A stretch of 64,000 nt of DNA. Origin: Bacilli bacterium (GTDB lineage Bacteria; Bacillota_I; Bacilli_A; RF39; UBA660). The translations under genes were made by a program, and so were the position numbers. Below the pieces are notes generated by a model. That model worked only from the letters and a program-made list of their open reading frames with translations, was not told where the DNA came from and did not search any database. The stretch lies in the NCBI GenBank assembly GCA_017428495.1, contig JAFRQS010000011.1, positions 74,920 through 138,919 on the forward strand, read 5' to 3'. Shown piece by piece: positions 1 through 64,000 of this stretch (positions are counted from its first letter, which is position 1; each line of letters begins with the position of its first letter).

Positions 1-560
1 TTAATATTTCCTTATATGACTTTATGCTTATTTTATCTATATTGTTATCCTTATATTTATTTAAAAATATCCTTATTTCATTAATCTTATCATTTATTAT
101 ATCATTAGATATCATACATTTATCTATATCTACAATATCATTAGAATTAGTCTTTAAAAAGCCAATTTTATCGCCACTTACACTTAATGTTATATGATTT
201 CTATAATAATATTCATTATCATATTCTATATCTATGTTATTAATATCAATATCCGCTATATGTTTTAGATTATTAATAATTTTATTTTTTTTAAATTCTA
301 ATTGATAATTATATAATTGATGCATTATATTACAACCACCACAATTATAGTAATATGGGCATATTACTTCTCTTCTCTCATTAGATGACTTATTTATATT
401 TACAATTTTACCAATATCAAAGTTTTTATTATTTTTTATTATTTCTAAATCAATAATATCATTTTTTAAAGCATAAGGAATAAATACTACTTTATTATTT
501 ATTTTTGCTATTCCTTCTCCTTCATTATTTTGATTTATTATTTTAATATCTTTATACATA
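1..560 (-). CDS. partial CDS (C-terminus beyond window edge): RumA/RlmD-family RNA (uracil-5)-methyltransferase, TRAM domain plus Fe-S Cys cluster
   Basis: Manual minus-strand translation from ATG at 558-560: MYKDIKIINQNNEGEGIAKINNKVVFIPYALKNDIIDLEII... (TRAM-like), then CPYYYNCGGCNIMH (C-x5-C-x2-C as in RumA/TrmA family). Absent from ORF track because it runs off the window. Confidence 0.55.
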
Positions 561-617
561 ACTATCTACTCCAATCTAATTATAGCATATTAAATATATA
601 TTTTGTTAATAATATAA

Positions 618-2048
618 ATGGTGGTTCTTGTGTTAGAAGAAATTAAAACTAGAATTGGTAATAGTCCAGACTTTATAATTAGAGAATTAGATATATGTAA
701 TGAGAAAGTATCATTACTTTTTTTTGAAACATTAACCGATACAAATACTATTAATGAATGTATATTGAAATATTTGAGTTATATTAAGACCAGAAAAAAA
801 ATATCATTAAATTTAGCAAACTATTTAAAAAAATATACACCATCTTTTAAAATAATTGAAGTATATAATATTGATGAAATTATTACTATTTTATTTAGTG
901 GATTTGTAGTATTATCTATTAATAATAATTATTATTCAATGGAAGTGAGAAGACAACTAGATAGTGGTATATCTAAAGTAGAAAGCGAAAAAACAATTAG
1001 AGGCCCAAAAGATGCTTTTACTGAAAACTATCAAACTAATATTGGATTAATTAGAAAAAGAATTAGAAATGAGAATTTGTGGTTAGAAGAATTTAATATT
1101 GGTAAAAAAAGTAATACAAAAATTGGAATAATGTATATTAATGATATTGCAAACAAAAATTTAATAGAAAATATTAAAAACAAAATAAGTATTATTAATA
1201 TTGATTCAATACCAGATAGCACTTATATATATGATTATTTTAAAAAGAATAAATCATTATTTCCTAATGTACTTTTGACAGAAAGACCTGATTTAGTATC
1301 TTATAAATTATTATCTGGTAAAGTAGCAATAGTAGTTGATAATACTCCATATGTACTTTTAGTACCAGCGTTTTTTATGGAATTTTTTCATACTATGGAT
1401 GATTATTTTCAAAATACATTTAATAGTACATATATAAGATTAATAAGGATAATTGCATTTATTACTACTGTTATGTTACCAGGATTTTATATTGCGCTTA
1501 TTACATATAATTATGAAATTGTACCACCAAGTTTACTTATTAATTTTGCAATTCAAAAAGAAGGAGTACCTTTCCCTACTGTGTTAGAAGCAGTACTTAT
1601 GAATATTATATTTGAGATTCTAAGAGAAACAGATATAAGAGCGCCTTCTACTTTGGGTAGCGCATTATCAATAGTAGGTGCATTAGTTTTAGGAGATGCC
1701 GCTGTAAATGCAGGTTTAGTAAGTCCAATAATGGTTATAGTTATAGCTATTACTGCCATTAGTGAGTTAATTTTTTCTATTAATGACGTATCTAATGCAT
1801 CTAAAATATGGAGATTAATATTTATACTATTTGCGTCACTTTCTGGTATGTTAGGTGTATTTATTGCATTAATATTACTTGTATCTGAATTGGTAAGTAT
1901 AGATTCATTTGATTATCCATATATGTATCCAAATGCTCCATTTAATTTAATAGATCAAGAAAATAATATATTACTTACAAATAATTATAAATTAAAATTT
2001 AGAAATAGACTTACAGCAATAAAAAATAAGATTAGAGGTGTAAGATGA
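618..2048 (+). CDS. spore germination receptor A subunit (GerA/GerKA family)
   Basis: 476 aa; N-terminal soluble region followed by multi-TM C-terminus typical of GerAA family; first of a three-gene A-C-B germinant receptor operon with 4-nt overlap to the next gene. Confidence 0.85.
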   Translation: MVVLVLEEIKTRIGNSPDFIIRELDICNEKVSLLFFETLTDTNTINECILKYLSYIKTRKKISLNLANYLKKYTPSFKIIEVYNIDEIITILFSGFVVLSINNNYYSMEVRRQLDSGISKVESEKTIRGPKDAFTENYQTNIGLIRKRIRNENLWLEEFNIGKKSNTKIGIMYINDIANKNLIENIKNKISIINIDSIPDSTYIYDYFKKNKSLFPNVLLTERPDLVSYKLLSGKVAIVVDNTPYVLLVPAFFMEFFHTMDDYFQNTFNSTYIRLIRIIAFITTVMLPGFYIALITYNYEIVPPSLLINFAIQKEGVPFPTVLEAVLMNIIFEILRETDIRAPSTLGSALSIVGALVLGDAAVNAGLVSPIMVIVIAITAISELIFSINDVSNASKIWRLIFILFASLSGMLGVFIALILLVSELVSIDSFDYPYMYPNAPFNLIDQENNILLTNNYKLKFRNRLTAIKNKIRGVR

Positions 2049-3118
2049 AAAAAATAATATTAATATTACTTATATTTTTTCTTACAGGTTGTACTGATTA
2101 TAAAGAATTAACAGATATGGCAATAGTAACTAATGTTGCAATAGATTATAAAGATGATTATAAACTTATTATACAAGTATTAGATAATAAAGAAAATAAT
2201 AATAATGTAATTATATATGAAAGTAATGGAAATACTTTAGAAGAAGCATTTAGAAATATATCTTTAGAGTGCCCAAAGAAATTATATTTGGGGCATATTC
2301 AAACATTTATAGTAAAAGATGATGTATTTAAAATAAATGCATCAAAGTTTATAGATTTTATACTTAGAAATCATGAGATAGAAAAAGATTTTAATTTATT
2401 AGTAACAAGTAATGATATAAAAGATATTATGAGTATAAAGACAGAATTAATAAATATTCCATCAGAAAGCATATCAAAAGGTATTACAAATTCATCTGTT
2501 GTAAAAGGTATAAGTAATATATATTTTGATAATTATTTAATGATTTTATATGATGTTGGTATTGATCCAGTGCTACCTACAATAAAAATAAAAGACAATA
2601 ATATTGTACTTAATGATGAATTAGCAATATTTAGAAAGGATAAATTAGTATCATATTTAGATAAAGATTCATCTTTTGGATATTCAATATTAAATGACAA
2701 AGCGTCTAAAAGCATAATTACTTTTAAATGTGATAGCAATAATTATTCTAGTATTGAAATATTAAGTACCAAATCAAATTATAAATATATAAATAATAGT
2801 CTAATTATTAATTTAAATTTGACGGCCACATTAAAGGAATTGAATTGTAATATTGATATAACTAATGATAATGGTATAAATAAATTAAAAAATATGTTTA
2901 TTGATGAAATTAAAAGAATAATAAACAAAACAATTGATGATGAAAAAAAGTTAAATTCTGATTATTTAGGCATAGGTAGATATTTATATAAAAATGATTA
3001 TAATTTTTATATTAGTAATAATATGAATAATGTAATTAAAAATATGAATAGCAAAATAATTGTAGATGTAACATTTACTCAAAAATCTTCTATAAAAAAA
3101 GGAGATGAAAAATATTAA
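2045..3118 (+). CDS. spore germination receptor C subunit (Ger(x)C lipoprotein)
   Basis: 357 aa; lipoprotein signal MKKIILILLIFFLTGC; position and size match GerAC/GerKC; translationally coupled to flanking ger genes. Confidence 0.8.
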   Translation: MKKIILILLIFFLTGCTDYKELTDMAIVTNVAIDYKDDYKLIIQVLDNKENNNNVIIYESNGNTLEEAFRNISLECPKKLYLGHIQTFIVKDDVFKINASKFIDFILRNHEIEKDFNLLVTSNDIKDIMSIKTELINIPSESISKGITNSSVVKGISNIYFDNYLMILYDVGIDPVLPTIKIKDNNIVLNDELAIFRKDKLVSYLDKDSSFGYSILNDKASKSIITFKCDSNNYSSIEILSTKSNYKYINNSLIINLNLTATLKELNCNIDITNDNGINKLKNMFIDEIKRIINKTIDDEKKLNSDYLGIGRYLYKNDYNFYISNNMNNVIKNMNSKIIVDVTFTQKSSIKKGDEKY

Positions 3119-4145
3119 AAAGTATGTTAATGAATATATAAGCCCTTATGGTTATATGGTATTAGTAATATTTTTGTCCAGAAGTTTTTATAGTGGTATA
3201 GGATTTTCTAATATATTATTAAGTAGCAAAAATACTACTTGGTTATCATTATTAATTGGATTTTTAATAGGATTTATACCAATACTAATTATAAAAGTAT
3301 TAAATAATAGAAATATTAATTTATTTGAGGTAATACATTCAAAAACAATTAAATTTATAGTAATAATTGTACTTATGCTTTCATTTACTATATTACTAAA
3401 TGACTTTATTAACTTTTGTAATGTTAAATACTTATTCGAAACATCACAATTGTTTATTTCAATATTAATAATTAGTTCATCCCTTTATATAGTAAATAAA
3501 GGAATAGAAACCATAGGCAGAAGTGCATTATTTATGTCATTTATAAGCATCTTACTCTATATTTTAATATCTTTAAGTCTTATTAAATACATCAATATTG
3601 ATAATTTAAAACCAATATTAATAAATACTAATATTATTAAATCTATTATTCTATTTATAAGTTATACTATATCACCTATTATATTATTAAGTATAATACC
3701 TAAAAACAATCTAAATATAGAAGAATACAATAAATTCTTAATTATTGGATATATAATATCTTTTATATCTATATTTATAATATTTTTCTTCATTACCACA
3801 ATATTTAATTATGAATATATATCACTATTTAATTATCCTGCATATTTTGCATTAAAAAAAATAAATTATAATTTCATATCCAATGTGGAAAATATATATT
3901 CATTATTTTTTATTATTGACTATTTTTATTCTATAACAATATATATTTACATTATTAAATATTATTTAAAAAAAGAATATAATATTAATAATTATTACGT
4001 TTTAATAATAATATTAGTATATATTTCAATATATACATTTAAAGATATAAATATTGTACATTTCATTACTAATCAATTATTACATAGTGTATTAATTATA
4101 TTTATATTATTATTTATACTTATTCCAATAAAAAAAGATTCTTAA
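3105..4145 (+). CDS. spore germination receptor B subunit (GerAB/GerKB permease, APC-like)
   Basis: 346 aa, about 10 predicted TM helices, third gene of A-C-B operon. Confidence 0.8.
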   Translation: MKNIKKYVNEYISPYGYMVLVIFLSRSFYSGIGFSNILLSSKNTTWLSLLIGFLIGFIPILIIKVLNNRNINLFEVIHSKTIKFIVIIVLMLSFTILLNDFINFCNVKYLFETSQLFISILIISSSLYIVNKGIETIGRSALFMSFISILLYILISLSLIKYINIDNLKPILINTNIIKSIILFISYTISPIILLSIIPKNNLNIEEYNKFLIIGYIISFISIFIIFFFITTIFNYEYISLFNYPAYFALKKINYNFISNVENIYSLFFIIDYFYSITIYIYIIKYYLKKEYNINNYYVLIIILVYISIYTFKDINIVHFITNQLLHSVLIIFILLFILIPIKKDS

Positions 4146-4153
4146 GAATCTTT

Positions 4154-4756
4154 TTATTTTAATTTTGTCATAATTGATTTTTTCTTTACTTTAGCTTCTT
4201 CATATCTTGATTTAAAACAATTATTAAATGAATCAATCCAATTAGAATCACCAGATTTATAAATTATATTACCATGTGCAATAATATTAGCACCTGGAAC
4301 TGTTACAAATTGAAAGTTCCATTCCGGATCTCTACTTTGTAACACTACCTTTTCATGAGGTTTTATATCTAAATCTAATTCTCTTTTTGTAATAAGTACG
4401 GCAAAATAATAATTTAAATATGGATCTTTACTCTTTAATACAATTTGCTCTAAACTTTTTATATCTGCATCTGATATATATGCTGCAAATAAAATAGAAT
4501 AATAAGCATTCTCCGATTCAATAATAACTCTCTCATGCTCTTTAATATTACAACCTGCAATATCCCTAGCATAATAAAAATTAAACATTGGGTTTTTACT
4601 ATCTATTACTATTTCACCCAATTTTTTTATATTTGCATTACCATTATCCTTTGCATATTCATATGCAAGTTCTGCATCATTAAGCCTTATAATTGTATCT
4701 TCACTTAATTTTCTACCACTATTCTTATATATTCTTTTTAAGTCTTCTAATTTCAT
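4154..4756 (-). CDS. hypothetical repeat protein (about 4 HEAT/LRV-like 37-aa repeats)
   Basis: 200 aa; internal repeats of pattern E[KR]V[IV]L[QK]S[KR]DP..NF[YQ][FY]A... seen four times; no signal peptide. Confidence 0.4.
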   Translation of the reverse strand: MKLEDLKRIYKNSGRKLSEDTIIRLNDAELAYEYAKDNGNANIKKLGEIVIDSKNPMFNFYYARDIAGCNIKEHERVIIESENAYYSILFAAYISDADIKSLEQIVLKSKDPYLNYYFAVLITKRELDLDIKPHEKVVLQSRDPEWNFQFVTVPGANIIAHGNIIYKSGDSNWIDSFNNCFKSRYEEAKVKKKSIMTKLK

Positions 4757-5580
4757 TACTTCTCCTTGTTTCTTTTACTATGAAACATATATTGTATTAC
4801 TAAACCGCTATACTCCTTATATTTTTCTTTAGTAAATTCTTCTATTTTTTTTGTATCCTTAAGACCATATGTATCACTCATATATTTTTTAACCCATGTA
4901 TCTATTGGAAATACATCAAATCTATGATAACCAAATAAAAGTATGCATGACGCGATTTTTAAACCTATACCTTTAAAACTCATTAAATAATCTAATGCTT
5001 CCTTTGTATTCATATTATTAATATTATTTATATCAGTTAATGTGATTCTTTGTATAAAATTATATATATTTTCTGCTCTAAATCCCAATTTAAAACTTCT
5101 TAGATTTTCAATACTTAATTTTTTTAATTTTTCTAATGTTGGAAATAAATAATATTCTTTATTTTCAAATACTATTTTTTTACCACAATATTTACTCATC
5201 AAATTAACACTATTTTGAATGTTTCTAACATTGTTATTAGCACTTATCATATATGAAATAATTGTTTCTAATTTTGGGGAATTGATTATTTTAAATCCAA
5301 TACAATTATCTATCATATTTTTTAATGTAATATCATTTGATAGTAATGTCTTATTAATTGAATCATAATCAATATTTAAACCAAAATATGATTCTACTAC
5401 TTCTTTTAAATTATTTTCATTAGATGAATAAACATAAAAATATTTATCATCTTCAGTAATCTTTATTATTCTATCTTCTAATATTATAATATAACTATTA
5501 TTTTCTAATATGAATCTAAATATTTGACCACAAGTTATAGTATCATATAATTTGAAATTGTTTTTATTAAATTTTACCAT
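4756..5580 (-). CDS. ogg: 8-oxoguanine DNA glycosylase/AP lyase (Ogg, HhH-GPD superfamily)
   Basis: 274 aa; helix-hairpin-helix GPD motif FKGIGLKIASCILLFGYHRFDVFPIDTWV with catalytic Lys (GLK) and Asp (IDTW) in Ogg spacing. Confidence 0.6.
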   Translation of the reverse strand: MVKFNKNNFKLYDTITCGQIFRFILENNSYIIILEDRIIKITEDDKYFYVYSSNENNLKEVVESYFGLNIDYDSINKTLLSNDITLKNMIDNCIGFKIINSPKLETIISYMISANNNVRNIQNSVNLMSKYCGKKIVFENKEYYLFPTLEKLKKLSIENLRSFKLGFRAENIYNFIQRITLTDINNINNMNTKEALDYLMSFKGIGLKIASCILLFGYHRFDVFPIDTWVKKYMSDTYGLKDTKKIEEFTKEKYKEYSGLVIQYMFHSKRNKEK

Positions 5581-6266
5581 ATAAACGTCCCAAAAAATTC
5601 AAATATTTTCTTATTTATATAATCAATTTGATCGCTTTTAAATATATCATGTGTAACATTTTCAAGTACTACCAATTCTTTTTCATTGTTTAATGCCATA
5701 TTATATACATATTTGCTGCTTTCGATTGGTACTACATCATCTTTTGTACCATGAAACAATAATATAGGACATGTAACTTTTGACGGCAAATCTTGTGATT
5801 CATCAGCTAATGCCATAAATTCTTTTACCACTGATACTGGAAACATTATTGCTCTAGGTAACAATACATCTTTACCATAATCTTTAAATAATTTTGGAGT
5901 ATTTCTAAGTGCATGGAATAGTTTAAATTCATCTCCACCAAAAGTCATATATTTAAAAGCAGGTGCTGCTAGTACCATTTTTTTAACTTCTTTATATTTT
6001 GAAGCTAAATGACAAGCTAAAACGCCACCCATACTATGTCCAATCAAATATATTCTTTTATATCCATTATTTATTAATTGTTCAATATGCTCTTCACAGC
6101 TTTTTATCCAATCTTCTTTTTTTACATGTTGAAACATCCTTTTATCATGACCTGGCAAAGTGAATTGAAATACATGATAACCCTTTAATTCTAAATATGT
6201 TGCTACATTTTCTTCATCATAACATCCACCTGCAAATCCATGTATAACTAGTACCGCTTTTTTCAT
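5574..6266 (-). CDS. alpha/beta-hydrolase (carboxylesterase-like)
   Basis: 230 aa; nucleophile elbow GHSMGG, HG oxyanion motif near N-terminus (VLVIHGFAG). Confidence 0.7.
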   Translation of the reverse strand: MKKAVLVIHGFAGGCYDEENVATYLELKGYHVFQFTLPGHDKRMFQHVKKEDWIKSCEEHIEQLINNGYKRIYLIGHSMGGVLACHLASKYKEVKKMVLAAPAFKYMTFGGDEFKLFHALRNTPKLFKDYGKDVLLPRAIMFPVSVVKEFMALADESQDLPSKVTCPILLFHGTKDDVVPIESSKYVYNMALNNEKELVVLENVTHDIFKSDQIDYINKKIFEFFGTFIW

Positions 6267-6274
6267 ACTTCCTC

Positions 6275-6847
6275 CTAATTTATATTTAATTTTTTACTTA
6301 CTATTTTACTAATTATAAAAGTTATAAATAATAATATTAATACTTTTATAATTGAAATAGGATTCTTTAATGACTCTATCAAACTAGTGCCAACAAGACC
6401 CCAAAATAACACAAGTGATATTTTTCCAATCAATAATGCTGGTAAGTATTTTTTTATACTTATCTTTGATATTCCAGCAGCAATATTAATTAGAAATGCC
6501 GGTGTGAATGGTATAGCTATTATTAATACTAAATCACTAAATTTTATATTATCTATTAATTTTATAAATTTATCTGAATATTTATTATTTCTAACATATT
6601 TATCTACCAAACCTTTAAATGTTGTTTGAAATAAATAAAATGATATTACACATCCAAGTATTGTAAATATCCATGACATTAGAAATCCTGGTATAATACC
6701 ATAATTTATAAATAGTATTGTTACAAAAAAACCAAGTGGTAATGGCGGTATAATTGATTCAATCATTATAAGCATACAATCAATAAAAATACCTAATCCA
6801 CTAACACTACCTATTAAACTAATTATTAAATTATATATATTTTCCAT
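6275..6847 (-). CDS. TVP38/TMEM64 (DedA-like) family membrane protein
   Basis: 190 aa, 5-6 TM segments, conserved G-x-L motif region KYLPALLIGKISLVLFWGLVG typical of SNARE-associated/TVP38 family. Confidence 0.5.
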   Translation of the reverse strand: MENIYNLIISLIGSVSGLGIFIDCMLIMIESIIPPLPLGFFVTILFINYGIIPGFLMSWIFTILGCVISFYLFQTTFKGLVDKYVRNNKYSDKFIKLIDNIKFSDLVLIIAIPFTPAFLINIAAGISKISIKKYLPALLIGKISLVLFWGLVGTSLIESLKNPISIIKVLILLFITFIISKIVSKKLNIN

Positions 6848-6895
6848 TACTTATCACAATACAATTTTAACACTTTATTTTATATTTTAATAGCA

Positions 6896-7522
6896 TTATT
6901 TGTATAATATTATAATTCTTCTTCCTTTAACATCAATAAACCCTTCATCTTTTAAATTTTTTAACTCCCTACTCATAGCACTTCTATCTACTGCTAAGTA
7001 ACTGGCTAAATCTTTTAAATAAAATGGTAAATATATATTTTTTGAACCCGTTTTATTAAATTCTATATTTAAGTATGCAAGAATTTTTTCTCTTATTGTT
7101 TTTTTACTAATTATTTCTATTCTTTTATTTCTTTCTTTTATTTTTTCATTAAGTATTACATACATGTTTTTAATAAATTGATTAAAATACTCATTATTAT
7201 TAGATAAATTTAAAATAATATAATCATAATCAAATATAATTACTCTAGTATTATCTTCTTTTATTGAAATATCATCTTCTTCTCTTACTTTTTCATTTAT
7301 TACAAATACATCATTTTCATATATTTCATCTATAATATTTGTATTACCTTCTAAATCCATTTTTGATATTTCGATTGAACCTTTTTCAACTATACCAATA
7401 ATATTATAATTTCTATATCTTTTAGTAAGCGATATTCCCCTATTTAAATTCAGTACTTGTGCTTCTAATAGTTTTAATAATTTTATCTTATTTTTACTAC
7501 TTATATTATCAAATGGATTCAT
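6896..7522 (-). CDS. Crp/Fnr-family transcriptional regulator
   Basis: cNMP-binding-like N-terminus and C-terminal HTH (LASYLAVDRSAMSRELKNLKDEGFI). Start moved from ORF-track 7579 to ATG 7522 (MNPFDNISS), which has RBS AGGTGTA 5 nt upstream. Confidence 0.7.
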   Translation of the reverse strand: MNPFDNISSKNKIKLLKLLEAQVLNLNRGISLTKRYRNYNIIGIVEKGSIEISKMDLEGNTNIIDEIYENDVFVINEKVREEDDISIKEDNTRVIIFDYDYIILNLSNNNEYFNQFIKNMYVILNEKIKERNKRIEIISKKTIREKILAYLNIEFNKTGSKNIYLPFYLKDLASYLAVDRSAMSRELKNLKDEGFIDVKGRRIIILYK

Positions 7523-7557
7523 TTTACACCTCAATATTATTATTCTATCAAAAAATG

Positions 7558-7583
7558 TATAGTGTTGCAACTGCAACACTATA
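7558..7583. promoter_or_regulatory. 26-bp near-perfect palindrome TATAGTGTTGCA-AC-TGCAACACTATA in the Crp/Fnr-nrdD divergent promoter; candidate operator (TGTTG-N6-CAACA)
   Basis: 12-bp arms are exact reverse complements with a 2-bp spacer; lies between the Crp/Fnr start (7522) and nrdD start (7629). Confidence 0.4.
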
Positions 7584-7628
7584 TTTATGATTTTAGCGTT
7601 ACAATTTTTATTGTAAAAGGAGTGTATT

Positions 7629-9782
7629 ATGAAAATTGTTAAAAGAGATGGACATATTGTAGACTATATGCCAGAAAAAATCGAAAATGCAATAATGAAA
7701 GCAAATAATGACGTATGTGATGAAGATAAGGTTTCAGATATACAAATTAAAAACATTATAAAATATATTGAGAGTTTAAAAAAGAAAAGAATGCTAGTTG
7801 AAGATATACAAGACATAATTGAAATGAGACTTATGGCTTTAGGTAAATATCAATTAGCTAAGCAATATATCACTTATAGATATACAAGAGAATTGATAAG
7901 AAAAAGTAATACAACGGATAAATCAATTAAAGAATTAATTGATGGTGAAAATGAATATTGGAATACAGAAAATTCAAATAAAAACGCTAAAGTTGTTACT
8001 ACGCAAAGAGATTATTTAGCAGGCATAACTTCGACAGACATTACTAGAAGATTTTTACTTCCAGAGGATATTGTAAAAGCTCATGATGAAGGAATAATAC
8101 ATTTTCATGATGCTGACTATTTCGCACAAAATGCATTACATAATTGTGATTTAATAAATTTAGAAGATATGCTAAATAATGGCACTATGATGAACGGAGT
8201 AATGATTGAAAAACCACATAGATTTCTAACAGCAATGACAATTGCAACTCAACTTATTACTGCTGTATCATCAAGTCAATATGGTGGTTGTACAATCACT
8301 TTAACACATTTAGCGCCTTTTGTTAGAGATACATATAAACGTTATGTAGAAAAATATAAAAAACGTGGTCTAAAAAAGGAAGATGTTGAAAAATATGCTA
8401 AAGAAGATTTGAAAAAAGAAATTGTTGATGGTGTGCAAACATTTCAATATCAAATTAATGCATTAACTAATACAAATGGTCAAGCTCCATTTTTAAGTGT
8501 AAATATGTATTTAGGAGAAACAGATGAGTATAAAGAAGAACTTGCTATGATAATAGAAGAAGTTTTAAAGCAAAGAATTCAGGGTATGAAAAATAGTAAA
8601 GGTGTATATGTAACCCCTGCTTTTCCTAAACTTCTATATGTATTAGAAGAAGATAATATTCATCCAAAGAGCAAATACTATTATTTAACTAAGTTAGCAG
8701 CAAAATGTACTGCAAAAAGAATGGCACCAGATTATATATCTGAAAAAGTTATGAAAAAATTAAAAATAGATGCTAATGGAAATGGTCAATGTTATCCATG
8801 CATGGGATGTAGAAGCTTTTTAACACCTTATATTGATGAAAATGGTAAGCCTAAATATTATGGTAGATTTAATCAAGGCGTTGTTACAATTAATTTGCCA
8901 GATGTTGCATTGTCCTCTGGCAAAGACATGGACCTATTTTGGAAGATATTTGAGGAAAGATTGGAATTATGTCATAGAGCATTACAAATAAGACATAAAA
9001 GGCTTTCTAAAGCAACTAGTGATGTAGCGCCAATATTATGGCAATATGGTGCATTAGCAAGACTTAACAAAGGTGAATCTATTCATGATTTGTTGCATAA
9101 TGGTTACTCTACCATATCTCTTGGATATGCCGGATTGTATGAATGCGTAAAATATATGACTGGTCATTCTCATACAGATAATGGTGAAGGAAAAGACTTT
9201 GGATTAAAAGTAATGCAATATATGAATGATAAATGTAAAGCTTGGAAAGAATCTGAAAGAATTGATTATTCTGTATATGGTACCCCAATCGAATCTACTA
9301 CTTATAAATTTGCAAAAGGTCTAAGAGAAAGATTTGGCAAAATAAAGGGTATTACTGATAGAGATTACATTACTAATTCTTATCATATTCCAGTATTTGA
9401 AGAAATTGATGCTTTTGAAAAATTAAGAATTGAATCCGAATTTCAAAGATTATCACCAGGTGGTGCAATTAGTTATATTGAAACACCTAACTTGGAAAAT
9501 AATTTAGATACCGTTATGGAAGTAATTAAATTCATATATGATAATATAATGTATGCCGAATTAAATACTAAGAGTGATTATTGTCAAAAATGTGGTTACA
9601 ATGGTGAAATATTAATAGATGATAATCTTGAATGGTATTGTCCAGAATGTGGAAATAGAGATCATGATTTATTAAATGTAGCAAGAAGAACATGTGGTTA
9701 TATTGGTTCTAACTTCTGGAATAAAGGAAGAACTCAAGAAATAAAAGAAAGAGTGTTACACATTGATAATAAGGATGCATAA
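7629..9782 (+). CDS. nrdD: anaerobic ribonucleoside-triphosphate reductase (class III), NrdD
   Basis: 717 aa; N-terminal ATP-cone (MKIVKRDGHIVDY...), C-terminal glycyl-radical motif RTCGYIG and Zn-ribbon Cys (CQKCGY...CPECG). Confidence 0.9.
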   Translation: MKIVKRDGHIVDYMPEKIENAIMKANNDVCDEDKVSDIQIKNIIKYIESLKKKRMLVEDIQDIIEMRLMALGKYQLAKQYITYRYTRELIRKSNTTDKSIKELIDGENEYWNTENSNKNAKVVTTQRDYLAGITSTDITRRFLLPEDIVKAHDEGIIHFHDADYFAQNALHNCDLINLEDMLNNGTMMNGVMIEKPHRFLTAMTIATQLITAVSSSQYGGCTITLTHLAPFVRDTYKRYVEKYKKRGLKKEDVEKYAKEDLKKEIVDGVQTFQYQINALTNTNGQAPFLSVNMYLGETDEYKEELAMIIEEVLKQRIQGMKNSKGVYVTPAFPKLLYVLEEDNIHPKSKYYYLTKLAAKCTAKRMAPDYISEKVMKKLKIDANGNGQCYPCMGCRSFLTPYIDENGKPKYYGRFNQGVVTINLPDVALSSGKDMDLFWKIFEERLELCHRALQIRHKRLSKATSDVAPILWQYGALARLNKGESIHDLLHNGYSTISLGYAGLYECVKYMTGHSHTDNGEGKDFGLKVMQYMNDKCKAWKESERIDYSVYGTPIESTTYKFAKGLRERFGKIKGITDRDYITNSYHIPVFEEIDAFEKLRIESEFQRLSPGGAISYIETPNLENNLDTVMEVIKFIYDNIMYAELNTKSDYCQKCGYNGEILIDDNLEWYCPECGNRDHDLLNVARRTCGYIGSNFWNKGRTQEIKERVLHIDNKDA

Positions 9783-10282
9783 TGAAATATAATAAAATAA
9801 GAAAAATGGATATTTCTAATGGCCCTGGTATAAGAGTTTCAATATTCTTTCAAGGATGTAGATTTCATTGTAAAAACTGTTTCAATCCTGAAACTTGGAG
9901 TTTTAATGATGGTAATGATTTTACTGATGAAACAATTGAAAAAATTTTAGAACTTGCCGACAAGCCTGAAATAATGGGATTATCAATGCTTGGTGGAGAG
10001 CCTATGAATGATATAAATATTGTGGGTTCAACTAAATTAGCAAAAACATTTAAAGAAAAATTTCCAAATAAAACAATATGGTCATGGTCTGGTTATTTAT
10101 TTGATGATTTAAAAGATAAAGAAATTATAAATTACTTAGATGTATTAGTTGATGGTCAATACAAAGATGAACTTAGAAATCCAACTTTAAGATGGAGAGG
10201 TTCTGAAAATCAAAGAGTTATTGATATAAAAAAAACATTAAAAAAAGGAGAAATTATCTCCTATAAAGATGAAGAATATTAA
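9782..10282 (+). CDS. nrdG: anaerobic ribonucleotide reductase activating protein (radical SAM), NrdG
   Basis: 166 aa; radical-SAM cluster CRFHCKNC; start overlaps nrdD stop (TAATG). Confidence 0.85.
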   Translation: MKYNKIRKMDISNGPGIRVSIFFQGCRFHCKNCFNPETWSFNDGNDFTDETIEKILELADKPEIMGLSMLGGEPMNDINIVGSTKLAKTFKEKFPNKTIWSWSGYLFDDLKDKEIINYLDVLVDGQYKDELRNPTLRWRGSENQRVIDIKKTLKKGEIISYKDEEY

Positions 10283-10297
10283 TCTTCATCTTTTTTT
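10268..10297 (+). terminator. rho-independent terminator for nrdDG whose hairpin contains the stop codons of both convergent genes
   Basis: GATGAAGA-ATATTAA-TCTTCATC (8-bp stem, 7-nt loop) followed by TTTTTTT; nrdG TAA lies in the loop, the minus-strand gene's TGA in the 3' stem arm. Confidence 0.55.
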
Positions 10298-11389
10298 AAC
10301 TAAAACAAGTGGTACTTCAGTTTCATCAGTAGTATTTCCAGCATGACTAGATACTGCTTCTACTTTACCCTCTTTTCGTTTATATTTTATACTTAAATTT
10401 TTATTACTAATTGATATAAAATCTCCGATACAACTATCAAAATATGGATGATTATTCCCAGTACCAAATAAGTTATATTCAAATATTTGATTTCTATCAA
10501 GTAATATAAAATTATCATCAAATTCTTTAGTAAATCTATCTTTAAAATAATCATTCATACCATCTTTTATAAAATACATTGCACTTCTTGAATCAATTGA
10601 GGTAGTTCTTTCTAGACATTCAAATAATTCTGGATAATCTTCCAAATATACTATTCTCTGCTTCATATGACCATGATCTGCAATTATAATAACCAAAGTA
10701 TCTTCTAATCCATTACACAATCTTTCTAATTCAAAATTAATCATATTAATTTCTTCAACTACTTCTTTAGAATCAGCACCATATAAATGCATATATGTAT
10801 CTGGGTTTTCATAATAGGCATATATGTAATTTCTATCTTTTTTATTTAAATTTTGTTTAATTTTATTACACATATCATGAAAATCTTCATATCCAATATC
10901 TCCATATAATGATATATATGCCGCATAATATTTGCCTTCTTTATTTATTCTATCCATAATAGTTTGATATGGCATATATTTTTGACATATATTTTCATCA
11001 AAATGTATATCAGTATCTTTTATTTTGTTTTGATACATTATAACTACATTATTAACATCTTTTATATATATTTCCCATCCCAACCAACAATGTTCATTTG
11101 GATTTAAGCCTGTCATTACACTTGTAGTAGCAGCTGTAGTAGTTGGAGGAAATACGCTTGATATTGGCTCTTTGATATGACTAACTAAGAAAGAGTCTTT
11201 ATCTAATGTTCTATTTAATATATTGTATCCCATACCATCGCATAATATTAATACTACATTTTTGGGATTACTAGATAAGGCATCATCTAATGAATCCAAA
11301 GTATTGTGAAAAGGTTCTATTCCAAAATATTTTGATATAGAACTTGCTAAATTAGTAAGGCATTTATTATAATCAATATTTATTTTCAT
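10286..11389 (-). CDS. alkaline-phosphatase-superfamily protein (type I phosphodiesterase/nucleotide pyrophosphatase-like)
   Basis: 367 aa; metal-ligand-like motifs LILCDGMGYN and IIADHGHM characteristic of AlkP/ENPP-type core. Confidence 0.5.
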   Translation of the reverse strand: MKINIDYNKCLTNLASSISKYFGIEPFHNTLDSLDDALSSNPKNVVLILCDGMGYNILNRTLDKDSFLVSHIKEPISSVFPPTTTAATTSVMTGLNPNEHCWLGWEIYIKDVNNVVIMYQNKIKDTDIHFDENICQKYMPYQTIMDRINKEGKYYAAYISLYGDIGYEDFHDMCNKIKQNLNKKDRNYIYAYYENPDTYMHLYGADSKEVVEEINMINFELERLCNGLEDTLVIIIADHGHMKQRIVYLEDYPELFECLERTTSIDSRSAMYFIKDGMNDYFKDRFTKEFDDNFILLDRNQIFEYNLFGTGNNHPYFDSCIGDFISISNKNLSIKYKRKEGKVEAVSSHAGNTTDETEVPLVLVKKR

Positions 11390-11422
11390 GATTCCCCCCC
11401 CTTAAAGTAAATATTATTATAT

Positions 11423-11453
11423 AAAAAAAGATATTGAAAAACAATATCTTTTT
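11423..11453 (-). terminator. rho-independent terminator downstream of ppaC
   Basis: AAGATATTG-AAAAA-CAATATCTT hairpin flanked by A-run (plus) / T-run (minus). Confidence 0.5.
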
Positions 11454-11466
11454 AGAATATTAGCTA

Positions 11467-13116
11467 TTACTGCATTTCTAATATTTCCATTATTGGTGGA
11501 AGCATCTGCTTTTTTCTTGACATAATCGAAGGTATAAACATTCCTTCATATATTTCTTTTAAATTAAATGCATTCATTATTATTTCTTTTGCCCTAGTAT
11601 TATATATTACATATGATCCTTTTTTAAATATATCAGTAATAAATATAACATTTACACCAGGCGTAACACTATTTAGTTCATCTAATTTGTTTACATATTC
11701 ATCAATATTATTATTTATTTTCTCAAAATCCATAGTAATAAGTTGGCTAATACCTAAATGTAATTTACCAACTGTATATGATTTATAATCTTCATATATT
11801 TGTTCATTTACAGTTAATTTATCAATAGAAGATGATGCCTTTAACATTTTATAACCATACTCATTTATATCAATATTTATTATATTTGCAAGCTTATTAG
11901 CAGCATCAATATCATCATCAGTAGTACTTGGAGATGTAAATAATAATGTGTCAGAAATTATTGCAGAAAGCAATAAACCAGCAATATTTTGTGGTATTTC
12001 AATATTCTTTTCTACAAACATTTTATAAATTATTGTAGAAGTACATCCCACAGTCATACACCTAAAATTTATTGGAGTTTTAGTACCAATCATTCCTAAA
12101 TTATGATGATCAATAATTTCCATAACAATTGCCTCTTCAATTCCTTCAACTGATTGTTCATAATTATTATGATCTACTAATATGACTTTTTTTCTTTCAA
12201 ATTCATTAGATAAATTAGTTTGAATAACGCCTAAACATTCTTTCTTTTTATTTACAATCGGATAATTTGTATGTTTTGTTTTTTTAGCTAACAATTGAAA
12301 TTCATCATAATAATCATCATCATAAACTGTAATTGGATTATCACATGTATTAATACTAATAGTATAATTACTTAATCGTATCATATTAGCAATTTCATAA
12401 CTTGTCATTTTACTTCTAATTATAGTTACACTATTAACCTTAGCTTTTTCAATTAACTCCTCATCTATTACACTATTTATAGCTAATATAATTAATTTTA
12501 CTTTAGAATTAATTGCTTGCTCTAATATTTTATATCTATTACCTACAATAAGTATATCACTATAATCTAATAAAATCTCATCCTGTAAATTACTACTTTG
12601 ATTATTAATTATTACCATTCTACCATCAATAATATCATTGTATTTAGTAAGTAACTCAGCATTTAAAATATTTATAATGTTGTTTAATGAAGTATGAATG
12701 CTATCCTTATTACCTTCAATTAAAAATCTTGCAACATCTTTCATAGATAAAAAACCAGTAATTTTTCTATTATTATTCACAATTGGTATAGCAGTTATTT
12801 CAAAATTTTGCATTGTTAAATAAGCATTATATATCGAATCATTTTCATTTACATATGCTTTTTTTCTATAATGTATATCTCTTATTCTAATTTTTACATC
12901 ATTTAAATATTGTGGTTCTGGGATATTAAAGTATTTTAATACAAATTTTGTTTCATTATTTAAATGACCAATAGCCCTAGGCACAGTCTTTTCACCTAGA
13001 GCATTTTTTAAATATGACAACGCTATACATGAACAAATACTATCAGTATCTGGATTTCTATGTCCAAATATCAATGTATTCATTATACCCCTCCTTAAAC
13101 TCAAAAGATTATACAA
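11467..13116 (-). CDS. ppaC: CBS-domain-containing family II (Mn-dependent, DHH-DHHA2) inorganic pyrophosphatase
   Basis: 549 aa; DHH motif region LIFGHRNPDTDSICS, tandem CBS pair in the middle, DHHA2 C-terminus. Confidence 0.75.
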   Translation of the reverse strand: MYNLLSLRRGIMNTLIFGHRNPDTDSICSCIALSYLKNALGEKTVPRAIGHLNNETKFVLKYFNIPEPQYLNDVKIRIRDIHYRKKAYVNENDSIYNAYLTMQNFEITAIPIVNNNRKITGFLSMKDVARFLIEGNKDSIHTSLNNIINILNAELLTKYNDIIDGRMVIINNQSSNLQDEILLDYSDILIVGNRYKILEQAINSKVKLIILAINSVIDEELIEKAKVNSVTIIRSKMTSYEIANMIRLSNYTISINTCDNPITVYDDDYYDEFQLLAKKTKHTNYPIVNKKKECLGVIQTNLSNEFERKKVILVDHNNYEQSVEGIEEAIVMEIIDHHNLGMIGTKTPINFRCMTVGCTSTIIYKMFVEKNIEIPQNIAGLLLSAIISDTLLFTSPSTTDDDIDAANKLANIINIDINEYGYKMLKASSSIDKLTVNEQIYEDYKSYTVGKLHLGISQLITMDFEKINNNIDEYVNKLDELNSVTPGVNVIFITDIFKKGSYVIYNTRAKEIIMNAFNLKEIYEGMFIPSIMSRKKQMLPPIMEILEMQ

Positions 13117-13126
13117 TTGTATAATC

Positions 13127-13558
13127 TTAATTAGCTTTATATACTGGAATTAAGAATGAATATAATTCCTTAATATCATCAACTGTTTTGTCCTTATATT
13201 CATCATCAGCCATTATATATATTACATAATTATCTTTTCTTTCAATTTTATTAATAGATACATTATTTTCTAATTCTCTAACAGCAATTTTATAATTATC
13301 TTCTGCATCTTTTTCTGTTGGATACTCATAATAATGCTCATACCCAGTAATTTGATTTAACTCATTATAATAAAATACTAATTTATACTTATTATCATTA
13401 TTAAAAACTAATTTAGTACTATCTGTATATAATTTGTCTGAAATTTTTTCAATTGCTGGTTTTTCATCCTTTTTAATATCTTCTTTTTTGGAACAACCAC
13501 AACCAACCAATAGTAAGCATATACTAACGCATACAAACAATTTTAATACATTTTTCAT
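13127..13558 (-). CDS. hypothetical lipoprotein
   Basis: 143 aa; lipobox LLLVGCGCS; 10 nt upstream of ppaC start (same operon). Confidence 0.5.
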   Translation of the reverse strand: MKNVLKLFVCVSICLLLVGCGCSKKEDIKKDEKPAIEKISDKLYTDSTKLVFNNDNKYKLVFYYNELNQITGYEHYYEYPTEKDAEDNYKIAVRELENNVSINKIERKDNYVIYIMADDEYKDKTVDDIKELYSFLIPVYKAN

Positions 13559-13613
13559 AATTTCACCAACCCTACTATATAATTATATAACACATAATAT
13601 TAAAAGTAAATAA

Positions 13614-14138
13614 TTAACGTTTCAAAAGAAATCTTCTATTATATACATCTTTATCATTCAATTGATAATAATCTATAGCATCATTAACTATATAACTTGC
13701 TTTATATTTTTCTCTAAATCTTTCAATTTCCTCATCACTAAGTTTTAATCCAGAAACAAATCTAACAGTTCTATCTGGGCTCAAATTAAGCCCATACTCA
13801 ATAATTTCTTCTCTAGTTAATATCTTCAATATTTCTAAATTTTGTGCAGCATATAACCCATAATAACCATCATCCACTTCTACTACTCTATCTTGTTCTC
13901 TTTCTCTAATTTCACCAAAAGCACGTACCTCACATATAAATATATCTTCACATAAATTACTTTTATCAGATTTAAAAAATCTAAATGTATCCTCCATATT
14001 AGTACAAAAATGATATCCATGACCATCATTACCATATCTTACATCCTTATCAGTAGAATATATAATACCTTCTCTAATATCTATACCATATCTATTCTTA
14101 CCATTAGCATTAAAACATTTATATCCAAATAACTCCAT
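13614..14138 (-). CDS. hypothetical protein (conserved-looking GNDGHGYHFC motif)
   Basis: 174 aa ORF, no signal peptide; no family recognised by eye. Confidence 0.4.
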   Translation of the reverse strand: MELFGYKCFNANGKNRYGIDIREGIIYSTDKDVRYGNDGHGYHFCTNMEDTFRFFKSDKSNLCEDIFICEVRAFGEIREREQDRVVEVDDGYYGLYAAQNLEILKILTREEIIEYGLNLSPDRTVRFVSGLKLSDEEIERFREKYKASYIVNDAIDYYQLNDKDVYNRRFLLKR

Positions 14139-14141
14139 AAA

Positions 14142-14969
14142 TCACCTTTTATCATATTCATCTAAAAAACTCTTATATAGTCCATCTTTTTTAGTACCTA
14201 ATATACAATTTAAATTAACATTATCCAAAGCTTTAAAAATATTATAATCAACGTCTTTATTTATTTTTAACATATTTTTAATTAATAATTTCATTTCTAA
14301 TCTTTTACTATCACTATTATTTCTACTACTTGCTTCTGTAAATCTACATGCACAATTAATAAATTCTAATTTATTAGTACTTGCCCATGAAATAATTGAT
14401 TCTTCTCTAACCAAAAACAAAGGTCTTATCAATTCAATACCTGGAAAATTATCACTATGTAATTTAGGCATCATAGTTTTAATTTCAGCTCCATAAAACA
14501 TAGATAATAAAGTTGTTTCAATAACATCATTAAAATGATGCCCTAATGCTATTTTATTACATCCTAACTCTTTTGCTTTATTATATAAATATCCTCTTCT
14601 CATTTTCGCACACATATAACATGATTTTTTCAATTCGAATGTCTTAACAACATTAAAAATATCACTTTCAAACATTTCAATTGGCAAATTTAAAATTTCA
14701 GCATTTTCAATTATTTTTTTCTTATTAATTTCATTGTAACCTGGATTCATTACTACATATCTTACTTCAAAATTACTTTTTCCATGCCTTTTTAATTCCT
14801 CAATACATTTTGCAAGTAAAAATGAGTCTTTACCACCACTAATACATACCATAATTTTATCATTATCTTCAATCAGTTTATAATCATTAATAGCTCGAAT
14901 GAATTTACTCCAAATATCTCTTCTATATTTTTTTATTATACTTCTTTCAATTTCTTTATATCTTTCCAT
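14142..14969 (-). CDS. PP-loop ATPase, TtcA-like tRNA 2-thiocytidine biosynthesis family
   Basis: 275 aa; PP-loop SGGKDS near N-terminus plus conserved Cys (CYMCAKMRRG, CACRF). Confidence 0.65.
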   Translation of the reverse strand: MERYKEIERSIIKKYRRDIWSKFIRAINDYKLIEDNDKIMVCISGGKDSFLLAKCIEELKRHGKSNFEVRYVVMNPGYNEINKKKIIENAEILNLPIEMFESDIFNVVKTFELKKSCYMCAKMRRGYLYNKAKELGCNKIALGHHFNDVIETTLLSMFYGAEIKTMMPKLHSDNFPGIELIRPLFLVREESIISWASTNKLEFINCACRFTEASSRNNSDSKRLEMKLLIKNMLKINKDVDYNIFKALDNVNLNCILGTKKDGLYKSFLDEYDKR

Positions 14970-15025
14970 ATAACCACCAATATACTAAAAAAGAATTATA
15001 TTTTTATAATTCTCATATTTCATTA

Positions 15026-15102
<77 letters not shown>

Positions 15103-15124
15103 ATCCATATAAATTATAACTCAT

Positions 15125-16393
15125 TTATTTATTACTTTCAATTATAAGAATAGATTTATTACGTAAATTTAATTTATTAATTATTGCATTCATTTCATCA
15201 ATATTTAAACTATTCAATATTTTATAAATATCAGTATAAATATTATCATATATTACTTTATTATTTAAAAACAACTTATTTGTCCTTTCTATATCATCTA
15301 GCATATACAATAAATTACTAATTTCTACTTTCTTTTTTCTTTCTAAATCCTCACTTAAAATTATTATATTATTTAAAACCTTATTTATCTCATTTATAAC
15401 TCTCTCATATTTTCTAGTTTTAAAACTTAATATAAATACTTTATAATTATCGACATCTATATTATCAATATCTATTGGTGTATCTATCAATTTTTTATTT
15501 TTGATTTTTTCATAAAATATTGATGTTTCATCAAATAATATATTAAACATATTAGATAAATATATATTAAGTTTTTTTCTATCAATTTTAAAATCATTCA
15601 AAGGTATTTTTATAGAATATGAAACTAATGGTATTGCTACATTATGTTTTATAATTTTTTTACTACATGCAACTATATTAGGTTCAATTACGCTCTTTAT
15701 ATTTATATTAACATCTTTAAATCTTTTACTATCTTGATTTTTTCTTATTATTTCGATAGCATTAGATGCATTTACATTACCTGTAATTACTATAAACATA
15801 TTTTTAGGATGATAAAACATATTATAACAAGTATATAAATCATCTTTTGTAATATTATCAATATCATTAATTGTTCCTGCTATTGAATACTTAATAGGAT
15901 GCACATTAAATAAAATATCTAATGTTTTTTCAAACAATATATTATCTGGCATATCATCATACATTTTTATTTCTTGTTTAATAATTCCCTTTTCTTTATT
16001 CACGTTCTTTTCAGTAAAGTATGGGGATTGTACAAAATCTAACAAATAATTTAAATTGTCTTCAAAATTATTTGTACCTGCAAATACATAGGAAGTATTA
16101 AAATAATTAGTAAATGCATTACAATAAGTACCTGAATTATTATAAAATACAAAAGGGTCTATACCATCTTCTTGGTCAAACATCTTATGCTCTAAAAAAT
16201 GAGCTATTCCATTGGGCATTTGAATATATTTATCATCAACTTTAAACTTATAATTACAACCCCCATATTTAGTAGTAAAAGTTACATAAAAATCATTAAC
16301 TGTATTATTAGGAATAACATATATTTCTAATCCATTAGATAATTTCTCATAATATACATTGTTATTATAAAAACTAATTTTCATCTTTTCCAT
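15125..16393 (-). CDS. M16-family zinc peptidase (active subunit, HxxEH)
   Basis: 422 aa; inverted zinc-binding motif HFLEH (GIAHFLEHKMF); overlaps upstream partner gene by about 20 nt. Confidence 0.7.
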   Translation of the reverse strand: MEKMKISFYNNNVYYEKLSNGLEIYVIPNNTVNDFYVTFTTKYGGCNYKFKVDDKYIQMPNGIAHFLEHKMFDQEDGIDPFVFYNNSGTYCNAFTNYFNTSYVFAGTNNFEDNLNYLLDFVQSPYFTEKNVNKEKGIIKQEIKMYDDMPDNILFEKTLDILFNVHPIKYSIAGTINDIDNITKDDLYTCYNMFYHPKNMFIVITGNVNASNAIEIIRKNQDSKRFKDVNINIKSVIEPNIVACSKKIIKHNVAIPLVSYSIKIPLNDFKIDRKKLNIYLSNMFNILFDETSIFYEKIKNKKLIDTPIDIDNIDVDNYKVFILSFKTRKYERVINEINKVLNNIIILSEDLERKKKVEISNLLYMLDDIERTNKLFLNNKVIYDNIYTDIYKILNSLNIDEMNAIINKLNLRNKSILIIESNK

Positions 16394-17639
16394 TTTTGCT
16401 TCCTTTCAAAAAATAAATGCTTGATATATATATTTTATTAGCTAATGCTTCTACATCTTTAGATGTAACCTTATTATAATTTAACACCTTTTTATTAATA
16501 GGATCTGCATTAAAAACTTCTATACCATAATAATAATTAATAATACTTGCTGGACTATCTAAAAGTGTTTCAATTGATGACAATATTTCTTTTCTAGCTG
16601 TTTCAACCTCTAAATCTTTAACATTTTTAAGATTAATTTCTTCTTTTATAAGATTTACTACAGTATCATAATTTTCCTCATCAATACCAGAACTTATCAT
16701 TAAAATTGAATTTGGACTGTTATTCATAGCACCAATTGAATAAGCTAAAGAATTTTTTTCTCTTACATTAACAAATAATCTAGATGTAGAGCCCGCACCC
16801 AAAATTGAAGTATATATTGGCAACACATATCTTCTCTCAAATAAGCTTAAATTTAGTACTTTACATATTATTGCTAATTTAGATTGACTTATATCCATAA
16901 CTTCAGATTTAGATTTTAATTTTGGTACCTGTTTATATGTTATAAATGGATCAACATCAATTGCTCTATTATTTTTAAATTTAAATTTAGACTCAATATA
17001 TCTTAATACCTCATTCTTATTCACATTACCAACTACAAATATATCAATTATATTAGTATCTAATACATGTTTATAGTATTCATATAATGATTTTTCTGTA
17101 ATATTATATAAATCTTTTTTATACCCCCACATATTAAATGATATTGGATCCATATTATCCATCAATTCTAAAGCTTTATTTAATGTATATTTTTGTGTAT
17201 TCTCTTTAGATGATTTAATTATTAAATTCAATTTATCTTTTACTATATTAAAATTTTTAGATTCAAATTCATTATTAACAACATTAGGATTAAATAATAT
17301 TTCAAATAATAAATCTATAGAATTATATAACAATCTCTCATCACTATATTTTTTATATAAAAATCTAATATCAATATAACTATTTATATAATTTCCAAAC
17401 TTTATATTAGAATGTGATAAACTTAAAGAATATAAATCTTCTAATTTAATTTCAAACAATCTAGAAGTATTATATTTTAATGTTGTACTAGTAAGCATTT
17501 GAAACAAAAATTTTCTTATTGTTATATCCTCTTTTTTTACTTTTTCTCTAAAATTAATAGAAATTGTTGTTGTCTTAAATTTATTAGTAGTTATAAAATG
17601 CACATTATATATACCATTATTTATTTTGCAGTATTTCAT
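16374..17639 (-). CDS. M16-family peptidase-like partner subunit (no HxxEH motif)
   Basis: M16 C-terminal domain-like organisation, lacks HxxEH; probable real start at MKYCKINNG (17639) rather than ORF-track 17675. Confidence 0.6.
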   Translation of the reverse strand: MKYCKINNGIYNVHFITTNKFKTTTISINFREKVKKEDITIRKFLFQMLTSTTLKYNTSRLFEIKLEDLYSLSLSHSNIKFGNYINSYIDIRFLYKKYSDERLLYNSIDLLFEILFNPNVVNNEFESKNFNIVKDKLNLIIKSSKENTQKYTLNKALELMDNMDPISFNMWGYKKDLYNITEKSLYEYYKHVLDTNIIDIFVVGNVNKNEVLRYIESKFKFKNNRAIDVDPFITYKQVPKLKSKSEVMDISQSKLAIICKVLNLSLFERRYVLPIYTSILGAGSTSRLFVNVREKNSLAYSIGAMNNSPNSILMISSGIDEENYDTVVNLIKEEINLKNVKDLEVETARKEILSSIETLLDSPASIINYYYGIEVFNADPINKKVLNYNKVTSKDVEALANKIYISSIYFLKGSKNGKDEN

Positions 17640-17677
17640 AGATCCTCCATTTAGTAGTATATGAAAAAAATACAATT

Positions 17678-18373
17678 TTATAGCTTTAATACTGAGTTAA
17701 GTGCTAAATCTATCATTTTTATTGTACTTTTTTCTCTTTCTTCACTTGTAAGTTTTTCACCAGTTATTAAACTATCTGATACAGTAAGAATACAAGCTGC
17801 ATTCTTATTTAACACTTTAGCGTTTGTAAACAATGCAAAAGATTCCATTTCTACAGCAATACAACCATAATTTAAATATTCACTATAATCTTTATTATAA
17901 AAGGTATCTGTACAATGAATATTACCTCTTACTACATTTATTCCATTATTATTTATAGTTTCCTCTATAACTTTATTTAAATTTAAAGATGCACTAATAT
18001 TATTCTCATTATAACCAAGATTAATGCCATATGCAGTATTACTATAAGATTTATCTACTAGAACTAAATCAAATAATTTTAAATCAGTAGTATATGCTCC
18101 ACAAGTACCAATTCTAATTATATAATCCACATTATAGTCATTAAATAATTCATAAGAATAAATACCCATTGAAGCATTACCCATACCACTAGCCATTACT
18201 GTTATTCTTTTGCCTTTGTAATATCCAGTATATCCAAGCATACCACGAACATTATTTATTAATTTATAATCAGTTAAAAATTTTTCTGCTATAAATTTAG
18301 CTCTATTTGGATCTCCTGGCATTATTACTACTTTACTTATGTCTTCTTTTAAAGCACCTATATGTACTGTCAT
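17678..18373 (-). CDS. deoD: purine nucleoside phosphorylase, DeoD type
   Basis: Aligns by eye with E. coli DeoD: VIMPGDPNRAKFIAEKFL...NNVRGMLGYTGYYKGKRITVMASGMG; start set at MTVHIGAL. Confidence 0.8.
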   Translation of the reverse strand: MTVHIGALKEDISKVVIMPGDPNRAKFIAEKFLTDYKLINNVRGMLGYTGYYKGKRITVMASGMGNASMGIYSYELFNDYNVDYIIRIGTCGAYTTDLKLFDLVLVDKSYSNTAYGINLGYNENNISASLNLNKVIEETINNNGINVVRGNIHCTDTFYNKDYSEYLNYGCIAVEMESFALFTNAKVLNKNAACILTVSDSLITGEKLTSEEREKSTIKMIDLALNSVLKL

Positions 18374-18414
18374 ATTATCACCCAAATATAGTATAACAAA
18401 AAAGAATTGAACTA

Positions 18415-18948
18415 TCAATTCTTTACTTTACATTTACCAATTTCATCTTTTGTAATAATCATATCAGTTGTATTTTCATCAATAAATTCTTCATATCTTC
18501 TACATACTTCTAAATCAGATTCAAATTCTCTAACTAATTCCTCATATCCTTTTGCTACATAAATAACAGGCCTATTAAACATTAAATTCTTTCTTAATTC
18601 ATTATTTTTCTCTTCTGCATTTTCCTTAGCTTCTTCAAATGTATCAAATAATTCTACTACTATTTCAACTGGCCAAGGAGTCATATTGTAATTAAATCTA
18701 ATTGTATCTTTTTCGTCACTTTCTAGATTACTGTTTTTAAAATTTTTAATATTATTATATGGAAAAAATACTATATTAGACGTCTTTAATGTACCATCAA
18801 CAGAATATATAACAGCACTACTTAATACATAACATTTAGATGCTATATACCCCAATATTACCTTTTTATATCCTTGTAAATAACCACCCTGCTCTTTTAC
18901 TTCTAACACTGCATATTTTATTGGATATTTCATTACCATAATATTCAC
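18415..18948 (-). CDS. hypothetical protein, member A of a 3-gene tandem paralog array
   Basis: 177 aa; shares YP[IV]KYAV, GYI.SKCYV, FPY, ENTTDM, KCKVK motifs with the two upstream genes; no signal peptide. Confidence 0.6.
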   Translation of the reverse strand: MNIMVMKYPIKYAVLEVKEQGGYLQGYKKVILGYIASKCYVLSSAVIYSVDGTLKTSNIVFFPYNNIKNFKNSNLESDEKDTIRFNYNMTPWPVEIVVELFDTFEEAKENAEEKNNELRKNLMFNRPVIYVAKGYEELVREFESDLEVCRRYEEFIDENTTDMIITKDEIGKCKVKN

Positions 18949-19464
18949 CTATTCCTTAACTTTACGTTTAACTTTATCTACAACCATATCTGTTGTATTT
19001 TCTGAAATATAACTTTCATATAATCTACATGCTACAAATGTTCTATCAATTTGTTGAGATATTTTTTCTCTAGTTATAGAATGTTCTATATAAGCAATTT
19101 TTTCTTCTTTTAAATAAATATTTTTCCATTTTACTGCTAAAGCTGCTTCTTCATATGTATCATATAATTCATTAACTATAAATTCTGGATGTTCAAGATT
19201 TTCTCTTTCCGGTACACATCTTTGCTCATAGTAACTATCTCCATTTAAGTGTTTTCTAAAATATTCATTAAAATCACCAAATCTTCTATATGGAAAGGTT
19301 ACTATATGCCTAATAGTTGGTCCATCATTTCTATCATATTTAATTCTATCTTCAACAACATAACATTTTGATACAATGTATCCCTCTGTAATATCTCTAT
19401 ATTCTTCAGTAGAATCGCCTATAACTTTTAGTACTTCTACTGCATATTTTATTGGATAACTCAT
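18949..19464 (-). CDS. hypothetical protein, member B of tandem paralog array
   Basis: 171 aa; MSYPIKYAVEVLK...GYIVSKCYVVEDRIKY...VTFPYRRF...ISENTTDMVVDK. Confidence 0.6.
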   Translation of the reverse strand: MSYPIKYAVEVLKVIGDSTEEYRDITEGYIVSKCYVVEDRIKYDRNDGPTIRHIVTFPYRRFGDFNEYFRKHLNGDSYYEQRCVPERENLEHPEFIVNELYDTYEEAALAVKWKNIYLKEEKIAYIEHSITREKISQQIDRTFVACRLYESYISENTTDMVVDKVKRKVKE

Positions 19465-19483
19465 ATTAAAATCTCCTTTTCAA

Positions 19484-20005
19484 CTAAATTTTAACTTTAC
19501 ATTTTTCTTTATCTACAACCATATCTGTTGTATTTTCTGAAATAAAAATTGCATATTCTCTACATAAATCTAAATCCTCATCAATTTGTTTGCTTAAACT
19601 TTCAAATTGTGCACTTGATGTATGTAATAACAGCTCACTTTTTAAATTATTGTTTCTTCTTTCTGCTTCAAGATATGCATCTTCAATATTATCATATAAT
19701 TTTTCCATAACAACTAATTCTTCTAATGAAGGTATGTTTCTTTGTTCATAATATGCTTGCGGTAAACGGAATGGACTTGTATGTATATTTTTAAGTATTT
19801 TATTATATCTAATAAAGTCTTCAAATCTACTATATGGAAATGTTACAGCATGCACAACATATGGAGTATGTCCACCATATCTAATTCTGTCTTCTATAAC
19901 ATAACACTTTGATACAATATATCCTTTTATTGTGTCTTGGTAATCTTCAACGTATCCACCTTCAATTTTTAATTCTTCTACTGCATATTTAACTGGGTAA
20001 CTCAT
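19484..20005 (-). CDS. hypothetical protein, member C of tandem paralog array
   Basis: 173 aa; MSYPVKYAVEELK...GYIVSKCYVIEDRIRY...VTFPYSRF...ISENTTDMVVDKEKCKVKI; 8 nt downstream of lon stop. Confidence 0.6.
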   Translation of the reverse strand: MSYPVKYAVEELKIEGGYVEDYQDTIKGYIVSKCYVIEDRIRYGGHTPYVVHAVTFPYSRFEDFIRYNKILKNIHTSPFRLPQAYYEQRNIPSLEELVVMEKLYDNIEDAYLEAERRNNNLKSELLLHTSSAQFESLSKQIDEDLDLCREYAIFISENTTDMVVDKEKCKVKI

Positions 20006-20013
20006 AATTCCTC

Positions 20014-22332
20014 CTAAAATACTATTTTATATACTTCTTTATATTTTTTAACAAATATAAATTTAATATCTTTTTTTATTTCTTCTGGTATTTCATCTAA
20101 ATCTTTTTCATTTTTAATAGGTAAAATAATAGTTTTAATACCACTTCTATGTGCACCTATACATTTTTCTTTTAATCCACCTATAGGCAATATTTCTCCT
20201 CTTAATGTTATTTCACCTGTCATACCTATTTTATTATTAATAGCTTTATTTGTAAATGCACTTATTATAGCAGTAGTAAGTGTTATTCCTGCAGATGGAC
20301 CATCTTTTGGTACAGCACCTTCTGGTACATGTATATGTATATCACTATTTTCAAGTAAATCATAATCTATATTAAATTCTTTATAATGACTTTTTATATA
20401 ACTTAGTGCTATCTTGGCACTTTCTTTCATTACGTCACCCAAAGAACCAGTAAGAGTAAGTTCTCCTTTACCTTTATAATAACATACTTCAATAGGCAAA
20501 ATAGTACCACCAAATTCTGTATATGCAAGACCATTTGCTACTCCACTAGGAAGAGGCTCATTTTCTTCATCTAAATATCTTTTCTTACCTAAATATTCTT
20601 CAATATTTTTTTCAGTAATAGAATATTTTTTCTTAGTACTAATTTTATTTACAATATTAGTACTTATTTTTCTTAATACATCTGCTATTTTTCTTTCTAA
20701 ATCTCTTACTCCAGCTTCTTTAGTATAATTTCTAATAATAGAAAGTATTGCACCATCACTAAATGTTACATCCTTACTAGTTAAACCATGCTCTAATATT
20801 TCTCTTTTAATTAAATGCTTTTTAGCAATATCTAACTTTTCTAATTCTGTATAACCACTAAGCTCAATTATTTCTAATCTATCTCTTAAAGCTTCGGGTA
20901 TTTGATATAAATAATTAGCTGTTAATATAAACATAACATTTGATAAATCAAATTCTTCTTCTACATAACTATCTACAAAATATTTGTTCTGTTCTGGATC
21001 TAACACTTCAAGTAAAGAACTAGCAGGATCACCTTTTATATCTTTAGTCATCTTATCTATTTCATCAATTAAAAATACAGGATTATTACTATTACATTTT
21101 TTCATAGCAGTAATAATTTTACCAGGATTAGATCCAATATAAGTTCTTCTATGTCCTACTATTTCAGCTTCATCATTAACTCCACCAACACTTATTTTAA
21201 CAAAGTTTCTATTAGTAGCATCTGCAATACTCCTAGCAAGAGATGTTTTTCCTACACCTGGTGGACCAACTAAACATATTATTGGACTTTTTAAATTATT
21301 CGATAACTGCTTAACTGCCAAATATTCTATAATTCTATCTTTAACTTTATCAAGTCCATAATGAGTAGAATCTAATTTCTTTCTAGCTAATTTTAAATCT
21401 TTATTTTCATTTGTTTTAACTTCCCATGGTAAAGATAATAATAATTCAATATAATTTCTTACAACACCAACTTCTGGTGAATTAGAATTCATTAATTCAT
21501 ATTTCTTTAACTCATTATATAATTTATCTTTTATATAACTTGGACATTTAAACTTATCAATTTTTACTTTTAATAAGTTTACATCTGATTCTTTTAAATT
21601 AACATCCCCAAGTTCTTCTCTTATTAATCTTATTTTTTCTCTTAATATAAATTCCTTTTGATTATCATCTAAAGTCTTTTTTAATTTAATATCTATCTTT
21701 TTATCTAATTCTAATATTTCTTCTTCAGTCTTTATATCTTCAAACAACATTATTACCCTTTTATAAGGATTAACTGTAGTTAAATATTCTAATTTTCTTT
21801 CAAATTCGATTGGCAAATAATTTGCAACAATATCACTTATTTTTGAAATACTATTTAGTTCTCCTATTTGTGCTAAAACACTATTACTTACATTTGGCAC
21901 ATTAGATACATATGCTTCTACTCTTCTTTGCAATTTTCTTATTAATGCTTTCTCATCAACAGGAGACATAGCAAACTGTGTAGTGCTTGTAATAACCGCA
22001 TCTAATATATTGGCTTCACCTTCATAATCTTTATATTCCAATACATTTACTCTATTTATTCCTTCAAGAACAATTCTAGTAGTTCTTCCGATTTGCATTT
22101 TCATTGTTACTTTAGCAACTGTACCTATTTTAGGCAATTTATTAATATCAATATTTTCATCAAGTGGATTAACTTGACTAACTAAAAGAATGTGGGAGTC
22201 ATGATTCATTTCTGATACATCTAATACATGCTTATCTATATCATTATTTAATTCTAACCTAAATTCACAATATGGTAGTAATACTGCACCTCTAAGTATT
22301 ATTACTGGTAAATTAGTTTTAATCATAAGCAT
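20014..22332 (-). CDS. lon: ATP-dependent protease Lon (La)
   Basis: 772 aa; Lon N-domain, Walker A GPPGVGKTS, proteolytic Ser-Lys dyad region PKDGPSAGIT...; RBS GGGAGGG upstream of ATG at 22330-22332. Confidence 0.9.
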   Translation of the reverse strand: MLMIKTNLPVIILRGAVLLPYCEFRLELNNDIDKHVLDVSEMNHDSHILLVSQVNPLDENIDINKLPKIGTVAKVTMKMQIGRTTRIVLEGINRVNVLEYKDYEGEANILDAVITSTTQFAMSPVDEKALIRKLQRRVEAYVSNVPNVSNSVLAQIGELNSISKISDIVANYLPIEFERKLEYLTTVNPYKRVIMLFEDIKTEEEILELDKKIDIKLKKTLDDNQKEFILREKIRLIREELGDVNLKESDVNLLKVKIDKFKCPSYIKDKLYNELKKYELMNSNSPEVGVVRNYIELLLSLPWEVKTNENKDLKLARKKLDSTHYGLDKVKDRIIEYLAVKQLSNNLKSPIICLVGPPGVGKTSLARSIADATNRNFVKISVGGVNDEAEIVGHRRTYIGSNPGKIITAMKKCNSNNPVFLIDEIDKMTKDIKGDPASSLLEVLDPEQNKYFVDSYVEEEFDLSNVMFILTANYLYQIPEALRDRLEIIELSGYTELEKLDIAKKHLIKREILEHGLTSKDVTFSDGAILSIIRNYTKEAGVRDLERKIADVLRKISTNIVNKISTKKKYSITEKNIEEYLGKKRYLDEENEPLPSGVANGLAYTEFGGTILPIEVCYYKGKGELTLTGSLGDVMKESAKIALSYIKSHYKEFNIDYDLLENSDIHIHVPEGAVPKDGPSAGITLTTAIISAFTNKAINNKIGMTGEITLRGEILPIGGLKEKCIGAHRSGIKTIILPIKNEKDLDEIPEEIKKDIKFIFVKKYKEVYKIVF

Positions 22333-22502
22333 ACCCTCCCAGAAACAATAATTATTATACTTATTTTATATTTTTTGTCTATCAAAAAATCAATAAATTT
22401 TTAACTTTTTTATACTAATATTTTTTTATTGTTTTTTTTCATTTTTTTGATAGACATTAATAATTTATTATGCTATCATAAAGGTCAAAGATATTATGGA
22501 AA

Positions 22503-22533
22503 TTAAAAAGGCATTTAATATAAATGCCTTTTA
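22503..22533 (-). terminator. rho-independent terminator of EamA-family gene (upstream edge of lon promoter region)
   Basis: AGGCATTTA-ATA-TAAATGCCT hairpin overlapping stop codon, followed on minus strand by CTTTTTAATTT. Confidence 0.5.
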
Positions 22534-23430
22534 TATATCTAAAACTGCTAATATAAATATGCCCACCAAAACAATACCTATTGATGCGTATTCTTTTCTA
22601 CTTAATTTTTCTTTTAAAAATACTCTAGATAAAATCATAGATAGGACACAATAACTTCCTACTATTGGTGCTGATATTGTTGAATTACTAGACATTGCAT
22701 AAACATAAAAGAATTGACCTATTGTTTCAAATATTGCTGCAAATATTTTTGGCTTTTCAAAAGAGATGTTAAAAGTCTCTTTTTTTAATTTTAAATAAAT
22801 ATATGTAATTATTGAATATAATAAAAATGTTAATTCATATGCAATAAGAGCACTATCTTCATTAATCAATTCAAATTTATCTAAATATATTCCATCTAAA
22901 AAAGTCCCTGCACCATCTAATATACAATAAATCAAAGGAAAAACAATTGTATATATTATAACCTTTAATTTCACATTATTCTTTTTATATTCAATTCTCA
23001 CTGATTTATTTTCTTTTACTTCAATTAATGATAATGCAAATATACCTATAAATATTAATGCTACTGCAATATAGAATGGAAAATCATAATGTTCTTTAAA
23101 AAATACTAATAATAATAATGCAGTAATGACACCACTAGTATTTTGTACTGGACTGGATATAGATAATTCTAAATATTTTAATCCTTTATATCCTATAACC
23201 ATACTAGAAATATATAACAATGAAACTGGTAAATATTTTAATATATCAATAATATCTATTGAAAGTCCTTTAACAATCATATAGATAATAGCATGAATAC
23301 CCATTACTAATCCAACTATTATTCCTGTTTTTAAATGATTATTATCTTCATCACCTTTATTACCAATTTTATAAAATAAATCTGCTACACCCCAGCATAC
23401 AAATGTTAAAAGAGCAAACATAATCCACAT
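22531..23430 (-). CDS. EamA/DMT-superfamily transporter
   Basis: 299 aa, about 10 TM helices arranged as two EamA-like halves. Confidence 0.6.
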   Translation of the reverse strand: MWIMFALLTFVCWGVADLFYKIGNKGDEDNNHLKTGIIVGLVMGIHAIIYMIVKGLSIDIIDILKYLPVSLLYISSMVIGYKGLKYLELSISSPVQNTSGVITALLLLVFFKEHYDFPFYIAVALIFIGIFALSLIEVKENKSVRIEYKKNNVKLKVIIYTIVFPLIYCILDGAGTFLDGIYLDKFELINEDSALIAYELTFLLYSIITYIYLKLKKETFNISFEKPKIFAAIFETIGQFFYVYAMSSNSTISAPIVGSYCVLSMILSRVFLKEKLSRKEYASIGIVLVGIFILAVLDI

Positions 23431-23471
23431 ATAATACTTCTCCTTATCAAAAATAAAAAAGAGCTATGCTC

Positions 23472-24719
23472 TTAATTATTCTCCTTTAAGAACTCTAAAG
23501 CTTTACGCATTTTTAAATCATAACCGACCATATCTTTACCACCAAATGCTTTAACTAATTCTTCTTTAGTCATTTGATACATTTTTGCAAGTCTTTCAGT
23601 TTCTTCTTCTCTTTCTTTATCTGTTACATCAATCTTTTCTTTTTTAGCAATTTCTTCCATCATATATCTATATGTAATGTTTTTCTCTGCTTCAGGTTTC
23701 AATTCTTCCTCTAAATCATCGATTGATTTCTTTGAAAATTGTAAATATTGATCTAAAGATAACCCTTGCATATGAAGCCTTTGATCATATGTATCTAGCA
23801 TACGATGAATCTCTTCATGCACTAATTCATCTGGAATATCTATAGTTGTTTCTTTTCTAACTGCTTCTAATATTTCATCAATAAACTTATTATCAATTGA
23901 CTTTTCTTTTTGTTCAGTTAAATCTTTCTTTATATGCTTTTTTAATTCTTCTAATGAATTAACATTTTCTATACCTATATCATCAAAAAATTCTTCATTT
24001 ATTTCTGGTAACTTTCTTGTTTTTACTTCATGTACAGTTACTTTAAATACAACTGCTTGACCTTTTAGCTCTTCACTTGGGTAATCCTCTGGAAATGTAA
24101 GATTTATATCTTTCTTATCACCAGTCTTAAGTCCAATCAAAGCATCTTCAAAGCCAGGAATAAATGTGTTACTACCAATTTCTAATGGATAGTTCTCACC
24201 TTTTCCACCATCAAAAGCTACTCCATCTTTAAATCCTTCAAAATCAATTACAGCAGTATCTCCTTTTTTTATCTTTCCTTCCTTAATTTCAATTTCAGCA
24301 TATTGTTCTCTCAATCTATTAATTTCTGTTTCGACCTCTTCTGCACTAACTTTAGCCTTTTCTCTTTTTACACCTAAACCTGTATATTTTTTTATTTTTA
24401 CTTCTGGTTCAGTAATAATTGTAAATTCAATTTCTACTCCATTTTTATCTATACTTTTAATATCAATAGATGGTTGAACAACTGGCACTAATTTACTTTC
24501 AGTTAATACTTCTGAATATAAATTAGGCAATATCATATCAACAGCATCATTATATAAAGATTCAACACCATATTTTTTTTCAAAAATATTCCTTGGACAT
24601 TTTCCCTCTCTAAAACCATCTACTTTAACTTTTTTTACATTTTTTTCAAATGATTTATTTAATGCTTCTTTCCAAGCATCACCATCTACTTTTTTAACAA
24701 CTACATGTTTATTTGACAT
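23472..24719 (-). CDS. tig: trigger factor (ribosome-associated PPIase chaperone)
   Basis: VKVDGFREGKCPRNIFEKKYG matches trigger-factor N-domain signature (RIDGFRKGKVP...); central FKBP-type domain; start set at MSNKH. Confidence 0.85.
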   Translation of the reverse strand: MSNKHVVVKKVDGDAWKEALNKSFEKNVKKVKVDGFREGKCPRNIFEKKYGVESLYNDAVDMILPNLYSEVLTESKLVPVVQPSIDIKSIDKNGVEIEFTIITEPEVKIKKYTGLGVKREKAKVSAEEVETEINRLREQYAEIEIKEGKIKKGDTAVIDFEGFKDGVAFDGGKGENYPLEIGSNTFIPGFEDALIGLKTGDKKDINLTFPEDYPSEELKGQAVVFKVTVHEVKTRKLPEINEEFFDDIGIENVNSLEELKKHIKKDLTEQKEKSIDNKFIDEILEAVRKETTIDIPDELVHEEIHRMLDTYDQRLHMQGLSLDQYLQFSKKSIDDLEEELKPEAEKNITYRYMMEEIAKKEKIDVTDKEREEETERLAKMYQMTKEELVKAFGGKDMVGYDLKMRKALEFLKENN

Positions 24720-24762
24720 AAAATTCCTCCTACAAAACATTTAATATTATATATAATATACT

Positions 24763-24790
24763 AAAAAAATGCAACTAGTTGCATTTATTT
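24763..24790 (-). terminator. rho-independent terminator (perfect 20-bp palindrome AAATGCAACTAGTTGCATTT) after metallophosphoesterase gene
   Basis: Perfect palindrome with A-run upstream/T-run downstream; lies between the metallophosphoesterase stop and tig start. Confidence 0.55.
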
Positions 24791-25696
24791 ATCTAAACTT
24801 TCCTTTTTATGCTTAATCTTTTTTACTTTACCATCATCATCAAAATAAACATCTACAAAGTAAAATGAAATATGACTATTATAACCTTTACTCTTATGAT
24901 ATGGTGATAAATGCATAAGTGCCCCTGTTCTAACACATAAAACACCATAAATATCATTATGATATGGAGTGTGCATATGTCCAAGATGCACGATATTAGG
25001 TCTCTCATTCTCAGGTATATTTCTTATGTATAAACCAGCTTTAAAATCAATTGAACCATTTTGAAGTGTATTACCATGAACTAAATCTATTATTAGATTA
25101 CCTATAGCTATTTTTCTTCTATTTGCACCTAAATATATAACATCATCACGTCTTTCACTAAAATCTTTTAATATTTCTTTACCAGTAAGTTGATACCAAT
25201 AATCATCATGATTACCACTTACTATTAATGTTTTATTGCTATAACTTGGATAATAATGCAATGAATAATCTAATTGTCCTTCATATGTTCTTTCTCTTAA
25301 TTCTCTTATATGATCTTTGTTCATTGGATTTAAACCATCTACAAAATCACCACAATGTAAAACAAAATCTGTTTGATTCTTCTCAATAATATAATATGCA
25401 TCACGTATTTCTTCAACTGCATCGCTTTTACTACATAAATGAGTATCACCAAGCAATGCAAGTCTTAAATGTTCTTTATTTGAATATATTTTATAAGTTC
25501 CCTCTGTTATTGGTGGCCTCTTCAAGCGTTTATAATCTTCACCAAACAATTTTGTGTAGATACTAGTATCATCTAAAGAATCTATAAGCAACATAACTTG
25601 AGAATCACTCAAGTTTAATTCGGAACATATTTCATAAAAATTTTTCTTTTTTGCTAGCAAATATCTAAACTTACAATATAATTCTTTAGTAAACAT
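24785..25696 (-). CDS. calcineurin-like metallophosphoesterase
   Basis: 303 aa; motifs GDTHL, GDFVDG, GNHD, GHMH in canonical order. Confidence 0.7.
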   Translation of the reverse strand: MFTKELYCKFRYLLAKKKNFYEICSELNLSDSQVMLLIDSLDDTSIYTKLFGEDYKRLKRPPITEGTYKIYSNKEHLRLALLGDTHLCSKSDAVEEIRDAYYIIEKNQTDFVLHCGDFVDGLNPMNKDHIRELRERTYEGQLDYSLHYYPSYSNKTLIVSGNHDDYWYQLTGKEILKDFSERRDDVIYLGANRRKIAIGNLIIDLVHGNTLQNGSIDFKAGLYIRNIPENERPNIVHLGHMHTPYHNDIYGVLCVRTGALMHLSPYHKSKGYNSHISFYFVDVYFDDDGKVKKIKHKKESLDK

Positions 25697-25760
25697 AATA
25701 CCTACACCCCCTCTTTTTTATTGATATTATACATATTTTTAAAAAAAAAGCAACTTTACG

Positions 25761-26231
25761 TTACTTTATCTCTACTAATTCAATATCATATTTACCATTT
25801 GGACTTTCAACTGTAACAACTGAGCCTTTTTTCTTACCAAGTAATGCCTTAGCAATTGGAGATTCATTAGATATCTTGTTTTCAAATGGGTCAGCTTCTG
25901 TACTTCCAACTATTTGATATTCTTCTGTGTCATCTTCACCATCATATCTTATTACAACAGATGAACCAATTCTAACAACATCACTAGCACCTTCATTAAT
26001 TATAACAGCATGATCTATCATATATTCAAGCTCTTGAATTCTGCCTTCAATTATAGCTTGTTCTTCCCTTGCTGAATGATATTCAGCATTTTCAGACAAA
26101 TCACCTAATGCCCTAGCTTCTTTAATTGCCTTAATTATTTCCGGGCGTTTAACTCTCTTCAATTCATCTAATTCTTCTTCTATTTCTGTAAAACCTTTAG
26201 CAGTAAGAAAAACTTCTTTTTTATCTGCCAT
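25761..26231 (-). CDS. greA: transcription elongation factor GreA
   Basis: LTAKGFTEIEEELDELKRVKRPEIIKAIKEARALGDLSENAEYHSAREEQ... coiled-coil N-domain plus FKBP-like C-domain; start set at MADKKEV. Confidence 0.85.
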   Translation of the reverse strand: MADKKEVFLTAKGFTEIEEELDELKRVKRPEIIKAIKEARALGDLSENAEYHSAREEQAIIEGRIQELEYMIDHAVIINEGASDVVRIGSSVVIRYDGEDDTEEYQIVGSTEADPFENKISNESPIAKALLGKKKGSVVTVESPNGKYDIELVEIK

Positions 26232-26331
26232 AATTATCACCTCTTAATTTTTTCACTTAGTTCATAATACGCTATTTTCAAAATATTGTCAATAGCATTT
26301 TTATATATAATATGCATCAGCAAAATAATGA

Positions 26332-26910
26332 TTACTCATTTCTACAAGAAACACTTATTCCATCACCAATTTTATAAAAAGTTGTATCAAATTCTGTATT
26401 GGTCTTTAAAAATTCAATATAATCTCTAATGTGATTTACTAATTGTCTTAAATTCTTACTTGGTATTCTTTCCTCTTGCTCTACAAGGCCATGAAATTCC
26501 ATATTATCTGAGATAATAACACCATTCTTACTCAAGTTTTTAGAATACTTATCAAAAAATTTAATATATTGACCTTTAGCAGCATCAATAAATATCAAAT
26601 CATATTTACCATCAAGAGTAATATCTAATGCATCAGCATGTACTAATGTAATCCTTTTCTCCAAATTAAAATCCTTAATATTTTTGATTGCCATTAAATA
26701 TCTCTCATCATCTTTTTCAATAGTTGTCACTTTAACTTTATCATTTACTAAAGCCATTTTAATTGCTGAATAACCAATTGCAGAACCAATTTCTAAAATA
26801 TTCTTAACGTTGTTTTCAGCTATATATTTACTTAAAAACTCAATTCCAGTTTTTTGCATTATTGGAACATTATGTTCTTTAGCATATTTTTCTATTTGTT
26901 TAAAATTCAT
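26332..26910 (-). CDS. class I SAM-dependent O-methyltransferase (family 3, YrrM/TrmR-like)
   Basis: 192 aa; SAM-binding motif LEIGSAIGYSAI and acidic motif FIDAAK. Confidence 0.65.
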   Translation of the reverse strand: MNFKQIEKYAKEHNVPIMQKTGIEFLSKYIAENNVKNILEIGSAIGYSAIKMALVNDKVKVTTIEKDDERYLMAIKNIKDFNLEKRITLVHADALDITLDGKYDLIFIDAAKGQYIKFFDKYSKNLSKNGVIISDNMEFHGLVEQEERIPSKNLRQLVNHIRDYIEFLKTNTEFDTTFYKIGDGISVSCRNE

Positions 26911-26924
26911 ATTTTAACCTCTTT

Positions 26925-26960
26925 GTAAAAAATAGTAACTTCAATCAAATTGAAATTACT
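26925..26960 (-). terminator. rho-independent terminator downstream of recO
   Basis: GTAACTTCAAT-caaa-ATTGAAATTAC imperfect hairpin preceded (minus strand: followed) by a T-run. Confidence 0.4.
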
Positions 26961-27004
26961 AGATAATAATATACTTTTTTTTTAATTTTGTCAAATTATA
27001 CGTT

Positions 27005-27751
27005 TTATACATATATATTTACCATTTTTAAATCGTCTATAAACTTTTTACAATTTAAATATATCCCAGTATGAGTATTATAATATTCTGTTAAAAAATC
27101 ATCTATAGCATTTTTTATTTTCGAATCCATATCTATTTTAGATATTTTAGAAATATCTAGATAATAGTACATTCTTAAATATTTAATAACTTTTAAATCT
27201 ACCAGTTTCTCATTTATTCTACACTTATTACATAATAAACCATTTTTATCTGCTGAAATAGTCACAATATCAGTACTTTTACCACAAATAGTACATCTAT
27301 CTAATATAGGCTCAACACCTAAATATTTAAGTAATTTTAATTCTAAAATATTAGTAATAACTAAAGGATCATATGACTCATTAATTTTTAATATTGAATT
27401 TATAAATAAATTATATATTTCATCCTTTTTCATAGATTGATTAAGAACTTGATGTACAAGCTCAGATAAATAAGTTGCAAAACTAATATTTATGATACTA
27501 TTTCTAATATTTAATAATGGATTATAAATGTCTACACTATTAAGAATAGATAATTTATCTTCCTTATAATATATGTGAAATAACCCATATGTAAGTCTAC
27601 TTGATACCCCTGACAACTTACTTTTTATTTTCTTAGAACCTTTAGAGATTATACCTATAACACCATATTCTTTGGTAAATAAATCTAATATTTTACTAGA
27701 TTCACCATAATCTCTCTCTCTTAAAATAATTCCTTCAATATCTTTAAGCAT
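27005..27751 (-). CDS. recO: DNA repair protein RecO
   Basis: 248 aa; N-terminal OB-fold region (GIILRERDYGESSKILDLFTKEYGVIGIISKG) and C-terminal 4-Cys zinc motif (CTICGK...CNKC). Confidence 0.8.
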   Translation of the reverse strand: MLKDIEGIILRERDYGESSKILDLFTKEYGVIGIISKGSKKIKSKLSGVSSRLTYGLFHIYYKEDKLSILNSVDIYNPLLNIRNSIINISFATYLSELVHQVLNQSMKKDEIYNLFINSILKINESYDPLVITNILELKLLKYLGVEPILDRCTICGKSTDIVTISADKNGLLCNKCRINEKLVDLKVIKYLRMYYYLDISKISKIDMDSKIKNAIDDFLTEYYNTHTGIYLNCKKFIDDLKMVNIYV

Positions 27752-27752
27752 A

Positions 27753-27845
27753 TTATTTTCCTTTCTTAATCATTTCTTTATATTTTAAATAATATGTTAT
27801 CTTTCCAGTTTTCTTAAATAAATTCCATAAATCTTCTTTTGTCAT
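27753..27845 (-). CDS. yqzL: small YqzL-like protein (30 aa) between era and recO; not in ORF track
   Basis: Manual translation MTKEDLWNLFKKTGKITYYLKYKEMIKKGK with RBS GGTGGAT upstream of the ATG (27843-27845). Its position between era and recO matches the B. subtilis era-yqzL-recO order. Confidence 0.5.
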   Translation of the reverse strand: MTKEDLWNLFKKTGKITYYLKYKEMIKKGK

Positions 27846-27890
27846 AAAATATCCACCTTTCTATTATATGGTGGACATTTATTTTAATTA

Positions 27891-28775
27891 TTATTCATTA
27901 TTTTTGTAACCAAATTCAATTAAATATCTTTCTTTATCTCTCCATTTAGGAACAGTTTTTACAAATAAATTTAAATATACTTTTTTACCAAATAATGCTT
28001 CAATATCTTTTCTTGAATCTATTCCAATTTTCTTAATCATTTCACCATTATGACCTATAATTATCTTTTTTAAATTTTCTCTTTCAACAATTATAAGTAC
28101 ATCTACTTCAATAGCATCCTTACCAGGTTTAATATTTTCAGTTATACAAGTTATTGCATGTGGAACTTCCTCATTAGTATAATTAAGAATTTTTTCTCTT
28201 ACATATTCTGCCGCAAAAAATTCAGCATTTTTATCAGTAATATAATCATCATCATAATATTTAATATCATCTGTTAAATATTTCTTAATCTCTTTAATTA
28301 ATATATCTGTATCTTCTTTTTTTATTACAGATAAAGGAATTATTTCTTTAAAATCATATAAATCTTTATATTCATCTATTTTTCTTAATATCATTTCTTT
28401 TGGTATTTTATCTATTTTATTCAATACCAAAATAACAGGTTTATCTATATCTTTTAATTTATCTAGTACAAACTTATCACCACTACCATAACGCTCACTT
28501 ATATCAACAACCAAAACAAGTATATCAACATCATTAATTGAATAATACGCTTGACTATTAAGCGCTTTACCTAAACTATGCTTAGGTTTATGAATTCCAG
28601 GTGTATCTATAAATACAATTTGTGTATCTTCATCATGATAAATTCCCATTATATTATTTCTTGTTGTTTGAGCTTTAGGACTTACTATTGCAATTTTTCT
28701 ATCCATTATTGTATTCAATAATGTAGATTTACCTACATTAGGTCTACCTATAATACTTACAAAGCCAGACTTCAT
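27891..28775 (-). CDS. era: GTPase Era
   Basis: 294 aa; G1 GRPNVGKST, G3 DTPG, G4 NKID, C-terminal KH domain. Confidence 0.9.
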   Translation of the reverse strand: MKSGFVSIIGRPNVGKSTLLNTIMDRKIAIVSPKAQTTRNNIMGIYHDEDTQIVFIDTPGIHKPKHSLGKALNSQAYYSINDVDILVLVVDISERYGSGDKFVLDKLKDIDKPVILVLNKIDKIPKEMILRKIDEYKDLYDFKEIIPLSVIKKEDTDILIKEIKKYLTDDIKYYDDDYITDKNAEFFAAEYVREKILNYTNEEVPHAITCITENIKPGKDAIEVDVLIIVERENLKKIIIGHNGEMIKKIGIDSRKDIEALFGKKVYLNLFVKTVPKWRDKERYLIEFGYKNNE

Positions 28776-29149
28776 AGTAAATCTTCCTCCCCAAATTTAT
28801 GTGGACACAACTCTTCTAAAATCATTTCCTTAGTATTACCAATAGTATCATATATATATACTTTAGTATTCATATTACAATAATCTACTAAAGCTTGTCT
28901 ACATATAAAACAAGGAGTTACACCTTTATTACTCATAACATGAATTTCTTTAATGTCTTCTTTTTTAACTCCATTAGTTATCGCATTATATAGTGCATTT
29001 CTTTCAGCACAAATTCCTGCTGCTGGACTTGATGTTTCTACATTAACACCATAAAAATTTCCCTTATCAGTAACAATACAAGCACTTACAGGGAAATGAA
29101 AATAATCACTTCTACTTTTATTTAACAAATTAATTAATACTTCTTTCAT
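28772..29149 (-). CDS. cdd: cytidine deaminase
   Basis: Zinc motifs CAERNA and PCFICRQ; start set at MKEVL (the ORF-track 5' extension overlaps dgkA). Confidence 0.8.
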   Translation of the reverse strand: MKEVLINLLNKSRSDYFHFPVSACIVTDKGNFYGVNVETSSPAAGICAERNALYNAITNGVKKEDIKEIHVMSNKGVTPCFICRQALVDYCNMNTKVYIYDTIGNTKEMILEELCPHKFGEEDLL

Positions 29150-29157
29150 AAAACCTC

Positions 29158-29589
29158 CTATGCGAAAAGAATTGCTATTTTTGGATAAAATATAATTATA
29201 TTCAATATTAATATAACAACAAATATAATAAACGTTGCTCCAGAACCACAATCTTTTGCAATCTTAATATATGGATTATAATCTTTTGTAATGGCATCAC
29301 AAGCTTTTTCAATAGCAGTATTTAACAATTCTACAGCTAAAAGTATACCAAGCATACATATAATTAATATCCATTCAAGACCATTTATATGAAATATAAA
29401 ACCAAATATTATCTCAAGTATACTTCCAAAAGAATATAAAATTATGCTTTTGCCATCATCTGCATAGCTTTTAATACCATTTAATGAATACTTTATAACG
29501 TTCATTACAGACTTTGGATTTAAATCTCTTCTTTCAAACTCTTCCATTAATGTTAGATTTTTCTTCTTATCTTTTGATCCCATAGCCAT
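29158..29589 (-). CDS. dgkA: diacylglycerol/undecaprenol kinase DgkA family
   Basis: 143 aa, three TM helices, IKYSLNGIKSYADDGKS N-terminal amphipathic region and ELLNTAIE motif. Confidence 0.75.
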   Translation of the reverse strand: MAMGSKDKKKNLTLMEEFERRDLNPKSVMNVIKYSLNGIKSYADDGKSIILYSFGSILEIIFGFIFHINGLEWILIICMLGILLAVELLNTAIEKACDAITKDYNPYIKIAKDCGSGATFIIFVVILILNIIIFYPKIAILFA

Positions 29590-30007
29590 CTAATATTTCC
29601 TCCTGTAATTTAAACATAACCTTCTCATCTTCTTCATTCATATGATCATACCCAAGCAAATGTAAAAAACCATGTATCATTAAAAACGCTAATTCCCTTA
29701 AATATGAATGACCATACTCAATTGATTGAGTTTTAGCCTTGTCAATTGATATGTATATATCACCCAATATAGTAACATTATCAAAAACTACATTCTCATA
29801 ATCTGCAAGCCTAAAAGTTATAACATCAGTTTCCCTATCAATATTTCTATATGTCTTATTTAATTCTCTAATTTTAGCATTATCTACAAATATTACATTA
29901 AATTCAACTTCATCTAATTTCATATATTTTATAGCATACTTAATTAACTTCTTTAATTCAGATAAATTCTCGATTTTTTCTTTTGTTTCATTTTCAAAAC
30001 TAACCAT
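29567..30007 (-). CDS. ybeY: endoribonuclease YbeY (rRNA maturation factor)
   Basis: 146 aa; H-x3-H-x5-H motif HGFLHLLGYDH. Confidence 0.85.
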   Translation of the reverse strand: MVSFENETKEKIENLSELKKLIKYAIKYMKLDEVEFNVIFVDNAKIRELNKTYRNIDRETDVITFRLADYENVVFDNVTILGDIYISIDKAKTQSIEYGHSYLRELAFLMIHGFLHLLGYDHMNEEDEKVMFKLQEEILDGYGIKR

Positions 30008-30648
30008 TAATTCACCATCTCCCCAATATACTCAGTAAAATTAGTAAGATATATTATTCCAACTAACATCAATAATATCATAACTAAATTCAAAAACCAT
30101 TCTTTTTTTAAAACATTTGGTAATTTATCTCTCAATTTATCTAATAAAATAAATACAATAGCTCCAATTGCACCACCAATTATATTTAATATAATATCAT
30201 CTACATCAAACACCCTACCTATAATATTTTGTACAATTTCAATAGAAACAGATGATATAGCAGTAAGAATAACAGCAGGATATACTTTATTTTGATCCAA
30301 ATACGCTGTTACAAATAGCCCAAATGGCATAAATAATAGTATATTACCAACAAAGTTCTTTATAAACATTTTTGAATTCAAACTATATCTAAACATTTCT
30401 TTAAATGGTATATAATTTGATAACCCATAATTATCATCTTGAAATGTAACAATATAGAATAAACTAAGTAAATATATAATAAACAATAGATATGTTAATT
30501 CCTTGTAAAATACAAATTTCTCTTTTTTAGATATAAGATATGCAATTCTAACAGAAGAAAGAATAATAGTAAATATAACTATCATAGTCCATGCTCCTCC
30601 AAATATTTCAAGAATCATACCTTTTATCAATATTTCACTTCCTCTCAA
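30007..30648 (-). CDS. VanZ-family membrane protein
   Basis: 213 aa; multi-TM with VanZ-like motif region YIPFKEMF...NILLFMPFGLF. Confidence 0.55.
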   Translation of the reverse strand: MRGSEILIKGMILEIFGGAWTMIVIFTIILSSVRIAYLISKKEKFVFYKELTYLLFIIYLLSLFYIVTFQDDNYGLSNYIPFKEMFRYSLNSKMFIKNFVGNILLFMPFGLFVTAYLDQNKVYPAVILTAISSVSIEIVQNIIGRVFDVDDIILNIIGGAIGAIVFILLDKLRDKLPNVLKKEWFLNLVMILLMLVGIIYLTNFTEYIGEMVN

Positions 30649-31810
30649 TATCTATCCTTCTTACACTAGTTATATTGGCATATATCTTATAGAATATATC
30701 CATATATATTGTATTACTATTTGAACTATATTTCAATACTTTGTAACTAATTATGTACTCATCTTCATCCAATAATTCTTTCATTTTATTTTTAGAATAC
30801 TCTTTAGCATTTAAAATTGCTTCTGCTTCTGTATATATACCATTAATACTTTTTAATTCATAAATAGTATCACGTGATATTCCAATAGGTAAAATTGCAT
30901 TTTTATATATATATTCCTTACTCACATAACTATTATTAAAACCATTTTTATCAAACAAAATAATACTCTTATTAAATATATTTAAACTAAAAACTTGCTT
31001 CTTATTTCCAGTTTCTTCTTTTGTATCATTAATAAGTGGATATTCTACACTCAATTTATACCACACTTCTCCATATACTTCCCCTGAAGCTTCTACAGTT
31101 TTTTTAATTTCATCATTTAAATAAATATTACCACTAATAATTATGTCCCCTTTTTTTACATAATCATTTATATCCTTAACTTTCATACCACTATTAACTA
31201 CTATTTTTTTTATTACAGCATCTCTTTTAGCTACTATATCCTGAAATTCATAATTATTAGTAATATTATTTATTTTTCTTTCTTCAAGTCTTACCACATA
31301 CTTTGTACCTATTCTTTCAATTTCTAACCACTCTATTTTATCCTTATTATTATCCAATATCTTATTTTTTATTTTTTCTAATTCCTTAAAACTTTTTCTA
31401 AACTGTAATACATTTATTCCATTTTTATTTAATTCATTCATAACAAAATTTCTTGTCTTTTCGCTACTATGACTTATTTCTATAGAAAAGATAATATTAG
31501 TCAAAAAAATAAGAATAACTATTCCAAAAAATAAGGATATTAATAATATTTTATTAAATTTTAATTTATTAATTTTATCTTTTTTACCTCTATAGCTAAT
31601 AATATCAATTTTATTTAAAATACTTAATTTCTTTACTTTATTATAATCACATTCATTTATCTCAACTACTACCTCTTTAAAACTAACCACATTCACACTA
31701 TATATATCTATATTAAGCTTATATAAATTACTTAAAAACCTATCTATATTTTTAGTTTTAATTTTTAATACAATTATATTATTAAGATTATCTAAAAATC
31801 TATTCTTCAT
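30635..31810 (-). CDS. yqfD: sporulation protein YqfD (stage IV sporulation, single-TM)
   Basis: 391 aa, one central TM helix, immediately downstream of yqfC-like gene and upstream of the ybeY block, matching the yqfC-yqfD arrangement of sporeformers. Confidence 0.65.
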   Translation of the reverse strand: MKNRFLDNLNNIIVLKIKTKNIDRFLSNLYKLNIDIYSVNVVSFKEVVVEINECDYNKVKKLSILNKIDIISYRGKKDKINKLKFNKILLISLFFGIVILIFLTNIIFSIEISHSSEKTRNFVMNELNKNGINVLQFRKSFKELEKIKNKILDNNKDKIEWLEIERIGTKYVVRLEERKINNITNNYEFQDIVAKRDAVIKKIVVNSGMKVKDINDYVKKGDIIISGNIYLNDEIKKTVEASGEVYGEVWYKLSVEYPLINDTKEETGNKKQVFSLNIFNKSIILFDKNGFNNSYVSKEYIYKNAILPIGISRDTIYELKSINGIYTEAEAILNAKEYSKNKMKELLDEDEYIISYKVLKYSSNSNTIYMDIFYKIYANITSVRRIDIERK

Positions 31811-32042
31811 TAAAACTAATACTATTTATATCCCCAGATATAAATAATTCATCCTTCTTTAACTTAGATATAACTAATTTATTTCCACTTATAGATATAA
31901 CTTTATATTTAGTATTTACTTTAATACTTTTATCACTAAAATTAGATATACACACATAGTTAATAATATAAATACCAGATTTATATATATGTATTTCTAA
32001 ATCACTCGGATCAATATAGTTCTTTATCCTATCTAAAATCAC
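31800..32042 (-). CDS. yqfC: sporulation protein YqfC
   Basis: 80 aa; pattern ...HIYKSGIYIINYV...ISGNKLVISKL...ELFISGDINSI parallels B. subtilis YqfC. Confidence 0.6.
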   Translation of the reverse strand: MILDRIKNYIDPSDLEIHIYKSGIYIINYVCISNFSDKSIKVNTKYKVISISGNKLVISKLKKDELFISGDINSISFNEE

Positions 32043-32100
32043 AATATCACCTATTAAAATATATGAAAAAAAGACTTCATTAGAAGTCTTAAATAATCAA

Positions 32101-33342
32101 TTAACTGCCCGAAGTAGTGCATGAACTACCTGCACACCAATTTGTAACCCCATTACTTGTAATATGACATCTAGCCTCATTCCACCACTCAGTAGGAACG
32201 TGGCAATATACATCACCATTAGTACATTTCCATATTTCGCCACCTTGTGCATATCTGCAATTAGACTCACCAAATACTTGAGTTGCATGATTAAGATTAT
32301 CAGCTGAATATTTATTAGAAAAACAATTTATATCTGAATCTCCATTACCTCTATATAATATACATATTTCAGGGTCATCATTCCTAGTAAATTCGGTTGT
32401 ATCTCCAGGCCATCTTATAAATACATTTTTATTTAATAAAGAGTAATCTGCTACAGCAGTATTTGATCTTGTAACAAAACTATCAAAAGCATTATCACTT
32501 CGCGTAAGAAATGAAGTCATTTCATCATATACATATGTACCAGTATTTATTCTATCTCCAAAGTATAAACTAGTGCTCTCATTACTACCATCTTCCCATA
32601 TATCATTACTATTACTACATACCTTTGTCGCATGGGAATCATCTTCTGGATATATTTCATCATTGATATCATAACCTAAATCATTATATAATATCCAATT
32701 TTTACATGCAGTCTGATTAGTTACTGTATATGTATAACCCATCCAATAATTATCCATTAAAAATTGTGATGCACTATAATTGGTACCTATATCAGAACTA
32801 TTAGTACATACATTATTTGAATATAATGTTGCATCTGTATCAGTTTCTCCCCATGAAACAAATAGTGACTTTATAGCTGGTTTACATAATGTCTCATTAG
32901 TTACTGCATATACTAAAGAATATTCAAATGTATATAAATATTCTGGGGCATTTGGATCGCCTTGTGTACAACTTATACTATCTTTTGTACCACTACATTT
33001 TATTCCTGCAAATTTACTTCCACTTGCTCCTTTTAATTTTACTGTTGCGACTCCATTTAAATTATATGTAATTGTACAACTTGAATAATTGTCATTTAAT
33101 TTTGCAACATCAGTACATGGTATACTTGTTTCATCATAATTTGGATTTATAGCTTGTTGAGCCAAATAATCTTTTTCTGCATTTGTTGCTATTAATCTTG
33201 CGCTACTTTCCATACTCTTTAATCTTGATTCTTGTATTGTATTCATTATTTGTGGTATTGCTATTATAAGTATTACTGCTAATATTACTATTACTGCTAA
33301 TAACTCTACCAATGTAAAGGCTTTCTTCTTATTCTTTTTCAT
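32101..33342 (-). CDS. large prepilin-type N-terminal domain protein (type IV pilin-like), Cys-rich, two ~65-aa internal modules; paralog of 37115-38830
   Basis: 413 aa; class III leader MKKNKKKA/FTLVELLAVIVILAVILIIAIPQIM (Glu at +5, Ala at -1); first ~130 aa and last ~80 aa conserved with the 571-aa paralog, variable modular middle (Y[AT]VTN..C....[IV]K ... K[IV]C[ST]N repeated). Confidence 0.75.
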   Translation of the reverse strand: MKKNKKKAFTLVELLAVIVILAVILIIAIPQIMNTIQESRLKSMESSARLIATNAEKDYLAQQAINPNYDETSIPCTDVAKLNDNYSSCTITYNLNGVATVKLKGASGSKFAGIKCSGTKDSISCTQGDPNAPEYLYTFEYSLVYAVTNETLCKPAIKSLFVSWGETDTDATLYSNNVCTNSSDIGTNYSASQFLMDNYWMGYTYTVTNQTACKNWILYNDLGYDINDEIYPEDDSHATKVCSNSNDIWEDGSNESTSLYFGDRINTGTYVYDEMTSFLTRSDNAFDSFVTRSNTAVADYSLLNKNVFIRWPGDTTEFTRNDDPEICILYRGNGDSDINCFSNKYSADNLNHATQVFGESNCRYAQGGEIWKCTNGDVYCHVPTEWWNEARCHITSNGVTNWCAGSSCTTSGS

Positions 33343-33385
33343 ATCTTACTCCTATCTTATATCTTTATTATATCATTCTTATATA
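32950..33385. repeat. dispersed direct repeat copy 1 (5' end of pilin-like gene plus promoter), about 85-90% nucleotide identity to 38455-38875
   Basis: Hand alignment of 33001-33342 with 38498-38830 shows long identical runs (e.g. ATTCATTATTTGTGGTATTGCTATTAT, TACTGCTAATATTACTATTACTGCTAATAA) and shared upstream ACTCCT..TATAT..TTTATTATATCA. Confidence 0.7.
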
Positions 33386-33402
33386 TTTTTTTAAACTATA
33401 AA

Positions 33403-33426
33403 TAAAAAAATTAGACATAGTCTAAT
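33403..33426 (-). terminator. rho-independent terminator after yqeY
   Basis: ATTAGAC-ATA-GTCTAAT hairpin overlapping the yqeY stop, A-run on plus (T-run on minus). Confidence 0.45.
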
Positions 33427-33862
33427 TTAATTTGTTTTTTATTATTGAACTAACTAAAGACATATCAGCTTTACCCTTTAATTTTGATGAAGCCTCTTTC
33501 ATAACACTTCCCATATCTTTAATACTAGTAGCATTAACTGTTTTAATTATATGATCAATTATATCAATAATTTTTTCTTCACTTAATTGCTCAGGCATAT
33601 AACTTGATAATATTTTGATTTCTTCATTTGTTTGATCAATTAAATCCTGTCTATTACCTTTTTCAAATTCAACTATTGATTCTTTTCTAGTTTTAATTTG
33701 TTTACCAATTATTACTATTATATCCTCATCTGACACTTTTTCTAATTTCTTATTAATTCTTTCTAAATCAATAGATCCTTTTAACATTCTTAATGTTTGA
33801 AGTCTTAAAGTGTCTTTGGATTTCATTGCTTCTTTAATATCATTAGTTATTCTTTCTAACAT
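33422..33862 (-). CDS. yqeY: GatB/YqeY-domain protein
   Basis: 146 aa; MLERITNDIKEAMKSKDTLRLQTLRMLKGSI matches YqeY family start. Confidence 0.75.
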   Translation of the reverse strand: MLERITNDIKEAMKSKDTLRLQTLRMLKGSIDLERINKKLEKVSDEDIIVIIGKQIKTRKESIVEFEKGNRQDLIDQTNEEIKILSSYMPEQLSEEKIIDIIDHIIKTVNATSIKDMGSVMKEASSKLKGKADMSLVSSIIKNKLN

Positions 33863-33870
33863 ATTATCAC

Positions 33871-34068
33871 CTAATCATAGTTTCTATTTTTTCTATTTTG
33901 TTTTCTACTATTAATAATAGCATTTTTCTTTGCTTCTCTTCTTAATACTCCTGGTTTACTGAAATGTTCCCTTTTCTTCTTTTCAGAGAGAGTACCACTT
34001 TTTGCTACTTGTTGCTTAAATCTCTTAAGTGAATTCTCAAAACTACCTTTTACAACAGTTCTAGTCAT
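33871..34068 (-). CDS. rpsU: 30S ribosomal protein S21
   Basis: 65 aa, basic; LKRFKQQVAKSGTLSEKKKREHFSKP matches the bS21 signature. Confidence 0.85.
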   Translation of the reverse strand: MTRTVVKGSFENSLKRFKQQVAKSGTLSEKKKREHFSKPGVLRREAKKNAIINSRKQNRKNRNYD

Positions 34069-34163
34069 TATTTTATCCCTCCCTCCAACTTAAATTCAAA
34101 TGAATTATACCACCAAATATGATATATTTCAACAATTTTCTTAATAAGACACAAAAAAAAGCA

Positions 34164-34352
34164 CTACTTAGATGCTTCTTCTTTTGATAATACTTTTTTG
34201 CCCTTATAATATCCACATTCAGTACATACTCTATGTGGTCTTATAATAGCTCCACAATTAGAACACTTAGTTGTACCATTTTCTTCTATTTTATAATGAG
34301 TACGACGCATTCTTTTTCTTGTTTTACTTACTTTTCTAAATGGAACTGCCAT
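34164..34352 (-). CDS. rpmF: 50S ribosomal protein L32
   Basis: 62 aa; MAVPFRKVSKTRKRMRRTH and 4-Cys zinc ribbon. Confidence 0.85.
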   Translation of the reverse strand: MAVPFRKVSKTRKRMRRTHYKIEENGTTKCSNCGAIIRPHRVCTECGYYKGKKVLSKEEASK

Positions 34353-34368
34353 GTTATCCCCTCCTCAT

Positions 34369-34806
34369 TTAATCTTCTCTTATGAATCTCCATCCATCTC
34401 CAGATATAGGAGTATCATCAATATCCGCACTTACAACTCTTAATGGGATTTCCAATACAATATTTTGCCATATAATTGAAATAATATCAATAGTATTTTG
34501 ATTTATTTTTACATATTCTTCATCAAAATCATCTTCATTTGATAATTTTAACTCTGTTTTTATATCAAATGGATAATCGACGTCTTTCAATGTAATAGCG
34601 CAAGGAAGTACCATTGTACCTTTAATTTCAAGACTCATACTATATGAAGAATCTGTAACTCTTCTTATATGTGCATTAACATCCACTGGACTTAAATGTC
34701 TTATATCTGTGTTTTCATATAATGATTCATTTAATATAATTGTATCATTATATTCTAATTCATTTGTCAATCTGTTTTGTAATCTAGTTAAATCTAACAT
34801 AATCAC
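34369..34806 (-). CDS. yceD: YceD/DUF177 family protein (upstream of rpmF)
   Basis: 145 aa acidic protein directly upstream of rpmF, the conserved yceD-rpmF pairing. Confidence 0.65.
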   Translation of the reverse strand: MIMLDLTRLQNRLTNELEYNDTIILNESLYENTDIRHLSPVDVNAHIRRVTDSSYSMSLEIKGTMVLPCAITLKDVDYPFDIKTELKLSNEDDFDEEYVKINQNTIDIISIIWQNIVLEIPLRVVSADIDDTPISGDGWRFIRED

Positions 34807-34849
34807 TCACCTAGTAAATTATACTAGTTTTATTATAGAATTGCAAGTT

Positions 34850-35437
34850 TTATTTATCTTTATCCATATTAAATTTCTTAACTTTTAAAGGCTTTTTAAC
34901 TCTAACTGCTGATTTTTCTGTATTAACTATATTTTCATCTAACTCAGGTTCATACAATTTGATTTGCGGATAATATAGTCCATATTGTGATAATTCATAT
35001 GGTGTCGCATCAATCATACCTTCATCCATCATATCTTTAAATAAATCTAAATCTGCTGATATTTCTTCTACATCTGCAAAATCTAATTTTATATTTCCAG
35101 AATAAACATCCTCTTCAGGCTCAATTGGATAACTACCTATAAATTCATGTAAGTACCCATTTTGGTTAACCCATACTGTTCTCAATCCAACATTTACAAG
35201 TACTACCCCGTCTATTGTAACATCATTATCACTAAATATAAGTTTCTTTAATACAAAAATAACACCTTTTGGTATATTCATATTATTAATAGTAATATTA
35301 TCACTAAGCTTCAGTATATATTGCTCTTTATCATCAATAACTTTTCTTTCTACAGCAATCTTTGAACCATTCTTTGTTTTCATTGCAAATCTTTCTGTAC
35401 CTATCATTTCTTCATGTGTCTTCATACCATCACCCAA
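34850..35437 (-). CDS. hypothetical protein
   Basis: 195 aa ORF, no signal peptide, acidic middle and basic tail; no family recognised. Confidence 0.4.
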   Translation of the reverse strand: MGDGMKTHEEMIGTERFAMKTKNGSKIAVERKVIDDKEQYILKLSDNITINNMNIPKGVIFVLKKLIFSDNDVTIDGVVLVNVGLRTVWVNQNGYLHEFIGSYPIEPEEDVYSGNIKLDFADVEEISADLDLFKDMMDEGMIDATPYELSQYGLYYPQIKLYEPELDENIVNTEKSAVRVKKPLKVKKFNMDKDK

Positions 35438-35503
35438 TTAAATTTTAACATATAACTTCCAATAATTCTACAATTTATGTTAAAATTAATGTGAGGTGTA
35501 ATT

Positions 35504-35989
35504 ATGAGAATTGATAAAATTAACTATTATTTAGATATTGCAGAAGCTGCATTAGAAAGAAGTACATGCATAAGAAGAAATTTTGGTGCAATAATTGTTA
35601 AAAATGATGAGATAATTTCTACTGGATATAATGGTGCTCCAAGAGGTAGAAAAAATTGTACTGATTTAGGATATTGTATGAGGGAAAAATTAAAAATTCC
35701 AAGAGGAGAAAGATATGAACTATGTAGAAGTGTTCATGGAGAAGAAAATGCTATAATAAGTGCATCAAGAAGAGATATGATAGGTGCTGATTTATATTTG
35801 GTTGGTAAAAATTATAATGATGGTTCATATGTTAAAGATGCAAGACCTTGCTCAATGTGTAAAAAAACTATAATTAATTCGGGAATTAATAAAGTATATA
35901 TTAGAAATGATAAAGAGAATTATACTGTAATCGATGTACAAGATTTTATAGATAATGATGAATCATTAGAAGGAACTTTAGGTTATTAA
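35504..35989 (+). CDS. dCMP deaminase (ComEB-like)
   Basis: CMP/dCMP deaminase zinc motifs HGEENAI and PCSMCKK. Confidence 0.8.
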   Translation: MRIDKINYYLDIAEAALERSTCIRRNFGAIIVKNDEIISTGYNGAPRGRKNCTDLGYCMREKLKIPRGERYELCRSVHGEENAIISASRRDMIGADLYLVGKNYNDGSYVKDARPCSMCKKTIINSGINKVYIRNDKENYTVIDVQDFIDNDESLEGTLGY

Positions 35990-37101
35990 TGAATGTTATT
36001 GGAATAATTGCAGAATATAATCCATTCCATAATGGACATTTATATCAAATAAATAAAATAAAAGAATTATATAAAGATTCTATTATAATTGTGATAGTTA
36101 ATGGGAATTTTACTCAAAGAGGAGATATTTCAATAATAAATAAATGGGATAAAGCTAGAATACTACTAAATCATAATGTAGATTTAGTAATTGAACTTCC
36201 TACATTTTATGGAATAAATAATGCTGATATATTTAGCAAAGGAGCATTAAAAATACTAAATGAATTAAAGATAGATACTCTAGTATTTGGTACAGAAAGA
36301 GATAACTTAGATGATTTTTATAAACTAATTAAATGTAAAAAAACTAATGAATACAAGAAATTATTAAAAGAATATTTAAATAAAGGTTATTCTTATCCAA
36401 AAGCATCATTTGAATCTTTAAAGAAATTGACAAATATAGAATTATGTACTCCAAATGATATACTTGCACTATCATATATTGAAGAAATAGAAAATAACAA
36501 ATATAATATTAAACCATTAAATATTAAAAGAACAGCTGATTATCATTCAAAAGAATTAACAAATAGTGCTACATCTATTAGAGAAGCATTAAAAAATAAT
36601 ATTGATATATCTAAATATGTACCTAGAGATGTTATAAAATATATAAGTAATGTATCTTTAAATGATTATTTTGATTTAATAAAATATAAAATATTATCTA
36701 GTGATGATCTAACAATATATCATGATATTAAAGAAGGAATAGATTCTAGAATCAAAAAATATATATTAGAATCAAATAATTTAGATGAATTAATAAATTT
36801 AGTTAAAACAAAAAGATATACATATAATAGGATAAAAAGAATATTACTATATATATTGTTAGATATTAAGAAAGATATACAAATAAATGATTATATTAGA
36901 TTACTAGGATTTAATGACAAAGGTAAAAAATATATTAAAAGTATTAAAAAAGAAATTAATATACCATTAATATCTAATTATAGTAATAATAAAGATTTAT
37001 TAGAATTTGAATATAAAGTAAATACTATATATTCATTAAAACAAACTAACATAAATGAATATATAAAAAAAGAATTAAATAATCCAATAGAGATTAAATA
37101 A
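35989..37101 (+). CDS. tmcAL: tRNA(Met) cytidine acetate ligase TmcAL (YlbM/UPF0348 nucleotidyltransferase)
   Basis: 370 aa; N-terminus MNVIGIIAEYNPFHNGHLYQ matches YlbM/TmcAL HxGH-type motif. Confidence 0.75.
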   Translation: MNVIGIIAEYNPFHNGHLYQINKIKELYKDSIIIVIVNGNFTQRGDISIINKWDKARILLNHNVDLVIELPTFYGINNADIFSKGALKILNELKIDTLVFGTERDNLDDFYKLIKCKKTNEYKKLLKEYLNKGYSYPKASFESLKKLTNIELCTPNDILALSYIEEIENNKYNIKPLNIKRTADYHSKELTNSATSIREALKNNIDISKYVPRDVIKYISNVSLNDYFDLIKYKILSSDDLTIYHDIKEGIDSRIKKYILESNNLDELINLVKTKRYTYNRIKRILLYILLDIKKDIQINDYIRLLGFNDKGKKYIKSIKKEINIPLISNYSNNKDLLEFEYKVNTIYSLKQTNINEYIKKELNNPIEIK

Positions 37102-37114
37102 TTCTTTTTTATTA

Positions 37115-38830
37115 TTAGCTTATCCATTCACCGCATCCACCATTTATATTACATTCTTTTCCAGAATGATATCCTTCTTGGCAATAAAATTCATTACCAC
37201 TAGATAAACTTGTTCTATTAACACGGCACCTAAAACGCCTTCCTCCAGTATTTTGTTCACATACAATTGTATTATTCCATTCAGCAATAACATTGCAGTT
37301 ACTTTCCCCAAATACATTCTTCAATTGATCATCAATTGTATTATCAAAAGTAAAACAATTAAAATCATTATTAGTATTACCTTTATATTTAATGCAAACA
37401 GCTTTATCAGTTGTAGAATCAAATTCATCAGTATCTCCAGGCCATCTTATAAATACAATAGAATTAATATCATTAGGATTTGTATAAGTTTCAGTACCTT
37501 GATATACTCTAGTTGAGAATTGATTATATGCATTTTCCCTATTTAAAAATGCATATAAATTGTATTCATTACCAATACTGTCAGCAAACCATTCACTTGT
37601 TGTTAAAACTATACCTCCAGTATCATATCCATTACCATTACAAACACTAGTAGCAATTGCATTTGCCTCACTTTCTAAATAGCCCCATTTATTTATATAA
37701 TCATCTTTTATTTTAGTTTCACACTCCGATTTATTAGTCACTATATAATTATATAAGTATCTTTCATTATCAATAAACCAATCATCAGCTGTAGATTCTG
37801 TATATTCATCAATATTATTAGTATTGCTACATATTTTTTGAGCACTTAATTCAGCGCTTGAAACATCGTAGTTAAAGTTATTTATCAAATCTCCTTTCAC
37901 AAATGTTTTACAAGCGTTTGCATCAGTTACAGTATATAAATCTACTCCATCAGTTGTAGTTTTAGTTGTAAATGAACTTATACTAGAACTGCTAATACCA
38001 TTGCTAGACACTCCTGTAAAAAACCAATCACTTGTAGTAGTATATCTTATTGTATCTAAATTATTACATACTTTATAAGCTGTTGAAGCAGCATAATAAT
38101 CAGGTTCTCCATTATTCATTTCTTTTTGTTTAATAAATGGTAAACAACTTGATTTGTTAGTTACAGTATAGAAATCAGCACCATAGCGATTTATTTTACT
38201 TACAAAAGAACTTATTTCTGAATAAGTAAATAATCCATTTGCAATTGATTCATCAATATAATCAGATGCTGTAAAAGCTAGGCTTGATTTTGTGCATATT
38301 TTATAAGCATCTGAAGTAAGTCGATAATTACTTTTGTTATAATGCAATTCTTCAATTCTTTTTACAGCATTAACACAATTTGCTTCATTTGTTATTGTAT
38401 ATGTATATAATTCTCTAGGAATTCCAAATGAATACACATATTCTGATACATTATCTCTCTGTATACAATTCATTTCATCTTTTGTACCTGTACATGTTAT
38501 TCCTGCAAACTTACTGCCACTTGCTCCTTTTAATTTTATTGTTGCTGTGCCATTACTATTATATGTAATTGTACAACTCGAATAATCATCATTTAATTTT
38601 GCAACATCAGTACATGGTATACTTGTTGCATTATAATTTTGATTTACTGCTTGCTGACTTAAATAGTCTTTTTCTGCATTTGTTGCTATTAGTTTTGCAC
38701 TACTTTCCATACTTTTTAATCTTGTAGATTTAATTGTATTCATTATTTGTGGTATTGCTATTATTAGTATTACTGCTAATATTACTATTACTGCTAATAA
38801 TTCTACTAATGTAAATCCTTTCTTTTTCAT
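37115..38830 (-). CDS. large prepilin-type N-terminal domain protein (type IV pilin-like), Cys-rich, four ~65-aa internal modules; paralog of 32101-33342
   Basis: 571 aa; canonical class III leader MKKKG/FTLVELLAVIVILAVILIIAIPQIM; four repeats of TVTN..C...IK / KIC.N modules; conserved C-terminal block IVFIRWPGDTDEF...VFGESNC shared with the paralog. Confidence 0.75.
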   Translation of the reverse strand: MKKKGFTLVELLAVIVILAVILIIAIPQIMNTIKSTRLKSMESSAKLIATNAEKDYLSQQAVNQNYNATSIPCTDVAKLNDDYSSCTITYNSNGTATIKLKGASGSKFAGITCTGTKDEMNCIQRDNVSEYVYSFGIPRELYTYTITNEANCVNAVKRIEELHYNKSNYRLTSDAYKICTKSSLAFTASDYIDESIANGLFTYSEISSFVSKINRYGADFYTVTNKSSCLPFIKQKEMNNGEPDYYAASTAYKVCNNLDTIRYTTTSDWFFTGVSSNGISSSSISSFTTKTTTDGVDLYTVTDANACKTFVKGDLINNFNYDVSSAELSAQKICSNTNNIDEYTESTADDWFIDNERYLYNYIVTNKSECETKIKDDYINKWGYLESEANAIATSVCNGNGYDTGGIVLTTSEWFADSIGNEYNLYAFLNRENAYNQFSTRVYQGTETYTNPNDINSIVFIRWPGDTDEFDSTTDKAVCIKYKGNTNNDFNCFTFDNTIDDQLKNVFGESNCNVIAEWNNTIVCEQNTGGRRFRCRVNRTSLSSGNEFYCQEGYHSGKECNINGGCGEWIS

Positions 38831-38875
38831 AATACACTCCTCATATTCTATAATTTTATTATATCACATAAAAAA
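38455..38875. repeat. dispersed direct repeat copy 2 (5' end of pilin-like gene plus promoter)
   Basis: See copy 1 (32950-33385); same orientation, about 5.5 kb apart, flanking the yqeY-rpsU-rpmF-yceD-comEB-tmcAL block. Confidence 0.7.
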
Positions 38876-38941
38876 AGTAATTATATTTCAAAATAATAAA
38901 AATACAAATCTAGACAACTAAATTTGTATTTTTATTAAATA

Positions 38942-39565
38942 TTATTTAAAATTTGGGTAATAAGTAAATTCCATTATCTCATCTTTTACTGGATGTTTAA
39001 ACTTTAATTTATATGCCCATAGGTGTATTTGAATTCCTTCTTTATCTATTCCATATTTTTGATCACCATATATTGGATATCCATGATGTGATAATTGTAC
39101 TCTGATTTGATGATGTCTACCTGTTAATAGATTTATATCTATTAATGAAAAATTATTTCTATATTCAATTAAATTATATTCTAAAATAGATTCTTTACCA
39201 TCATCTCTCACATATGATGTATTAGTATTTTCATCTTTATATAATTTATCAATTAGTTTTTCATGTTCTAATACATGATTATGTACTAAAGCCATATATC
39301 TTTTTTCTATTTTCTTTTCTCTTATTAAATTTGAAAGTCTAGATGCAGCTTTACTAGTTTTTGCAAATACCATTACACCACCTACTGGTCTATCTAATCT
39401 ATGAACTAATCCAAGATATACATTGCCTGGTTTATTATATTTTTCTTTTAAATAAGATTTTATCATAGTAAGTAAATCTGTATCTTTACTAGAATCTTCT
39501 TGTACAGGTATATTATAATCTTTTACTACTACTATAATATGATTATCTTCATATAATATTTTCAT
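38942..39565 (-). CDS. RluA-family pseudouridine synthase
   Basis: Catalytic motif HRLDRPVGGVMVFAKT; start set at MKILYEDNHIIVV. Confidence 0.75.
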   Translation of the reverse strand: MKILYEDNHIIVVVKDYNIPVQEDSSKDTDLLTMIKSYLKEKYNKPGNVYLGLVHRLDRPVGGVMVFAKTSKAASRLSNLIREKKIEKRYMALVHNHVLEHEKLIDKLYKDENTNTSYVRDDGKESILEYNLIEYRNNFSLIDINLLTGRHHQIRVQLSHHGYPIYGDQKYGIDKEGIQIHLWAYKLKFKHPVKDEIMEFTYYPNFK

Positions 39566-40410
39566 TTTTCCCATCTTCCATATATACCACAAGGAAGTAC
39601 TATATCACTATTTTTTAAAGGCAATCCAACTTCACCTGAAGTAATAGTTCCTTTATTCTTTATGCATATTTTTAATATGTTTTCTAATACTTTACAAGAA
39701 AGACCTGTTGTATAACTATTTATTAAAAAGAACAATGGATTATCACTTAATACTTGAGTACACAATTTTACTAATTTAAATAAATTCGTTTCTATATCCC
39801 AAACCTCACCATTAGCTCCTCTTCCATAACTAGGTGGATCCATTATAATTGCATCATATTTATTGCCTCTTCTTATTTCTCTTTCAACAAATTTTATTAC
39901 ATCATCTACTATATATCTAACCGGTTTAGATTCTAGTCCAGATGATATAACGTTCTCTTTAGCCCAAGAAACCATGCCTTTAGATGAATCTACATGACAT
40001 ACTGAAGCTCCAGCATAAAGACACGCTACTGTTGCCCCACCTGTATATGCGAATAGATTTAGTACTTTAATTTCTCTATTAGAATTCTTAATTTTATCTA
40101 TCATATAATCCCAATTAACTGCTTGTTCTGGAAATAAACCCGTATGTTTAAAACTCATTGGTTTAATATTAAACGTTAAATCTTTATACTTTACTTGCCA
40201 ATTTTCGGGTAATTTAGTTTTATATTCCCAATGACCCCCACCTTTATTACTTCTGTGGTATATAGCATCATAATTACCAAAACTATTATCATTATCCCAT
40301 ATTATTTGTGGATCTGGTCTTACTAGTATGTATTTACCCCATCTTTCTTTTTTCATACCATTTTTCATTTCTAAAAGTTCATAATCTTTCCAATTATTTG
40401 CTATATTCAT
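39562..40410 (-). CDS. class I SAM-dependent (RlmI/RlmK-like) RNA methyltransferase
   Basis: 282 aa; SAM motif VLNLFAYTGGATVA and acidic motif IIMDPPSYGRG. Confidence 0.6.
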   Translation of the reverse strand: MNIANNWKDYELLEMKNGMKKERWGKYILVRPDPQIIWDNDNSFGNYDAIYHRSNKGGGHWEYKTKLPENWQVKYKDLTFNIKPMSFKHTGLFPEQAVNWDYMIDKIKNSNREIKVLNLFAYTGGATVACLYAGASVCHVDSSKGMVSWAKENVISSGLESKPVRYIVDDVIKFVEREIRRGNKYDAIIMDPPSYGRGANGEVWDIETNLFKLVKLCTQVLSDNPLFFLINSYTTGLSCKVLENILKICIKNKGTITSGEVGLPLKNSDIVLPCGIYGRWEK

Positions 40411-43355
40411 TATTTCAACTCCTCTAATCTAACACTTACTAATTTAGAAACACCAGATTCTTGCATTGTTATACCATAAAGTACTTTTGCATATTCCATA
40501 GTTTTCTTTTTATGTGTAATTATTATAAATTGTGTAGATTCTTCCATTTTCTTAACATACTTACCAAATATATCAACATTTGCTTCATCAAGTGGAGCTT
40601 CTACTTCATCTAATATACAGAATGGTACTGGTTTAACTCTTAATATTGCAAATAAAAGTGATATTGCAGTAAGAGCTTTTTCTCCTCCGGAAAGAAGCGA
40701 AATAGATGTTAATTTTTTACCTGGAGGAAGTGCTATAATTTCAATTCCAGTGTTTAAAACATCATCTGGATTAGTTAATTTTAATTCTGCATCTCCACCA
40801 TTAAATAATTCTTTAAATACCTTTTTAAATTCTATTTGAATTTGCTTAAATGTAGAATTAAACTCACTAGTCATTACTATATCCATCTCTTTTATTATTT
40901 CTAATAATGTATTTTCTGCTTTAAATAAATCGTTTTTTTGATTATTTAAAAATTCATATCTAGTTTTTACTCTCTCATATTCATCTATTGCACCAAGATT
41001 TACTAAACCAAGTTCATTTATAATTTTCTTTAATTCATTCACCTTTTTTCTAGCATCATTAATTGGTAATGATAATACATAATCTCTTTTAGCCTTATCA
41101 TAAGTAATACTATATTCTTCAGTTAAAGTATTAAGGAGTGTATCCAACTTTACATCTAATCTACCTACTTTTATTTCTAACTCTTTTAATTCATTCTGTT
41201 TTTTATAATATTCACTACCACTAGTCTTAAATTCATGCTCTAAAGTATTTATTTCATCTTGTATATCTTTAACTAGTGCATTTAATTTATTTATTTCATT
41301 AACTATAGTTTCTCTTTCTTTAACTTTAGAATAATATTTATCCAATATATTTTCTTCTTCTTTACTTAAACTAGAATTCAATATATTGTTTGTACCATTA
41401 ATATTAGTCTCTATATCACTTAATTTTTCATTAACATTATCTAACTCATTAGATTTTATATTTAACAATTCATCATTATATATCTTTTTTCTCTTTAAAC
41501 TATCTATTTTTATAATTAATTTATCTAATAACTCATTATTATTATTAATATTTATAGTTAATAAATCCATATCTTTTTTTAAACTATTATTTTCTCTTAT
41601 TAATTTGTCTAGTTCCATTTTATCTAAAATAATACTATTGCTCTTTTTATTTATTCCACCAGTTAAACTACCTCCAACATGTATTATTTCACCATCTAAT
41701 GTAACTATTCTATATTTATGATTAAGTTTTTTACTTATCATATTAGCAGTTTTCATATCATCTACTACTATAATATTACCCAATTGATTTAATATAATAT
41801 TAGTATATTTTGAATCATATTTAACAAGATTGGATGCTATATCTATAAATCCTTTATTATCTTTTAAAATATTATATACATTTGGATCTATAGTTTTAGG
41901 TTCAATTATATTAAGAGGAAAAAATGTAACTCTACCTAAAGAATTACTCTTTAGATAATTAATTGCACTTTCTGCATCTTTTTCAGTTTCAGTAATTATA
42001 AATGAAGCACTAAAACCTAATGCTGTATCTATTGCATTCATATACTTATCTTCTATTTCTACAATATTACCAATTGCATCACATATACCATTTAATTTTG
42101 GATTATTTAATACACTTTTAACAGCATATGAATACTTATCATTATTATCAATAGAATTCTCTAATAAATTAATTCTATAATCATTATTAGTAATCTTTTT
42201 ATCAATAATACTATATTCATTAGATAATTTGCTTTTTTCAATATCACATTTATCTATTTCTATATTTAATTTACCTATTTCTCTATTAGTAATATCTAAT
42301 TCTTTATGTATATTTTCTATATCATTTTCTAATATTTCTTTATTATTATTATATTTTAATTTATCTTCTTTAAATGATAATATACTATCATGTAATTTAA
42401 CATCATCAACTTTATATTTTTGCCTTTCTGATATTATATTTTTCTCACCATTTAACTTTTCTACTTCTTTTGTAACATTAACTAATTCTTCTTGTTTAGA
42501 ATATAATTTATCATTTAAATTAGACAATTCAATCTTTTTCTTAGATAAAGATGCATCAAAAGAAGTATTAGATGTAGACAATTCTATAATACTCTTGTTT
42601 AATATTTCTATTTTATTTTTTGATTCATTATATTCTAGATTTAAAGCATCCAAATCATGTACAATCAAAGATATTTCAACATCTTCTAATTCTTTTTTTG
42701 TTTTTAAATATAAACTTGCTTTTTCACTTTGTTCCTTTAAAGGGGTAACTTGTAATTCTAATTCATTAATAATATCATTTACTCTATCAATATTATCATG
42801 AGTTTTATCTAATTTTCTTTGTGCTTCTTCTTTCCTTTTTTTATACTTTAATACTCCAGCAGCACTTTCAAACACTATTCTTCTATCTTCAGCTTTAGTA
42901 CTTATAATATTTGATATATCTCCTTGCGATATAATTGAAAATGATTCTTTACCACTACCACTATCTATTAACAATTCAATAATATCTTTTAATCTTACTT
43001 TTTCATTATTTATAAAGTATTCATTTTCGCCCGTTCTATATATGCTTCTTTTAATAGAAACCTCAGTATAATCTATCTTTAATGAATGATCACTATTATC
43101 AAACACAAGAGTTACAGATGCATTATTTGATGGATTTCTAGTCTTACTGCCAGAAAATATAACATCAGCCATTGCGCCATCTCCCCTTAGAGATTTAACT
43201 GATTGCTCACCTAAAACCCAACGAACAGCATCTACAATATTACTTTTACCACTACCATTAGGTCCAACTACACCTGTAATACCCTTTTCAAGTTCTATAT
43301 TTATTTTATCTGCAAAAGATTTAAATCCATTTATTTTAATTTGTTTTAATATCAT
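40410..43355 (-). CDS. smc: chromosome partition protein SMC (short-armed, about 981 aa)
   Basis: Walker A GPNGSGKSN, hinge region (GICDAIGNIVEIEDKYMNAIDTALGFSA), signature LSGGEKALTAISLLFA and Walker B ILDEVEAPLD; start set at MILKQIKINGF. Confidence 0.85.
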   Translation of the reverse strand: MILKQIKINGFKSFADKINIELEKGITGVVGPNGSGKSNIVDAVRWVLGEQSVKSLRGDGAMADVIFSGSKTRNPSNNASVTLVFDNSDHSLKIDYTEVSIKRSIYRTGENEYFINNEKVRLKDIIELLIDSGSGKESFSIISQGDISNIISTKAEDRRIVFESAAGVLKYKKRKEEAQRKLDKTHDNIDRVNDIINELELQVTPLKEQSEKASLYLKTKKELEDVEISLIVHDLDALNLEYNESKNKIEILNKSIIELSTSNTSFDASLSKKKIELSNLNDKLYSKQEELVNVTKEVEKLNGEKNIISERQKYKVDDVKLHDSILSFKEDKLKYNNNKEILENDIENIHKELDITNREIGKLNIEIDKCDIEKSKLSNEYSIIDKKITNNDYRINLLENSIDNNDKYSYAVKSVLNNPKLNGICDAIGNIVEIEDKYMNAIDTALGFSASFIITETEKDAESAINYLKSNSLGRVTFFPLNIIEPKTIDPNVYNILKDNKGFIDIASNLVKYDSKYTNIILNQLGNIIVVDDMKTANMISKKLNHKYRIVTLDGEIIHVGGSLTGGINKKSNSIILDKMELDKLIRENNSLKKDMDLLTININNNNELLDKLIIKIDSLKRKKIYNDELLNIKSNELDNVNEKLSDIETNINGTNNILNSSLSKEEENILDKYYSKVKERETIVNEINKLNALVKDIQDEINTLEHEFKTSGSEYYKKQNELKELEIKVGRLDVKLDTLLNTLTEEYSITYDKAKRDYVLSLPINDARKKVNELKKIINELGLVNLGAIDEYERVKTRYEFLNNQKNDLFKAENTLLEIIKEMDIVMTSEFNSTFKQIQIEFKKVFKELFNGGDAELKLTNPDDVLNTGIEIIALPPGKKLTSISLLSGGEKALTAISLLFAILRVKPVPFCILDEVEAPLDEANVDIFGKYVKKMEESTQFIIITHKKKTMEYAKVLYGITMQESGVSKLVSVRLEELK

Positions 43356-43429
43356 ATATGCACCTTCTAACATTAAAATTATACTATAAAATAAACATAT
43401 TAACAAGAAAAAAGACTATTAGTATAGTC

Positions 43430-43954
43430 TTAAAATATTTCTTTAAATATATATATAATTGTTTTAAAAAATATCTTTAAATCTAATATAAAACTCAAAT
43501 TATTTATATATTCATCATCTAGTTCTAATTTTCTCTTATGAGTAAGAGTATACCTACCACTTATTTGTGATAAACCTGTAAGTCCAGGTCTTACAGTATG
43601 TCTTAATTTACTATATGGTATTGGTAAAGGATCATCAACTATAAATGGCCTTGGACCAATTATAGACATATCACCTTTTAATACATTTAAAAATTGTGGT
43701 ATCTCATCTATACCTGTTTTTCTTATAAATCTACTCAATTTAGTAGTTTCTTTTGTAAAATCATTCATAGTTTTAAATTTATATATTTCATAAGGCTTTT
43801 CATTTAAACCAATTCTTCTTTGTTTAAATATTGCACTACCTTTAAATTCAATTTTAGTTATTATATACATAATTATATAAATTGGTATAAGCATAATTAC
43901 AAATACTGCTGCTATTATTATATCTAATATTCTTTTAATATATTTTCTATACAT
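43430..43954 (-). CDS. bacterial sugar transferase (polyprenyl-phosphate hexose-1-phosphate transferase, small EpsL/WcaJ-C-terminal type)
   Basis: 174 aa; single N-terminal TM then conserved SAIFKQRRIGLNEKPYEIYKFKTM...GPRP block of the Bac_transf family. Confidence 0.65.
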   Translation of the reverse strand: MYRKYIKRILDIIIAAVFVIMLIPIYIIMYIITKIEFKGSAIFKQRRIGLNEKPYEIYKFKTMNDFTKETTKLSRFIRKTGIDEIPQFLNVLKGDMSIIGPRPFIVDDPLPIPYSKLRHTVRPGLTGLSQISGRYTLTHKRKLELDDEYINNLSFILDLKIFFKTIIYIFKEIF

Positions 43955-44609
43955 TAGCCATCTTATTTAAGGCATCTTTTGCTGCATTTTGCTCTGCTTC
44001 TTTTTTAGTTTTACCTATACCTGTACCATATATAATATTTTCAACAACTACATTTATCTCAAATTCTTTATCATGTGATGGACCTTTTTCATTTACTAAA
44101 ACATACTCTAATGACATTTTATCTGTTTGTACCAATTCTTGCAATTTTGATTTATAATCATTAAATAACTCCTCATTCTTATTTATTGATCTAATAACTG
44201 TTTTATTTACAAATTCTTTTACTTTATCTATACCCTGATCTAAATATAAAGCTCCAATAAAAGCTTCAAACACATCAGCAAGAATAGCTTTTTTATGTCT
44301 ACCGCCACTATTTTCTTCACCTTTACCAAGTCTTAAATATTCATCAAAATGACAATTCAATGAATACTCACTCAATGCTTCTTCACAAACATGACTTGCT
44401 CTTACCTTTGTCATTTCACCTTCAACTAAATGCCTATTGATATATAAGTATTCAGTTACAATAAAGTCTAATACTTTATCACCCAAAAATTCTAACCTTT
44501 CATAATTCTCTGCCTCTTTATTTTCATTGCAGTATGAACTATGCGTAAAAGCTGTTAAAAATAATTCCATATCATTGGGAATAATTTTAAGTTCATCCAA
44601 TATTTTCAT
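43947..44609 (-). CDS. rnc: ribonuclease III
   Basis: RNase III signature ERLEFLGDKVLDFIV and C-terminal dsRBD. Confidence 0.85.
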   Translation of the reverse strand: MKILDELKIIPNDMELFLTAFTHSSYCNENKEAENYERLEFLGDKVLDFIVTEYLYINRHLVEGEMTKVRASHVCEEALSEYSLNCHFDEYLRLGKGEENSGGRHKKAILADVFEAFIGALYLDQGIDKVKEFVNKTVIRSINKNEELFNDYKSKLQELVQTDKMSLEYVLVNEKGPSHDKEFEINVVVENIIYGTGIGKTKKEAEQNAAKDALNKMANV

Positions 44610-44692
44610 TATATCACCAATTATATTATACCATTTTTTATCTTTTGTTTTACAAAAATATTATTTTGTAATAAAATATAATTGGTGATTAT

Positions 44693-44914
44693 ATGAAATA
44701 CTTACTCATAGGTATTATAAAAATATATCAATTAATACCTGGACCATGGCATAAAATGTGTAGATATAATCCAACATGTTCTAATTATTCCATTGAAGCT
44801 ATCAAAAGATTTGGAGCTTTTAAAGGAAGTATAATTAGTATAAAAAGAATATTAAGGTGTGCCCCTTGGGGTGGTATGGGATATGATCCTGTACCAGAAA
44901 GGAAAAATCAATGA
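44693..44914 (+). CDS. yidD: membrane protein insertion efficiency factor YidD
   Basis: 73 aa; YQLIPGPWHKMCRYNPTCSNYSIEAI... conserved Cys pair. Confidence 0.8.
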   Translation: MKYLLIGIIKIYQLIPGPWHKMCRYNPTCSNYSIEAIKRFGAFKGSIISIKRILRCAPWGGMGYDPVPERKNQ

Positions 44915-45765
44915 AAAAAATTTTTATAAGTTTATTATTAGTAATAGTAACATTATCATTAACTGGTTGTAAAAGAGATAGTATGGAAAATATTACAATA
45001 TATACTACTACATATCCTATAGAATATATAACCAATAGATTGTATGGAAAACATAGTGTAATTAATAGTATATATCCAAGTGAAATTATTGAATTGTCTG
45101 ACAAATTAATAAATGATTATAGTCAAAGTGATTTATTTGTATATAATGGATTAAGTAATGAAAAGAATTATGCAGTAAATATGCTTAATAATAATAAAAA
45201 TCTAAAAATAGTGGATGCTACATTAGGTATGGAAAATAGCACTAGTATTGAAGAATTATGGCTAGATCCATCAAACTTTTTAATGTTATGCCTAAATATA
45301 AGAAATGGTATGAAAGAATATATTACAAATGGTGTATTAAGAAAGCAAATTGATGAAAATTATGAAAAACTAAAATTAGATATATCAGAATTAGATGCTG
45401 ATATAAAATTATTGGTTGAAAATGCTAGTGACAATCACTTATTAGTATCTAATAATGCACTAAACTTTTTAGAAAAATATAATGTAACAGTATATTCAGT
45501 AGATAGTAAAAACACTTTAACTGATACTATTAAAAATGAAATAAAAAAACAAATTAACAATAAACATATTAAATATATAATAATGTTTGAAGAAGATATA
45601 TTAACAGATGAAGTAGAAAAATTTATCACTGATAATAATATTGAAAAAATATACTTTGATTCATTAAATATTTTAACTACTGAAAATAAAAATAGTGAAA
45701 AGAATTATATTTCAATTATGAATAGTAATCTTTCAGTATTAAGACAAGAATTATATGAAGAATAA
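44911..45765 (+). CDS. TroA-like lipoprotein (metal ABC substrate-binding-protein fold) lacking the usual metal-ligand His residues
   Basis: 284 aa; lipobox LSLTGC; DLFVYNGLSNE resembles ZnuA/TroA DLVVYNGLGLE block, but positions of the three canonical metal-binding His are S/N/none; no adjacent ABC permease or ATPase. Confidence 0.45.
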   Translation: MKKIFISLLLVIVTLSLTGCKRDSMENITIYTTTYPIEYITNRLYGKHSVINSIYPSEIIELSDKLINDYSQSDLFVYNGLSNEKNYAVNMLNNNKNLKIVDATLGMENSTSIEELWLDPSNFLMLCLNIRNGMKEYITNGVLRKQIDENYEKLKLDISELDADIKLLVENASDNHLLVSNNALNFLEKYNVTVYSVDSKNTLTDTIKNEIKKQINNKHIKYIIMFEEDILTDEVEKFITDNNIEKIYFDSLNILTTENKNSEKNYISIMNSNLSVLRQELYEE

Positions 45766-45792
45766 CAAAAACAAAATCAATTGATTTTGTTT

Positions 45793-46053
45793 TTATTTTG
45801 TTTCTATAATAAGTTTAATAGCTGTTCTTTCCTCACCATCTATCATGATATCAGAAAAAGCAGGGATGCATATTAAATTTTTACCTGTAGGTGCAACAAA
45901 TCCTCTTGCAATAGCAATTCCTTTTATAGCTTGATTTAATGCTCCTGCACCTATAGCTTGAATTTCAACACTACTCTTTTCTTTTAAAACATTAGCCAGT
46001 GCTCCAGCTACTTTATTTGCATCTGATTTAGATGATACTTTCAATATTTCCAT
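45793..46053 (-). CDS. spoVS: stage V sporulation protein S
   Basis: MEILKVSSKSDANKVAGALANVLKEKSSVEIQAIGAGALNQAIKGIAIARGF matches SpoVS; 86 aa from MEILK. Confidence 0.85.
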   Translation of the reverse strand: MEILKVSSKSDANKVAGALANVLKEKSSVEIQAIGAGALNQAIKGIAIARGFVAPTGKNLICIPAFSDIMIDGEERTAIKLIIETK

Positions 46054-46099
46054 ATTTATTCCTCCTGAATTAATATATGAAAAAAATAACAATTTAGAA

Positions 46100-46939
46100 C
46101 TACATATCTAAATTATTATTTTTATATGCTTTAAGCAAATTTTGATATATCGATAAAACTGTCATTTGACCTACACCACCAGGTACAGGAGTTATATATG
46201 AACAAATATCTTTTACTTCTTCATAATTAACATCACCATATATTTTACCATCTGCTCTATTTATACCAACATCTATTACAACTGCACCTTCTTTAACCAT
46301 TGATGATGTAATCATATGCTTTTTACCAACAGCAACAATTAATATATCTGCAGTTTTTGTAATATCCTTAAGATTTGATGTATAACTATGACAAATAGTT
46401 ACAGTAGCATTATTATTAAGCATCAAAGAAAACATTGGTCTACCTACTAGTTCACTTCTTCCAACTATTACCACATTTTTCCCACTTACTGAAATATCAT
46501 AATATTTTAATATTTCTAATATTCCATTAGGTGTACATGGAACCAAACAATCTTTATTATGCATAAGTAATCCTGCATTAATGTCTGTTAAACCATCAAC
46601 ATCTTTTTTATGACACACTCTATTTTGTATCTTTTCTTTATTTAAATGTTCTGGTAATGGTAACTGTACTATTATACCATCTATTGACATATCATCATTT
46701 AATCTATCAATTGTTGCAAGAATTAAATCTTCTTGTACATCCTCAGGAAATTTAATATATTCAAAATTACAACCTAATTCTAATCCCGTTTTTTCTTTAT
46801 TACTTACATAAACGTTACTTGCTGGATTATCTCCAACTTGAATTACTGCAAGTCCAGGTTTCCTCTTTAATGTACTTATTTCTTTTTTTAATTCTTCTAT
46901 TTTCTCTTGTTTTATCTTTTTACCATCTAATATCTGCAT
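46100..46939 (-). CDS. folD: bifunctional methylenetetrahydrofolate dehydrogenase/methenyl-THF cyclohydrolase
   Basis: 279 aa; MQILDGKKIKQEKIEELKKEI start and VVIVGRSELVGRPM, PVPGGVGQMT motifs. Confidence 0.85.
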   Translation of the reverse strand: MQILDGKKIKQEKIEELKKEISTLKRKPGLAVIQVGDNPASNVYVSNKEKTGLELGCNFEYIKFPEDVQEDLILATIDRLNDDMSIDGIIVQLPLPEHLNKEKIQNRVCHKKDVDGLTDINAGLLMHNKDCLVPCTPNGILEILKYYDISVSGKNVVIVGRSELVGRPMFSLMLNNNATVTICHSYTSNLKDITKTADILIVAVGKKHMITSSMVKEGAVVIDVGINRADGKIYGDVNYEEVKDICSYITPVPGGVGQMTVLSIYQNLLKAYKNNNLDM

Positions 46940-46940
46940 A

Positions 46941-48290
46941 TTATTCCCCCAATCTTTTTTCTAGTTTCTCTTTTATATCATATACTTCTTTACAACCCAT
47001 AAATACTATTACTGCATTTTTATGTCTTAATAATGGATTTATACATTCAGTATAATTTATATCAATCAAATTATCTACACTACCAATCTTTAAATGCTCC
47101 GCATTTTTAAGTTCATTAACTATTAACATTGGTGAAGAATTAGGATATTCCTCTTGAGTTTCTCTATCACTAAATATATCAGTAACATATGCTTTATCAG
47201 CAACACTCAATGCATCTGCATATTCTTTATATAATGCTTGAGTTCTAGAGAAAGTATTTTCTAAAAATACTGCTACCAATTCCTTATTAGGATATTTTTG
47301 CCTTACTGCTTCTAATGTTACTTTAATTTCTGTAGGATGGTGAGCATAATCATCAATTGTTATTATATCTCCTATAGTTTTTTCTTTAAATCTCCTCTTT
47401 GCACCCTTAAATGATTTTATACTATCATGAACTTCATCAATATTAAGTCCTTCTATATAACTTAATATAATCACACTTAAAGCATTTAAAACCATATGCT
47501 TACCATATAATGGCAAATCAAAATGTCCTATGAACTCATTATAATGATATACATCAAAAGAACTACCTTCATGATTTAGTATTATATTCTTTGCTATCCA
47601 TTCATTATCTTCATTAAAACCATAATATATTAGTTTCTTATCTGTTTTTAAACTTCTAACATTTAAATCATCACCACATGCAATTACATTACCATCACAT
47701 TGCCTTAAAAACTCTTCATATGCATCTTTCATATCTTCGATGTCTTTATAATAATCAACATGATCTAATTCTATATTAGTAAGAATGATATTTTTAGGAT
47801 AATAATTTAAAAAATGTCTTTTATACTCACAAGCTTCTAAAAAGAAATATTTATTAGCAGCCATTGCATGACCAGTACCATCACCAATCAAATAATTAGC
47901 TCCTACTAAATCATCAAAAACATGTGAAAGTAATGCAGTTGTAGTAGTCTTACCATGGCAACCACATATACATGTTGTATTATAATTATTTACTAATTCA
48001 TGAAGCATATCATAATAATAATACCTTTTAAGACCTAATTCAATTGCCTTTTTTACTTCAACATTAGATTCATCAAATGCATTACCAATTATAACTATCA
48101 TATGATCATCAATATTACTTTCGTCAAAAGGAGTTATCTTTATTCCTCTTTTAACTAGTTCATCTTCTGTAAACAAATGATGTGTAACATCAGATCCTTC
48201 CACTTCATTACCTAAATCTTTCAAAATAAGTGCAAGTGCACTCATTCCTGAACCCTTTATTCCAATAAAATGATATTTCATAAATCTCAC
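46941..48290 (-). CDS. murC: UDP-N-acetylmuramate--L-alanine ligase
   Basis: 449 aa; HFIGIKGSGMSALA N-terminal, Mur ligase central GTHGKTTTT motif. Confidence 0.85.
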   Translation of the reverse strand: MRFMKYHFIGIKGSGMSALALILKDLGNEVEGSDVTHHLFTEDELVKRGIKITPFDESNIDDHMIVIIGNAFDESNVEVKKAIELGLKRYYYYDMLHELVNNYNTTCICGCHGKTTTTALLSHVFDDLVGANYLIGDGTGHAMAANKYFFLEACEYKRHFLNYYPKNIILTNIELDHVDYYKDIEDMKDAYEEFLRQCDGNVIACGDDLNVRSLKTDKKLIYYGFNEDNEWIAKNIILNHEGSSFDVYHYNEFIGHFDLPLYGKHMVLNALSVIILSYIEGLNIDEVHDSIKSFKGAKRRFKEKTIGDIITIDDYAHHPTEIKVTLEAVRQKYPNKELVAVFLENTFSRTQALYKEYADALSVADKAYVTDIFSDRETQEEYPNSSPMLIVNELKNAEHLKIGSVDNLIDINYTECINPLLRHKNAVIVFMGCKEVYDIKEKLEKRLGE

Positions 48291-48375
48291 TTCCTAATTA
48301 ATCATATTATAATTATACCACTAATTGCTAATTTATTAAGTTTTTTATATAAAAAAATAGTGCTTAACACTATTA

Positions 48376-48735
48376 CTATGTACGATGAAAACCAGAAATA
48401 TAATGGCCATCATTATATATACTATAACTTACATATCCTTTAATTTCAGAATTATCTCTAGGATCAAGTATCGGACAATCTAAATATTTATTTTCACATA
48501 AATCATCAATATCAATGCTTACAGAGTCTCCAACTACATTCAATTCCTCATATAAATCAGGATTATCAAGCATATAATTTTGAGCAACTCTTTCTATTTC
48601 ATTCACTATATCAGTATATAATGCATTTTTCTTTTTATTATATATATCTAATACATTAGGTACAGCAATCATAGCTAACATACCAAGAATTGCTATTACA
48701 GCAATTAATTCTATTAAAGTAAATCCCTTTTTCAT
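48376..48735 (-). CDS. small type IV pilin/pseudopilin (prepilin-type N-terminal cleavage/methylation domain)
   Basis: 119 aa; canonical leader MKKG/FTLIELIAVIAILGMLAMIAVPNV with Glu+5. Confidence 0.7.
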   Translation of the reverse strand: MKKGFTLIELIAVIAILGMLAMIAVPNVLDIYNKKKNALYTDIVNEIERVAQNYMLDNPDLYEELNVVGDSVSIDIDDLCENKYLDCPILDPRDNSEIKGYVSYSIYNDGHYISGFHRT

Positions 48736-48802
48736 ACTATCACCTATTATAATTATATCACATATATAAAAATTACCACAATATTTTTATCGTGGTAATT
48801 TA

Positions 48803-49657
48803 TTATTCATTTTCCTTAATTTCTACTTTAGTATTAGCAGAATCTTCTAATAATTTTGGATTATCAAATATATACTGCAATATTTTAGCAGATTTAACAA
48901 AATAATAACCATCTGCTATTCTCTCATCAAAATTCATACCAAATTCACATAATTTTCTTATCTCTTTTTTACCATTTACTATTACTTCTTCATCTTTAAT
49001 TTCTCCCATAGTCACAAGTGAAGAACATGTTCCAAAGTTTGTTATATTATGGTATATAGCACCACATTTTATACTACCTAAATTAGATACCATCATACTA
49101 CTATAATATACATTGTCACTTACTAAACTCTTAGGAAGCATTCCATTTTTATCAAACCATTTTAATATACCAACTACTGGTACTCTTATTATATTAGGAA
49201 GTTTACCTAATATATCAATTGCACTATTTGCGCCTTCTTTTTTAGATTTTTTATTTCTAAAGCCACTTACCTTTTCCATTATTTTTTTACTAATTGATTC
49301 CAAATTATCATTTTCATTTATTGGAATCATAATCATAACCTCTTCACTCTTATCATCAAAAGAAACTTTAGCAACAAAACTTATAACAACATCATTATGT
49401 TCATAAACATGTCTATTAGCAATAAATCTATTTAATTTTGGTCTATTATATAAAGTTTTACCAATAGCAGTTACAAATGTATGAAAATATGTAATATCAC
49501 TACCATTCTTTTTCTTATTATTTACATATTTAACAAGTTCTGTAACATCCATCTTCTGATTTATATATACATCACTATCACATCTTTGTGGTTTTAAATC
49601 AACAAGTATTTGTTCCATACCACCTAAATTTCTAATTCTTTTCGCATCTTTCCTCAT
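48803..49657 (-). CDS. 2-oxoacid dehydrogenase E2 acyltransferase catalytic-domain-like protein, no lipoyl domain, active-site DHRxxDG replaced by DERIADG
   Basis: 284 aa; hand alignment with E2 catalytic domains (ITYFHTFVTAIGKTL / MVSNLGSI..GAIY / FGMNFDERIADGYYF vs canonical LSFDHRVIDGA). Confidence 0.55.
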   Translation of the reverse strand: MRKDAKRIRNLGGMEQILVDLKPQRCDSDVYINQKMDVTELVKYVNNKKKNGSDITYFHTFVTAIGKTLYNRPKLNRFIANRHVYEHNDVVISFVAKVSFDDKSEEVMIMIPINENDNLESISKKIMEKVSGFRNKKSKKEGANSAIDILGKLPNIIRVPVVGILKWFDKNGMLPKSLVSDNVYYSSMMVSNLGSIKCGAIYHNITNFGTCSSLVTMGEIKDEEVIVNGKKEIRKLCEFGMNFDERIADGYYFVKSAKILQYIFDNPKLLEDSANTKVEIKENE

Positions 49658-49835
49658 AAATCCTCCTATGCATAATAATCAAATATGCCTAAACATAAAT
49701 ATAAATTTATAAATATCAATATTATCTTTCTTAATTGCATTAATAGTCTTCTTCATTATAACAATATATAACTATTGTAAGATCTATTATACCATCACTT
49801 TAACTTATAATTTTATTTTAGCATATTACATAAAT

Positions 49836-49866
49836 AAAAAAAAGAATTATTATTTAAATAATTCTT
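49836..49866 (-). terminator. rho-independent terminator at end of the 5-gene surface-protein cluster
   Basis: AAGAATTATT-ATTTA-AATAATTCTT hairpin overlapping the stop of the 313-aa gene with A/T runs. Confidence 0.5.
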
Positions 49867-50779
49867 TATCATAAAAGCCTTTAAATTTAATTTTACTTTT
49901 ATCATTAAATGTTATAACTATAATATTATTTTCCAACTCACTTATATTAGATACATACTTATTATATTTCTTAATAGTATCACCTTCAACATATAACATT
50001 TCATTATCTGAGGTTATAATAAATTCAGTAGGAACATTTTTAAATCCACTAATATTATTACCCATACCAACTAATATAATATTTTTAACTTTAACATCTT
50101 TATTATCCTTTTTAAATACTTCACCATTAATTTTAGATATTGACATATCAGAATATAATATATATTCATTATTTATGTACATCATATCTTTATCATAAGG
50201 AAATAAGGTATATACATCATACAATTTGTTTTTTGCGGTTAATACTACAAAACTCATATGATTTATATTAATGTAACTTTTTACTTTTAAATTTGTAAAA
50301 TTAACAATTTTTTCATTGGGAATATCAATTTTATTGATATATAACTCATTTAAATTGTCATTATTCAACACAAACTTATATAAATTTCCATCTTCAGTTA
50401 TGCCAAAAGCATTTAATCCTTTTTCGAAAAACATACTAGCATCATATAATGTATTAAATTTTACATTCTCAAGTACTTCCTTATTACTTGAATTCAAACT
50501 TATATGTAAATGCTTTTCATCATCAATATACAATTTGCCAACATTATTATCATTAATAACAGTAAATTCAATTTTATTGATGACATTATAAAATATATTA
50601 TCTTTATAAGACTCATTATATTCAATTGAATTAATGTGTTTTATTCCCTCATACTGAAAAGTAAAACTTTTAGAATCACTTTTATCAGATTTCATAAATT
50701 TGTAATATGATAAGTATCCTACAAATACTAAAAACATTATAACAAATACAATCAACACTATCCTTAACTTTTTATTCAT
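49850..50779 (-). CDS. membrane-anchored hypothetical protein (N-terminal TM, extracytoplasmic body)
   Basis: about 309 aa from MNKKLRIVLIVFVIMFLVFVGYL; RBS GGGTGATTAT upstream. Confidence 0.55.
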   Translation of the reverse strand: MNKKLRIVLIVFVIMFLVFVGYLSYYKFMKSDKSDSKSFTFQYEGIKHINSIEYNESYKDNIFYNVINKIEFTVINDNNVGKLYIDDEKHLHISLNSSNKEVLENVKFNTLYDASMFFEKGLNAFGITEDGNLYKFVLNNDNLNELYINKIDIPNEKIVNFTNLKVKSYININHMSFVVLTAKNKLYDVYTLFPYDKDMMYINNEYILYSDMSISKINGEVFKKDNKDVKVKNIILVGMGNNISGFKNVPTEFIITSDNEMLYVEGDTIKKYNKYVSNISELENNIIVITFNDKSKIKFKGFYDKELFK

Positions 50780-50802
50780 ATAATCACCCATTACTTTATA
50801 TC

Positions 50803-51657
50803 TTAACCCATTTTCTTAACAGAGGCTTCTTTAGCCATATTTAATTCTTCTGTAGTAACTCTCATTGATTCAGGAATCCAATTTAAATATATATGTACCA
50901 TATCATTGTGAGAGTAATAACCTCTTCCACCTTCTTTTCCAAATGGAAAAAACTCAAACATATATTCATCTTCTTCATTTGTTAATTCTCTATCATAATA
51001 TTCAATCCAAAAATTGGCCGCCATAACAACGTTATCTACCAAACGTAGTTGTATATCATTGTTACAAAAATATGGATGAATACCTTCAAACTCTACTACT
51101 TCATGATTCATAGCATTCCAAGTTAATGGTCCAAAATCTTCACCTGTAGTGTGATAAGTAAATAATTCCTCATTAGTAAATAAATCCTTAAATTTATATA
51201 TATTTTCATTTGGAGTATTATATACATATCCAAACATTACTTTTGGTTTACCTTCAATGAAGAAACAAGCTGAGAAATAAAGATTTGAATCATTTATTTC
51301 ATCGTCATCATATGTTTCATATTTTTTCATTTCTTCAGCTTCTTCTTCTTCTGAAAGTCTTTTAAATACCAATTCACTTGAATCATCAATAACTGGTTCT
51401 TCATTAATTTCAATATTTTCATTTTCAACAATTGGTTCTATAGTTGGTTGTGGAGTAGGTTCTGGGGTTGCTTTAATAATAGGATCAACGGATGGAGAAG
51501 GTATAACAGTTTCAATAGGTGTTACCGTTTCCTCTATAATATCCGTTTTATCTAAAGAATAATTGTCACATCCAACTAAAATACTAGATGCCAATAATAC
51601 TGCTGCAATTTGCGTTGCTATTTTGCCATTATACTTATTATTTCTCTGTAATTTCAT
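50803..51657 (-). CDS. hypothetical lipoprotein with Pro/Thr-rich linker
   Basis: 284 aa; lipobox SSILVGC; linker TPIETVIPSPSVDPIIKATPEPTPQPTIEPI. Confidence 0.55.
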   Translation of the reverse strand: MKLQRNNKYNGKIATQIAAVLLASSILVGCDNYSLDKTDIIEETVTPIETVIPSPSVDPIIKATPEPTPQPTIEPIVENENIEINEEPVIDDSSELVFKRLSEEEEAEEMKKYETYDDDEINDSNLYFSACFFIEGKPKVMFGYVYNTPNENIYKFKDLFTNEELFTYHTTGEDFGPLTWNAMNHEVVEFEGIHPYFCNNDIQLRLVDNVVMAANFWIEYYDRELTNEEDEYMFEFFPFGKEGGRGYYSHNDMVHIYLNWIPESMRVTTEELNMAKEASVKKMG

Positions 51658-51719
51658 AATGCCTCCTTAATTTGAATAAATATATTATATGCAATAATTT
51701 ATATTTGTCAATTTAATTG

Positions 51720-54071
51720 TTAACAACCTCCTGTTTCTGTATACGTAGCTGTAACAATGTCTTCTCGTTTTGAAGGATCTGCATAATATGAGACTCTTGT
51801 AAAAACGCAGTGTGTTTCTGTTGTTATAGTTCTCTGATGATTAGAACATATACCTTTTTTTACTGTATAATATGTACTACCTATATAACGTATATTTTTT
51901 TCATTTTTAGAGCAATTAGTCTCATGCCAACATGTTTTATAACCACATTGAATTGCATCTGCTTTATTTTCACAAGCTGTGCATGAATCCGCCCCACAAG
52001 AATCACATGCATTATAGCCACATATACTAGCATCTGTTACATCACCACACCATGCACACGTATTATATTCTATACATTTGTTTTTATTATTTGGATCATA
52101 TTTTTTGCAACCGCATGCTCCACAACTCCTAGGCTTACATGTAGCTGCACCACATCTTGAACATTTTTTATATCCACAATGTTCCACATCATTTCCATAA
52201 AATTCACACACCTCACATGTATCCGCACCACAACTCCAATGTTCACTTTTAACCCTATCGCAGTCTGGTTTTTGCACTTCTTCATTAAAATCATAGTGAC
52301 ATGATTCACCATTGTAACTACTTGAAGTTCCAGGGCCATCATCTGGAGGTTGAGTTTCACAATCTGATTTATAGCATCCTTGTCCATCACCTGTTGCTGA
52401 TGCAACCTGTCCATCTCCACAAGTTGCTTGTGATTTAGCTGTTTCTTCACTTGAATATGGATAATCTCCTGAACATACACAATCTACTTTATAACATCCT
52501 TCTCCATTATTAGAACATTGTTTTACTTGATTTGATGATGAACATGATATTGAATTCTTTGCATCATCTTCACTTATATGTGGATAGCTTGCTGGACATG
52601 CTTTTCCTTTTACAATTAATGTACAAGTACCAGTTTTTGTAGAATCCACTTTTGATGTTACTGTTACTGTTATTTTTTGATCTATTGGTGATAATCCATT
52701 ATTTCCTTTAACTTCTCCTGTTTCTTCATTTATTGTTGCATATGTTGTATCTGATAAACTCCATTTTACATCAGTCTTTGTAGAATTCTTTGGTGTATAA
52801 ACTTTCTCCATTTGCCCTATACCATTATATTCTATCTCTAAATTTTTACATCCTAATGTTTCAGGTATTCCATCCCATACTGTTACTTTACATGTTGATG
52901 TCTGTCCTCTTGTTGTTTTTACCCTTATTGTTACTTCCTTTGTACCTGTTATATTCTGCGCTGTTATTTGTGCCTTTGATAAACAATTCGAATTTGTATT
53001 ATTTAACTCACATGTTTCTGGTGGGTTTGAATATTGTATTGTTAAAGCACTTGGATCGCTACTTGTCCATTCCAACTTTCTATTTGCTGCATTTGCAGGT
53101 ACATATTGTGGATGTAATGTTACTTTTGTTCCAGAAGCTATTTTTATTCCTTCTGCTGGACATACAACATAACTTGAATTATCTGCACTTGGTTCATTTG
53201 GGTTTGTTTCTGGACTTAAATCATTTGGATTCTTTGGTACCAATACTTCTATATCTGTTGTACATACTTGTTTTCTTACTCTTTCTTTTATACTTTCATT
53301 TATTGTTCTTACATCTGTACTTTCACTAAATGTCCATGTATAAATATATTCATTACCTGATGATACTGGATTTGCTGTTACTATTCTTGTCTTTTCACTA
53401 CTCCATTTTCCACATTCACATATTGCATATCTTGCTGTTCTTTCTTTATCTCTTGGGGCTTCCTCATCTTGACATATTCCTATTGGTAAATTTGATTCTC
53501 CCCATCCTAAAAAGCTTATATCTCCTGGTATACAATCCATCTCTTCATCTGATATGTCTGATGCACACCTATTCTCTCCACTTGATGAATCTATTTCTAC
53601 TTTTGTTCCAAACTCTTGTCTTATTGTATTACATTCTTCTGCTGTCTTATCTTCACACAAAAAATCTATTACTTCATCTATTTTATATTTTGTCTCTATA
53701 ACACCATCTACTCGATTTACTAATCCAAATTCTTCTCCTCTTAATGATGTTACTCCACTTCTTATTCTTAATGATATCTTAGGTGGTACTTCATTTAAAT
53801 CTTCTACTATTATCTTATAGTCACCTATTGTTACATTTTGAGCAAATCTTCTTGTTAAATTCTCTATAAATTTATCTTCTGCTATTTTCATGTTTCCTGT
53901 TGTTCTATAATATTGCAAATCTATTGCATCATATGCTGCCGCTTGTGTTGTTTCTTTTATTAAATAATATACTCTATCATTATCTACTGTTACATTTTGA
54001 AATAAATTTACTACTAATATTCCAAATAATCCTAGTACTACTATTAGTACTCCCCATATCGCTTCTTTCAT
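51720..54071 (-). CDS. large surface protein: N-terminal membrane anchor, two Big_2-like Ig domains, C-terminal Cys-rich CGY-x2-C repeat region
   Basis: 783 aa; N-term hydrophobic MKEAIWGVLIVVLGLFGILVVNLF; Big_2-like segments (VVCPAEGIKIASGTKVTLHPQYVPANAANRKLEWTSSDPSALTIQ; KVYTPKNSTKTDVKWSLSDTTYATINEETGEVKG); C-terminal about 150 aa with about 35 Cys including HCGYKKCSRCG, ICGYNACDSCG, QCGYKTCWHETNC. Confidence 0.6.
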   Translation of the reverse strand: MKEAIWGVLIVVLGLFGILVVNLFQNVTVDNDRVYYLIKETTQAAAYDAIDLQYYRTTGNMKIAEDKFIENLTRRFAQNVTIGDYKIIVEDLNEVPPKISLRIRSGVTSLRGEEFGLVNRVDGVIETKYKIDEVIDFLCEDKTAEECNTIRQEFGTKVEIDSSSGENRCASDISDEEMDCIPGDISFLGWGESNLPIGICQDEEAPRDKERTARYAICECGKWSSEKTRIVTANPVSSGNEYIYTWTFSESTDVRTINESIKERVRKQVCTTDIEVLVPKNPNDLSPETNPNEPSADNSSYVVCPAEGIKIASGTKVTLHPQYVPANAANRKLEWTSSDPSALTIQYSNPPETCELNNTNSNCLSKAQITAQNITGTKEVTIRVKTTRGQTSTCKVTVWDGIPETLGCKNLEIEYNGIGQMEKVYTPKNSTKTDVKWSLSDTTYATINEETGEVKGNNGLSPIDQKITVTVTSKVDSTKTGTCTLIVKGKACPASYPHISEDDAKNSISCSSSNQVKQCSNNGEGCYKVDCVCSGDYPYSSEETAKSQATCGDGQVASATGDGQGCYKSDCETQPPDDGPGTSSSYNGESCHYDFNEEVQKPDCDRVKSEHWSCGADTCEVCEFYGNDVEHCGYKKCSRCGAATCKPRSCGACGCKKYDPNNKNKCIEYNTCAWCGDVTDASICGYNACDSCGADSCTACENKADAIQCGYKTCWHETNCSKNEKNIRYIGSTYYTVKKGICSNHQRTITTETHCVFTRVSYYADPSKREDIVTATYTETGGC

Positions 54072-54075
54072 ATTA

Positions 54076-55362
54076 TCACTTCCTATCTATGATATCTGGA
54101 TTTGCAATAATAAATTTGCTCTTATTCATCTCATTAATATTAAATGTATCATAAGGATGATTTTTATTATACTCTCTTACTCTTCCTATTTTACTTCTAT
54201 CTAAAGTTATAACAAATCTTTCCATTGTTGATAAATTACTACTAGTAGAAGTTATATATTTATTTACTAATGTCTTTCCATCTGGAGTAAGACCACTCCA
54301 GTTAGCTGAAGGCTCTCTATTTGGAAATGGATTATTAACATCAATTATTCTATATTGAAATGCCTGGCCACCATATTTATCATAATTTTCATCTGTTTCT
54401 GAACCTGGTTTTGTCACAGGGAATGATAAATTTTTTACTTTATATGAACAATTTACATTTAAATTCCATACATCTCCACCTGCTATTAAATTATTACCTA
54501 AATTTCTAGCAGTTAATACTAATGAATATCCTCTATCAGTAGGATCTGATGCAACTGGCCTTGTATACTCATTAAATGATGTAAAATACTTATCTCCAGC
54601 ATTACACCTATCATATCTATATGTAGATTCTATATTTCCAGTATTTAACTCCAAAAATGTATCAGCCATTGTGTATTTACCATTTAACATAACTGTTTCA
54701 TTCCAACTTTTAATTGTTTTATTACTAAGTTTACAATCATAAGTCGCTTCATCAAAATTACATGCCATAGGAGTTACATTTATCTCATCCATATCTACAA
54801 CTTTTGAATATTCACCCATTTGAGAAAAATGATAAGGAATAGTTTCTACATTCTGAGAAGTAGATACATTTAACTCTACATTTCCATTAAATTTATACTT
54901 ATGAATATTTGATTCATCATCTGATGTAAATTCATCACAAGCTTTTTTATTTTCATAATAATTAACTATTTCTCTTCTTTTGGTTTCTTTTTCTTCACCT
55001 GATAAACTTTTATATTCATTTACCAATTCTTTTATTTTAGATTCATATTGAGTATATTTATATTCAGCAGTACAATTTCTCTTTCCACTAGCATATAATG
55101 GATAATTAAAACCAGTTCCTGCTAATACTCTTTTTATAGGATCAACTGAAAACAATATTTCTTCTTTACATTTAATAGTACAAACATCATTTTTTAGTAC
55201 TTCAATTTCATTCTCAGTTCTAAATGTAGTAACCGTACTTTTACTTGCATCACATGTAATCTCTCTACTATTTGTATTAACCGTATTTATAACTGGATCA
55301 CATGTAGCAGCAAAAGTTACAACTGGTAACAATAACGCAAATAATAATAATTTCTTTTTCAT
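54076..55362 (-). CDS. secreted Cys-containing hypothetical protein
   Basis: 428 aa; signal peptide MKKKLLLFALLLPVVTFAA; 4-nt gap/overlap coupling to flanking genes. Confidence 0.55.
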   Translation of the reverse strand: MKKKLLLFALLLPVVTFAATCDPVINTVNTNSREITCDASKSTVTTFRTENEIEVLKNDVCTIKCKEEILFSVDPIKRVLAGTGFNYPLYASGKRNCTAEYKYTQYESKIKELVNEYKSLSGEEKETKRREIVNYYENKKACDEFTSDDESNIHKYKFNGNVELNVSTSQNVETIPYHFSQMGEYSKVVDMDEINVTPMACNFDEATYDCKLSNKTIKSWNETVMLNGKYTMADTFLELNTGNIESTYRYDRCNAGDKYFTSFNEYTRPVASDPTDRGYSLVLTARNLGNNLIAGGDVWNLNVNCSYKVKNLSFPVTKPGSETDENYDKYGGQAFQYRIIDVNNPFPNREPSANWSGLTPDGKTLVNKYITSTSSNLSTMERFVITLDRSKIGRVREYNKNHPYDTFNINEMNKSKFIIANPDIIDRK

Positions 55363-56021
55363 AATATACCTCGATTCTTTGACCTTCTTTTCATAATTAT
55401 TCTTAATAAAACCAATAATATAATTGTTAAACTAACAATTATCAAATGTCTATGTTCATATATATATCCAAGCACATCTATATTGGTTTCATCATTCTCT
55501 TGTGGTTTAATTTCTGTTTCTTCTCTTTTATTTAAACTTTCTATATACTCATTCATCTTTTTTTCAAATTCTTTTTCACTCAAATTAACATTAGAATTTT
55601 CTTTACATAAAAAGTAATTTTCATATCCTTTGCACAAATCACTTTTTGAATATTTATTATAATATGGAACATTTATTACCTTTGTAAGTATTTTATATCC
55701 TTCACAATAATTATTATTGGATGCATATATTATAACTTGTATTTTACTTCCAGGTGTTAATCCATCAATAACATTACTTGAGTATTTTTTTCCATTACTA
55801 TCTGCCAAATACATATGCTTTGTTATATTGTAAAATATCACTTTATATGTAACTTTATCATTTTCAATATTTTTACTAAGTCTATATACAACATCATTAG
55901 CATCACTTCTAAGTGCTGTTTTAAAGCTATTTGTACATCTTGAATCTATTACATCATATTTTGCTAATGTAGTAATTGGTATAAATAGTAACATTAATAG
56001 CAAATAACGCAATTTCTTCAA
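55359..56021 (-). CDS. type I membrane protein (signal peptide, about 150-aa ectodomain, C-terminal TM and basic tail)
   Basis: 220 aa; N-term MKKLRYLLLMLLFIPITTLA, C-term LIIVSLTIILLVLLRIIMKRRSKNRGIL. Confidence 0.55.
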   Translation of the reverse strand: MKKLRYLLLMLLFIPITTLAKYDVIDSRCTNSFKTALRSDANDVVYRLSKNIENDKVTYKVIFYNITKHMYLADSNGKKYSSNVIDGLTPGSKIQVIIYASNNNYCEGYKILTKVINVPYYNKYSKSDLCKGYENYFLCKENSNVNLSEKEFEKKMNEYIESLNKREETEIKPQENDETNIDVLGYIYEHRHLIIVSLTIILLVLLRIIMKRRSKNRGIL

Positions 56022-56106
56022 TATATCACCTACTTATTCTTACAAATAATATAATACCAAAAAAACACATATTTTTAAAGTGCTTTTTTAAATATTATTT
56101 AGAAAT

Positions 56107-56135
56107 TTGACTTGTTCCCTAAATTATGTTAGTAT
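56107..56135 (+). promoter_or_regulatory. sigma-A-type promoter with extended -10 for SH3-like gene 1
   Basis: TTGACT -17 nt- TGtTAGTAT, then RBS AGGAGGGG 6 nt before ATG 56158. Confidence 0.5.
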
Positions 56136-56157
56136 ATAAGCCAATTTAGGAGGGGTT

Positions 56158-56643
56158 ATGAAAAAGAATAAAGTAGCATGGCTTTTACCATTCATAGTAA
56201 TTATTATATTGAGAAGTTGTAATGCTATAAGAGAACAAGAGACTGGCGAAACTAGATATCAAAGATATCAAAGATATAAAGCTGGAACAACAAGTAGCCA
56301 AATGTATAATAATGATTATACTGAGTGCAAAACAATGGCATACTATGAAGATAAAACTAAGGATAGTTTTTATGCAGTTATGGATTACGCCTGTTTAAAA
56401 GAAGGATATCCACTATATGATTGGTATAAAGATGATATGAATGTAAAAGGATATTGCGAAAAAGATCAAATAGTATATGTGGAATCAACTAATGGTGAAT
56501 ATGCGCATGTATTTACTGATAAGAATATAGATGGTTATATACCTACCAGTATTTTAGAATATATACATAAGGAATATTTAGAACAAGATATATCAGAACC
56601 ATCTGTAAAAGTTCTCAAAAAACAAAAACTAGGAAATTCCTAG
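56158..56643 (+). CDS. secreted/membrane-anchored protein with C-terminal bacterial SH3-like domain (paralog 1)
   Basis: 161 aa; N-terminal hydrophobic anchor; C-terminal FYAVMDYACLKEGYPLYDWYKDDMNVKGYCEKDQIVYVESTNGEYAHVFTDKNIDGYIPTSILEYI. Confidence 0.6.
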   Translation: MKKNKVAWLLPFIVIIILRSCNAIREQETGETRYQRYQRYKAGTTSSQMYNNDYTECKTMAYYEDKTKDSFYAVMDYACLKEGYPLYDWYKDDMNVKGYCEKDQIVYVESTNGEYAHVFTDKNIDGYIPTSILEYIHKEYLEQDISEPSVKVLKKQKLGNS

Positions 56644-56648
56644 TTTTT
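56624..56648 (+). terminator. rho-independent terminator of SH3-like gene 1
   Basis: AACTAGGA-AAT-TCCTAGTT + TTTTT; stop codon inside hairpin. Confidence 0.6.
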
Positions 56649-56665
56649 ACTTTATCTTTTCAAAT

Positions 56666-56694
56666 TTGACTTTTTTTGAGTTTTGTGCTATCAT
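56666..56694 (+). promoter_or_regulatory. sigma-A-type promoter with extended -10 for SH3-like gene 2 (duplicate of 56107-56135)
   Basis: TTGACT -17 nt- TGcTATCAT, then RBS AGGAGGGGG before ATG 56720. Confidence 0.5.
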
Positions 56695-56719
56695 ATAGGC
56701 CAATTTAGGAGGGGGTTTT

Positions 56720-57265
56720 ATGAAAAAGAGGAAATCAAAAGGAAATGGTGCAAAAGCATTATTAATGGCATTTTTAGTTGTACTTGTAGTAAGAGGTTGT
56801 ATAATAGATAGCCAAAAACAACCACATAGTTCAACAAGCAGCAGAACAAATGATGATTCATACAGTAGTGATACTACAATAAGACAATATCAACCTACTA
56901 CATATTATTTAAAAGATGGTACTCCAATTGAATCATCAACAGGTTATGTACCTGAAGGATATGTATATAATGGAACATATTTAATACCTAAAGAATCTGG
57001 TGACAACTTTTATGCAGTTAGAGAATATGCATGCTTAAAAGAGAGTTATCCATTATATGATTGGTATAGAGATGATATGTGCGTAATAGGATATTGCGAA
57101 AAAAATCAAATAGTATATGTAAGTTCAACAAATGGTGATTATTCACATGTATTTACTAGCGATAATGTAGATGGTTACATACCTAATAGTATGTTAGAAT
57201 ACGTACCAGAAGAATATTTAGATCAAGACATATCAGAACAATTTGTAAAAGTACTTAAAAGATAA
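56720..57265 (+). CDS. secreted/membrane-anchored protein with C-terminal bacterial SH3-like domain (paralog 2)
   Basis: 181 aa; FYAVREYACLKESYPLYDWYRDDMCVIGYCEKNQIVYVSSTNGDYSHVFTSDNVDGYIPNSMLEYV nearly identical domain to paralog 1. Confidence 0.6.
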   Translation: MKKRKSKGNGAKALLMAFLVVLVVRGCIIDSQKQPHSSTSSRTNDDSYSSDTTIRQYQPTTYYLKDGTPIESSTGYVPEGYVYNGTYLIPKESGDNFYAVREYACLKESYPLYDWYRDDMCVIGYCEKNQIVYVSSTNGDYSHVFTSDNVDGYIPNSMLEYVPEEYLDQDISEQFVKVLKR

Positions 57266-57293
57266 TAAAAACTAGGAACTTCCTAGTTTTTTT
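57266..57293 (+). terminator. rho-independent terminator of SH3-like gene 2
   Basis: AACTAGGA-ACT-TCCTAGTT + TTTTTTT. Confidence 0.6.
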
Positions 57294-57391
57294 GTCATCT
57301 TTTTACATTCTTCATTATGCTTTTTAAATTCTTGAATATTCAACAATATTTTTCATATTATCACCTAGTGCTTGATATTCTAACACATAAT

Positions 57392-57416
57392 AAAAAACTA
57401 GTAAACTAGTTTTTTA
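57392..57416. terminator. bidirectional terminator-like palindrome between convergent genes
   Basis: AAAAAACTAG-taaa-CTAGTTTTTT, contains the stop of the 125-aa minus-strand gene. Confidence 0.4.
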
Positions 57417-57783
57417 TTGAAAGTATTGAATATATATTTAATAATATATCATAGAATAATAATATCACTAAGTAATAACTTAAATGTATATATTCTACTA
57501 ATAGAATATTATTATATATAATTGATATTACTATTAAAAATATGAATAATATTAAATATGATATTGGTAATAATATATTATCAAATTCATATTTTTTCTT
57601 TTTTAATAATATAGTAAATATTATTGCTAATACAACATTTATACCAATAAAGAAATACATGAATTTATTTACCATAATGATAGTTGTAGTTAAACTATAT
57701 ACAAATATTGATGTTCCAAGTGTTAATGCAAAACATATATAATAAAGTATTAAATATAACTTATTCTTCATTTTGTACCTCAC
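57406..57783 (-). CDS. small integral membrane protein (4 TM)
   Basis: 125 aa, hydrophobic throughout; overlaps end of upstream gene (operon with FAD protein). Confidence 0.5.
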   Translation of the reverse strand: MRYKMKNKLYLILYYICFALTLGTSIFVYSLTTTIIMVNKFMYFFIGINVVLAIIFTILLKKKKYEFDNILLPISYLILFIFLIVISIIYNNILLVEYIHLSYYLVILLFYDILLNIYSILSIKN

Positions 57784-58324
57784 TCGCTAATTCTATATAT
57801 TTTTCAATTATTGATAATTCATTATTTCTTTTAATATTTTCAGTTGCATTAAATAAACTTACTTCAAATGCTTCTTCCAAACTATCACGTAGTGTAATTT
57901 CATATGCAAACATATGCTCTTTATAAATATATTCATATGGTATTATAGCTGACATATACATAGTTGATACATAGTTTTCATTTAATATTTCATCAGTAAA
58001 TCCACATGCATATTTAGCCTTAGTGTAATTAGTTAATATTGTATTATCAGTATATAACTTTTTAATATTTACTTTTCCTTCATAATTAGAATCTTTAACC
58101 TTATCGATAAAGCTAATTATAAAGTCTTTACATTCACCATCTTTTAATTTATTAGCAGCTTCTTTATATAATTCTATTTTCTTATTAAAATCATCCAATG
58201 ATGGAAATTCTACTACTGGATTATATCTGAGTAAATTACATAGTATTAATACAACTAAGGATATACCTGATATTATAAAGAAATAGAATATGCCTTCTTT
58301 AATTTTATTTTTCATTTCTTTCAC
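57761..58324 (-). CDS. membrane-anchored hypothetical protein
   Basis: 187 aa; N-terminal TM (IFYFFIISGISLVVLILCNLL) then soluble domain. Confidence 0.5.
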   Translation of the reverse strand: MKEMKNKIKEGIFYFFIISGISLVVLILCNLLRYNPVVEFPSLDDFNKKIELYKEAANKLKDGECKDFIISFIDKVKDSNYEGKVNIKKLYTDNTILTNYTKAKYACGFTDEILNENYVSTMYMSAIIPYEYIYKEHMFAYEITLRDSLEEAFEVSLFNATENIKRNNELSIIEKYIELASEVQNEE

Positions 58325-59768
58325 CTGTTAATATTCTGGCCATTTTAACACCAGCACATGATGCCATCATAAGCCCAGTAGTAAGTCCTCCACCATCACC
58401 TATTGAATACAAACCATTTATATTAGTCATAAAGTTCTTGTCAAGCACTACTTCATTACTATAAAATTTTATTTCAGGTCCATATAATAAATTATCTGGG
58501 TGTGCAAATCCTTCCACTACTTTATCTACATCTTTTATAAATTGCAATATATCAGTCATTGTTCTATATCCAAGACCATATGTTAAATCTCCTGCTACTG
58601 CTCCTTTTAATGTTGGTACTACACTATTATTTTCTAAATCTTTTGGCCATGTTCTTCTACCTCTATTTATATCTCCCAATCTTTGTACCATAATTGCATT
58701 CCCACCTAATCTATTTAAGTTTTGTGCAACATTTTCACCATATTCAATAGGTTTATCAAATGGATATGTAAAATGATGAGATACAAGTATTGCTAGATTT
58801 GTATTAGTACTTTTTTTATCTTTATATGAATGACCATTTACTAATGTAAGTCCATTATCATATACTTCTGCACTTACAAATCCGCTTGGATTTTGACAAA
58901 AAGTTCTTACTTTATCTCCATATGGAAATGGTCTACCTATAAACTTACCTTCATACATATATTCATTTATTTTAGCCATTACTTTATCAGGAAGTTCATA
59001 ACGAATTCCAATATCAACGCTTCCTAATTTTGTATTAATACCATGTTTAATACATATTTCACTTAACCAAGAAGCACCTTTTCTTCCCACAGCAAGTACC
59101 ACTTTTGAACCCATAATATCTTCATCAGTTTTATCTTTTAATTTATGTACTTTTACACCTTTTACTGTACCATCTTCTATAATTAAATCTTTAACTTCAG
59201 TTTCAAATAACATATTAATATTATGCTCTTTTAAATATTCTTCTAATTTACCATATAAAATATGAGCTTTTTCAGTACCTAAATGTCTTATTGGATATGA
59301 TACTAAGTTAAGATTATTTCTTGATGCTTTTTCTTGAAGTTTTTTAATTTCATCCATATGTTCTACACCATTTAACTTCTTATCTGCACCAAATTTTAAA
59401 TAAACATTATCTGTGTAAGTAAGTAAATCAGTAATTTCTTTTTCAGTCATATATTGTTTGAAATATCCACCATCATTACCACCAAGATATATATTTCCAT
59501 CTTTATCTCTACTTGATAAATGATAAGAATTTAATTTACCATCTGAAAAAGCACCTGCACCACTAAAACCACATGTAATATTACAATATGGTTTACAATT
59601 AACACAATGGCCAACTTTTTCCATTGGACAACTTCTTCTTTCAACTGGTTTACCCTGATCTATTAATAATACATTTTTATAATTATTAAGTTCAATCAAT
59701 TCATAAGCCAAGAATACAGCACTTGGCCCCATGCCTACTACTATTAAATCATACATTTTTATCACCAA
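58305..59768 (-). CDS. FAD-dependent protein (COG2509-type NAD(FAD)-utilising dehydrogenase)
   Basis: 487 aa; N-terminal Rossmann dinucleotide motif DLIVVGMGPSAVFLAYEL, C-terminal GDGGG motif. Confidence 0.7.
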   Translation of the reverse strand: MVIKMYDLIVVGMGPSAVFLAYELIELNNYKNVLLIDQGKPVERRSCPMEKVGHCVNCKPYCNITCGFSGAGAFSDGKLNSYHLSSRDKDGNIYLGGNDGGYFKQYMTEKEITDLLTYTDNVYLKFGADKKLNGVEHMDEIKKLQEKASRNNLNLVSYPIRHLGTEKAHILYGKLEEYLKEHNINMLFETEVKDLIIEDGTVKGVKVHKLKDKTDEDIMGSKVVLAVGRKGASWLSEICIKHGINTKLGSVDIGIRYELPDKVMAKINEYMYEGKFIGRPFPYGDKVRTFCQNPSGFVSAEVYDNGLTLVNGHSYKDKKSTNTNLAILVSHHFTYPFDKPIEYGENVAQNLNRLGGNAIMVQRLGDINRGRRTWPKDLENNSVVPTLKGAVAGDLTYGLGYRTMTDILQFIKDVDKVVEGFAHPDNLLYGPEIKFYSNEVVLDKNFMTNINGLYSIGDGGGLTTGLMMASCAGVKMARILTGERNEK

Positions 59769-59798
59769 TACAATTATAACTTATTTATCAAAAAATAA

Positions 59799-60887
59799 TC
59801 AACTATTATATCTAGAAATATTTAGTAATATTCCCATTTCACATAATGTTATTAATAAAGAACTACCACCATATGAAAGAAAGGGTAATGTTACTCCCGT
59901 TATAGGTATTAAAGATACAACTACCATAAGATTTAATAATGCTTGAAAAGAAAGTTGAAATGTAATACCAAATGATAAATATTTTGCAAATGTATCATTA
60001 GATAATAATGATATTTTTATACCCCTATATATAATTATTAAAAATAAAGTAGACACAATTAATATACCTAAGAATCCTAATTCTTCACTTATTATTGCAA
60101 ATATAAAATCTGTTTGTGGTTCTGGTAAATAGAAATGTTTTTGAATAGAATTACCTATTCCAAGTCCTAAAAATCCACCTGGTCCTATTGCGAATAAACT
60201 TTGAATTGCTTGAAATCCACTACCTAAAGGATCAATCCATGGATTAATAAAAGATAATATTCTTTTGAACCTATATGGAGCTATTAAAATAAGTATAACT
60301 GCTCCTATAGCACCAAATATACCCGTAATGTAGAAAAATTTCATACTTATACCAGCAATAAATAATAATCCAATAATGCTCATTACTATTATTACACCAG
60401 TACCAAAATCAGGTTGTAACATTACTAAACCAAATACAAGTAATGTAATAAATAGTATTGGTAATACCCCTTTTTTAATATCTTTTATATTTTTTTCATT
60501 ATTACACAAATATTTAGATACAAATATAATAAGACCTAATTTCATAAATTCACTTGGTTGAATACCAAATCCCCCTATACCAAACCAACTCCTACTACCA
60601 TTTCTAATTTTTCCTATACCTGGAATTATTACCAATATTAATAATAAAAAGCAAACAAGTAGTATGATGTTTGCTTTATCTTTATAGTACATATATGGTA
60701 TTTTTGATATTATAATCATTAATATAGTTCCAATTATTAAAAATATAGATTGTAATTTTAAGTATTTGAGTGAATCATTAAATTTATATTCTGCCCATAT
60801 ACTTGATGATGAATAAATCATCATAACTCCAAATATAGAAATAATTATTACTGCAAACAATAATATCACATCTATATTTTTTTTCAC
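59799..60887 (-). CDS. SEDS-family peptidoglycan glycosyltransferase (FtsW/SpoVE-like)
   Basis: Multi-TM SEDS motifs; start reassigned to GTG (MKKNIDVILLFAVII) with RBS GGAG 10 nt upstream, overlapping mraY stop as TAGTG. Confidence 0.8.
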   Translation of the reverse strand: MKKNIDVILLFAVIIISIFGVMMIYSSSSIWAEYKFNDSLKYLKLQSIFLIIGTILMIIISKIPYMYYKDKANIILLVCFLLLILVIIPGIGKIRNGSRSWFGIGGFGIQPSEFMKLGLIIFVSKYLCNNEKNIKDIKKGVLPILFITLLVFGLVMLQPDFGTGVIIVMSIIGLLFIAGISMKFFYITGIFGAIGAVILILIAPYRFKRILSFINPWIDPLGSGFQAIQSLFAIGPGGFLGLGIGNSIQKHFYLPEPQTDFIFAIISEELGFLGILIVSTLFLIIIYRGIKISLLSNDTFAKYLSFGITFQLSFQALLNLMVVVSLIPITGVTLPFLSYGGSSLLITLCEMGILLNISRYNS

Positions 60888-61897
60888 TAAATCCACACTC
60901 CAAATGCTATACCTGCCATAGCAAGTATGAATCCTACTACCCAAAATCCTTTCACTATTTCTCTTTCATCTACACCAAGTTTTTCAAAATGATGATGAAG
61001 AGGTGTCATTAAAAACAATTTATGCTTAAATACTTTTACCCATATAACCTGTAGTATTACAGATAATGTTTCTATTATAAATACTCCCATAACCGCAAGT
61101 AATGTTATTTCATGATCAGTAAGTATTGCAACTGTAGCAAGAGTGGCACCTAATGCTAATGAACCAGTATCTCCCATAAACACTTTTGCAGGATTTGTAT
61201 TAAATATAAGGAATCCTAATAATGCACCTACTAATACAAAGCAAAATATTGCTATATCTTGATATCCAGATACCCATCCAGAACCCCACGCAATAATACC
61301 TAAAGCTAAAAATGCTATAGCAGATAGTCCACCAGCCAATCCATCAAGTCCATCAGTTAAATTAACTGCGTTTGAACCTCCTACTAATACAAACAATATA
61401 AATATTCCATAAAACCATCCCATATTTAATTTAATATTTAATGTATATATTTCAAGCAATGGTTCATTACCACTTTTCATATAAATAAAGAAGAATACAA
61501 GTGCTACTATAAGTTGTAAAAATAATTTCTGTAAACTAGTTAAACCAACATTTGTCTTTCTTCTAATGCTTAAATAATCATCTAAAAAACCTATTAACGC
61601 ATAACTAATAAAAACAAAAAACACTATGAATAAATTTGGTGTAAACTCTATTTTATCAAATAATAATAATGTTATTATTGCAATAAATACTGCCAATATA
61701 AATATTATTCCACCCATTGTAGGAGTGCCATCCTTTTTCTTATGAGAATCTTCCAAATATATACTTACTCTTTGCTTAATATGACTTCTTCTTAATATTG
61801 GTACTATTATAAGTCCCAATACAATTGATACTAAAAAACCAATCATTAATGATAATACCGATTTAGCAAGTATTAACATAATATCATCTCCAAACAT
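60887..61897 (-). CDS. mraY: phospho-N-acetylmuramoyl-pentapeptide transferase
   Basis: 336 aa; MraY motifs NAVNLTDGLDGLA and MGDTGSLALG. Confidence 0.9.
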   Translation of the reverse strand: MFGDDIMLILAKSVLSLMIGFLVSIVLGLIIVPILRRSHIKQRVSIYLEDSHKKKDGTPTMGGIIFILAVFIAIITLLLFDKIEFTPNLFIVFFVFISYALIGFLDDYLSIRRKTNVGLTSLQKLFLQLIVALVFFFIYMKSGNEPLLEIYTLNIKLNMGWFYGIFILFVLVGGSNAVNLTDGLDGLAGGLSAIAFLALGIIAWGSGWVSGYQDIAIFCFVLVGALLGFLIFNTNPAKVFMGDTGSLALGATLATVAILTDHEITLLAVMGVFIIETLSVILQVIWVKVFKHKLFLMTPLHHHFEKLGVDEREIVKGFWVVGFILAMAGIAFGVWI

Positions 61898-61963
61898 AAC
61901 AATTATACTATATTATTTATATCATTTCTAGTATAAGTATATTTTATTTTGTATACAAAATGC

Positions 61964-63865
61964 CTAATTTCCTAAAAGTAATCTAACTACCCCACCATAT
62001 TTTATTCTTTTATTTGCCTCTGGTGATTGTTCCTTTACATAGTCTCCAGTACCACTATAATTAATAGTAAAATCTTTTAATAACTTAATTGCATCTTCTT
62101 TCTTCATACCCACTACATTCGGTACATCTAAATATTTAATCTCATTCCAATTATATTCTTTAGGTTTTACATTATCCTCTTTTATATTTAATATATTAAT
62201 ACAATCTGTAAGTATTTCTTTCGCAATAGGTGCAGATACAGTACCACCATATTGAGTAACTCCTTTTGGATAATCTATTGCAACATATACTATAACTTCA
62301 GGGTTAGAAGCAGGAGTAAATCCTATAAAAGATACTATATAATTTCCTACCATATATCTACCATCTTTTACTTTTTGCGCTGTACCAGTTTTACCACCTA
62401 CACTATGACCTTCAATATATGCATTCCTTCCTGTACCATTTGCAACTACACTTTCTAATGCATACCTTACTTTTTTACTTGCATCTTCACTTATTACTTT
62501 TCTTACAAATGTTTTATCATATTCTTTAATAACATTATTTGTTTCAGGCTCTAATATTCTTTTTACAATATAAGGTTTATATAAATTCCCTCCATTTATT
62601 GCTGCAGATACTGCTGTTATTTGTTGTATAGGAGTTACAGATACTCCTTGTCCAAAAGATGTAGTAGCAAGTTCTACAGGACCAACTCTATCTAAATTAA
62701 ATAATATGCCATTTTCTTCACCATTTAAATCTATTCCTGTCTTTTTACCAAAACCAAAATTATTTATATAATTAAATAATTTTTCTTTACCAAGTTTTTG
62801 TCCCATTACTACAAATCCAGGATTACAAGAATTTTCTACTACTTGTAAAAATGTTTCAGCACCATGTCCTCCAGCCTTCCAACATCTAATTCTTGCATTT
62901 TCAACTTGTATACTCCCGCCATCATAAAATGTATCATTAAAATCAATTGTGTTTTCCTCTAATGATGCTGCCAAAGTTATTATTTTAAATGTAGATCCAG
63001 GTTCATAAGTACTCCATATTGGTAAATTCCTATTAATTTGTTCAATAGTATAATTCTTATAATTAGATGGTGAAAAATTTGGTCTAGAACTCATAGCAAG
63101 TATTTCTCCATTATTTGGATTCATTACTATTGCAAGTGCACTATCAGGATTATATTTTGCTACCGCATTATCAAGTTCCCTTTCTACAGCCTTCTGAATA
63201 TCCAAATTTATAGTTAATTGAATATTCATACCATCCTGTGGCTTTTCATATACTTCACTCATAGAAAGCCTATTACCTTTAGCATCACTAAAATATTTAA
63301 TCATCCCATATTTACCTGTCAAATACTTATCATATTGCAATTCTATGCCACTTAAACCCTGATTATCTATTCCTACATAACCAATCACATGAGAAAGTAA
63401 TGTATCATATGGATAATATCTTTTACTTTCCTTAAGTAGATATACTCCATCATAATTTAATTCACTTATTCTATTAGCAATATCATAATTTAATCTTCTA
63501 CCTTCTGGATGAACTCTTTCTATTGATGTCTTTTTAGATACATGTCGATACATTTCTTCATATCTAACATCTAATATTTCACTTAAATCTTTTGCTACCT
63601 TTTCTTTATCTTTAATTTGATTTGGAATTATTACTAAAGATGTAGTAGTAATATTATCCGCTATTATTAAATTATTAATATCATATATGTATCCTCTATT
63701 AGCTTCAACTGGCAAATTTCTACTCCATAAATCAGTAGCTAATGTATTTAATTTTTTATATTGAAACAATTGAATATATGCCACTTTCAATATAACCAAA
63801 AAAAATAGAAAGAATATAATTAATAAAACTATTCTAATTCTTTTATGTATAAATTTAAAAAACAT
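61964..63865 (-). CDS. class B penicillin-binding protein (FtsI/SpoVD-type) with C-terminal PASTA domain
   Basis: 633 aa; N-terminal TM, dimerisation domain, transpeptidase motifs STFK, SxN (SCN), KTGT; C-terminal PASTA (LDVPNVVGMKKEDAIKLL). Confidence 0.85.
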   Translation of the reverse strand: MFFKFIHKRIRIVLLIIFFLFFLVILKVAYIQLFQYKKLNTLATDLWSRNLPVEANRGYIYDINNLIIADNITTTSLVIIPNQIKDKEKVAKDLSEILDVRYEEMYRHVSKKTSIERVHPEGRRLNYDIANRISELNYDGVYLLKESKRYYPYDTLLSHVIGYVGIDNQGLSGIELQYDKYLTGKYGMIKYFSDAKGNRLSMSEVYEKPQDGMNIQLTINLDIQKAVERELDNAVAKYNPDSALAIVMNPNNGEILAMSSRPNFSPSNYKNYTIEQINRNLPIWSTYEPGSTFKIITLAASLEENTIDFNDTFYDGGSIQVENARIRCWKAGGHGAETFLQVVENSCNPGFVVMGQKLGKEKLFNYINNFGFGKKTGIDLNGEENGILFNLDRVGPVELATTSFGQGVSVTPIQQITAVSAAINGGNLYKPYIVKRILEPETNNVIKEYDKTFVRKVISEDASKKVRYALESVVANGTGRNAYIEGHSVGGKTGTAQKVKDGRYMVGNYIVSFIGFTPASNPEVIVYVAIDYPKGVTQYGGTVSAPIAKEILTDCINILNIKEDNVKPKEYNWNEIKYLDVPNVVGMKKEDAIKLLKDFTINYSGTGDYVKEQSPEANKRIKYGGVVRLLLGN

Positions 63866-63896
63866 ATAATCACCAATTAATTATATGTTTTTATAT

Positions 63897-64000
63897 TCAC
63901 TTCTTTACTTTACGTTTTATATCCTTATCACTATTTATTAATTCTAATCCCGCAATTATTTTATCTAAATTTCTACTTCTAAATAATCCTTCTATATCTA
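63897..64000 (-). CDS. partial CDS (C-terminal end only); possibly FtsL-like division protein upstream of the PBP gene
   Basis: Minus-strand frame reads ...DIEGLFRSRNLDKIIAGLELINSDKDIKRKVKK* with TGA at 63897-63899; identity unsupported beyond position in the dcw cluster. Confidence 0.3.
   Translation of the reverse strand, partial: DIEGLFRSRNLDKIIAGLELINSDKDIKRKVKK

Follow-up and report, generated by a model that had tools for sequence, protein, structure and literature searches.

Three tandem genes lying between lon and deoD, named A, B and C here, encode intact, selected members of an undescribed family of proteins of about 175 residues. The array is formed by a fast-changing family, the copy number and versions of which differ even between strains. 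The "window" designates below the whole stretch of DNA that was analysed, 64,000 nucleotides in length.

Results

Three paralogues between lon and deoD

The original prediction of three minus-strand genes in a row between lon and deoD was borne out by the open reading frames (Table 1). With lon and deoD as the neighbours of the array, no toxin gene is adjacent, as had also been noted. The open reading frame listed for gene C spans positions 18415–18948 and encodes 177 residues from a GTG at 18948. Judging from its alignment with the family, a start at ATG 18939 or 18933, reading M(VM)KYPIKYAV, is more likely. We take ATG 18373 to be the start of deoD, as the resulting MTVHIGA... resembles canonical DeoD N-termini; gene callers place it at TTG 18418, overlapping the stop codon of C. 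The lon orthologue in L013, from the same species, contains the LON_substr_bdg, AAA, Lon_lid and Lon_C domains, and its product is 99% identical to Lon of the window.

Table 1. Features of the lon–deoD interval and its surroundings in the window
Feature	Position	Strand	Product or sequence	Remarks	Basis
Gene A	19484–20005	minus	173 aa	P0001; A/B-type member; lon-proximal, hypervariable slot	ORF and family alignment
Gene B	18949–19464	minus	171 aa	P0002; A/B-type member; missing from the two-copy haplotype	
Gene C	18415–18939	minus	172–174 aa	P0004; C-type member; invariant between haplotypes	
lon	20014–22332	minus	LonA-type ATP-dependent protease, 770–772 aa		ORF
deoD-type purine nucleoside phosphorylase	17678–18373	minus		Next gene downstream of C	ORF; PNP_UDP_1
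Promoter-like site	18418–18390		TTGATA-17-TATACT with TG	Overlaps the end of C, ahead of deoD	
87-nt tract	19479–19565			3' end of A and spacer; 85% identical to its partner at the 3' end of B	Repeat family D4
Partner of the 87-nt tract	18944–19030			3' end of B and spacer	Repeat search
lon stop codon in ribosome-binding site of A	20006–20019	minus	TAG within AGGAGG	8-nt spacer	
Best sigma-70-like promoter match upstream of lon	22354–22381	minus	TAGACA-16-TATAAT, 11/12		Consensus match only
Hairpin and T-run	22501–22532	minus	AAAAGGCATTTATATTAAATGCCTTTTTAATTT	Immediately follows the stop codon of the EamA-type membrane gene upstream	Direct reading

In BLASTP comparisons, E-values of 9e-28 (A–C) and 4e-20 (B–C) were obtained, and the A and B proteins are 52% identical; the three are therefore true paralogues, far beyond chance similarity. 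Identity falls to 39% for A–C and to 35–37% for B–C, so that the outer two proteins are not the closest pair, as had been believed. Of the motifs quoted in the original prediction, some match no more than two copies: the tail of B reads KRKVK instead of KCKVK, and A has YA in place of YE. Likewise, three diverged paralogues do stand in tandem, but not by simple triplication, as C belongs to a different deep lineage from A and B (bootstrap 98–99), grouping with P0008 and P0014 (bootstrap 98). No hydrophobic segment is present (the maximum Kyte-Doolittle value over a 19-residue window is 0.25–1.5), and the pI is about 5, which together indicate that the proteins are cytoplasmic.

Direct DNA repeats recur with a period of one gene. 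The paired 87-nucleotide tracts at the 3' ends of A and B are likely substrates for unequal crossing-over or gene conversion. An Rfam scan of the 16–25 kb region of the window detected no RNA element.

The 8-nucleotide gap reported between lon and A was found again, between the lon stop at 20014 and the start of A at 20005. This junction, TTTTAGGAGGAAnTATG, in which the stop codon is embedded in the ribosome-binding site, is kept in the four genomes that were read (the window, L013, L014 and L065). The hairpin upstream of lon was seen by direct reading only and was not reported by the consensus scan. It is likely a terminator, and a new transcription unit would then begin with lon. No terminator was found in the sequence between lon and deoD, and A, B and C are predicted from sequence alone to be co-transcribed with lon. 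Upstream of lon, as of 41 family genes at other loci, no convincing CIRCE or CtsR box was present.

A dynamic cassette

The order lon, family gene(s), deoD is kept in at least six lineages, the Lon proteins of which are 91–99% identical, and the joining of the family to lon is kept in only one genus-level clade. In this clade, the slot holds one to three copies of at least three deep paralogue types, with two haplotypes within one species. The arrangement A-B-C is found in the window and L060, and A'-C in L013, L055–L059, L061 and L063. A single A-type copy occupies the slot in L014 and a single C-type copy in L067, and a C-type copy is accompanied by a third type in L065.

The slot is a dynamic cassette. 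Duplications, unequal crossing-over and exchanges of alleles, both inside a species and across species, have reshaped it. Gene A is only 73% identical to its allele in the same-species L013. Between these two loci, dS reaches 0.555 for A, compared with 0.086 for lon, 0.054 for C and about 0.05–0.09 for the flanks, and the C proteins are 100% identical. The first gene of L013 is a mosaic with an A-like body and a B-like tail. Exchange of alleles between species is exemplified by L015, where a near-identical A (dS 0.021) lies beside a lon gene that is about 90% identical in DNA, and also by L017 compared with L022.

The rate of evolution of the family is about ten times that of its neighbours, with dN/dS of 0.14–0.42 versus 0.03–0.05. 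For A–B the ratio is 0.68. Gene-wide positive selection was not seen, dN/dS ranging from 0.07 to 0.68 over the informative pairs. Ratios above 1 for B–C (1.36) and L001–L031 (1.23) were discarded as a signal of selection, since they are due to saturation or to six substitutions and are not meaningful.

An undescribed protein family

In agreement with the earlier statement that no known family could be assigned, A, B and C had no match beyond noise in Pfam, NCBIfam, PHROGs or PADLOC. A Pfam search over 65 family members also yielded only noise, with one match of one member to Immunity protein 22 (E 0.032), and the family profile retrieved nothing from the PDB sequences. The family comprises 561 representatives at 50% identity, 384 of them at E ≤ 1e-10, and is restricted to uncultured low-GC gut or rumen Bacilli. 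The source of the window is itself an uncultured gut or rumen bacterium.

The fold is predicted with confidence and has no solved neighbour. The predicted N-terminal domain is a three-stranded β-meander, Tudor- or PWWP-like at best, which bears the near-invariant motifs YP-x-KYA, I-x-SKCY-V and V-x-FP. Next come a loop rich in indels and a long hairpin of helices, and the chain ends in a short, flexible tail rich in Lys. Residues P4, K6, Y7, A8, S32, K33, C34, F56 and P57 are invariant among sequences that are otherwise 25–35% identical, long forms included. The proteins are predicted to be acidic in the body and Lys-rich in the tail. The tail, which follows T-x-DM, is modelled with low confidence and flexible (pLDDT 78, then 48), and is conserved as a Lys-rich motif; that of L014 (KVKLPKKR) bridges the KCKVK type to the KILKPxKK of other clades. 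When two independent models were compared with known structures, the sole neighbours to recur, all weak, were Royal-family folds (Tudor, chromo-barrel, PWWP), which are SH3-like barrels; the integrase C-terminal domain was also a weak neighbour. Among the Royal-family folds, PWWP has the same gross layout, a β-barrel followed by helices. The family has neither an invariant His or Asp nor a recognisable catalytic fold or cofactor motif.

Long forms of 300–340 residues bear an additional α/β C-terminal domain, for which no Pfam match, no match in a word-indexed search and no fold neighbour were found. That this domain is a second repeat of the family was rejected (hhalign probability 0.1%). A search with the N-terminal β-domain alone retrieved only short unannotated proteins; the one looked at closely, P0217, is part of a long form that has decayed and bears a frameshift and a TAG codon. 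A pseudogenised copy is present in L069–L071, which shows that at least one lineage can do without the family.

Neighbourhoods in other genera

A homologue is present as a single copy within ±6 kb, unlinked to lon or to toxin genes, in about 40 other species. Its loci are varied housekeeping ones (ligA, pcrA, recD2/ileS, HD hydrolases), and the family gene is not beside lon in any of the other sampled genera. It moves between loci across genera, with positions fixed within genera. No toxin, secretion or defence-system theme emerged among 150 unique neighbour families and about 45 contexts. PADLOC matches among the neighbours consisted of PcrA, RecD2 and Fic cross-matches and one reverse transcriptase; A, B and C had no match in PADLOC-DB 2.0 at E ≤ 1. 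Relatives were absent from IMG/VR contigs, INPHARED phages, PLSDB plasmids, PHROGs and BFVD structures, and a phage or plasmid origin was rejected. A type II antitoxin was also discarded, as there is no toxin pairing: the array is flanked by lon and deoD, and at other loci the neighbours are housekeeping or unrelated genes.

Discussion

As a tentative working model, A, B and C may be accessory factors coupled to Lon. The model is drawn from the embedding of the lon stop codon in the ribosome-binding site of A, the conserved order from lon to deoD, the promoter match upstream of lon and the lack of an internal terminator. Translation from the lon mRNA would yield the copies in constant proportion to Lon. 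They would be non-enzymatic proteins associated with Lon, either modulators of its specificity or activity, or dedicated regulated substrates. The conserved β-face and the tail would contact a conserved partner, and the variable loop and hairpin, by differing between paralogues, would confer alternative specificities. Adjacency alone is weak evidence for a Lon adaptor or substrate, because the linkage is confined to one genus-level clade in which the whole block from tig to M16, tig-EamA-lon-...-deoD-M16-M16, is syntenic, so that a conserved position would be expected whatever the function.

Several observations stand against a tie to Lon. The family gene lies away from lon in the other sampled genera, no CIRCE or CtsR heat-shock operator is held in common, and a decayed copy is found in one lineage (L069–L071). 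The invariant Ser, Lys, Cys and Tyr could mark a catalytic or ligand site instead of a pure binding module. Strains with A alleles that differ by 27% have Lon proteins that are 99% identical, which would be unexpected for a close partner of Lon. The Lys-rich C-terminal tail looks unlike the known hydrophobic Lon degrons. The description of these degrons draws in part on PMC10665427. The KCKVK tail was also considered as a degron specific to the lon-linked copies, and this was rejected since the basic tail is family-wide.

An extended form of the working model, judged very unlikely, would make the lon operon a polymorphic cassette array of Lon specificity factors, in which each paralogue type would dock onto Lon through the β-face or tail and pick different clients, possibly foreign or conflict-related, through the loop and hairpin. 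Were it true, strains would swap and reshuffle what Lon degrades by recombination. No earlier adaptor family would then be known to be encoded in cis with lon, and no earlier AAA+ protease to have a repertoire of adaptors that diversifies.

Among known proteins acting on Lon, phage T4 PinA, an inhibitor of about 160 residues with no other known role, is similar in size to the proteins of the window. PinA is phage-encoded, whereas no match to PHROGs, phage genomes or viral structures was obtained for the family. Dedicated Lon modulators are SmiA, an adaptor from Bacillus subtilis, HspQ/YccV, an enterobacterial specificity-enhancing factor, and LarA, an α-proteobacterial allosteric activator; each is small and lineage-restricted, and counterparts are to be expected in further lineages (PMC10665427). 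The proteins of the window resemble them in being small and cytosolic, with a flexible conserved C-terminal tail, and in the predicted placing of their genes on the lon transcript. HspQ and LarA contact Lon by means of an accessible C-terminal segment and serve as its substrates as well (PMC10665427). This recognition sequence is required for their action on Lon; the tail in the window may play such a part, though it is Lys-rich, unlike known degrons, and is also present in copies unlinked to lon. No YccV-like (hemimethylated-DNA-binding) domain was encountered in the family by sequence or by fold.

The array had originally been likened to sets of immunity proteins, antitoxins or anti-phage decoys, each paralogue of which would neutralise a different incoming toxin or phage effector, with variation driven by conflict. 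Orphan immunity arrays of polymorphic toxin systems, such as EsaG/DUF600 in staphylococci or the acquired interbacterial defence clusters in Bacteroidales, indeed consist of tandem, diverged, small, acidic and cytoplasmic paralogues with strain differences in copy number and alleles. Tandem diverged paralogues with strain variation are found here too, within the lon-linked clade only, as are two structural haplotypes in one species with deep alleles confined to the lon-proximal slot, exchange of alleles between species (L015; L017 versus L022) and dN/dS above that of the neighbours; in the ligA clade, a variable region with reverse-transcriptase genes lies next to the gene. Strain haplotypes and allele exchange thus lend some support to an arms-race-like locus, though gene-wide dN/dS is below 1. 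However, the gene is single-copy at housekeeping loci in most species (about 40), and no toxin, LXG/WXG/T7SS, nuclease toxin, secretion gene, mobile element or multi-gene defence system adjoins it in any of the roughly 45 contexts. No PADLOC, PHROG or immunity-family Pfam match was obtained, and no relative was seen in viral contigs, phage genomes, plasmids or BFVD. Immunity families typically show a patchy, horizontally spread distribution, whereas this one is confined to one bacterial clade with positions fixed within genera. Single-copy orthologues away from lon and from toxin genes are the very pattern that the original prediction had named as counting against it. The reading as an immunity or decoy array therefore does not hold up well and is considered improbable.

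It is unlikely, if less so, that the family serves DNA or deoxynucleotide metabolism, binding nucleic acid or an enzyme of replication, repair or dNTP salvage through its Tudor/PWWP-like barrel and basic tail. The place after lon would then be incidental and deoD the more relevant neighbour. Immediate or near neighbours, spread over independent lineages, include ligA in about 10 species, pcrA-x-ligA in 4–5 species and also in L016 at +3, recD2 (L005), an HD dGTPase-type gene (L011), an HD_3/YfbR-like 5'-deoxynucleotidase (L032), an NT5C deoxyribonucleotidase (L069) and deoD in the window clade. The association with pcrA/ligA spans groups whose family proteins are about 32% and LigA 57% identical. 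The folds to which the models bear a weak structural likeness (PWWP, Tudor, integrase C-terminal domain) typically belong to readers of nucleic acid or chromatin, and the acidic body with its Lys-rich tail also fits. Yet gaps to such neighbours are often 70–490 nucleotides, probably reflecting separate transcription units, and the enrichment is marginal, about 7 observed versus about 3.5 expected in a rough, post hoc count of directly adjacent genes, the genomes being small and rich in informational genes. The dN/dS of 0.14–0.42 is about tenfold above that of ligA or pcrA, and both genes are absent from the window. It is doubtful but conceivable that the protein is specific to the lineage and functionally unrelated to Lon, perhaps a small enzyme or a ligand or redox sensor built on the invariant Lys/Ser/Lys/Cys/Tyr cluster. 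The lon promoter would be merely used in this genus, and copy number would follow neutral duplication and loss under weak constraint. The persistence of the nine invariant residues at 25–35% overall identity, the free relocation of the gene between genera and the pseudogene copy in L069–L071 agree with this, as does dN/dS below 1 wherever counts are adequate, which fits relaxed purifying selection and not an arms race. However, no invariant His or Asp, catalytic fold, cofactor motif, Pfam or PDB match points to an enzyme or sensor. Alleles with dS 5–10 times that of the flanks in two independent genera are hard to obtain by neutral turnover, and the strict keeping of the stop-in-RBS junction is left unexplained.

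What is new here is an unclassified family and fold, not a mechanism. The locus provides a compact natural case of duplication, unequal crossing-over and inter-species allele exchange in a housekeeping operon that is highly conserved in its other parts. Lon aside, the size of the family and its confidently predicted fold recommend it for structural and functional annotation. Just three proteins are known to be dedicated to modulating Lon, each in its own lineage; a family that varies between strains and is translationally coupled to lon would offer a directly testable candidate in a large uncultured branch of the gut Bacilli.

Three paralogous genes follow lon

The window is strongly AT-rich (GC 19-34% per kb) and nearly all of its genes lie on the minus strand. 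Positions 18415-20005 are filled by three consecutive ORFs, A, B and C (Table), followed by a deoD-type phosphorylase gene. The AGGAGG ribosome-binding site of A contains the TAG stop of lon; A and B are 19 nt apart, B and C 9-15 nt. Judging from the family alignment, C probably starts at ATG 18939 or 18933 rather than at the GTG. On alignment the proteins are clearly homologous, with identities of 52% for A-B, 37-39% for A-C (BLASTP E 9e-28) and 34-37% for B-C (E 4e-20), and direct DNA repeats with a period of one gene run across the array. ORFs and alignments thus confirmed the original prediction of three homologous minus-strand genes between lon (8-nt gap) and deoD, except that A and B, and not the outer pair A and C, are the closest. 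The motifs listed as shared are present in the array, some of the quoted patterns matching just two copies. A, B and C have an acidic pI (about 5) and a short Lys-rich tail at the C-terminus, and contain no hydrophobic segment, in agreement with the cytoplasmic, signal-peptide-free assignment.

Coordinates of the array and of associated features (positions are in the window unless a locus is named)
Feature	Position	Strand	Length	Remarks
Gene A (P0001)	19484-20005	-	173 aa	IJK66_01485
Gene B (P0002)	18949-19464	-	171 aa	IJK66_01480
Gene C (P0004)	18415-18948	-	177 aa from GTG	IJK66_01475
lon	20014-22332	-		ends 8 nt before A
deoD, as called by gene callers	17678-18418	-		TTG start at 18418 overlaps TGA stop of C (TTGA)
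Promoter-like site, extended -10	18418-18390			just upstream of deoD ATG
Adjacent M16-family peptidase genes	15125-17675	-	433 and 422 aa	20-nt overlap
ORF directly downstream of tilS-like (ATP_bind_3) gene	13614-14138	-	174 aa	
Contig of species-representative MAG RUG12915	L015:3516-6548			stops right after A
Long-form gene	L054:5947-6981			
Broken long-form gene	L069:1378-2380 (also L070, L071)			ORFs of 92, 46 and 170 aa
Reverse-transcriptase (RVT_1) gene	L001:1789-2739; L008:2214-3164		316 aa	human-gut species
Cluster c46	L032:7010-7705; L044:6567-7196; L051		about 210 aa	unannotated

A strong promoter-like site (11/12) precedes lon, behind a hairpin terminator that follows the upstream EamA-type gene. 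Co-transcription of lon and the array is predicted and plausible, since no terminator-like site was found between lon and deoD. The TTG start of deoD adds 15 hydrophobic residues; read from the ATG at 18373, the protein has the N-terminus usual for DeoD. As a promoter-like site lies before this ATG, deoD may have its own promoter as well. The M16 pair downstream of deoD is kept in all lon-linked genomes. The ORF after the tilS-like gene is outside the A/B/C family, is without Pfam annotation in the same-species locus L013, and keeps its position in sister genomes (174 aa in L013, 171 aa in L065).

A, B and C belong to an undescribed family

The original prediction could assign no known family, and indeed A, B and C had no match in Pfam, NCBIfam, PHROGs or PADLOC. 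A word-indexed search gave 66 clusters, none with a Pfam domain and every one annotated as 'hypothetical'; an exhaustive profile search gave 561 representatives at 50% identity, of which 384 reach E <= 1e-10. The N-terminal signature is close to invariant in the family alignment: Y-P-x-K-Y-A in strand 1, G-[YF]-I-x-S-K-C-Y-V in strand 2 and V-x-F-P-[YF] in strand 3. Also conserved are the start of the helix (D-x-[YF]-E-[ED]-A...N) and the end of the last helix (C-x-x-[YF]-E...T-x-D-M), and residues 75-97 form a poorly conserved loop rich in indels.

AlphaFold2, run on a 65-sequence family alignment, produced a confident model (pLDDT 90.3, pTM 0.84). In it, three long antiparallel strands are followed by one helix and the variable loop; next come a short strand and two long helices paired as a hairpin, and the chain ends in a flexible tail. 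A PDB sequence profile search, BFVD, and Pfam on all 65 members returned nothing informative, and the likeness to Tudor/PWWP folds is sub-threshold. Membership in immunity families, PADLOC systems, HspQ/YccV or phage proteins was also tried and failed. As far as these tools reach, family and fold are undescribed, and no system can be named with confidence that works like them.

In a long-form subfamily of 300-340 aa (P0164, P0181, P0193 and 16 other proteins), the family domain is joined to a C-terminal domain that is conserved, of alpha/beta type and about 150 aa long (pLDDT 80-90); no Pfam match, fold neighbour or occurrence in other proteins was found for it. P0142 carries two family domains in one chain.

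The slot after lon holds a changing set of genes

The order tig-(EamA)-lon-[family]-deoD-M16-M16 occurs in at least six lineages with Lon proteins 91-99% identical, and the lon/family junction TTTTAGGAGGAAnTATG is kept in 4/4 genomes read. The slot contains A-B-C in the window and L060; an A-like gene of 176 aa, then C, in L013, L055-59, L061 and L063; a single A-type gene in the sister species L014; a C-type gene plus a third-type gene of 164 aa in L065; a single C-type gene in L067; and a 163-aa gene, then an A/B-type gene, in GCA_016648615.1. The third type shares 27-41% identity with all others and matches the family profile at E 8e-37. In a bootstrapped neighbour-joining tree, A, B, P0003, P0005, P0006, P0007 and P0030 form one clade (bootstrap 99) and C, P0008 and P0014 another (98), and a sister relation of the two is not supported. 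The proposed triplication holds for three tandem paralogues and is too simple for C, which lies in a separate clade from A/B.

The window and L013 belong to the same species, with flanks 95-100% identical and a dS of 0.086 for lon. Their C proteins are identical (dS 0.054), B is missing from L013, and the two A proteins are 27% divergent (dS 0.555, dN/dS 0.29), a depth comparable to the divergence of lon from L014 (dS 0.65). The first gene of L013 is a mosaic: most of it resembles A, and a stretch near residues 91-105 and the C-terminal tail resemble B. An 87-nt 3' tract common to A and B (85% identical) could mediate unequal crossing-over. L015 represents a related species in GTDB; its A is near-identical to that of the window (dS 0.021) despite a diverged lon (about 90% identical in DNA). 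Because A is thus deep within a species and near-identical between species, the lon-proximal slot is judged from these comparisons to hold old alleles, exchanged within and between species. The same signature appears independently in the ligA clade, where dS between L017 and L022 is 0.49 in the family gene, 0.098 in ligA and 0.032 in the gene after it. As the L015 contig ends after A, the array may break assemblies and copy number may be under-reported in MAGs.

Elsewhere the gene is single, position-labile and fast-evolving

When each GTDB species was represented by a single genome, a scan gave 40 loci. All lie in MAGs of uncultured gut or rumen bacteria, which the submitters had named Bacilli, Tenericutes, Erysipelotrichaceae or the like. 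Within +-6 kb the gene is single at every locus except in the window's own species. Its context changes from genus to genus: directly upstream of ligA (about 10 species), upstream of pcrA-x-ligA (4-5 species), three genes from pcrA (L016), between recD2 and ileS (L005), downstream of an HD dGTPase-type gene (L011) or of an HD_3/YfbR-like gene (L032), and, at further loci, beside an M23 peptidase, a metallophosphoesterase, an Mrr-type nuclease or unknowns. Gaps to the neighbours are frequently 70-490 nt.

In human-gut species, the variable region upstream of the family-ligA pair holds an RVT_1 gene, and one of the 150 screened neighbour proteins matches retron/DRT-type reverse-transcriptase models (E about 1e-124). 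Cluster c46, without Pfam match, lies 1-3 genes downstream of the family gene in each of three contexts that are otherwise unlike, and is the sole unknown neighbour recurring across distinct lineages.

The family gene is consistently the fast gene of its neighbourhood in the lon, ligA and pcrA clades, respectively: 51-62% identity between same-type orthologues vs 91-95% for Lon, 66-75% vs 97-99% for LigA, and 69-90% vs 84-98% for PcrA. By the Nei-Gojobori method, well-conditioned comparisons within the family give dN/dS values of 0.14-0.42 (0.68 for A-B). The values for lon, ligA and pcrA are 0.03-0.05, and those for other accessory neighbours 0.1-0.25. Purifying selection on the family is thus indicated to be about ten times weaker than that acting on housekeeping genes; gene-wide positive selection was not detected by this measure. 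The gene can be lost, since a long-form copy in L069-71 has decayed by frameshift and in-frame TAG. In L069 the frameshift lies near position 1650, the helix motifs resume in another frame, and an NT5C deoxyribonucleotidase gene follows; the decayed state is seen in assemblies from at least three samples.

Possible roles

A, B and C are real genes under selection and belong to a new family. Their array is a lineage-specific, recombining amplification of an ordinarily single-copy, position-labile gene, and in one genus it is physically fused to lon at the 3' end. The original prediction of an immunity, antitoxin or anti-phage decoy array failed its main tests (partners, copy number elsewhere, mobile elements, distribution). 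Population-level variability is the only point for a conflict role. Against an orphan immunity or decoy array, which is accordingly very unlikely, no toxin or defence partners were found, and no polymorphic-toxin, secretion or multi-gene defence theme appeared among 150 unique neighbour families within +-3 genes; the gene is single-copy elsewhere; it has no mobile-element link, relatives being absent from IMG/VR viral contigs, phage genomes and plasmids; and its distribution is vertical and clade-restricted.

An accessory factor of DNA/dNTP metabolism is unlikely; such genes are weakly enriched among immediate neighbours, as noted post hoc. A lineage-specific protein unrelated to Lon, in which Cys/Lys residues might form a ligand or catalytic site, is a somewhat doubtful reading. 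The mechanism preferred here, at low confidence and with the foregoing readings as close rivals, is a Lon-coupled accessory role, recalling the adaptors or substrates first suggested. It draws on adjacency in one syntenic clade, nothing decisive contradicts it, and it fits the literature picture of Lon modulators as small, lineage-specific and in most clades still to be found (PMC10665427). In such a role, translational coupling would yield A, B and C from the lon mRNA. A conserved partner would be contacted through the conserved beta-face and tail, and paralogues would differ in their variable loop and hairpin. It is improbable that the slot forms a repertoire of Lon specificity factors, encoded in cis with lon as recombining cassettes; if true, this would be of high interest.

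Follow-up and report, generated by a model that had tools for sequence, protein, structure and literature searches.

Genes A and B, which lie on the minus strand of the 64-kb stretch of DNA analyzed here (the window), encode proteins of 413 and 571 aa that, as judged from their sequences, fit the definition of modular pilins, namely a pilin module followed by one or more C-terminal modules that are not specific to type IV pili (T4P). They are probably low-abundance tip or minor subunits in which both the stalk and the tip are variable. With a pilin handle, spacers and an end domain, they fall into the known class of modular pilins and do not represent a new kind of system. Motifs, repeats, predicted folds, family architecture and mosaic evolution were computed directly, and the features on which this assignment rests are listed in Table 1. 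The host of both genes is an uncultured, low-GC, gut-type bacterium.

Table 1. Features of genes A and B and of a third prepilin gene (positions within the window).
Feature	Position	Strand	Basis or remark
Gene A, 413-aa modular prepilin	32101..33342	(-)	ORF; passes PF07963 and TIGR02532
A pilin module, aa 1-128	32959..33342	(-)	leader MKKNKKKA/FTLVE
A stalk module 1, aa 141-202	32737..32922	(-)	Cys153 and Cys179; motif, shuffle statistics, model
A stalk module 2, aa 203-270	32533..32736	(-)	Cys213 and Cys242, invariant in family alignment
A Cys-rich C-domain, aa 289-413	32104..32478	(-)	
Promoter-like site 5' of A (TTTAAA-17-TATAAT with TG)	33367..33395	(-)	consensus match only, in AT-rich DNA
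Terminator-like hairpin directly 3' of A	32071..32090	(-)	
Gene B, 571-aa modular prepilin	37115..38830	(-)	ORF; passes PF07963 and TIGR02532
B pilin module, aa 1-125	38456..38830	(-)	leader MKKKG/FTLVE
B four stalk modules together	37541..38407	(-)	motif, shuffle statistics, AF2 model
B stalk module 1, aa 142-218	38177-38407	(-)	
B stalk module 2, aa 219-296	37943-38176	(-)	
B stalk module 3, aa 297-359	37754-37942	(-)	
B stalk module 4, aa 360-430	37541-37753	(-)	
B Cys-rich C-domain, aa 440-571	37118..37513	(-)	
Strain-variable patch (~170 nt) in Cys-rich tail of B	37143..37310	(-)	52-68% nt identity to ortholog
Third prepilin, 119 aa, beside murC	48376..48735	(-)	PF07963 29.0 bits; TIGR02532 35.2 bits

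Both ORFs were recovered where the sequence-only reading had placed them. The two proteins are clearly related (BLASTP E = 5e-61) and have the same layout of a pilin module, stalk modules (two in A, four in B) and a Cys-rich C-domain, with 16 cysteines in A and 20 in B. The AF2 model of A reached a mean pLDDT of 85.7 and that of residues 123-571 of B a pLDDT of 69.4. The sequence of A is that of P0002, named in NCBI as a prepilin-type protein ('MAG: Bacilli bacterium'). Gene A has an AGGAG ribosome-binding site ahead of its ATG, and the terminator-like hairpin right after the gene, which is followed by yqfC, suggests that A forms a monocistronic unit. A convergent gene lies downstream of B.

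The prepilin N-terminus proposed for both proteins passed PF07963 (N_methyl; 29.1 bits in A and 28.1 in B, gathering score 21.2) as well as TIGR02532 (22.5 and 26.9 bits, cut-off 16.3). The prepilin motif reads KKKA/FTLVE in A and KKKG/FTLVE in B, with Glu at +5 in both, and the hydrophobic N-terminal half of alpha1 (~20 residues) is present (LLAVIVILAVILIIAIP); profile matches to solved pilins extend through this alpha1N segment. A globular head is predicted as well, in the form of an antiparallel beta-sheet packed on alpha1C (in A, alpha1 helix 11-65 and beta-sheet 73-127 in the AF2 model), and it contains four invariant cysteines (76, 89, 116 and 125 in A; 73, 86, 113 and 122 in B). The pilin domains of A and B (~125 aa) are 83% identical across 120 aligned residues, in agreement with the shared N-terminus noted earlier, and in the coding DNA positions 32956-33255 and 38453-38752 form a direct repeat, 300 nt long and 85% identical. 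The dS between A and B is 0.33 in this carrier part versus 0.7 to >1 elsewhere, so that the carrier is either younger than the remainder or has been homogenised. Neither protein qualified as ComGC, since NF040999 aligned only to their N-terminal 52-57 residues with 31.8 and 34.4 bits, below its equivalog cut-off of 75.

The same pilin domain was found in at least 120 proteins of 325-915 aa from metagenome-assembled genomes (MAGs) of gut Bacilli. The best match to the head in GTDB representative genomes was 66%. At least eight unrelated cargo classes follow this carrier, among them DUF285, LRR_5 with Flg_new, a 'WRIVG' domain and a Hint domain. A and B therefore belong to a large family whose members combine a conserved pilin domain with a wide range of C-terminal regions. 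All four head cysteines are invariant in the 120 closest homologs, the shortest of which has 325 aa, and this combination of an invariant four-Cys head with the absence of short homologs among these 120 points to a dedicated carrier domain. Position -1 is occupied by Gly in 63 and by Ala, as in A, in 55 family proteins.

Between carrier and C-domain, A contains exactly two copies of the motif Y-x-[VI]-T-[ND]-x3-C ... [KS]-[VI]-C (residues 145 and 205) and B contains four (144, 221, 299 and 362), which bears out the two versus four repeat copies counted previously; the module length, estimated then at ~65 aa, measured 60-78 aa. All 15 pairwise local alignments among the six modules beat shuffled controls (z = 4.1-13.4), the observed score being reached by 0-2 of 300 shuffles. 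In the model of A (block pLDDT ~88-97 for residues 141-200), module 1 consists of a strand (143-147) and helices spanning 150-163, 168-179 and 191-202. Amino acid identity from module to module is about 20-30%, and tandem DNA repeats were absent from the module-coding regions of A and B; by their sequences, the modules are old, diverged repeats. Among homologs, the copy number was 0, 1, 2, 3 or 4 with carrier and C-domain constant, and elsewhere the module links the carrier to DUF285 or LRR cargo. This variation in number, together with the placement before other cargo, indicates that the modules behave as spacers.

The C-terminal block that A and B had been said to share was found to align between them (FIRWPGDT..F...C..Y.G....NCF...VFGESNC). 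In A it makes up the alpha/beta part of the domain (FIRWPG...C..Y...NCF...VFGESNC), which is followed by Cys-bounded beta-hairpins, and eight cysteines are conserved in the C-domain family. A word-index search returned only three proteins for the non-pilin part of B alone and only five with the C-domain alignment; this index is too insensitive for such fast-evolving domains, and an exhaustive profile search was therefore needed. The profile search located the C-domain in numerous further proteins, C-terminally in other prepilins, in proteins with non-prepilin hydrophobic N-termini and in Flg_new-repeat proteins, and one secreted protein carries it twice. Judged from this distribution in sequences, the C-domain is autonomous. 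Proteins that lack a prepilin motif and contain the C-domain or the stalk module include P0124, P0151, P0188 and P0218. SipW/TasA-type signal peptides on the non-pilin carriers of the C-domain were considered and found unsupported: among the ten proteins scanned, TIGR04088 gave a score in one of eight such carriers, and its 13.2 bits fell short of the cut-off of 19; no camelysin match was obtained among the carriers scanned.

Diversification of the family, which the sequence-only reading had anticipated, is apparent from the range of module numbers and from the replacement of the Cys-rich tail of B between two strains. P0001 is the strain ortholog of B, 92% identical and at a syntenic locus. 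Residues 1-512 of the two proteins are 97.3% identical with a dS of 0.03, and residues 513-571 are 45.6% identical with a dS of 0.93. The variable patch is flanked on both sides by DNA that is 97-100% identical to the ortholog, and no second copy of it exists anywhere in the 64-kb window. Hypermutation of the tail as the target of a DGR was rejected, as the window lacks a template repeat and indels occur within the patch. P0122 was evaluated as a one-module allele of A and rejected: it occupies another locus and is separated from its N_methyl part.

No assembly ATPase, platform protein or prepilin peptidase is encoded in the 64-kb window: homologs of PilB/PilT, PilC, PilD and PilM were all undetected there by phmmer with Pfam-verified PilB, PilC, PilD, PilM and PilT queries; phmmer was used because a regex scan for T2SSE ATPases misses verified PilB genes. 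Similarly, at 74 of 79 related loci the surrounding 10 kb of the large pilin gene lack a T4P ATPase. Among related MAGs, at locus L040, large N_methyl pilins reside within 10 kb of PilC-PilD-PilB, and at L057 a large N_methyl pilin is situated inside a Tad-like operon with TadA-like and T2SSF genes; the pilin heads at both loci belong to a different subfamily from those of A and B. The third pilin of the window, a 119-aa protein, was positive for N_methyl as previously described and stayed below the cut-offs of the ComGC and GspG models. It is a candidate for an ordinary pilin subunit of the filament system proposed for A and B.

The processing, disulfide pairing, filament incorporation, tip position and binding function that we infer for A and B would take the following form. 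Each gene would be expressed under a promoter of its own, at dispersed positions on the chromosome, and the products would be processed and displayed by type IV filament machinery whose genes lie in another part of the genome. Prepilin peptidase would cut the class III signal peptide before Phe1, after which alpha1 would serve as a membrane anchor and then pack into the filament core. The head would consist of a small beta-sheet whose two conserved pairs of cysteines are presumably disulfide-bonded, and each stalk module of a predicted short strand and two to three helices, presumably stapled by a disulfide between its two invariant cysteines. Two such modules in A and four in B would provide a spacer of variable length for the distal domain (~120 aa), whose predicted alpha/beta core and Cys-bounded beta-hairpins would be the likely ligand-contacting, strain-variable tip. 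A and B would most likely be tip or minor subunits of low abundance.

The earlier proposal of a tip or minor-pilin adhesin is upheld as far as the prepilin head, the repeat, the diversifying family and the published modular-pilin concept are concerned, while its alternative of a different fibre received no specific support. Counting against a tip pilin are the missing machinery in the window and at 74 of the 79 related loci, the 14 or more prepilin-type ORFs encoded by some related MAGs (12 of which exceed 300 aa), a large number for the tip subunits of one filament, and the Ala at -1 in half of the family including A, Ala at this position being a poorer substrate for prepilin peptidase. In an alternative reading, the prepilin N-terminus would only sort many different large ectodomains and anchor them in the membrane without a pilus, perhaps in short membrane-proximal assemblies like the Sulfolobus 'bindosome', with the stalk modules setting the projection of the tip through the wall. 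The scattered, monocistronic location of A and B amid housekeeping genes without machinery nearby fits this scenario, as do the very many paralogs per genome in related MAGs with cargo of up to about 2,500 aa, and P0124, in which a module and the C-block follow a plain hydrophobic N-terminus without GFTLxE motif or pilin head. A simple anchor, however, needs no complete and highly conserved four-Cys globular head, the conservation of which suggests subunit-subunit or machinery contacts, and large pilins of related MAGs are found within or beside T4P or Tad-like operons. Pilin-anchored display without a pilus is a serious rival, though a somewhat unlikely one.

Resemblances to other surface protein families were weighed as well. 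The stalk module could be a diverged SprB-type repeat, which would make A and B pilin-borne kin of the giant SprB/T9SS adhesins. The family profile matches giant SprB-repeat/CHU_C proteins of 700-5,800 aa in 4-14 stretches each, and their repeat ('YSYTVTDANSC-x24-LCNGG') has the same two-Cys pattern, and hhalign assigned a probability of 81.6% across 44 columns, a value too weak to settle homology. Summed scores are, however, inflated by multi-copy targets, the likeness is limited to the two Cys-bearing motifs, and the inter-Cys stretch is predicted to be helical in A and B but is Thr/Ser/Gly-rich in SprB-type repeats. PF13573 matched none of 23 modules at E up to 10 and neither A nor B, so that membership in the SprB family was rejected, leaving a resemblance at the motif level, and such kinship seems improbable. 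The constant N-terminus and variable C-terminus, the sharply delimited patch of recombination at the very C-terminal end and the Hint domains of family member P0027, which are common in polymorphic toxins, would be expected if the pilin module trafficked variable effectors, with the Cys-rich tail as an exchangeable toxin- or bacteriocin-like tip. Yet searches of A, B and the C-domain set turned up no toxin or immunity family, a small immunity-like ORF is absent downstream of either gene, and the other cargo of the carrier (LRR, DUF285 and Flg_new) represents adhesin-like surface repeats, making a polymorphic effector family highly improbable.

More than 1,200 modular pilins in 264 architectures have been described, PilB and PilC of S. 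sanguinis among them, and a location at the tip of the pilus has been proposed for such proteins (PMC8179133). PilB bears a vWA and PilC a lectin module (Raynaud et al. 2021, PMC8179133; PMC9934059). Like these, A and B come from a monoderm host and exceed 400 aa, large compared to a major pilin, with a small canonical pilin module containing the IPR012902/PF07963 motif, non-pilin module(s) joined C-terminally through a linker and, by analogy, a proposed role as tip-exposed effector or adhesin. In contrast to PilB and PilC, the extra parts of A and B match no described domain family, a stalk of two to four modules separates carrier and tip, the genes are outside any pil operon, and the carrier is reused on at least eight cargo types with many paralogs. 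CofB (ETEC) and TcpB (V. cholerae), large minor pilins of type IVb pili that are discussed as tip-located, also consist of a pilin module followed by extra domains invisible to signatures, but these are beta-repeat and beta-sandwich domains as opposed to a predicted helical, Cys-stapled stalk, and they are encoded in pilus operons of diderm hosts and not by dispersed genes.

With the SprB repeats of Bacteroidota (PF13573, T9SS CHU_C cargo), which form long arrays in surface adhesins, the stalk modules share Y-x-Y-T-V-T-D-x-N-x-C with C-N-G ~25 residues on, but the Pfam model is unmatched, and predicted secondary structure, secretion route and phylum differ. In the 'periscope' stalks (Rib, SasG-type) of Gram-positive surface proteins, the number of rigid repeats varies and changes their reach, the repeats being near-identical in DNA and changing by slippage or recombination. 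The stalk of A and B likewise differs in repeat number between anchor and tip among homologs, but its modules are only 20-30% identical and DNA tandem repeats are absent. The archaeal bindosome, with its sugar-binding proteins that have class III signal peptides (2007 work, cited in PMC2910488), is a precedent for anchored display. It resembles A and B in its large non-pilin ectodomains on a prepilin-type N-terminus and in several genes lying away from assembly genes, but has solute-binding cargo without a globular pilin head, whereas the full bacterial pilin head is conserved in A and B.

Modular pilins are thought to explain many functions of simple type IV filaments, and most of their extra modules are undefined. 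Two unannotated domain families are defined here, the two-Cys stalk module and the Cys-rich C-domain common to pilin and non-pilin carriers, along with one carrier pilin domain that serves at least eight cargo types in uncultured gut Bacilli, and the tail of B illustrates how a tip can be replaced between strains. If filament display is confirmed, A and B would be candidate factors by which a poorly known group of gut bacteria attaches to host, mucus or particles. A bolder and rather doubtful extension holds that the four-Cys head is a general surface-display carrier that places dozens of large proteins per genome on a type IV filament, with stalk copy number setting reach and Cys-rich tips being swapped between strains by short-patch recombination; in some lineages this filament is possibly Tad-like, because the Tad-type operon at L057 encloses a large N_methyl pilin. 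If true, the wall-bearing, low-GC gut Bacilli would possess a repertoire of filament-borne adhesins that vary antigenically.

Both large ORFs of the sequence-only reading, encoding the prepilin-headed proteins A (413 aa) and B (571 aa), were found in the window as it had described them. Their proposed prepilin N-termini pass Pfam N_methyl as well as TIGR02532 and carry the motif K-K-K-[AG]↓F-T-L-V-E, and the near identity claimed for this region extends over ~125 residues (83% identical), corresponding in the DNA to a 300-nt direct repeat with 85% identity. The C-terminal block proposed to be common to the two proteins aligns between them, and A has two and B four copies of the motif of the intervening stalk module, again in agreement with that reading. 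The modules are genuine repeats, every pairwise alignment scoring above shuffled controls (z = 4.1-13.4), and have diverged to ~20-30% identity; no tandem repeats were found in the DNA encoding them. The third prepilin of 119 aa was likewise confirmed, and a motif scan revealed no further prepilins in the window.

Positions of the features discussed (window coordinates unless another locus is named)
Feature	Position	Strand
Protein A	32101-33342	-
Prepilin cleavage-site region of A	33316-33342	
Protein B	37115-38830	-
Divergent DNA patch of B	37310-37143	
119-aa prepilin	48376-48735	-
murC	46941-48290	
GerA/GerC/GerB-like germination operon and yabP/yqfD sporulation genes	618-4145; 30635-32042	
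Three tandem paralogs	18415-20005	-
Cluster of secreted/membrane proteins	51720-56021	-
Paralogous pair of small secreted proteins	56158-56643 and 56720-57265	+
P0122, one-module homolog of A	L084, 963-1973	
Tad-type operon, Erysipelotrichaceae MAG RUG14093	L057, 1-7164	

The window has a G+C content of ~24%, and its genes are those of a Firmicute, with housekeeping, cell-wall and sporulation/germination functions (GerA-type operon, YabP, YqfD, MurC, FtsW, MraY, PBP, SMC). Since a germination operon and the yabP/yqfD sporulation genes are present, the host of A and B forms spores and has a peptidoglycan wall, which sets it apart from the wall-less mollicutes. A is identical to P0002, named at NCBI 'prepilin-type N-terminal cleavage/methylation domain-containing protein' ('MAG: Bacilli bacterium'), and relatives come from gut MAGs of human, mouse, rabbit, deer and rumen that carry the labels Bacilli, Tenericutes or Erysipelotrichaceae. 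Each of the two genes has its own promoter-like site, in which the -10 is extended, and a good ribosome-binding site. Hairpins resembling terminators were found around both, and the genes next to them have unrelated housekeeping functions: yqeY and yqfC in the case of A, rluA-like and HIGH_NTase genes in that of B.

The 119-aa prepilin gene lies immediately upstream of murC, an adjacency that recurs in a related strain (L003) and, with the other gene order, in four MAG loci. Directly upstream of this region, which in related MAGs is the site of a Tad-like operon, lies a cluster encoding secreted or membrane proteins of no known function that is kept in a second sample (L083). It includes a 783-aa protein with an N-terminal DUF5411, Big_2 and a C-terminal third that is extremely rich in Cys and shows numerous CxxC-like spacings, as well as two signal-peptide proteins upstream of it (428 and 220 aa) with no Pfam match. 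Elsewhere in the window, three tandem paralogs of 171-177 aa start with M(S)YP[IV]KYAVE and end with ...ENTTDM[IV][IV], and an adjacent pair of small secreted paralogs has a C-terminal block in common (YACLKEGYPLYDWY.DDM.V.GYCEK.QIVYV.STNG.Y.HVFT..N.DGYIP.S.LEY.).

An AlphaFold2 model of A built from a 30-sequence alignment (mean pLDDT 85.7) predicted a pilin module in which the alpha1 helix covers residues 11-65 and a beta-sheet residues 73-127, a stalk of two modules (143-202 and 205-267), both made up of one short strand and three helices, and a C-domain with an alpha/beta unit at 279-365 and, after it, beta-hairpins at 370-412. In B, modeled over residues 123-571 (pLDDT 69.4), four strand-plus-helices units precede a C-domain of the same kind. 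Invariant Cys are paired in the family alignment, two pairs in the pilin head, one in a module column common to all rows and the remainder in the C-domain, and we read these pairs as putative disulfides. The sole Foldseek match in the PDB was a type IV pilin (4bhr_A, prob 0.99), and Pfam gave no consistent match to any of 23 modules or 28 C-domains.

A full-length homolog search returned 1,158 proteins, the 120 best of which span 325-915 aa and without exception (120/120) keep the four-Cys head. Position -1 in these 120 is Gly in 63 and Ala in 55; Ala replaces the canonical Gly at the cleavage site in about half of the family, A included. Behind one and the same head, these best homologs carry at least eight unrelated cargo classes, including the stalk module plus Cys-rich C-domain or DUF285 (73 proteins), a 'WRIVG' domain (29), Flg_new + LRR_5 (3), a Hint-domain protein (1) and four singletons. 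The number of stalk modules in homologs with an identical type of head and C-domain is 0, 1, 2, 3 or 4. Among one-module homologs, the one closest to A (P0122) is split from its N_methyl part, a 41-aa ORF, by a frameshift, pseudogene formation or an assembly error.

When 1.84 billion representatives were searched exhaustively with a profile of the non-pilin part, 172 matches of two kinds were obtained. One was the C-domain, with the consensus VF..L...KSVCI..NG.L.CFK.NNY..E...L..VFG...C...V.C....F.C.V.S.G.V.C.D....C.V...G.V.C and 8 conserved Cys, which forms the C-terminal end of many proteins of 130-570 aa that begin with another prepilin, a hydrophobic segment of non-prepilin type or Flg_new repeats; one protein has two copies behind a signal peptide. 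This variety of N-termini points to an autonomous cargo domain. The other kind placed the module region on giant SprB-repeat/CHU_C proteins. SprB-type repeat and stalk module both have a YTVTD..C...C.NG pattern, and profile-profile comparison gave a probability of 81.6% over 44 columns; Pfam SprB did not match the stalk modules, and we treat the likeness as an apparent motif-level resemblance.

Between A and B, dS was 0.33 in the pilin module, 1.17 in the modules and 0.71 in the C-block, and was saturated in the tail. The lower value in the pilin module suggests a more recent common history of the carrier part, by shuffling or gene conversion, an argument weakened by the strong bias of codon usage that goes with the AT-rich genome. 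Comparison of B with its ortholog P0001 in the syntenic strain locus (L003) showed 97.3% identity and a dS of 0.03 over residues 1-512, and only 45.6% identity and a dS of 0.93 over residues 513-571. The divergent DNA patch (52-68% identity, with indels) is bounded on both sides by DNA 97-100% identical to that of P0001, a pattern indicating that the Cys-rich tail was replaced as a short patch and did not drift gradually. A diversity-generating retroelement (DGR) is not indicated as the source, because no template copy of the patch is present in the window.

We consider it probable that A and B belong to the modular type IV pilins as understood by Raynaud et al. (PMC8179133) and are displayed on a filament, probably as tip or minor subunits that serve in binding. 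A carrier pilin module would bear a Cys-stapled stalk of variable length and a variable Cys-rich tip, and the filament would be encoded elsewhere in the genome. In the 64-kb window, phmmer with Pfam-verified queries found no match to PilB, PilC, PilD, PilM or PilT. Among 79 related loci, one (L040) has PilC-PilD-PilB, small pilins and one large pilin within 10 kb, and three (L006, L032, L059) have the order TadA-like ATPase, murC, large pilin. Another (L057) has a Tad-type operon (TadE-like, Tad-like, ParA/TadZ-like, TadA/VirB11-like ATPase, two T2SSF) that encloses a 341-aa large PF07963 pilin (GFTLIE) and a second, frameshifted copy, with no Flp-type pilin in that place; such a pairing of Tad-type machinery with an N_methyl large pilin is unusual. 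These gene sets indicate that related gut Bacilli own type IV filament machines with large pilins placed beside them, the head subtype of which differs from that of A and B.

The main rival, which we regard as distinctly less likely, is that the pilin anchor displays A and B on the surface without any filament, in the manner of the archaeal bindosome (PMC2910488). Such display would suit the scatter of the genes, the abundance of paralogs within a genome (one MAG has at least 14 prepilin ORFs) and the existence of a head-less derivative (P0124); that the complete pilin head is so strictly conserved speaks against it. That A and B are effector carriers of a polymorphic family is very improbable: the mosaic of constant N- and variable C-terminal parts would fit, but no toxin or immunity signal was observed.

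The modular pilins already form a recognized class in which hundreds of architectures are known, and the authors who described it expected many with unannotated modules (PMC8179133). A and B join this class as new members and are not categorically new. What is notable in them are two undescribed domain families and a stalk of variable copy number, a single carrier head combined with many cargoes, a cargo common to non-pilin carriers and, in B, a tip replaced between strains.

Follow-up and report, generated by a model that had tools for sequence, protein, structure and literature searches.

Genes A and B, two large pilin-like genes in the 64-kb window (the whole stretch of DNA analysed), probably belong to a multigene family of modular type IV pilins whose members are dispersed in the genome. 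Members of this family share their front ends, while their back ends differ and are swapped; a dedicated device for switching from A to B is not what the arrangement suggests. Swapping of the back ends of pilin paralogues between strains by recombination is a known kind of arrangement. The host is an uncultured spore-forming Bacilli bacterium of about 25% GC from a gut or rumen metagenome. The relevant features are as follows.

32968 to 33375, minus strand: repeat copy 1, front of gene A, with a TG-extended -10, 5'UTR/RBS and pilin module codons 1-125
38465 to 38866, minus strand: repeat copy 2, front of gene B, with the same elements as copy 1, codons 1-122
32101 to 33342, minus strand: gene A, predicted 413-aa modular type IV pilin (MBQ6282206.1), leader MKKNKKKA followed by FTLVELL
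37115 to 38830, minus strand: gene B, predicted 571-aa modular type IV pilin (MBQ6282214.1), leader MKKKG followed by FTLVELL
33367 to 33375, minus strand: A promoter, TGATATAAT, extended -10; -35-like TTTAAA at 33390-33395, RBS AGGAG at 33349-33353
38858 to 38866, minus strand: B promoter, TGATATAAT, extended -10; RBS GAGGAG at 38837-38842
32473 to 32925, minus strand: A cargo part 1, two helical two-Cys modules, residues ~140-290
32104 to 32472, minus strand: A cargo part 2, Cys-rich C-terminal domain (FIRWPGD...), residues ~291-413
37511 to 38428, minus strand: B cargo part 1, four helical two-Cys modules
37118 to 37510, minus strand: B cargo part 2, Cys-rich C-terminal domain
32071 to 32090, minus strand: intrinsic terminator of A
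33404 to 33425, minus strand: yqeY terminator hairpin and T-run, directly upstream of the A promoter
38894 to 38937, minus strand: hairpin after an rluA-like gene, 20-nt arms, 95% complementary, adjoining the B promoter upstream

The two repeat copies, both on the minus strand and 5.5 kb apart, are the 5' ends of ORFs 32101-33342 (A) and 37115-38830 (B). BLAST aligns them over 454 nt at 82.6% (E about 6e-131). A repeat search returns a 300-nt piece that is 85% identical (32956-33255 against 38453-38752) and two additional pieces, 33227-33319/38724-38816 and 33329-33375/38820-38866 (47 nt, 70%). In a codon alignment, the front ends are 86.4% identical over 375 nt; the longest identical run is 39 nt. 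The first-pass annotation had reported a direct repeat here with 5' ends about 85-90% identical. Both the repeat and the figure hold (86.4% over the 375 coding nt), but "near-identical" is too strong a term for 13-14% divergence. Its statement that the promoter regions also align is borne out for about 45 nt only, comprising the TG-extended -10, a short 5'UTR and the RBS. Identity drops sharply past codon ~125, and the end of the repeat is the exact end of the pilin module. The remainders of the genes, described earlier as divergent, do collapse in identity past this point; however, the 3' parts of A and B carry a homologous Cys-rich domain (~35% amino acid identity), including a 37-nt nucleotide match at 89% (32389-32425/37421-37457).

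Each repeat copy encodes an entire type IV pilin module of ~125 codons, made up of a class III signal peptide, a hydrophobic alpha-1 helix and a beta-sheet head. PF07963 (N_methyl) scores 29.1 and 28.1 bits in the two genes (cut-off 21.2), and TIGR02532 is above its cut-off. The B leader, MKKKG followed by FTLVELLAVIVILAVILIIAIPQ, has the features of a class III signal peptide: it is short and basic, ends in Gly at -1, and is followed by Phe at +1, Glu at +5 and a hydrophobic stretch of ~20 residues. Position -1 in A is Ala, not Gly. Residues 6-144 match full-length S. sanguinis PilE1 (8pfb_G; phmmer E 0.0015), and the long alpha-1 helix on an antiparallel beta-sheet corresponds to the alpha-beta pilin fold. 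In the predicted structure, a low-confidence linker (131-141) is followed by ~270 residues folded as separate domains, among which the two-Cys modules of A (motif Y-x-Y-x-V-T-N-x3-C ... C-x-N) have a pLDDT of 85-92. As modelled, A and B thus have the make-up of modular pilins, in which a pilin module is joined to an extra module that is not specific to type IV pili.

Neither Pfam nor the solved folds gave a match to the cargo of A or B. An exhaustive search of 1.84 billion proteins with the last 129 residues of A found eight representatives at E<=1e-3, and a word-indexed search with A cargo found P0046 as its sole match; sequences this rare and divergent do not allow a function to be inferred for the cargo. 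It may serve as a surface-displayed binding module, and A and B may be assembled into a type IV filament. Within the 64-kb window there is no pilB/C/D/M or other type IV pilus machinery.

Modular type IV pilins are known from Streptococcus sanguinis, which has PilB and PilC; BspA-type LRR (IPR026906/PF13306) is among the commonest architectures of such pilins (Raynaud et al. 2021, PMC8179133). Like PilB and PilC, A and B combine a small N-terminal class III pilin module, a short linker and a bulky extra module. Like the modular pilins of that study, they occur several per genome, with relatives that carry BspA-type LRR cargo. Unlike PilB/PilC, their cargo (helical two-Cys modules and a Cys-rich domain) has no Pfam family or solved fold; they are solitary, scattered among housekeeping operons and outside any pil locus; and the paralogues have a common core promoter and 81-94% nucleotide identity in the module.

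Pilin modules of this type head more than 1000 proteins of related MAGs at 70-87% amino acid identity. Among 1158 homologues, the sole part in common is the first 21-25% of B, again at 70-87%. Cargo in relatives with the same head includes helical two-Cys modules, DUF285/BspA LRR (PF03382, PF13306), Flg_new (PF09479) and Hint. The host genome has at least three paralogues and probably six or more. The third, locus C, lies after gyrA in the same MAG as A and B and is interrupted by a stop codon; three further paralogues are found around rpsF-ssb-rpsR on a contig from the sample that also yielded L086. The best match in a scan of GTDB genomes, 66% on a 2-kb contig, was not a close relative, and these genomes served only for a distant test of within-genome against between-genome likeness. 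A phage-borne origin was considered and dropped because the phage collection gave no match.

The identity of the front ends can be explained in part by constraint. An old duplication without recombination, in which the module was held by purifying selection and AT-biased codons only, would account for an overall dN/dS of ~0.3 in the module, for a dN of 0.015 in alpha1-N and for the 70-87% amino acid identity of modules across many contigs. AT-biased codons alone predict a codon identity of ~60%. An exact match to a 33-nt alpha1-N probe is found in distant pilins too; the identity of alpha1-N therefore owes much to codon bias, and was rejected as evidence of recent conversion. Against these points stands an excess of synonymous identity that holds for the head alone (z 3.8) and also with pilin-specific codon usage (z 4.6). 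At conserved residues of the module, 86 of 104 codons are identical where 62-65 are expected (z 4.6-5.2), while in the conserved C-terminal block of the two genes the count is as expected (21 of 29 against 20-21; z 0.1-0.3). Divergence is not uniform along the genes, since synonymous sites are unsaturated in the module and saturated in the common C-terminal block. Because the codon excess is seen in the module and not in the C-terminal block, the front ends are younger in ancestry than the back ends. This supports the view that identity confined to the 5' end does not come from protein constraint alone.

Comparison with a sister species also counts against such a duplication. The post-gyrA pilin of that species (L091), matched to locus C by position alone, differs from it with a dN of 0.395, compared with 0.089 for gyrA (dS 0.78); A, B and C differ among themselves by only 0.07-0.11. 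The head is thus fast between species and yet alike among paralogues. Strain-level mosaics with a breakpoint within the module are a further objection, and the duplication reading is unlikely overall. Among 52 pilin heads from 11 GTDB genomes, 42 are closest to another head of their own genome, against a permutation mean of 5.8. In CATOOY, the pilin next to smc shares 82% identity with its own paralogue and 27-30% with A/B. Judged from these sequences, modules cluster by genome and not by chromosomal position. This clustering could also come from recent lineage-specific duplication with rapid divergence or shuffling of cargo, without conversion; recent duplication and cargo shuffling give patterns similar to those of concerted evolution. 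Three signatures of conversion were seen: paralogues that are more alike than positional orthologues, a regional synonymous deficit, and clustered substitutions that match a paralogue. The PHI recombination test on 12 modules was marginal (p 0.04) and is not relied on.

Differences between strains, all drawn from short-read metagenome contigs, point to exchange of cargo. In L083, whose flanks are about 98% identical to those of A, the same position is occupied by a 352-aa pilin whose head differs and whose cargo is unrelated. The 5' breakpoint with the window lies in the alpha1-N coding stretch; the whole A cargo (32102-32966) is replaced by unrelated sequence, and homology restarts at the A stop codon, just upstream of the terminator. 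The tail of B, its last ~190 nt (37115-37305), is likewise replaced and hypervariable between strains. Locus C contains a clustered patch of substitutions matching B/A (p ~0.007), probably a short conversion tract in this third paralogue. Together, the differences in head, cargo and tail and the C patch support recombination and cassette exchange on an evolutionary scale. A second sample, L002, lacks 41 nt at the A promoter (33360-33400).

The first-pass annotation had taken identity confined to the 5' end as a sign of ongoing gene conversion or cassette exchange; exchange between strains, on an evolutionary scale, is upheld, but ongoing conversion between A and B is not. Ongoing and possibly programmed switching, with the repeats as active recombination substrates, would fit the 5' limit of the identity, the strain-level replacement of cargo at position A and the resemblance of the stop-interrupted locus C to a silent copy. 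It is nonetheless very unlikely. Module dS among A, B and C is 0.31-0.37, and the A-B value (0.33-0.35) is roughly 3-13 times the housekeeping dS between strains (0.025-0.096). The pair shares no identical run beyond 39 nt and is not the closest in the family, as A-B identity is 86.7% and that of B to other alleles or paralogues is 88-91%. Between strains, the B 5' module is 98% constant; its sole clustered change is unique to the window strain and is not A-like. Variants in module number, which had been suggested as something to look for, were not found: all six B orthologues (569-574 aa) have four modules.

The signals of a phase-variation-like switch, as had been proposed, are also absent. 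Each of A, B, C and 10 relatives has the -10 element, RBS, ATG and full 5' module, with the core promoter and 5'UTR conserved among these 13 family members; none is a promoterless silent cassette lacking the conserved 5' region. The only inverted repeats at the A and B promoters are terminator hairpins of upstream genes, so invertible-promoter repeats are missing. No homopolymer of >=8 or SSR is present in A, B and the 150 nt upstream, and no G4 motif (G3+N1-7 x4) on either strand of the whole 64-kb window. Neisseria pilE/pilS is similar in its conserved 5' and variable 3' regions, its several chromosomal copies and the movement of variable sequence by recombination. However, pilS copies lack a promoter and the conserved 5' end, whereas every copy here is a complete gene of the expressed type, equipped with a promoter, a start codon and a 5' module. 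In Neisseria, short tracts are transferred at high frequency into a single expression locus in a G4-dependent manner; here, exchange is seen between strains only and covers head and cargo as a whole.

Concerted evolution is found in the Mycoplasma vlp/vsa lipoproteins and Helicobacter hop/bab, surface-protein families with conserved 5' ends. The pilin family resembles these in its common promoter and signal-peptide region and variable 3' region, and probably in chimeras between paralogues; it differs in that their switching is usually driven by SSRs or an invertase, neither of which was found here.

In the preferred reading of a family with shared front ends and swapped back ends, the front end is a family-wide unit composed of an extended -10, a ~25-nt 5'UTR with RBS and a ~125-codon pilin module. 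The module would act as a carrier under purifying selection because it has to suit a single prepilin peptidase and a single filament; AT-biased codon usage would further raise its nucleotide identity. Occasional homologous recombination would keep the front ends of paralogues alike, by concerted evolution or re-use of the module, while the cargo behind it would diverge freely and be exchanged as cassettes. In the putative mechanism of exchange, the first crossover would fall within the near-invariant alpha1-N/5' stretch and the second at the 3' end of the gene or in flanking housekeeping DNA.

If this is true, abundant uncultured Bacilli of the rumen and gut diversify the display of their type IV filaments by retaining one assembly-competent pilin module with a small promoter and exchanging the cargo behind it, which includes domains without a known family and a tip hypervariable between strains. 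The idea of modular pilins, so far applied to single genes, would then extend to a multigene family that recombines. Diversifying selection would be indicated for surface interactions, be it with the host, feed particles, phage or neighbours. A bolder reading, tentative and rather unlikely, is that promoter and pilin module form a portable landing pad at several chromosomal expression sites, among which adhesin-like cargo is shuffled within the population. Such sites would often lie beside housekeeping or ribosomal-protein operons, and frequent recombination between them would yield hybrid or junction contigs such as L085 and L118. If true, a monoderm gut bacterium would diversify its pilus tips by means of a distributed cassette system.

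Between the repeat copies lies a housekeeping block, whose previously named genes (yqeY, rpsU, rpmF, yceD, the dCMP deaminase gene and tmcAL) are confirmed.

33422 to 37101, mixed strands: intervening housekeeping block, seven genes
33422 to 33862, minus strand: yqeY
33871 to 34068, minus strand: rpsU
34164 to 34352, minus strand: rpmF
34369 to 34806, minus strand: yceD
34850 to 35437, minus strand: 195-aa ORF without a family
35504 to 35989, plus strand: dCMP deaminase
35989 to 37101, plus strand: tmcAL

The repeats had been regarded as a substrate for deletion of this essential block; with 13% divergence and a longest identical run of 39 nt, the pair is a poor one. Pilin repeats interrupt short-read assemblies and can give rise to chimeric contigs, so caution is needed with MAG gene order around such loci. 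Contigs L082, L084, L002 and L105 break at or near the A/B genes, and in two others different contexts meet at a pilin gene: L085 runs gyrA-[C leader/B body]-tmcAL and L118 runs uvrC-racemase-[pilin]-yabP. Both may be chimeric. L085 was rejected as a real recombinant, since the sequences of B and C are identical over roughly 70-85 nt where the switch occurs, which can mislead a short-read assembler. These breaks and junctions would fit collapse or duplication of a repeat during metagenome assembly; as an explanation of the A-B pair itself this is hardly credible, because the copies differ at 13% of sites and the order A-block-B recurs in independent assemblies from different samples (L001, L083, L105).

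A minor observation concerns the first gene of the block: yqeY appears mosaic in L093.

The window has a GC content of ~25%, and most of its genes lie on the minus strand. A repeat search returned one strong direct repeat within 28-46 kb (32956-33255 vs 38453-38752; 300 nt, 85%; BLAST of the copies, E ~6e-131). Shorter collinear pieces carry it on to 33375/38866, and there is a separate match of 37 nt at 89% (32389-32425/37421-37457). Each copy forms the 5' end of a modular type IV pilin gene, A or B:

32101-33342, minus strand: gene A, 413 aa, 5' end is a repeat copy (MBQ6282206.1)
37115-38830, minus strand: gene B, 571 aa, 5' end is a repeat copy (MBQ6282214.1)
Between the copies: yqeY, rpsU, rpmF, yceD, an unassigned 195-aa ORF, dCMP deaminase gene, tmcAL

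Gene A sits between yqeY and yqfC, inside the conserved rpsU-yqeY…yqfC-yqfD-ybeY-dgkA-cdd-era-recO block. In global alignment, A and B share 39-48 identities per 50 nt from their start codons to ~32960/38456 and no meaningful similarity beyond. Identity is thus confined to the 5' module (~125 codons; signal peptide, alpha-1 helix and beta-sheet head), as the first-pass annotation proposed. The repeat is where that annotation placed it; its description as near-identical is too strong for 86.4% codon-aligned identity over 375 nt (longest identical run 39 nt). On the best-supported interpretation, a recombining modular pilin family has the repeat as its conserved carrier and expression unit. The similarity of the copies would reflect strong constraint on the protein, biased codon usage and occasional recombination between paralogues or strains, while the cargo behind the module would be swapped as a cassette.

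Both N-termini consist of a class III (prepilin) signal peptide followed by a hydrophobic helix (PF07963, TIGR02532), and B residues 6-144 can be aligned with the whole of S. sanguinis PilE1 (8pfb_G; E 0.0015). The AlphaFold model of A (mean pLDDT 74.6) falls into four parts:

Up to residue 127: 55-residue helix and five strands
Residues 131-141: disordered linker
Residues 144-290: helical units, confidently predicted
C-terminal domain: beta-rich, lower confidence

This C-terminal domain of A is seldom found: a search of 1.84 billion proteins gave 8 representatives at E<=1e-3.

A search with B returned 1158 proteins. Apart from strain orthologues, the homologues match the first 21-25% of B alone (70-87% identity) and continue into unrelated cargo. 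One cargo type has the same two-Cys units as B, in one to four copies; a member on contig L120 has none of these helical units and carries a FIRWPG domain directly behind the pilin module. Cargo types two and three are undescribed; others comprise DUF285/BspA-like repeats (PF03382), LRR_5 with Flg_new (PF13306, PF09479) and a Hint domain. The same architecture, a pilin module with extra cargo, has been described for S. sanguinis PilB/PilC and reported as widespread, with BspA-type LRR cargo among the commonest forms (PMC8179133). A and B belong to kinds already known, namely modular type IV pilins and multigene families of surface proteins whose 5' ends are conserved; noteworthy are the cargo, which is undescribed, the replacement of cassettes between strains and the part that such repeats may play in rearrangements or mis-assemblies.

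The window belongs to an NCBI MAG labelled "Bacilli bacterium", and a third paralogue, C (MBQ6282996.1), lies directly 3' of gyrB-gyrA in that MAG. Three more same-module pilins flank rpsF-ssb-rpsR (L120:2060-7281, on a 160-kb contig from the sample of L086). In distant relatives, pilin genes are also solitary amid housekeeping operons: they follow rpmF, smc or efp, or precede yabP/yqfD. Ribosomal-protein and housekeeping operons (rpmF/rpsU, rpsF-ssb-rpsR, gyrA, smc, efp) are recurrent neighbours. A search of a phage collection found no relative.

Upstream of the start codons, similarity between A and B spans just ~45 nt: TGATATAAT (33367-33375/38858-38866), a short leader and the RBS. The core promoter and 5'UTR are common to 13 family members: G-x-TATAATAAAA-x-TATA…(G/A)ATAGGAG-N6-ATG. 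In L002, a contig from another sample, a 41-nt deletion (33360-33400) takes out the TG-extended -10 element; gene A is identical apart from this and has the yqeY terminator and RBS alone in front of it. To judge from this, the allele may be naturally silenced.

The A-B module has dS 0.33-0.35 and dN 0.10 (alpha1-N dN 0.015). The same codon is used at 86/104 conserved module residues, against 62-65 expected under the genome's codon bias (z 5.2 under housekeeping codon usage and 4.6 under that of pilins; 3.8 when the head is taken by itself). In the conserved C-terminal block the count is 21/29 against 20-21 expected (z 0.1-0.3). Judged by this excess, present in the module and absent from the C-terminal block, the two ends of A and B have different ages. 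The identity in alpha1-N reflects codon bias, since an exact 33-nt string from it is also found in distant pilins. The PHI recombination test was marginal (p 0.04).

By their sequence distances, modules cluster by genome and not by chromosomal position. While gyrA has dS 0.78 and dN 0.089 to the sister species (L091), the L091 pilin 3' of gyrA has dN 0.395 to C, compared with 0.07-0.11 among A, B and C. Across 11 GTDB genomes, the nearest neighbour of a pilin head lies in its own genome for 42 of the 52 heads (permutation mean 5.8); one smc-adjacent pilin shares 82% identity with its own paralogue but only 27-30% with A/B. One GTDB genome pair does retain clear orthologues. Twelve close modules are 81-94% identical pairwise, except strain or allele duplicates at 98-99%; at 86.7%, the A-B pair is nothing special among them.

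Four contigs from other samples, with flanks 97-99% identical to the window, were used to compare strains. In one, L083, the pilin at position A (P0004, 352 aa) has a different head and carries unrelated cargo. Identity between L083 and the window is at least ~92%, mostly 95-100%, across yqeY and the promoter; it is 93% for the leader plus alpha1-N (33349-33230) and about 84% from there to 32967. None remains over 32966-32102, and homology returns precisely with the stop codon. Two or more other head variants occupy position A on partial contigs. L093:3961-4660 matches L083 at 97% identity across the 3' portion of yqeY, the promoter of A and the 5' end of the pilin gene. No nucleotide similarity was detected further upstream, where rpsU is absent, and YqeY overall is 77% identical (aa); on this pattern L093 would be either a mosaic or a chimera.

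B is 98-99% constant across six strains (569-574 aa). All six orthologues keep four modules. Between strains otherwise 98-99% identical, the last ~190 nt of B (37115-37305; ~60 codons, Cys-rich tip) are replaced, while the extreme C-terminal motif GYHSGK-x-CNI-x-G-x-CGEW is kept.

These replacements at position A and in the B tail bear out recombination and cassette exchange at the evolutionary and population scale. Ongoing A-B conversion, also proposed in the first-pass annotation, lacks support: A and B have diverged about 3-13 times as far as strains have (housekeeping dS to L083, 0.025-0.096), and B has no A-derived tracts. A phase-variation-like switch is likewise disfavoured, as promoterless cassettes, invertible repeats, SSRs, homopolymers and G4 motifs were looked for and none was found. 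Homologous recombination depends on sequence identity; at 13% divergence, the A-B pair would be a poor substrate for RecA-mediated deletion of the essential block.

C has been inactivated twice, independently, in two lineages: in one, seen in four contigs, codon 107 has changed from TCA to TAA, and in the other a 1-nt deletion lies about ten codons upstream. Two alleles were compared:

L086:10001-11326: C allele of the same MAG as the window
L119:3001-4325: C allele

Six of their nine substitutions are crowded into a 66-nt stretch (p ~0.007), and one allele agrees with B/A at four of the six sites, a pattern suggestive of a short conversion tract. Two contigs bring separate chromosomal contexts together at a pilin gene: L085:4857-6581 joins gyrA-[C leader/B body]-tmcAL, and L118 joins uvrC-racemase-[pilin]-yabP-yqfD (pilin 5322-6371, minus strand; uvrC/racemase 6447-8937). 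Both may be assembly chimeras, since B and C are identical over roughly 70-85 nt at the switch point; either the module in common was the site of real rearrangement, or short-read assembly produced the junctions.

No pilus assembly genes (pilB/pilC/pilD-type) were found anywhere in the 64-kb window. It encodes a 119-aa prepilin-type protein (48376-48735, minus strand; PF07963, weak ComGC/GspG-like N-terminus) flanked by a Mur ligase gene and a 284-aa ORF. A series of ORFs, mostly on the minus strand (49850-58324; 313, 284, 428, 220, 161, 181, 125 and 187 aa), gave no significant Pfam/NCBIfam family, the 220- and 181-aa ORFs having weak sub-threshold Pfam matches only; amid the series lies a 783-aa protein that carries DUF5411 and a Big_2 domain. 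From the sporulation and germination genes in the window (30635-32042, 618-4145 and 45793-46092: yabP/yqfC-like, yqfD, gerA/gerAC/spore permease, spoVS), the MAG comes from a spore-former.

Follow-up and report, generated by a model that had tools for sequence, protein, structure and literature searches.

In the 64-kb window (the whole stretch of DNA that was analyzed), seven consecutive open reading frames (ORFs) were found on the minus strand, all at the coordinates given by an initial annotation of this DNA. Five of them form a cluster (49850-56021, minus strand) that is as tightly packed as that annotation described, with a 4-nt overlap followed by gaps of 4, 62, and 11 nt. In order of transcription, the five genes encode a 220-aa type I membrane protein (w220; 55359-56021), a secreted 428-aa protein with a signal peptide (w428; 54076-55362), a 783-aa protein with an N-terminal transmembrane (TM) helix (w783; 51720-54071), a 284-aa lipoprotein with an LVGC lipobox and a Pro/Thr-rich linker (50803-51657), and a 313-aa extracytoplasmic protein anchored by an N-terminal TM helix (w313; 49850-50791). 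Export features can be read from the translations of all five cluster proteins, in agreement with the earlier assignment of a signal peptide, lipobox, or anchor to each product. The cluster does not adjoin the dcw genes, as five further genes separate it from spoVE, i.e., two plus-strand SH3-like paralogues, genes for 125-aa and 187-aa membrane proteins, and a gene for a 487-aa FAD protein. The earlier description of the locus as inserted between murC and the dcw genes holds as clade-specific synteny, but not in more distant relatives, where the module is found at other loci.

An AT-rich hairpin of 11 bp with a trailing U-run (49841-49867, minus strand; dG -7.7 kcal/mol, z -2.1 by RNA folding) is located 3' of the 313-aa gene, after which a terminator had also been proposed; this hairpin likely is the terminator of the cluster and likely also the right-hand edge of the variable cassette described below, the boundary of which lies at 49862. 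The cluster promoters are sigma-70-like in appearance. A candidate sigma-70 promoter (TTGACA-16-TATAAT; 51711-51684, minus strand), which matched 12 of 12 consensus positions in a promoter scan, is found in the 62-nt gap 5' of the lipoprotein gene, and TTGACA-17-TATAAT likewise precedes the lipoprotein gene in the related locus L002, though this gene is the last of the cluster there. The five-gene cluster is real, yet it is not simply one operon, because a conserved perfect promoter precedes the lipoprotein gene; the proposal of a single operon thus stands with regard to the tight clustering and the hairpin at its end, but not with regard to this internal promoter.

The other two ORFs encode proteins for which Pfam searches agreed with the initial annotation. 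The 284-aa E2-like protein (48803-49657, minus strand), a stand-alone protein of acyltransferase fold, contains a partial 2-oxoacid_dh catalytic domain (PF00198, E = 2e-13) and matches E2 cores in the PDB; while it thus shares the catalytic-domain fold family of the 2-oxoacid dehydrogenase E2 core, only domain parts were matched, the lipoyl and subunit-binding domains are absent, and the active-site motif reads DERIADG rather than the canonical DHRxxDG, so that the catalytic His is missing. The second ORF (48376-48735, minus strand) encodes an orphan canonical type IV pilin of 119 aa (MKKGFTLIE...; N_methyl/TIGR02532), which matches pilins and GspG in the PDB. A strong terminator (48801-48770) splits these two genes, each of which has its own promoter-like sequences and its own terminator. 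Both adjoin the cluster only in the close relatives L002 and L099, and a cation-efflux gene intervenes between them in L099; in L007, L008, L013, L097, L098, and L100, neither lies within 10 kb of the module, and no N_methyl gene was detected near the module in L007, L008, L097, L098, or L100. The E2-like gene and the canonical pilin gene are separate transcription units whose adjacency to the cluster is limited to close relatives; they are independent neighbors outside the module, which contradicts the earlier view of all seven genes as one surface unit.

While the initial annotation recognized no known system at this locus, w783 leads to a Tad-like pilus operon through its N-terminal DUF5411 domain (PF17424; match at aa 1-129, E = 1.6e-37), which spans aa 1-135 (53667-54071, minus strand); the Big_2 assignment made previously for w783 was also reproduced with Pfam. 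The AF2 secondary structure of DUF5411 (H2-48, E85-93, E98-108, E114-124) gives a predicted topology in which the TM helix extends as one long helix (aa 2-48), after which come two short helices and then a sheet of three strands. The family comprises 547 representative clusters, and in nearly all of the 150 listed the domain is at the extreme N-terminus of proteins of 106-1664 aa, as expected for a module to which other domains are appended. It is also the most conserved part of the locus, with 62-97% identity (97% between strains and 62-84% across genera) where w428 shows 43-100% and w313 26-33%. An M[KR]E N-terminus is common to DUF5411 and two pilin-like families of the operon described below, c8 (30/31) and c6 (25/32), and is not present in c1, c2, and c10; it is found in only 73 of 131 DUF5411 representatives. 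DUF5411 matched neither a class III signal peptide nor N_methyl, searches with w783/DUF5411 gave no sequence match to solved pilins, and hhalign of DUF5411 against the c6 family aligned only the N-terminus (probability 8%). Fold searches with the whole w783 model returned only Ig-type rods, with likeness to S-layer proteins, intimin, Lig proteins, and cadherins. Since these searches gave no pilin, the pilin-like fold of DUF5411 rests on predicted topology and gene context, from which we infer that DUF5411 may serve as a pilin-like anchor module. A conserved stalk follows (aa 136-407; 52851-53666, minus strand), consisting of a Cys-containing beta domain (aa about 185-280) and a first Ig-like domain (aa about 300-400). 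The best PDB match is 2lwy, a BIL domain; w783 itself contains no HINT domain.

The remainder of w783 belongs to a strain-variable cassette of roughly 3 kb (49862-52848, minus strand), which comprises the last Ig (Big_2) domain and the Cys-rich tip of w783 (aa about 408-783) together with the lipoprotein gene and the 313-aa gene. Within the tip, aa 616-715 contain 19 Cys, with CGYxxCxxCGAxxCxxC-type repeats. By blastn, the window is 97.4% identical to L002 and L005 up to position 52848 and 98.7% identical from 49862, with nothing alignable in between except 127 nt at the start of the lipoprotein gene; judging from these alignments, the cassette is swapped as one block among strains with 97-99% identical flanks. 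The L101 locus has the same tip type as the window and the same lipoprotein-first partner order. Only the first ~50-75 aa of the lipoprotein, which matches no Pfam family, are conserved in relatives, and its C-terminal domain is strain- and lineage-specific. The w313 protein, which has no match in the PDB or Pfam, contains no Cys and has Tyr/Gly-rich conserved positions in the family alignment; its family is fast-evolving (25-53% identity), with just five word-sharing homologues. This family accompanies nearly every long DUF5411 gene having downstream sequence, with members 3' of that gene in L002, L007 (two copies), L008, L012, L013, L097, L098 (two copies), L099, and L100. L007 and L098 carry several cassettes in one genome, and L097 carries satellite cassettes.

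A metagenome scan with stand-alone DUF5411 proteins as queries returned 80 loci, 31 of them long, and identified a DUF5411 Tad-like pilus operon that is conserved across gut Clostridia. The order c1, c7, DUF5411, c2 (CpaB), c3 (T2SSE), c4, c5 was found in 28 of the 31 long loci, and most of those reaching far enough go on with c8, c6, c9, and c10; the operon thus contains genes for CpaB (RcpC plus SAF), a CpaF/VirB11-type ATPase, two TadB/C-like membrane proteins, and small MKE-type pilin-like proteins, as well as accessory genes and a weak T2SSF match. Its three opening genes correspond, by homology and in the same order, to w220, w428, and w783. The w220 protein has a signal peptide, a ~150-aa ectodomain with four conserved Cys, a C-terminal TM helix, and a basic tail ending in RGIL; it matched nothing in Pfam or NCBIfam, but phmmer matched it to the c1 proteins (first gene) of 21 operon loci (E = 7.7e-11 to 2e-4), and the w220 and c1 families aligned over their full length (hhalign probability 99.2%, E = 6.6e-20). 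Orthologues of w220 are present in L010, L011, L015, L098, L099, L100, and L101. The w428 protein, with 10 Cys of which nine are invariant in the family alignment, is a short protein homologous to the C-terminal portion of the ~1100-aa c7 protein, the product of the second operon gene (hhalign probability 98.3%, E = 1.8e-14).

In L098 and L100, relatives within the window's own family, the window-type module is contiguous with the machinery. The order in L098 is w220-like, w428-like, long DUF5411, w313-like, lipoprotein, long DUF5411, w313-like, lipoprotein, continuing with CpaB, ATPase, c4, c5, c8, c6, c9, and c10; L100 has the same layout, but with one cassette and the lipoprotein gene absent. 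Even with L098/L100 queries, CpaB, the ATPase, c4-c6, and c8-c10 were undetected in the 64-kb window, and no machinery genes were detected at the loci of L002, L099, L007, L008, L013, and L097; in L007, a T2SSF gene lies ~10 kb from the module. The initial annotation's proposal of a surface module of an appendage system, with assembly genes outside the window, therefore agrees with L098 and L100, where the module runs into CpaB, T2SSE ATPase, TadB/C-like, and small pilin-like genes, whereas its inclusion of the canonical pilin does not, as the related machinery uses pilin-like proteins of its own that begin MKEATGELN... and are not class III GFTLIE pilins. Parts of the related machinery look T4SS-like, an observation that speaks against a pilus reading: the best NCBIfam matches of the ATPase are VirB11, "TadA family conjugal transfer-associated ATPase," and TrbB; c10 matches T4SS_pilin (PF18895) in seven of eight members, all below the Pfam cut-off; and Tcp-like conjugation genes come after the operon in L098 and L100.

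We consider it rather likely that the five-gene cluster supplies the accessory part ("head" or tip) of a Tad-like (type IVc-like) pilus system with DUF5411 proteins in gut Firmicutes, lying in this genome away from the assembly-machine genes, and we infer that it acts as a pilus-displayed, strain-variable adhesion or recognition module. In this mechanism, w783 would be a modular pilin-like subunit whose N-terminal DUF5411 module holds it in the membrane and permits uptake by the machine; positioned probably at the pilus tip or base, it would display a ~650-aa rod of beta-sandwich and Ig domains with the strain-specific Cys-rich tip at its end. Conserved partners of the DUF5411 module would be w220 and w428, the latter corresponding to a putative docking region of the large c7 protein, while the lipoprotein and w313 would be tip-specific partners, because they and the tip are exchanged within a single recombination cassette. 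The outcome would likely be strain-specific adhesion or cell-cell recognition.

An alternative in which the DUF5411 protein is a polymorphic-toxin-like effector for contact-dependent competition, delivered by or displayed on a Tad-like pilus, with an active variable C-terminus and with the co-swapped extracytoplasmic lipoprotein and w313 as immunity or protection proteins, appears unlikely. It would account for the conservation of the N-terminal ~63% of the protein next to variable C-termini, for the PT-HINT/BIL domains in many homologues, for tip and downstream genes swapping as one cassette, for the multiple (L007, L098) and satellite (L097) cassettes, and for an overall layout like that of the archaeal VARTIG module (PMC8416519) and of polymorphic toxin systems. 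However, a recognizable toxin domain was absent from every C-terminus examined, the HINT domains are at the very C-terminus with nothing beyond them and are sometimes in tandem, unlike pretoxin HINT, and, at 280-680 aa, the candidate partners are large. A genuine immunity family would normally change along with its toxin, whereas the w313 and lipoprotein families are constant across tip types (Cys-rich, HINT, Big_2 repeats, and Gly/Ser-rich). Similarly improbable, in our judgment, is a module freed from pilus machinery in this lineage, in which the DUF5411 helix would be the plain membrane anchor of an Ig-rod adhesin that forms a fibril or coat with w428, w220, w313, and the lipoprotein. The loci without detected machinery, the rod-like fold matches, and the sigma-70-like promoters are consistent with such a complex, but DUF5411 is conserved far beyond the need of a plain anchor, members of this family are contiguous with the machine genes in L098 and L100, the T2SSF gene of L007 is close by, and the machinery search of the window genome covered about 64 kb.

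The T4SS-like features of the ATPase and c10 also raise the question of whether the DUF5411 system belongs to a conjugative type IV secretion apparatus of Gram-positive bacteria, in which the variable tip recognizes the recipient during mating-pair formation. TrbL_4, TcpE (weak), TraC-like, and VirB4/TraG P-loop genes 3' of the operon in L098 and L100, large peptidoglycan hydrolases after the operon in L079 and L052, and CpaF/VirB11 family genes of conjugative Bacillus plasmids that are ~32% identical to the operon ATPase all point this way; nevertheless, DUF5411 was found on 0 of 72,556 plasmids, uvrA comes after the operon in L063, T4SS genes are absent near the window module, CpaB and the weak T2SSF match indicate Tad, and the T4SS_pilin matches are subthreshold, making this reading quite improbable. 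We see hardly any prospect for a single seven-gene module with the canonical pilin as fibre subunit and the E2-like protein as a component; all seven genes are adjacent on one strand and remain so in L002 and L099, but the intervening terminator, the cation-efflux gene in L099, the distribution of both genes among more distant relatives, and the pilin-like proteins encoded by the linked machinery itself all argue against it.

The pilus-module reading places the cluster beside an operon of Roseburia, Ruminococcus, and Eubacterium with DUF5411, CpaF, and PilC/GspF that Miller, Stern and Burstein (2022; PMC9523054) predicted computationally as membrane machinery; this predicted "secretion-related" operon also has an internalin-like protein. 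The appendage is thus not wholly "undescribed," as previously annotated, in that its operon had been predicted, although this was a prediction without experiments or characterization, and c1 and c7 homology, cassettes, and long DUF5411 proteins were not described there. Shared with that operon are the DUF5411 protein, the c1-family (w220) and c7-family (w428) genes in the same order directly 5' of the DUF5411 gene, and, in L098 and L100, the downstream CpaB, ATPase, c4, c5, c8, c6, c9, and c10. The window locus differs in that the machine genes are missing, c7 is cut from about 1100 aa to 428 aa, the DUF5411 protein, about 137 aa long there, has grown to 783 aa and includes Ig domains and a polymorphic tip, and two additional genes (w313 and lipoprotein) follow the DUF5411 gene. 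With regard to Tad (type IVc) pili, such as those of Bifidobacterium breve and Caulobacter and the tad locus of Bulleidia extructa (PMC12786226), the related operons share a CpaB-like protein, a CpaF/TadA-type ATPase, a TadB/C-like platform, and a combination of small pilins and larger pilin-like proteins in which, as in TadG, C-terminal domains are added to an N-terminal helix; by contrast, a TadV prepilin peptidase and the Flp G/xxxxEY motif were not seen in DUF5411 operons, the almost leaderless N-termini start with M[KR]E, and DUF5411 has no detectable sequence homology to TadE, TadF, or TadG. A conserved N-terminal part, a recombining C-terminal Ig domain and tip, and variable downstream genes also recall polymorphic toxins, BIL/HINT proteins (HINT/BIL domains occur in many DUF5411 homologues, and 2lwy is the best PDB match), and the VARTIG module (PMC8416519). 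The VARTIG module is archaeal and without a pilus link, however, and polymorphic toxins differ from the DUF5411 proteins, which have no recognizable toxin domain, carry HINT, where present, at the extreme C-terminus with nothing after it, and are followed by constant gene families.

A further comparison is with tip adhesins and with minor pilins that are large or modular, among them Streptococcus sanguinis PilB/PilC, ETEC CofB, and PilY1 bound to minor pilins. No sequence relationship to these or to the TANB77 protein considered next tested positive; the window protein lacks a class III signal peptide, and none of those systems is described as swapping cassettes together with partner genes at the strain level. 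In the TANB77 pilus cluster, "pilin 938" is a 621-aa protein with a TadE/PilV-like N-terminal quarter (PMC11680825); while DUF5411 is absent there, this protein likewise combines a short pilin-like N-terminal module with a large functional extension and is encoded beside a Tad-like machine in uncultured low-GC gut Firmicutes. Finally, c7/w428 is a large secreted partner that is not itself a pilin, which recalls the docking of PilY1 on minor pilins.

Translation of the sequence recovered the seven minus-strand reading frames between 48376 and 56021 at the coordinates and with the spacing reported in the initial annotation, and the export signals that it had described for every product of the five-gene cluster (49850-56021) were readable in five of five translations. 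In order of transcription, this cluster encodes w220 (220 aa), w428 (428 aa), a 783-aa protein, a lipoprotein (284 aa) and w313 (313 aa). The genomic background is that of a spore-forming Firmicute with a G+C content of ~25%; the GerA operon, spoVS, spoVE, NrdD, Lon and trigger factor are all encoded in the window. A rumen metagenome scaffold (L001) is 100% identical to the window, and the flanks are 97-99% identical to L002-L006, contigs of the rumen MAG GCA_017388165.1. The nearest named relatives are MAGs labelled as uncultured Erysipelotrichaceae, Bacilli or Clostridium, and a profile search of genome contigs returned only six loci, all of them from MAGs. Among the seven proteins, Pfam and NCBIfam identified DUF5411 and Big_2 in the 783-aa protein, a partial 2-oxoacid_dh in the E2-like protein (48803-49657) and N_methyl in the 119-aa pilin (48376-48735); nothing besides these four was found with Pfam, NCBIfam and PHROGs. 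A phage origin, prompted by Big_2, was rejected; PHROGs gave only generic Ig matches.

The DUF5411 domain (PF17424, E 1.6e-37) covers aa 1-129 of the 783-aa protein. Searched on its own (aa 1-135) against a library of 1.84 billion proteins, it matched 547 representative clusters. Of the 150 matches listed, which range from 106 to 1664 aa, nearly all carry the domain at their very N-terminus, and many are stand-alone proteins of ~135-150 aa. We retrieved 80 metagenomic loci with stand-alone DUF5411 genes and compared the 31 long ones, 28 of which start with the same gene order (c1, c7, DUF5411, c2, c3, c4, c5, where c1 to c10 denote the protein families of these Tad-like operons in Clostridial loci); c8, c6, c9 and c10 come next in most of those loci that extend far enough. 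From position 1 to position 11, and with approximate sizes, the operons encode a type I membrane protein (c1, 250 aa), a secreted Cys-rich protein (c7, 1100 aa), DUF5411 (137 aa), an RcpC/CpaB plus SAF protein in one or two copies (c2, 270 aa), a T2SSE ATPase (c3, 368 aa), a membrane protein (c4, 300 aa), a protein with a weak T2SSF match (c5, 262 aa), a small pilin-like protein beginning with MKEATGELN, usually in two copies (c8, 82 aa), a protein beginning with M[KR]E[AS]IGG, also usually in two copies (c6, 160 aa), c9 (330 aa) and, again usually in two copies, c10 (116 aa).

Comparison of family profiles indicated that the cluster in the window begins in the same way. The w220 family aligned over its full length with c1 (hhalign probability 99.2%, E 6.6e-20) and, like c1, w220 is the first gene, two upstream of DUF5411; it overlaps the next gene by 4 nt. 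With regard to w428, residues 235-409 (~175 aa, C-terminal) aligned with the C-terminal part of c7 (probability 98.3%, E 1.8e-14), and the last 100 residues of w428 are highly conserved, although modelled with low confidence; w428 lacks the ~700-aa N-terminal part of c7 and, in the same position as c7, lies directly upstream of the DUF5411 gene. Because of this homology to c1, c7 and DUF5411 and the identical order, the first three genes in the window are assigned, from sequence comparison, as the head of a DUF5411 Tad-like operon. Family HMMs of w428 and w313 gave no full-length match to Clostridial operon proteins, and w313 and the lipoprotein thus have no counterpart in those operons as judged by HMM searches. 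Two retrieved loci, L098 and L100, contain members of the long-DUF5411 family of the window type that are physically linked to machinery. In L098, genes for w220-like and w428-like proteins are followed by a 977-aa DUF5411 protein, a w313-like protein and a lipoprotein, then by a second DUF5411 protein (1090 aa, with three HINT domains), again with a w313-like protein and a lipoprotein, and then by CpaB, the ATPase, c4, c5, c8, c6, c9 and c10; L100 has the same layout, but with a single cassette and no lipoprotein gene.

An AF2 model of the 783-aa protein (49-sequence alignment, mean pLDDT 72.8) showed a continuous helix at aa 2-48, then two short helices and a sheet of three strands (aa 85-124); these are followed by a beta domain (aa 185-280), by Ig-like domains (~aa 300-400 and 400-490), by two small repeats (aa 515-573) and, at the end, by another beta domain (aa 714-782); aa 616-715, a segment with 19 Cys, were modelled poorly. 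Conservation among homologues is limited to the N-terminal ~63%. The Cys-rich tip (51723-52225, aa 616-783) contains repeated CGYxxC-xxCGAxxC-xxC units and has 19 Cys within 100 residues, with 49 Cys in the whole protein. So high a Cys content is uncommon among the exported proteins of a strict anaerobe and suggests that metal is bound or disulfide ladders are formed. The c7 proteins and the pilin-like c8 proteins of related operons are likewise Cys-rich. The possibility that the extension of the 783-aa protein is a transferred piece of c7 was ruled out because hhalign showed no relationship between the two families. The protein ends in TYTETGGC without a hydrophobic tail, and Pfam searches found neither an LPXTG sorting signal nor SLH domains.

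The N-terminus of the 783-aa protein reads MKEAIWGVLIV and does not contain a G/FxxxE prepilin motif (no match to N_methyl or TIGR02532). Pfam searches at E up to 10 found no weak link between DUF5411 and Tad, TadE or PilX_N; hhalign of DUF5411 against c6 aligned the N-terminus only, with a probability of 8%; and PDB sequence searches with the w428, w313, DUF5411 and c6 profiles returned nothing meaningful. An M[KR]E start directly before the hydrophobic helix is common to c8, c6 (L081 14935-15969 and equivalents) and DUF5411 (window 54063-54071). This start was found in 30 of 31 c8 proteins, in 25 of 32 c6 proteins and in 73 of 131 DUF5411 representatives, and in none of the c1, c2 and c10 proteins. 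No prepilin peptidase gene was recognised in the operons. The common M[KR]E start together with the lack of a recognised prepilin peptidase gene raises the possibility that these are leaderless pilin-like subunits in which Glu3 takes the role of Glu5. DUF5411 is also the best-conserved segment of the locus, with 97% identity in L002, 84% in L099 and 62% in L007 and L008, as compared to 100%, 70% and 43% for w428 and 26-33% for w313; this conservation and the M[KR]E start provide supporting context for a pilin-like role.

The distal part of the 783-aa protein and the two genes that follow it differ between close strains. Relative to the window, L002 and L005 show 97.4% identity down to 52848 (~aa 408, where the last Ig domain starts) and 98.7% identity from 49862 onwards, a position within the terminator; the DNA between these points is unrelated and of similar length. 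Their replacement segment encodes a different tip (Big_2 repeats), a w313-family protein just 26% identical to that of the window and a lipoprotein that has only its first ~54 residues in common with the one in the window, and the last two genes are in reversed order. Since the more distant L101 (w428 89% identical) shares both the tip type of the window and its lipoprotein-first order, tip and partner genes travel together. Tips among homologues are Cys-rich or Gly/Ser-rich, or are built from Big_2 repeats or from up to three HINT/BIL domains (at least one). Additional DUF5411 cassettes were found in L007, L097 and L098; they include a w313-like gene and, in some cases, a lipoprotein gene as well. 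The DUF7666 protein and small lipoprotein encoded as a pair at 13127-14138 (-) in the window recur at L008 3242-8295 (DUF7666 annotated) and L013 5029-9534 (lipoprotein seen), immediately upstream of the gene for a TM-anchored Ig/Big_2 protein of 1361 aa, which has a HINT domain at its C-terminal end (...VHNLK) and adjoins the DUF5411 module; this represents a second family of HINT-tipped giant surface proteins in these bacteria.

The initial annotation had grouped all seven genes as one unit, which did not hold for the E2-like gene and the pilin; these are set apart by terminator and promoter signals of their own and are absent near distant clusters. Specifically, the five-gene cluster terminates at an AT-rich hairpin with a U-run behind it, a terminator with a 14-bp stem (48801-48770) lies 3' of the E2-like gene, and a separate promoter-like sequence and hairpin belong to the pilin; in L099, a ~70%-identical relative, a cation-efflux gene lies between the two, and neither is found near the cluster in L007, L008, L013, L097, L098 and L100. 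Within the cluster, a perfect promoter (TTGACA-16-TATAAT) in the 62-nt gap 5' of the lipoprotein gene recurs 5' of the L002 lipoprotein gene, which is there the last gene in the cluster. The 119-aa pilin has a class III prepilin motif (N_methyl E 7e-7, TIGR02532 E 6.6e-9). The E2-like protein has no lipoyl domain, no subunit-binding domain and no catalytic DHRxxDG, at the position of which FDERIADG replaces the catalytic His with Glu; matches to PF00198 are partial only and NCBIfam E2 matches all fall far under their cut-offs. As these features are missing, yet the protein is conserved (99.6% in L002, 85% in L099), this protein with an acyltransferase fold is probably non-canonical or inactive. 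Both its gene and that of the orphan GFTLIE pilin look ordinary and are separate from the cluster that they adjoin.

Three other gene sets were noted in the window. Between spoVE and the variable region (57406-59768, -), a gene for a 487-aa FAD-dependent protein (FAD-depend_C) overlaps one for a 187-aa and then one for a 125-aa multi-TM protein; the latter two belong to no known family, and the trio is kept in L001-L006, L015 and L101. Two divergently oriented paralogues at 56158-56643 (+) and 56720-57265 (+) are 46% identical; both have a signal or anchor at the N-terminus and are weakly SH3-like at the C-terminus, and each is followed by a near-identical hairpin with an 11-bp stem (AAAAACTAGGAA[A/G]TTCCTAGTTTTT); this spot is strain-variable, with L002 carrying one copy plus an unrelated 253-aa gene. 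Finally, three tandem paralogous reading frames of 177, 171 and 173 aa (18415-20005, -; MSYP[IV]KYAVE... ENTTDM[VI]...KVK), without a Pfam or NCBIfam family and without a signal peptide, are flanked by the genes for the Lon protease and for a member of the purine/uridine phosphorylase family.

With regard to function, the DUF5411 module would act as a membrane anchor that is handled, along with c8 and c6, by the Tad-like machine, so that rod and tip would be presented at a distance from the cell surface. w220 and w428, the latter corresponding to the conserved C-terminal "docking" part of c7, may accompany the DUF5411 module, the lipoprotein and w313 would serve the specific tip, and the outcome would be strain-specific adhesion or recognition. 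In its widest form, which we offer as a speculative proposal with a small chance of being correct, the Tad-like pilus of gut Firmicutes would carry at its tip a leaderless, DUF5411-anchored giant protein with exchangeable heads, and the head and its two membrane-bound partners, exchanged between strains as cassettes of which a genome keeps several copies, would provide every strain with a private specificity in adhesion, self/non-self recognition or contact-dependent antagonism, as a bacterial, pilus-borne counterpart of VARTIG and polymorphic toxin loci; the terminal HINT/BIL domains of many alleles would form a reactive tip thioester for covalent capture of a target or partner. That the module would instead form a surface complex independent of any such machine is improbable in our assessment. 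In favour of such a complex, machinery downstream of the module in the window (CpaB, a CpaF/VirB11-type ATPase and two TadB/C-like membrane proteins) is absent; tblastn with 18 machinery and adjacent downstream proteins of L098 and L100, and with all Clostridial cluster members, gave no match in the 64-kb window, and the same machinery queries detected nothing in the retrieved loci of the closest relatives. Reading frames from 618 to 30648 matched only housekeeping genes in Pfam, small MKE-type pilin-like proteins (c8, c6) were not found in the window, and the DUF5411 protein is its only reading frame that combines M[KR]E[ASTV] with a hydrophobic helix.

A polymorphic-toxin-like competition system is also an unlikely explanation; the layout is reminiscent of polymorphic toxin loci and of VARTIG, an archaeal module (PMC8416519), and a variable C-terminus is swapped together with downstream genes (the 52848-49862 block), but the C-terminal toxin domain that usually follows a pretoxin module such as PT-HINT is missing. 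No toxin family was found in the window protein or in 10 homologues, and HINT domains finish 0-7 residues from the C-terminus with no toxin behind them. Moreover, the w313 and lipoprotein families are retained with Cys-rich, HINT, Big_2-repeat and Gly/Ser-rich tips, whereas an immunity family would change with toxin type; constant partner families and the absent toxin domain argue for w313 and the lipoprotein as structural or recognition partners rather than immunity proteins. A conjugation-associated apparatus is very unlikely, even though the best matches of the ATPase are VirB11 and the conjugal TadA family, seven of eight members of c10, which comprises two small two-TM proteins ending the operons (e.g., L081 17441-18186 and L098 21477-21788), give sub-threshold matches to T4SS_pilin (PF18895), and Tcp-like genes follow the operon in L098 and L100; DUF5411 was found on no plasmid, and in L063 the operon is followed by uvrA. 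In view of the ATPase and c10 matches, the machinery of DUF5411 operons may be a Tad/T4SS hybrid. TrbL_4, TcpE (weak), TraC-like and VirB4/TraG-type P-loop genes directly follow the operon at L098 22884-23273 and L100 21251-22145, and in L079 (17800-20046) a peptidoglycan hydrolase of 748 aa (lysozyme plus M23) takes this place; these downstream genes suggest that some genomes link the operon to conjugation or to the remodelling of the cell wall. A sporulation or exosporium role, considered in view of the Cys-rich proteins and the spoVE and spoVS neighbours, was set aside; promoters look sigma-A-like and homologous operons are of pilus type.

Abundant gut Clostridia very commonly carry Tad-like operons of the DUF5411 type, which are entirely uncharacterised. 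Our comparisons delimit the three head genes (c1, c7, DUF5411) as a conserved unit separable from the motor, with DUF5411 acting as an N-terminal module that can take on large surface rods; in an uncultured low-GC clade of the rumen and gut, strains of a single species differ in a recombining cassette made up of the distal end of the rod and its two partners. If displayed on pili, the module would offer a clear route to strain-specific adhesion or recognition in gut and rumen, as well as concrete experimental targets in cultivable Roseburia or Eubacterium; if not, it still constitutes a well-delimited hypervariable surface locus of use for strain typing. The only paper found to mention DUF5411 (PMC9523054) presented the prediction of a "secretion-related" operon of 8-9 genes in Roseburia, Ruminococcus and Eubacterium, with CpaF, PilC/GspF, a DUF5411 protein and an internalin-like protein, and reported >2000 detections of such operons. 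We found no published description of c1 and c7 as homologues of the two window genes that precede DUF5411, of long DUF5411 proteins, of a three-part cassette swapped together or of a module detached from its machine. The closest known system is the 2022 computational prediction, which the head genes in the window match by homology and order. Functional analogues are Tad pili that include a large TadG-like pseudopilin, as well as the TANB77 cluster, whose "pilin 938" (PMC11680825) is TadE-like and 621 aa long.
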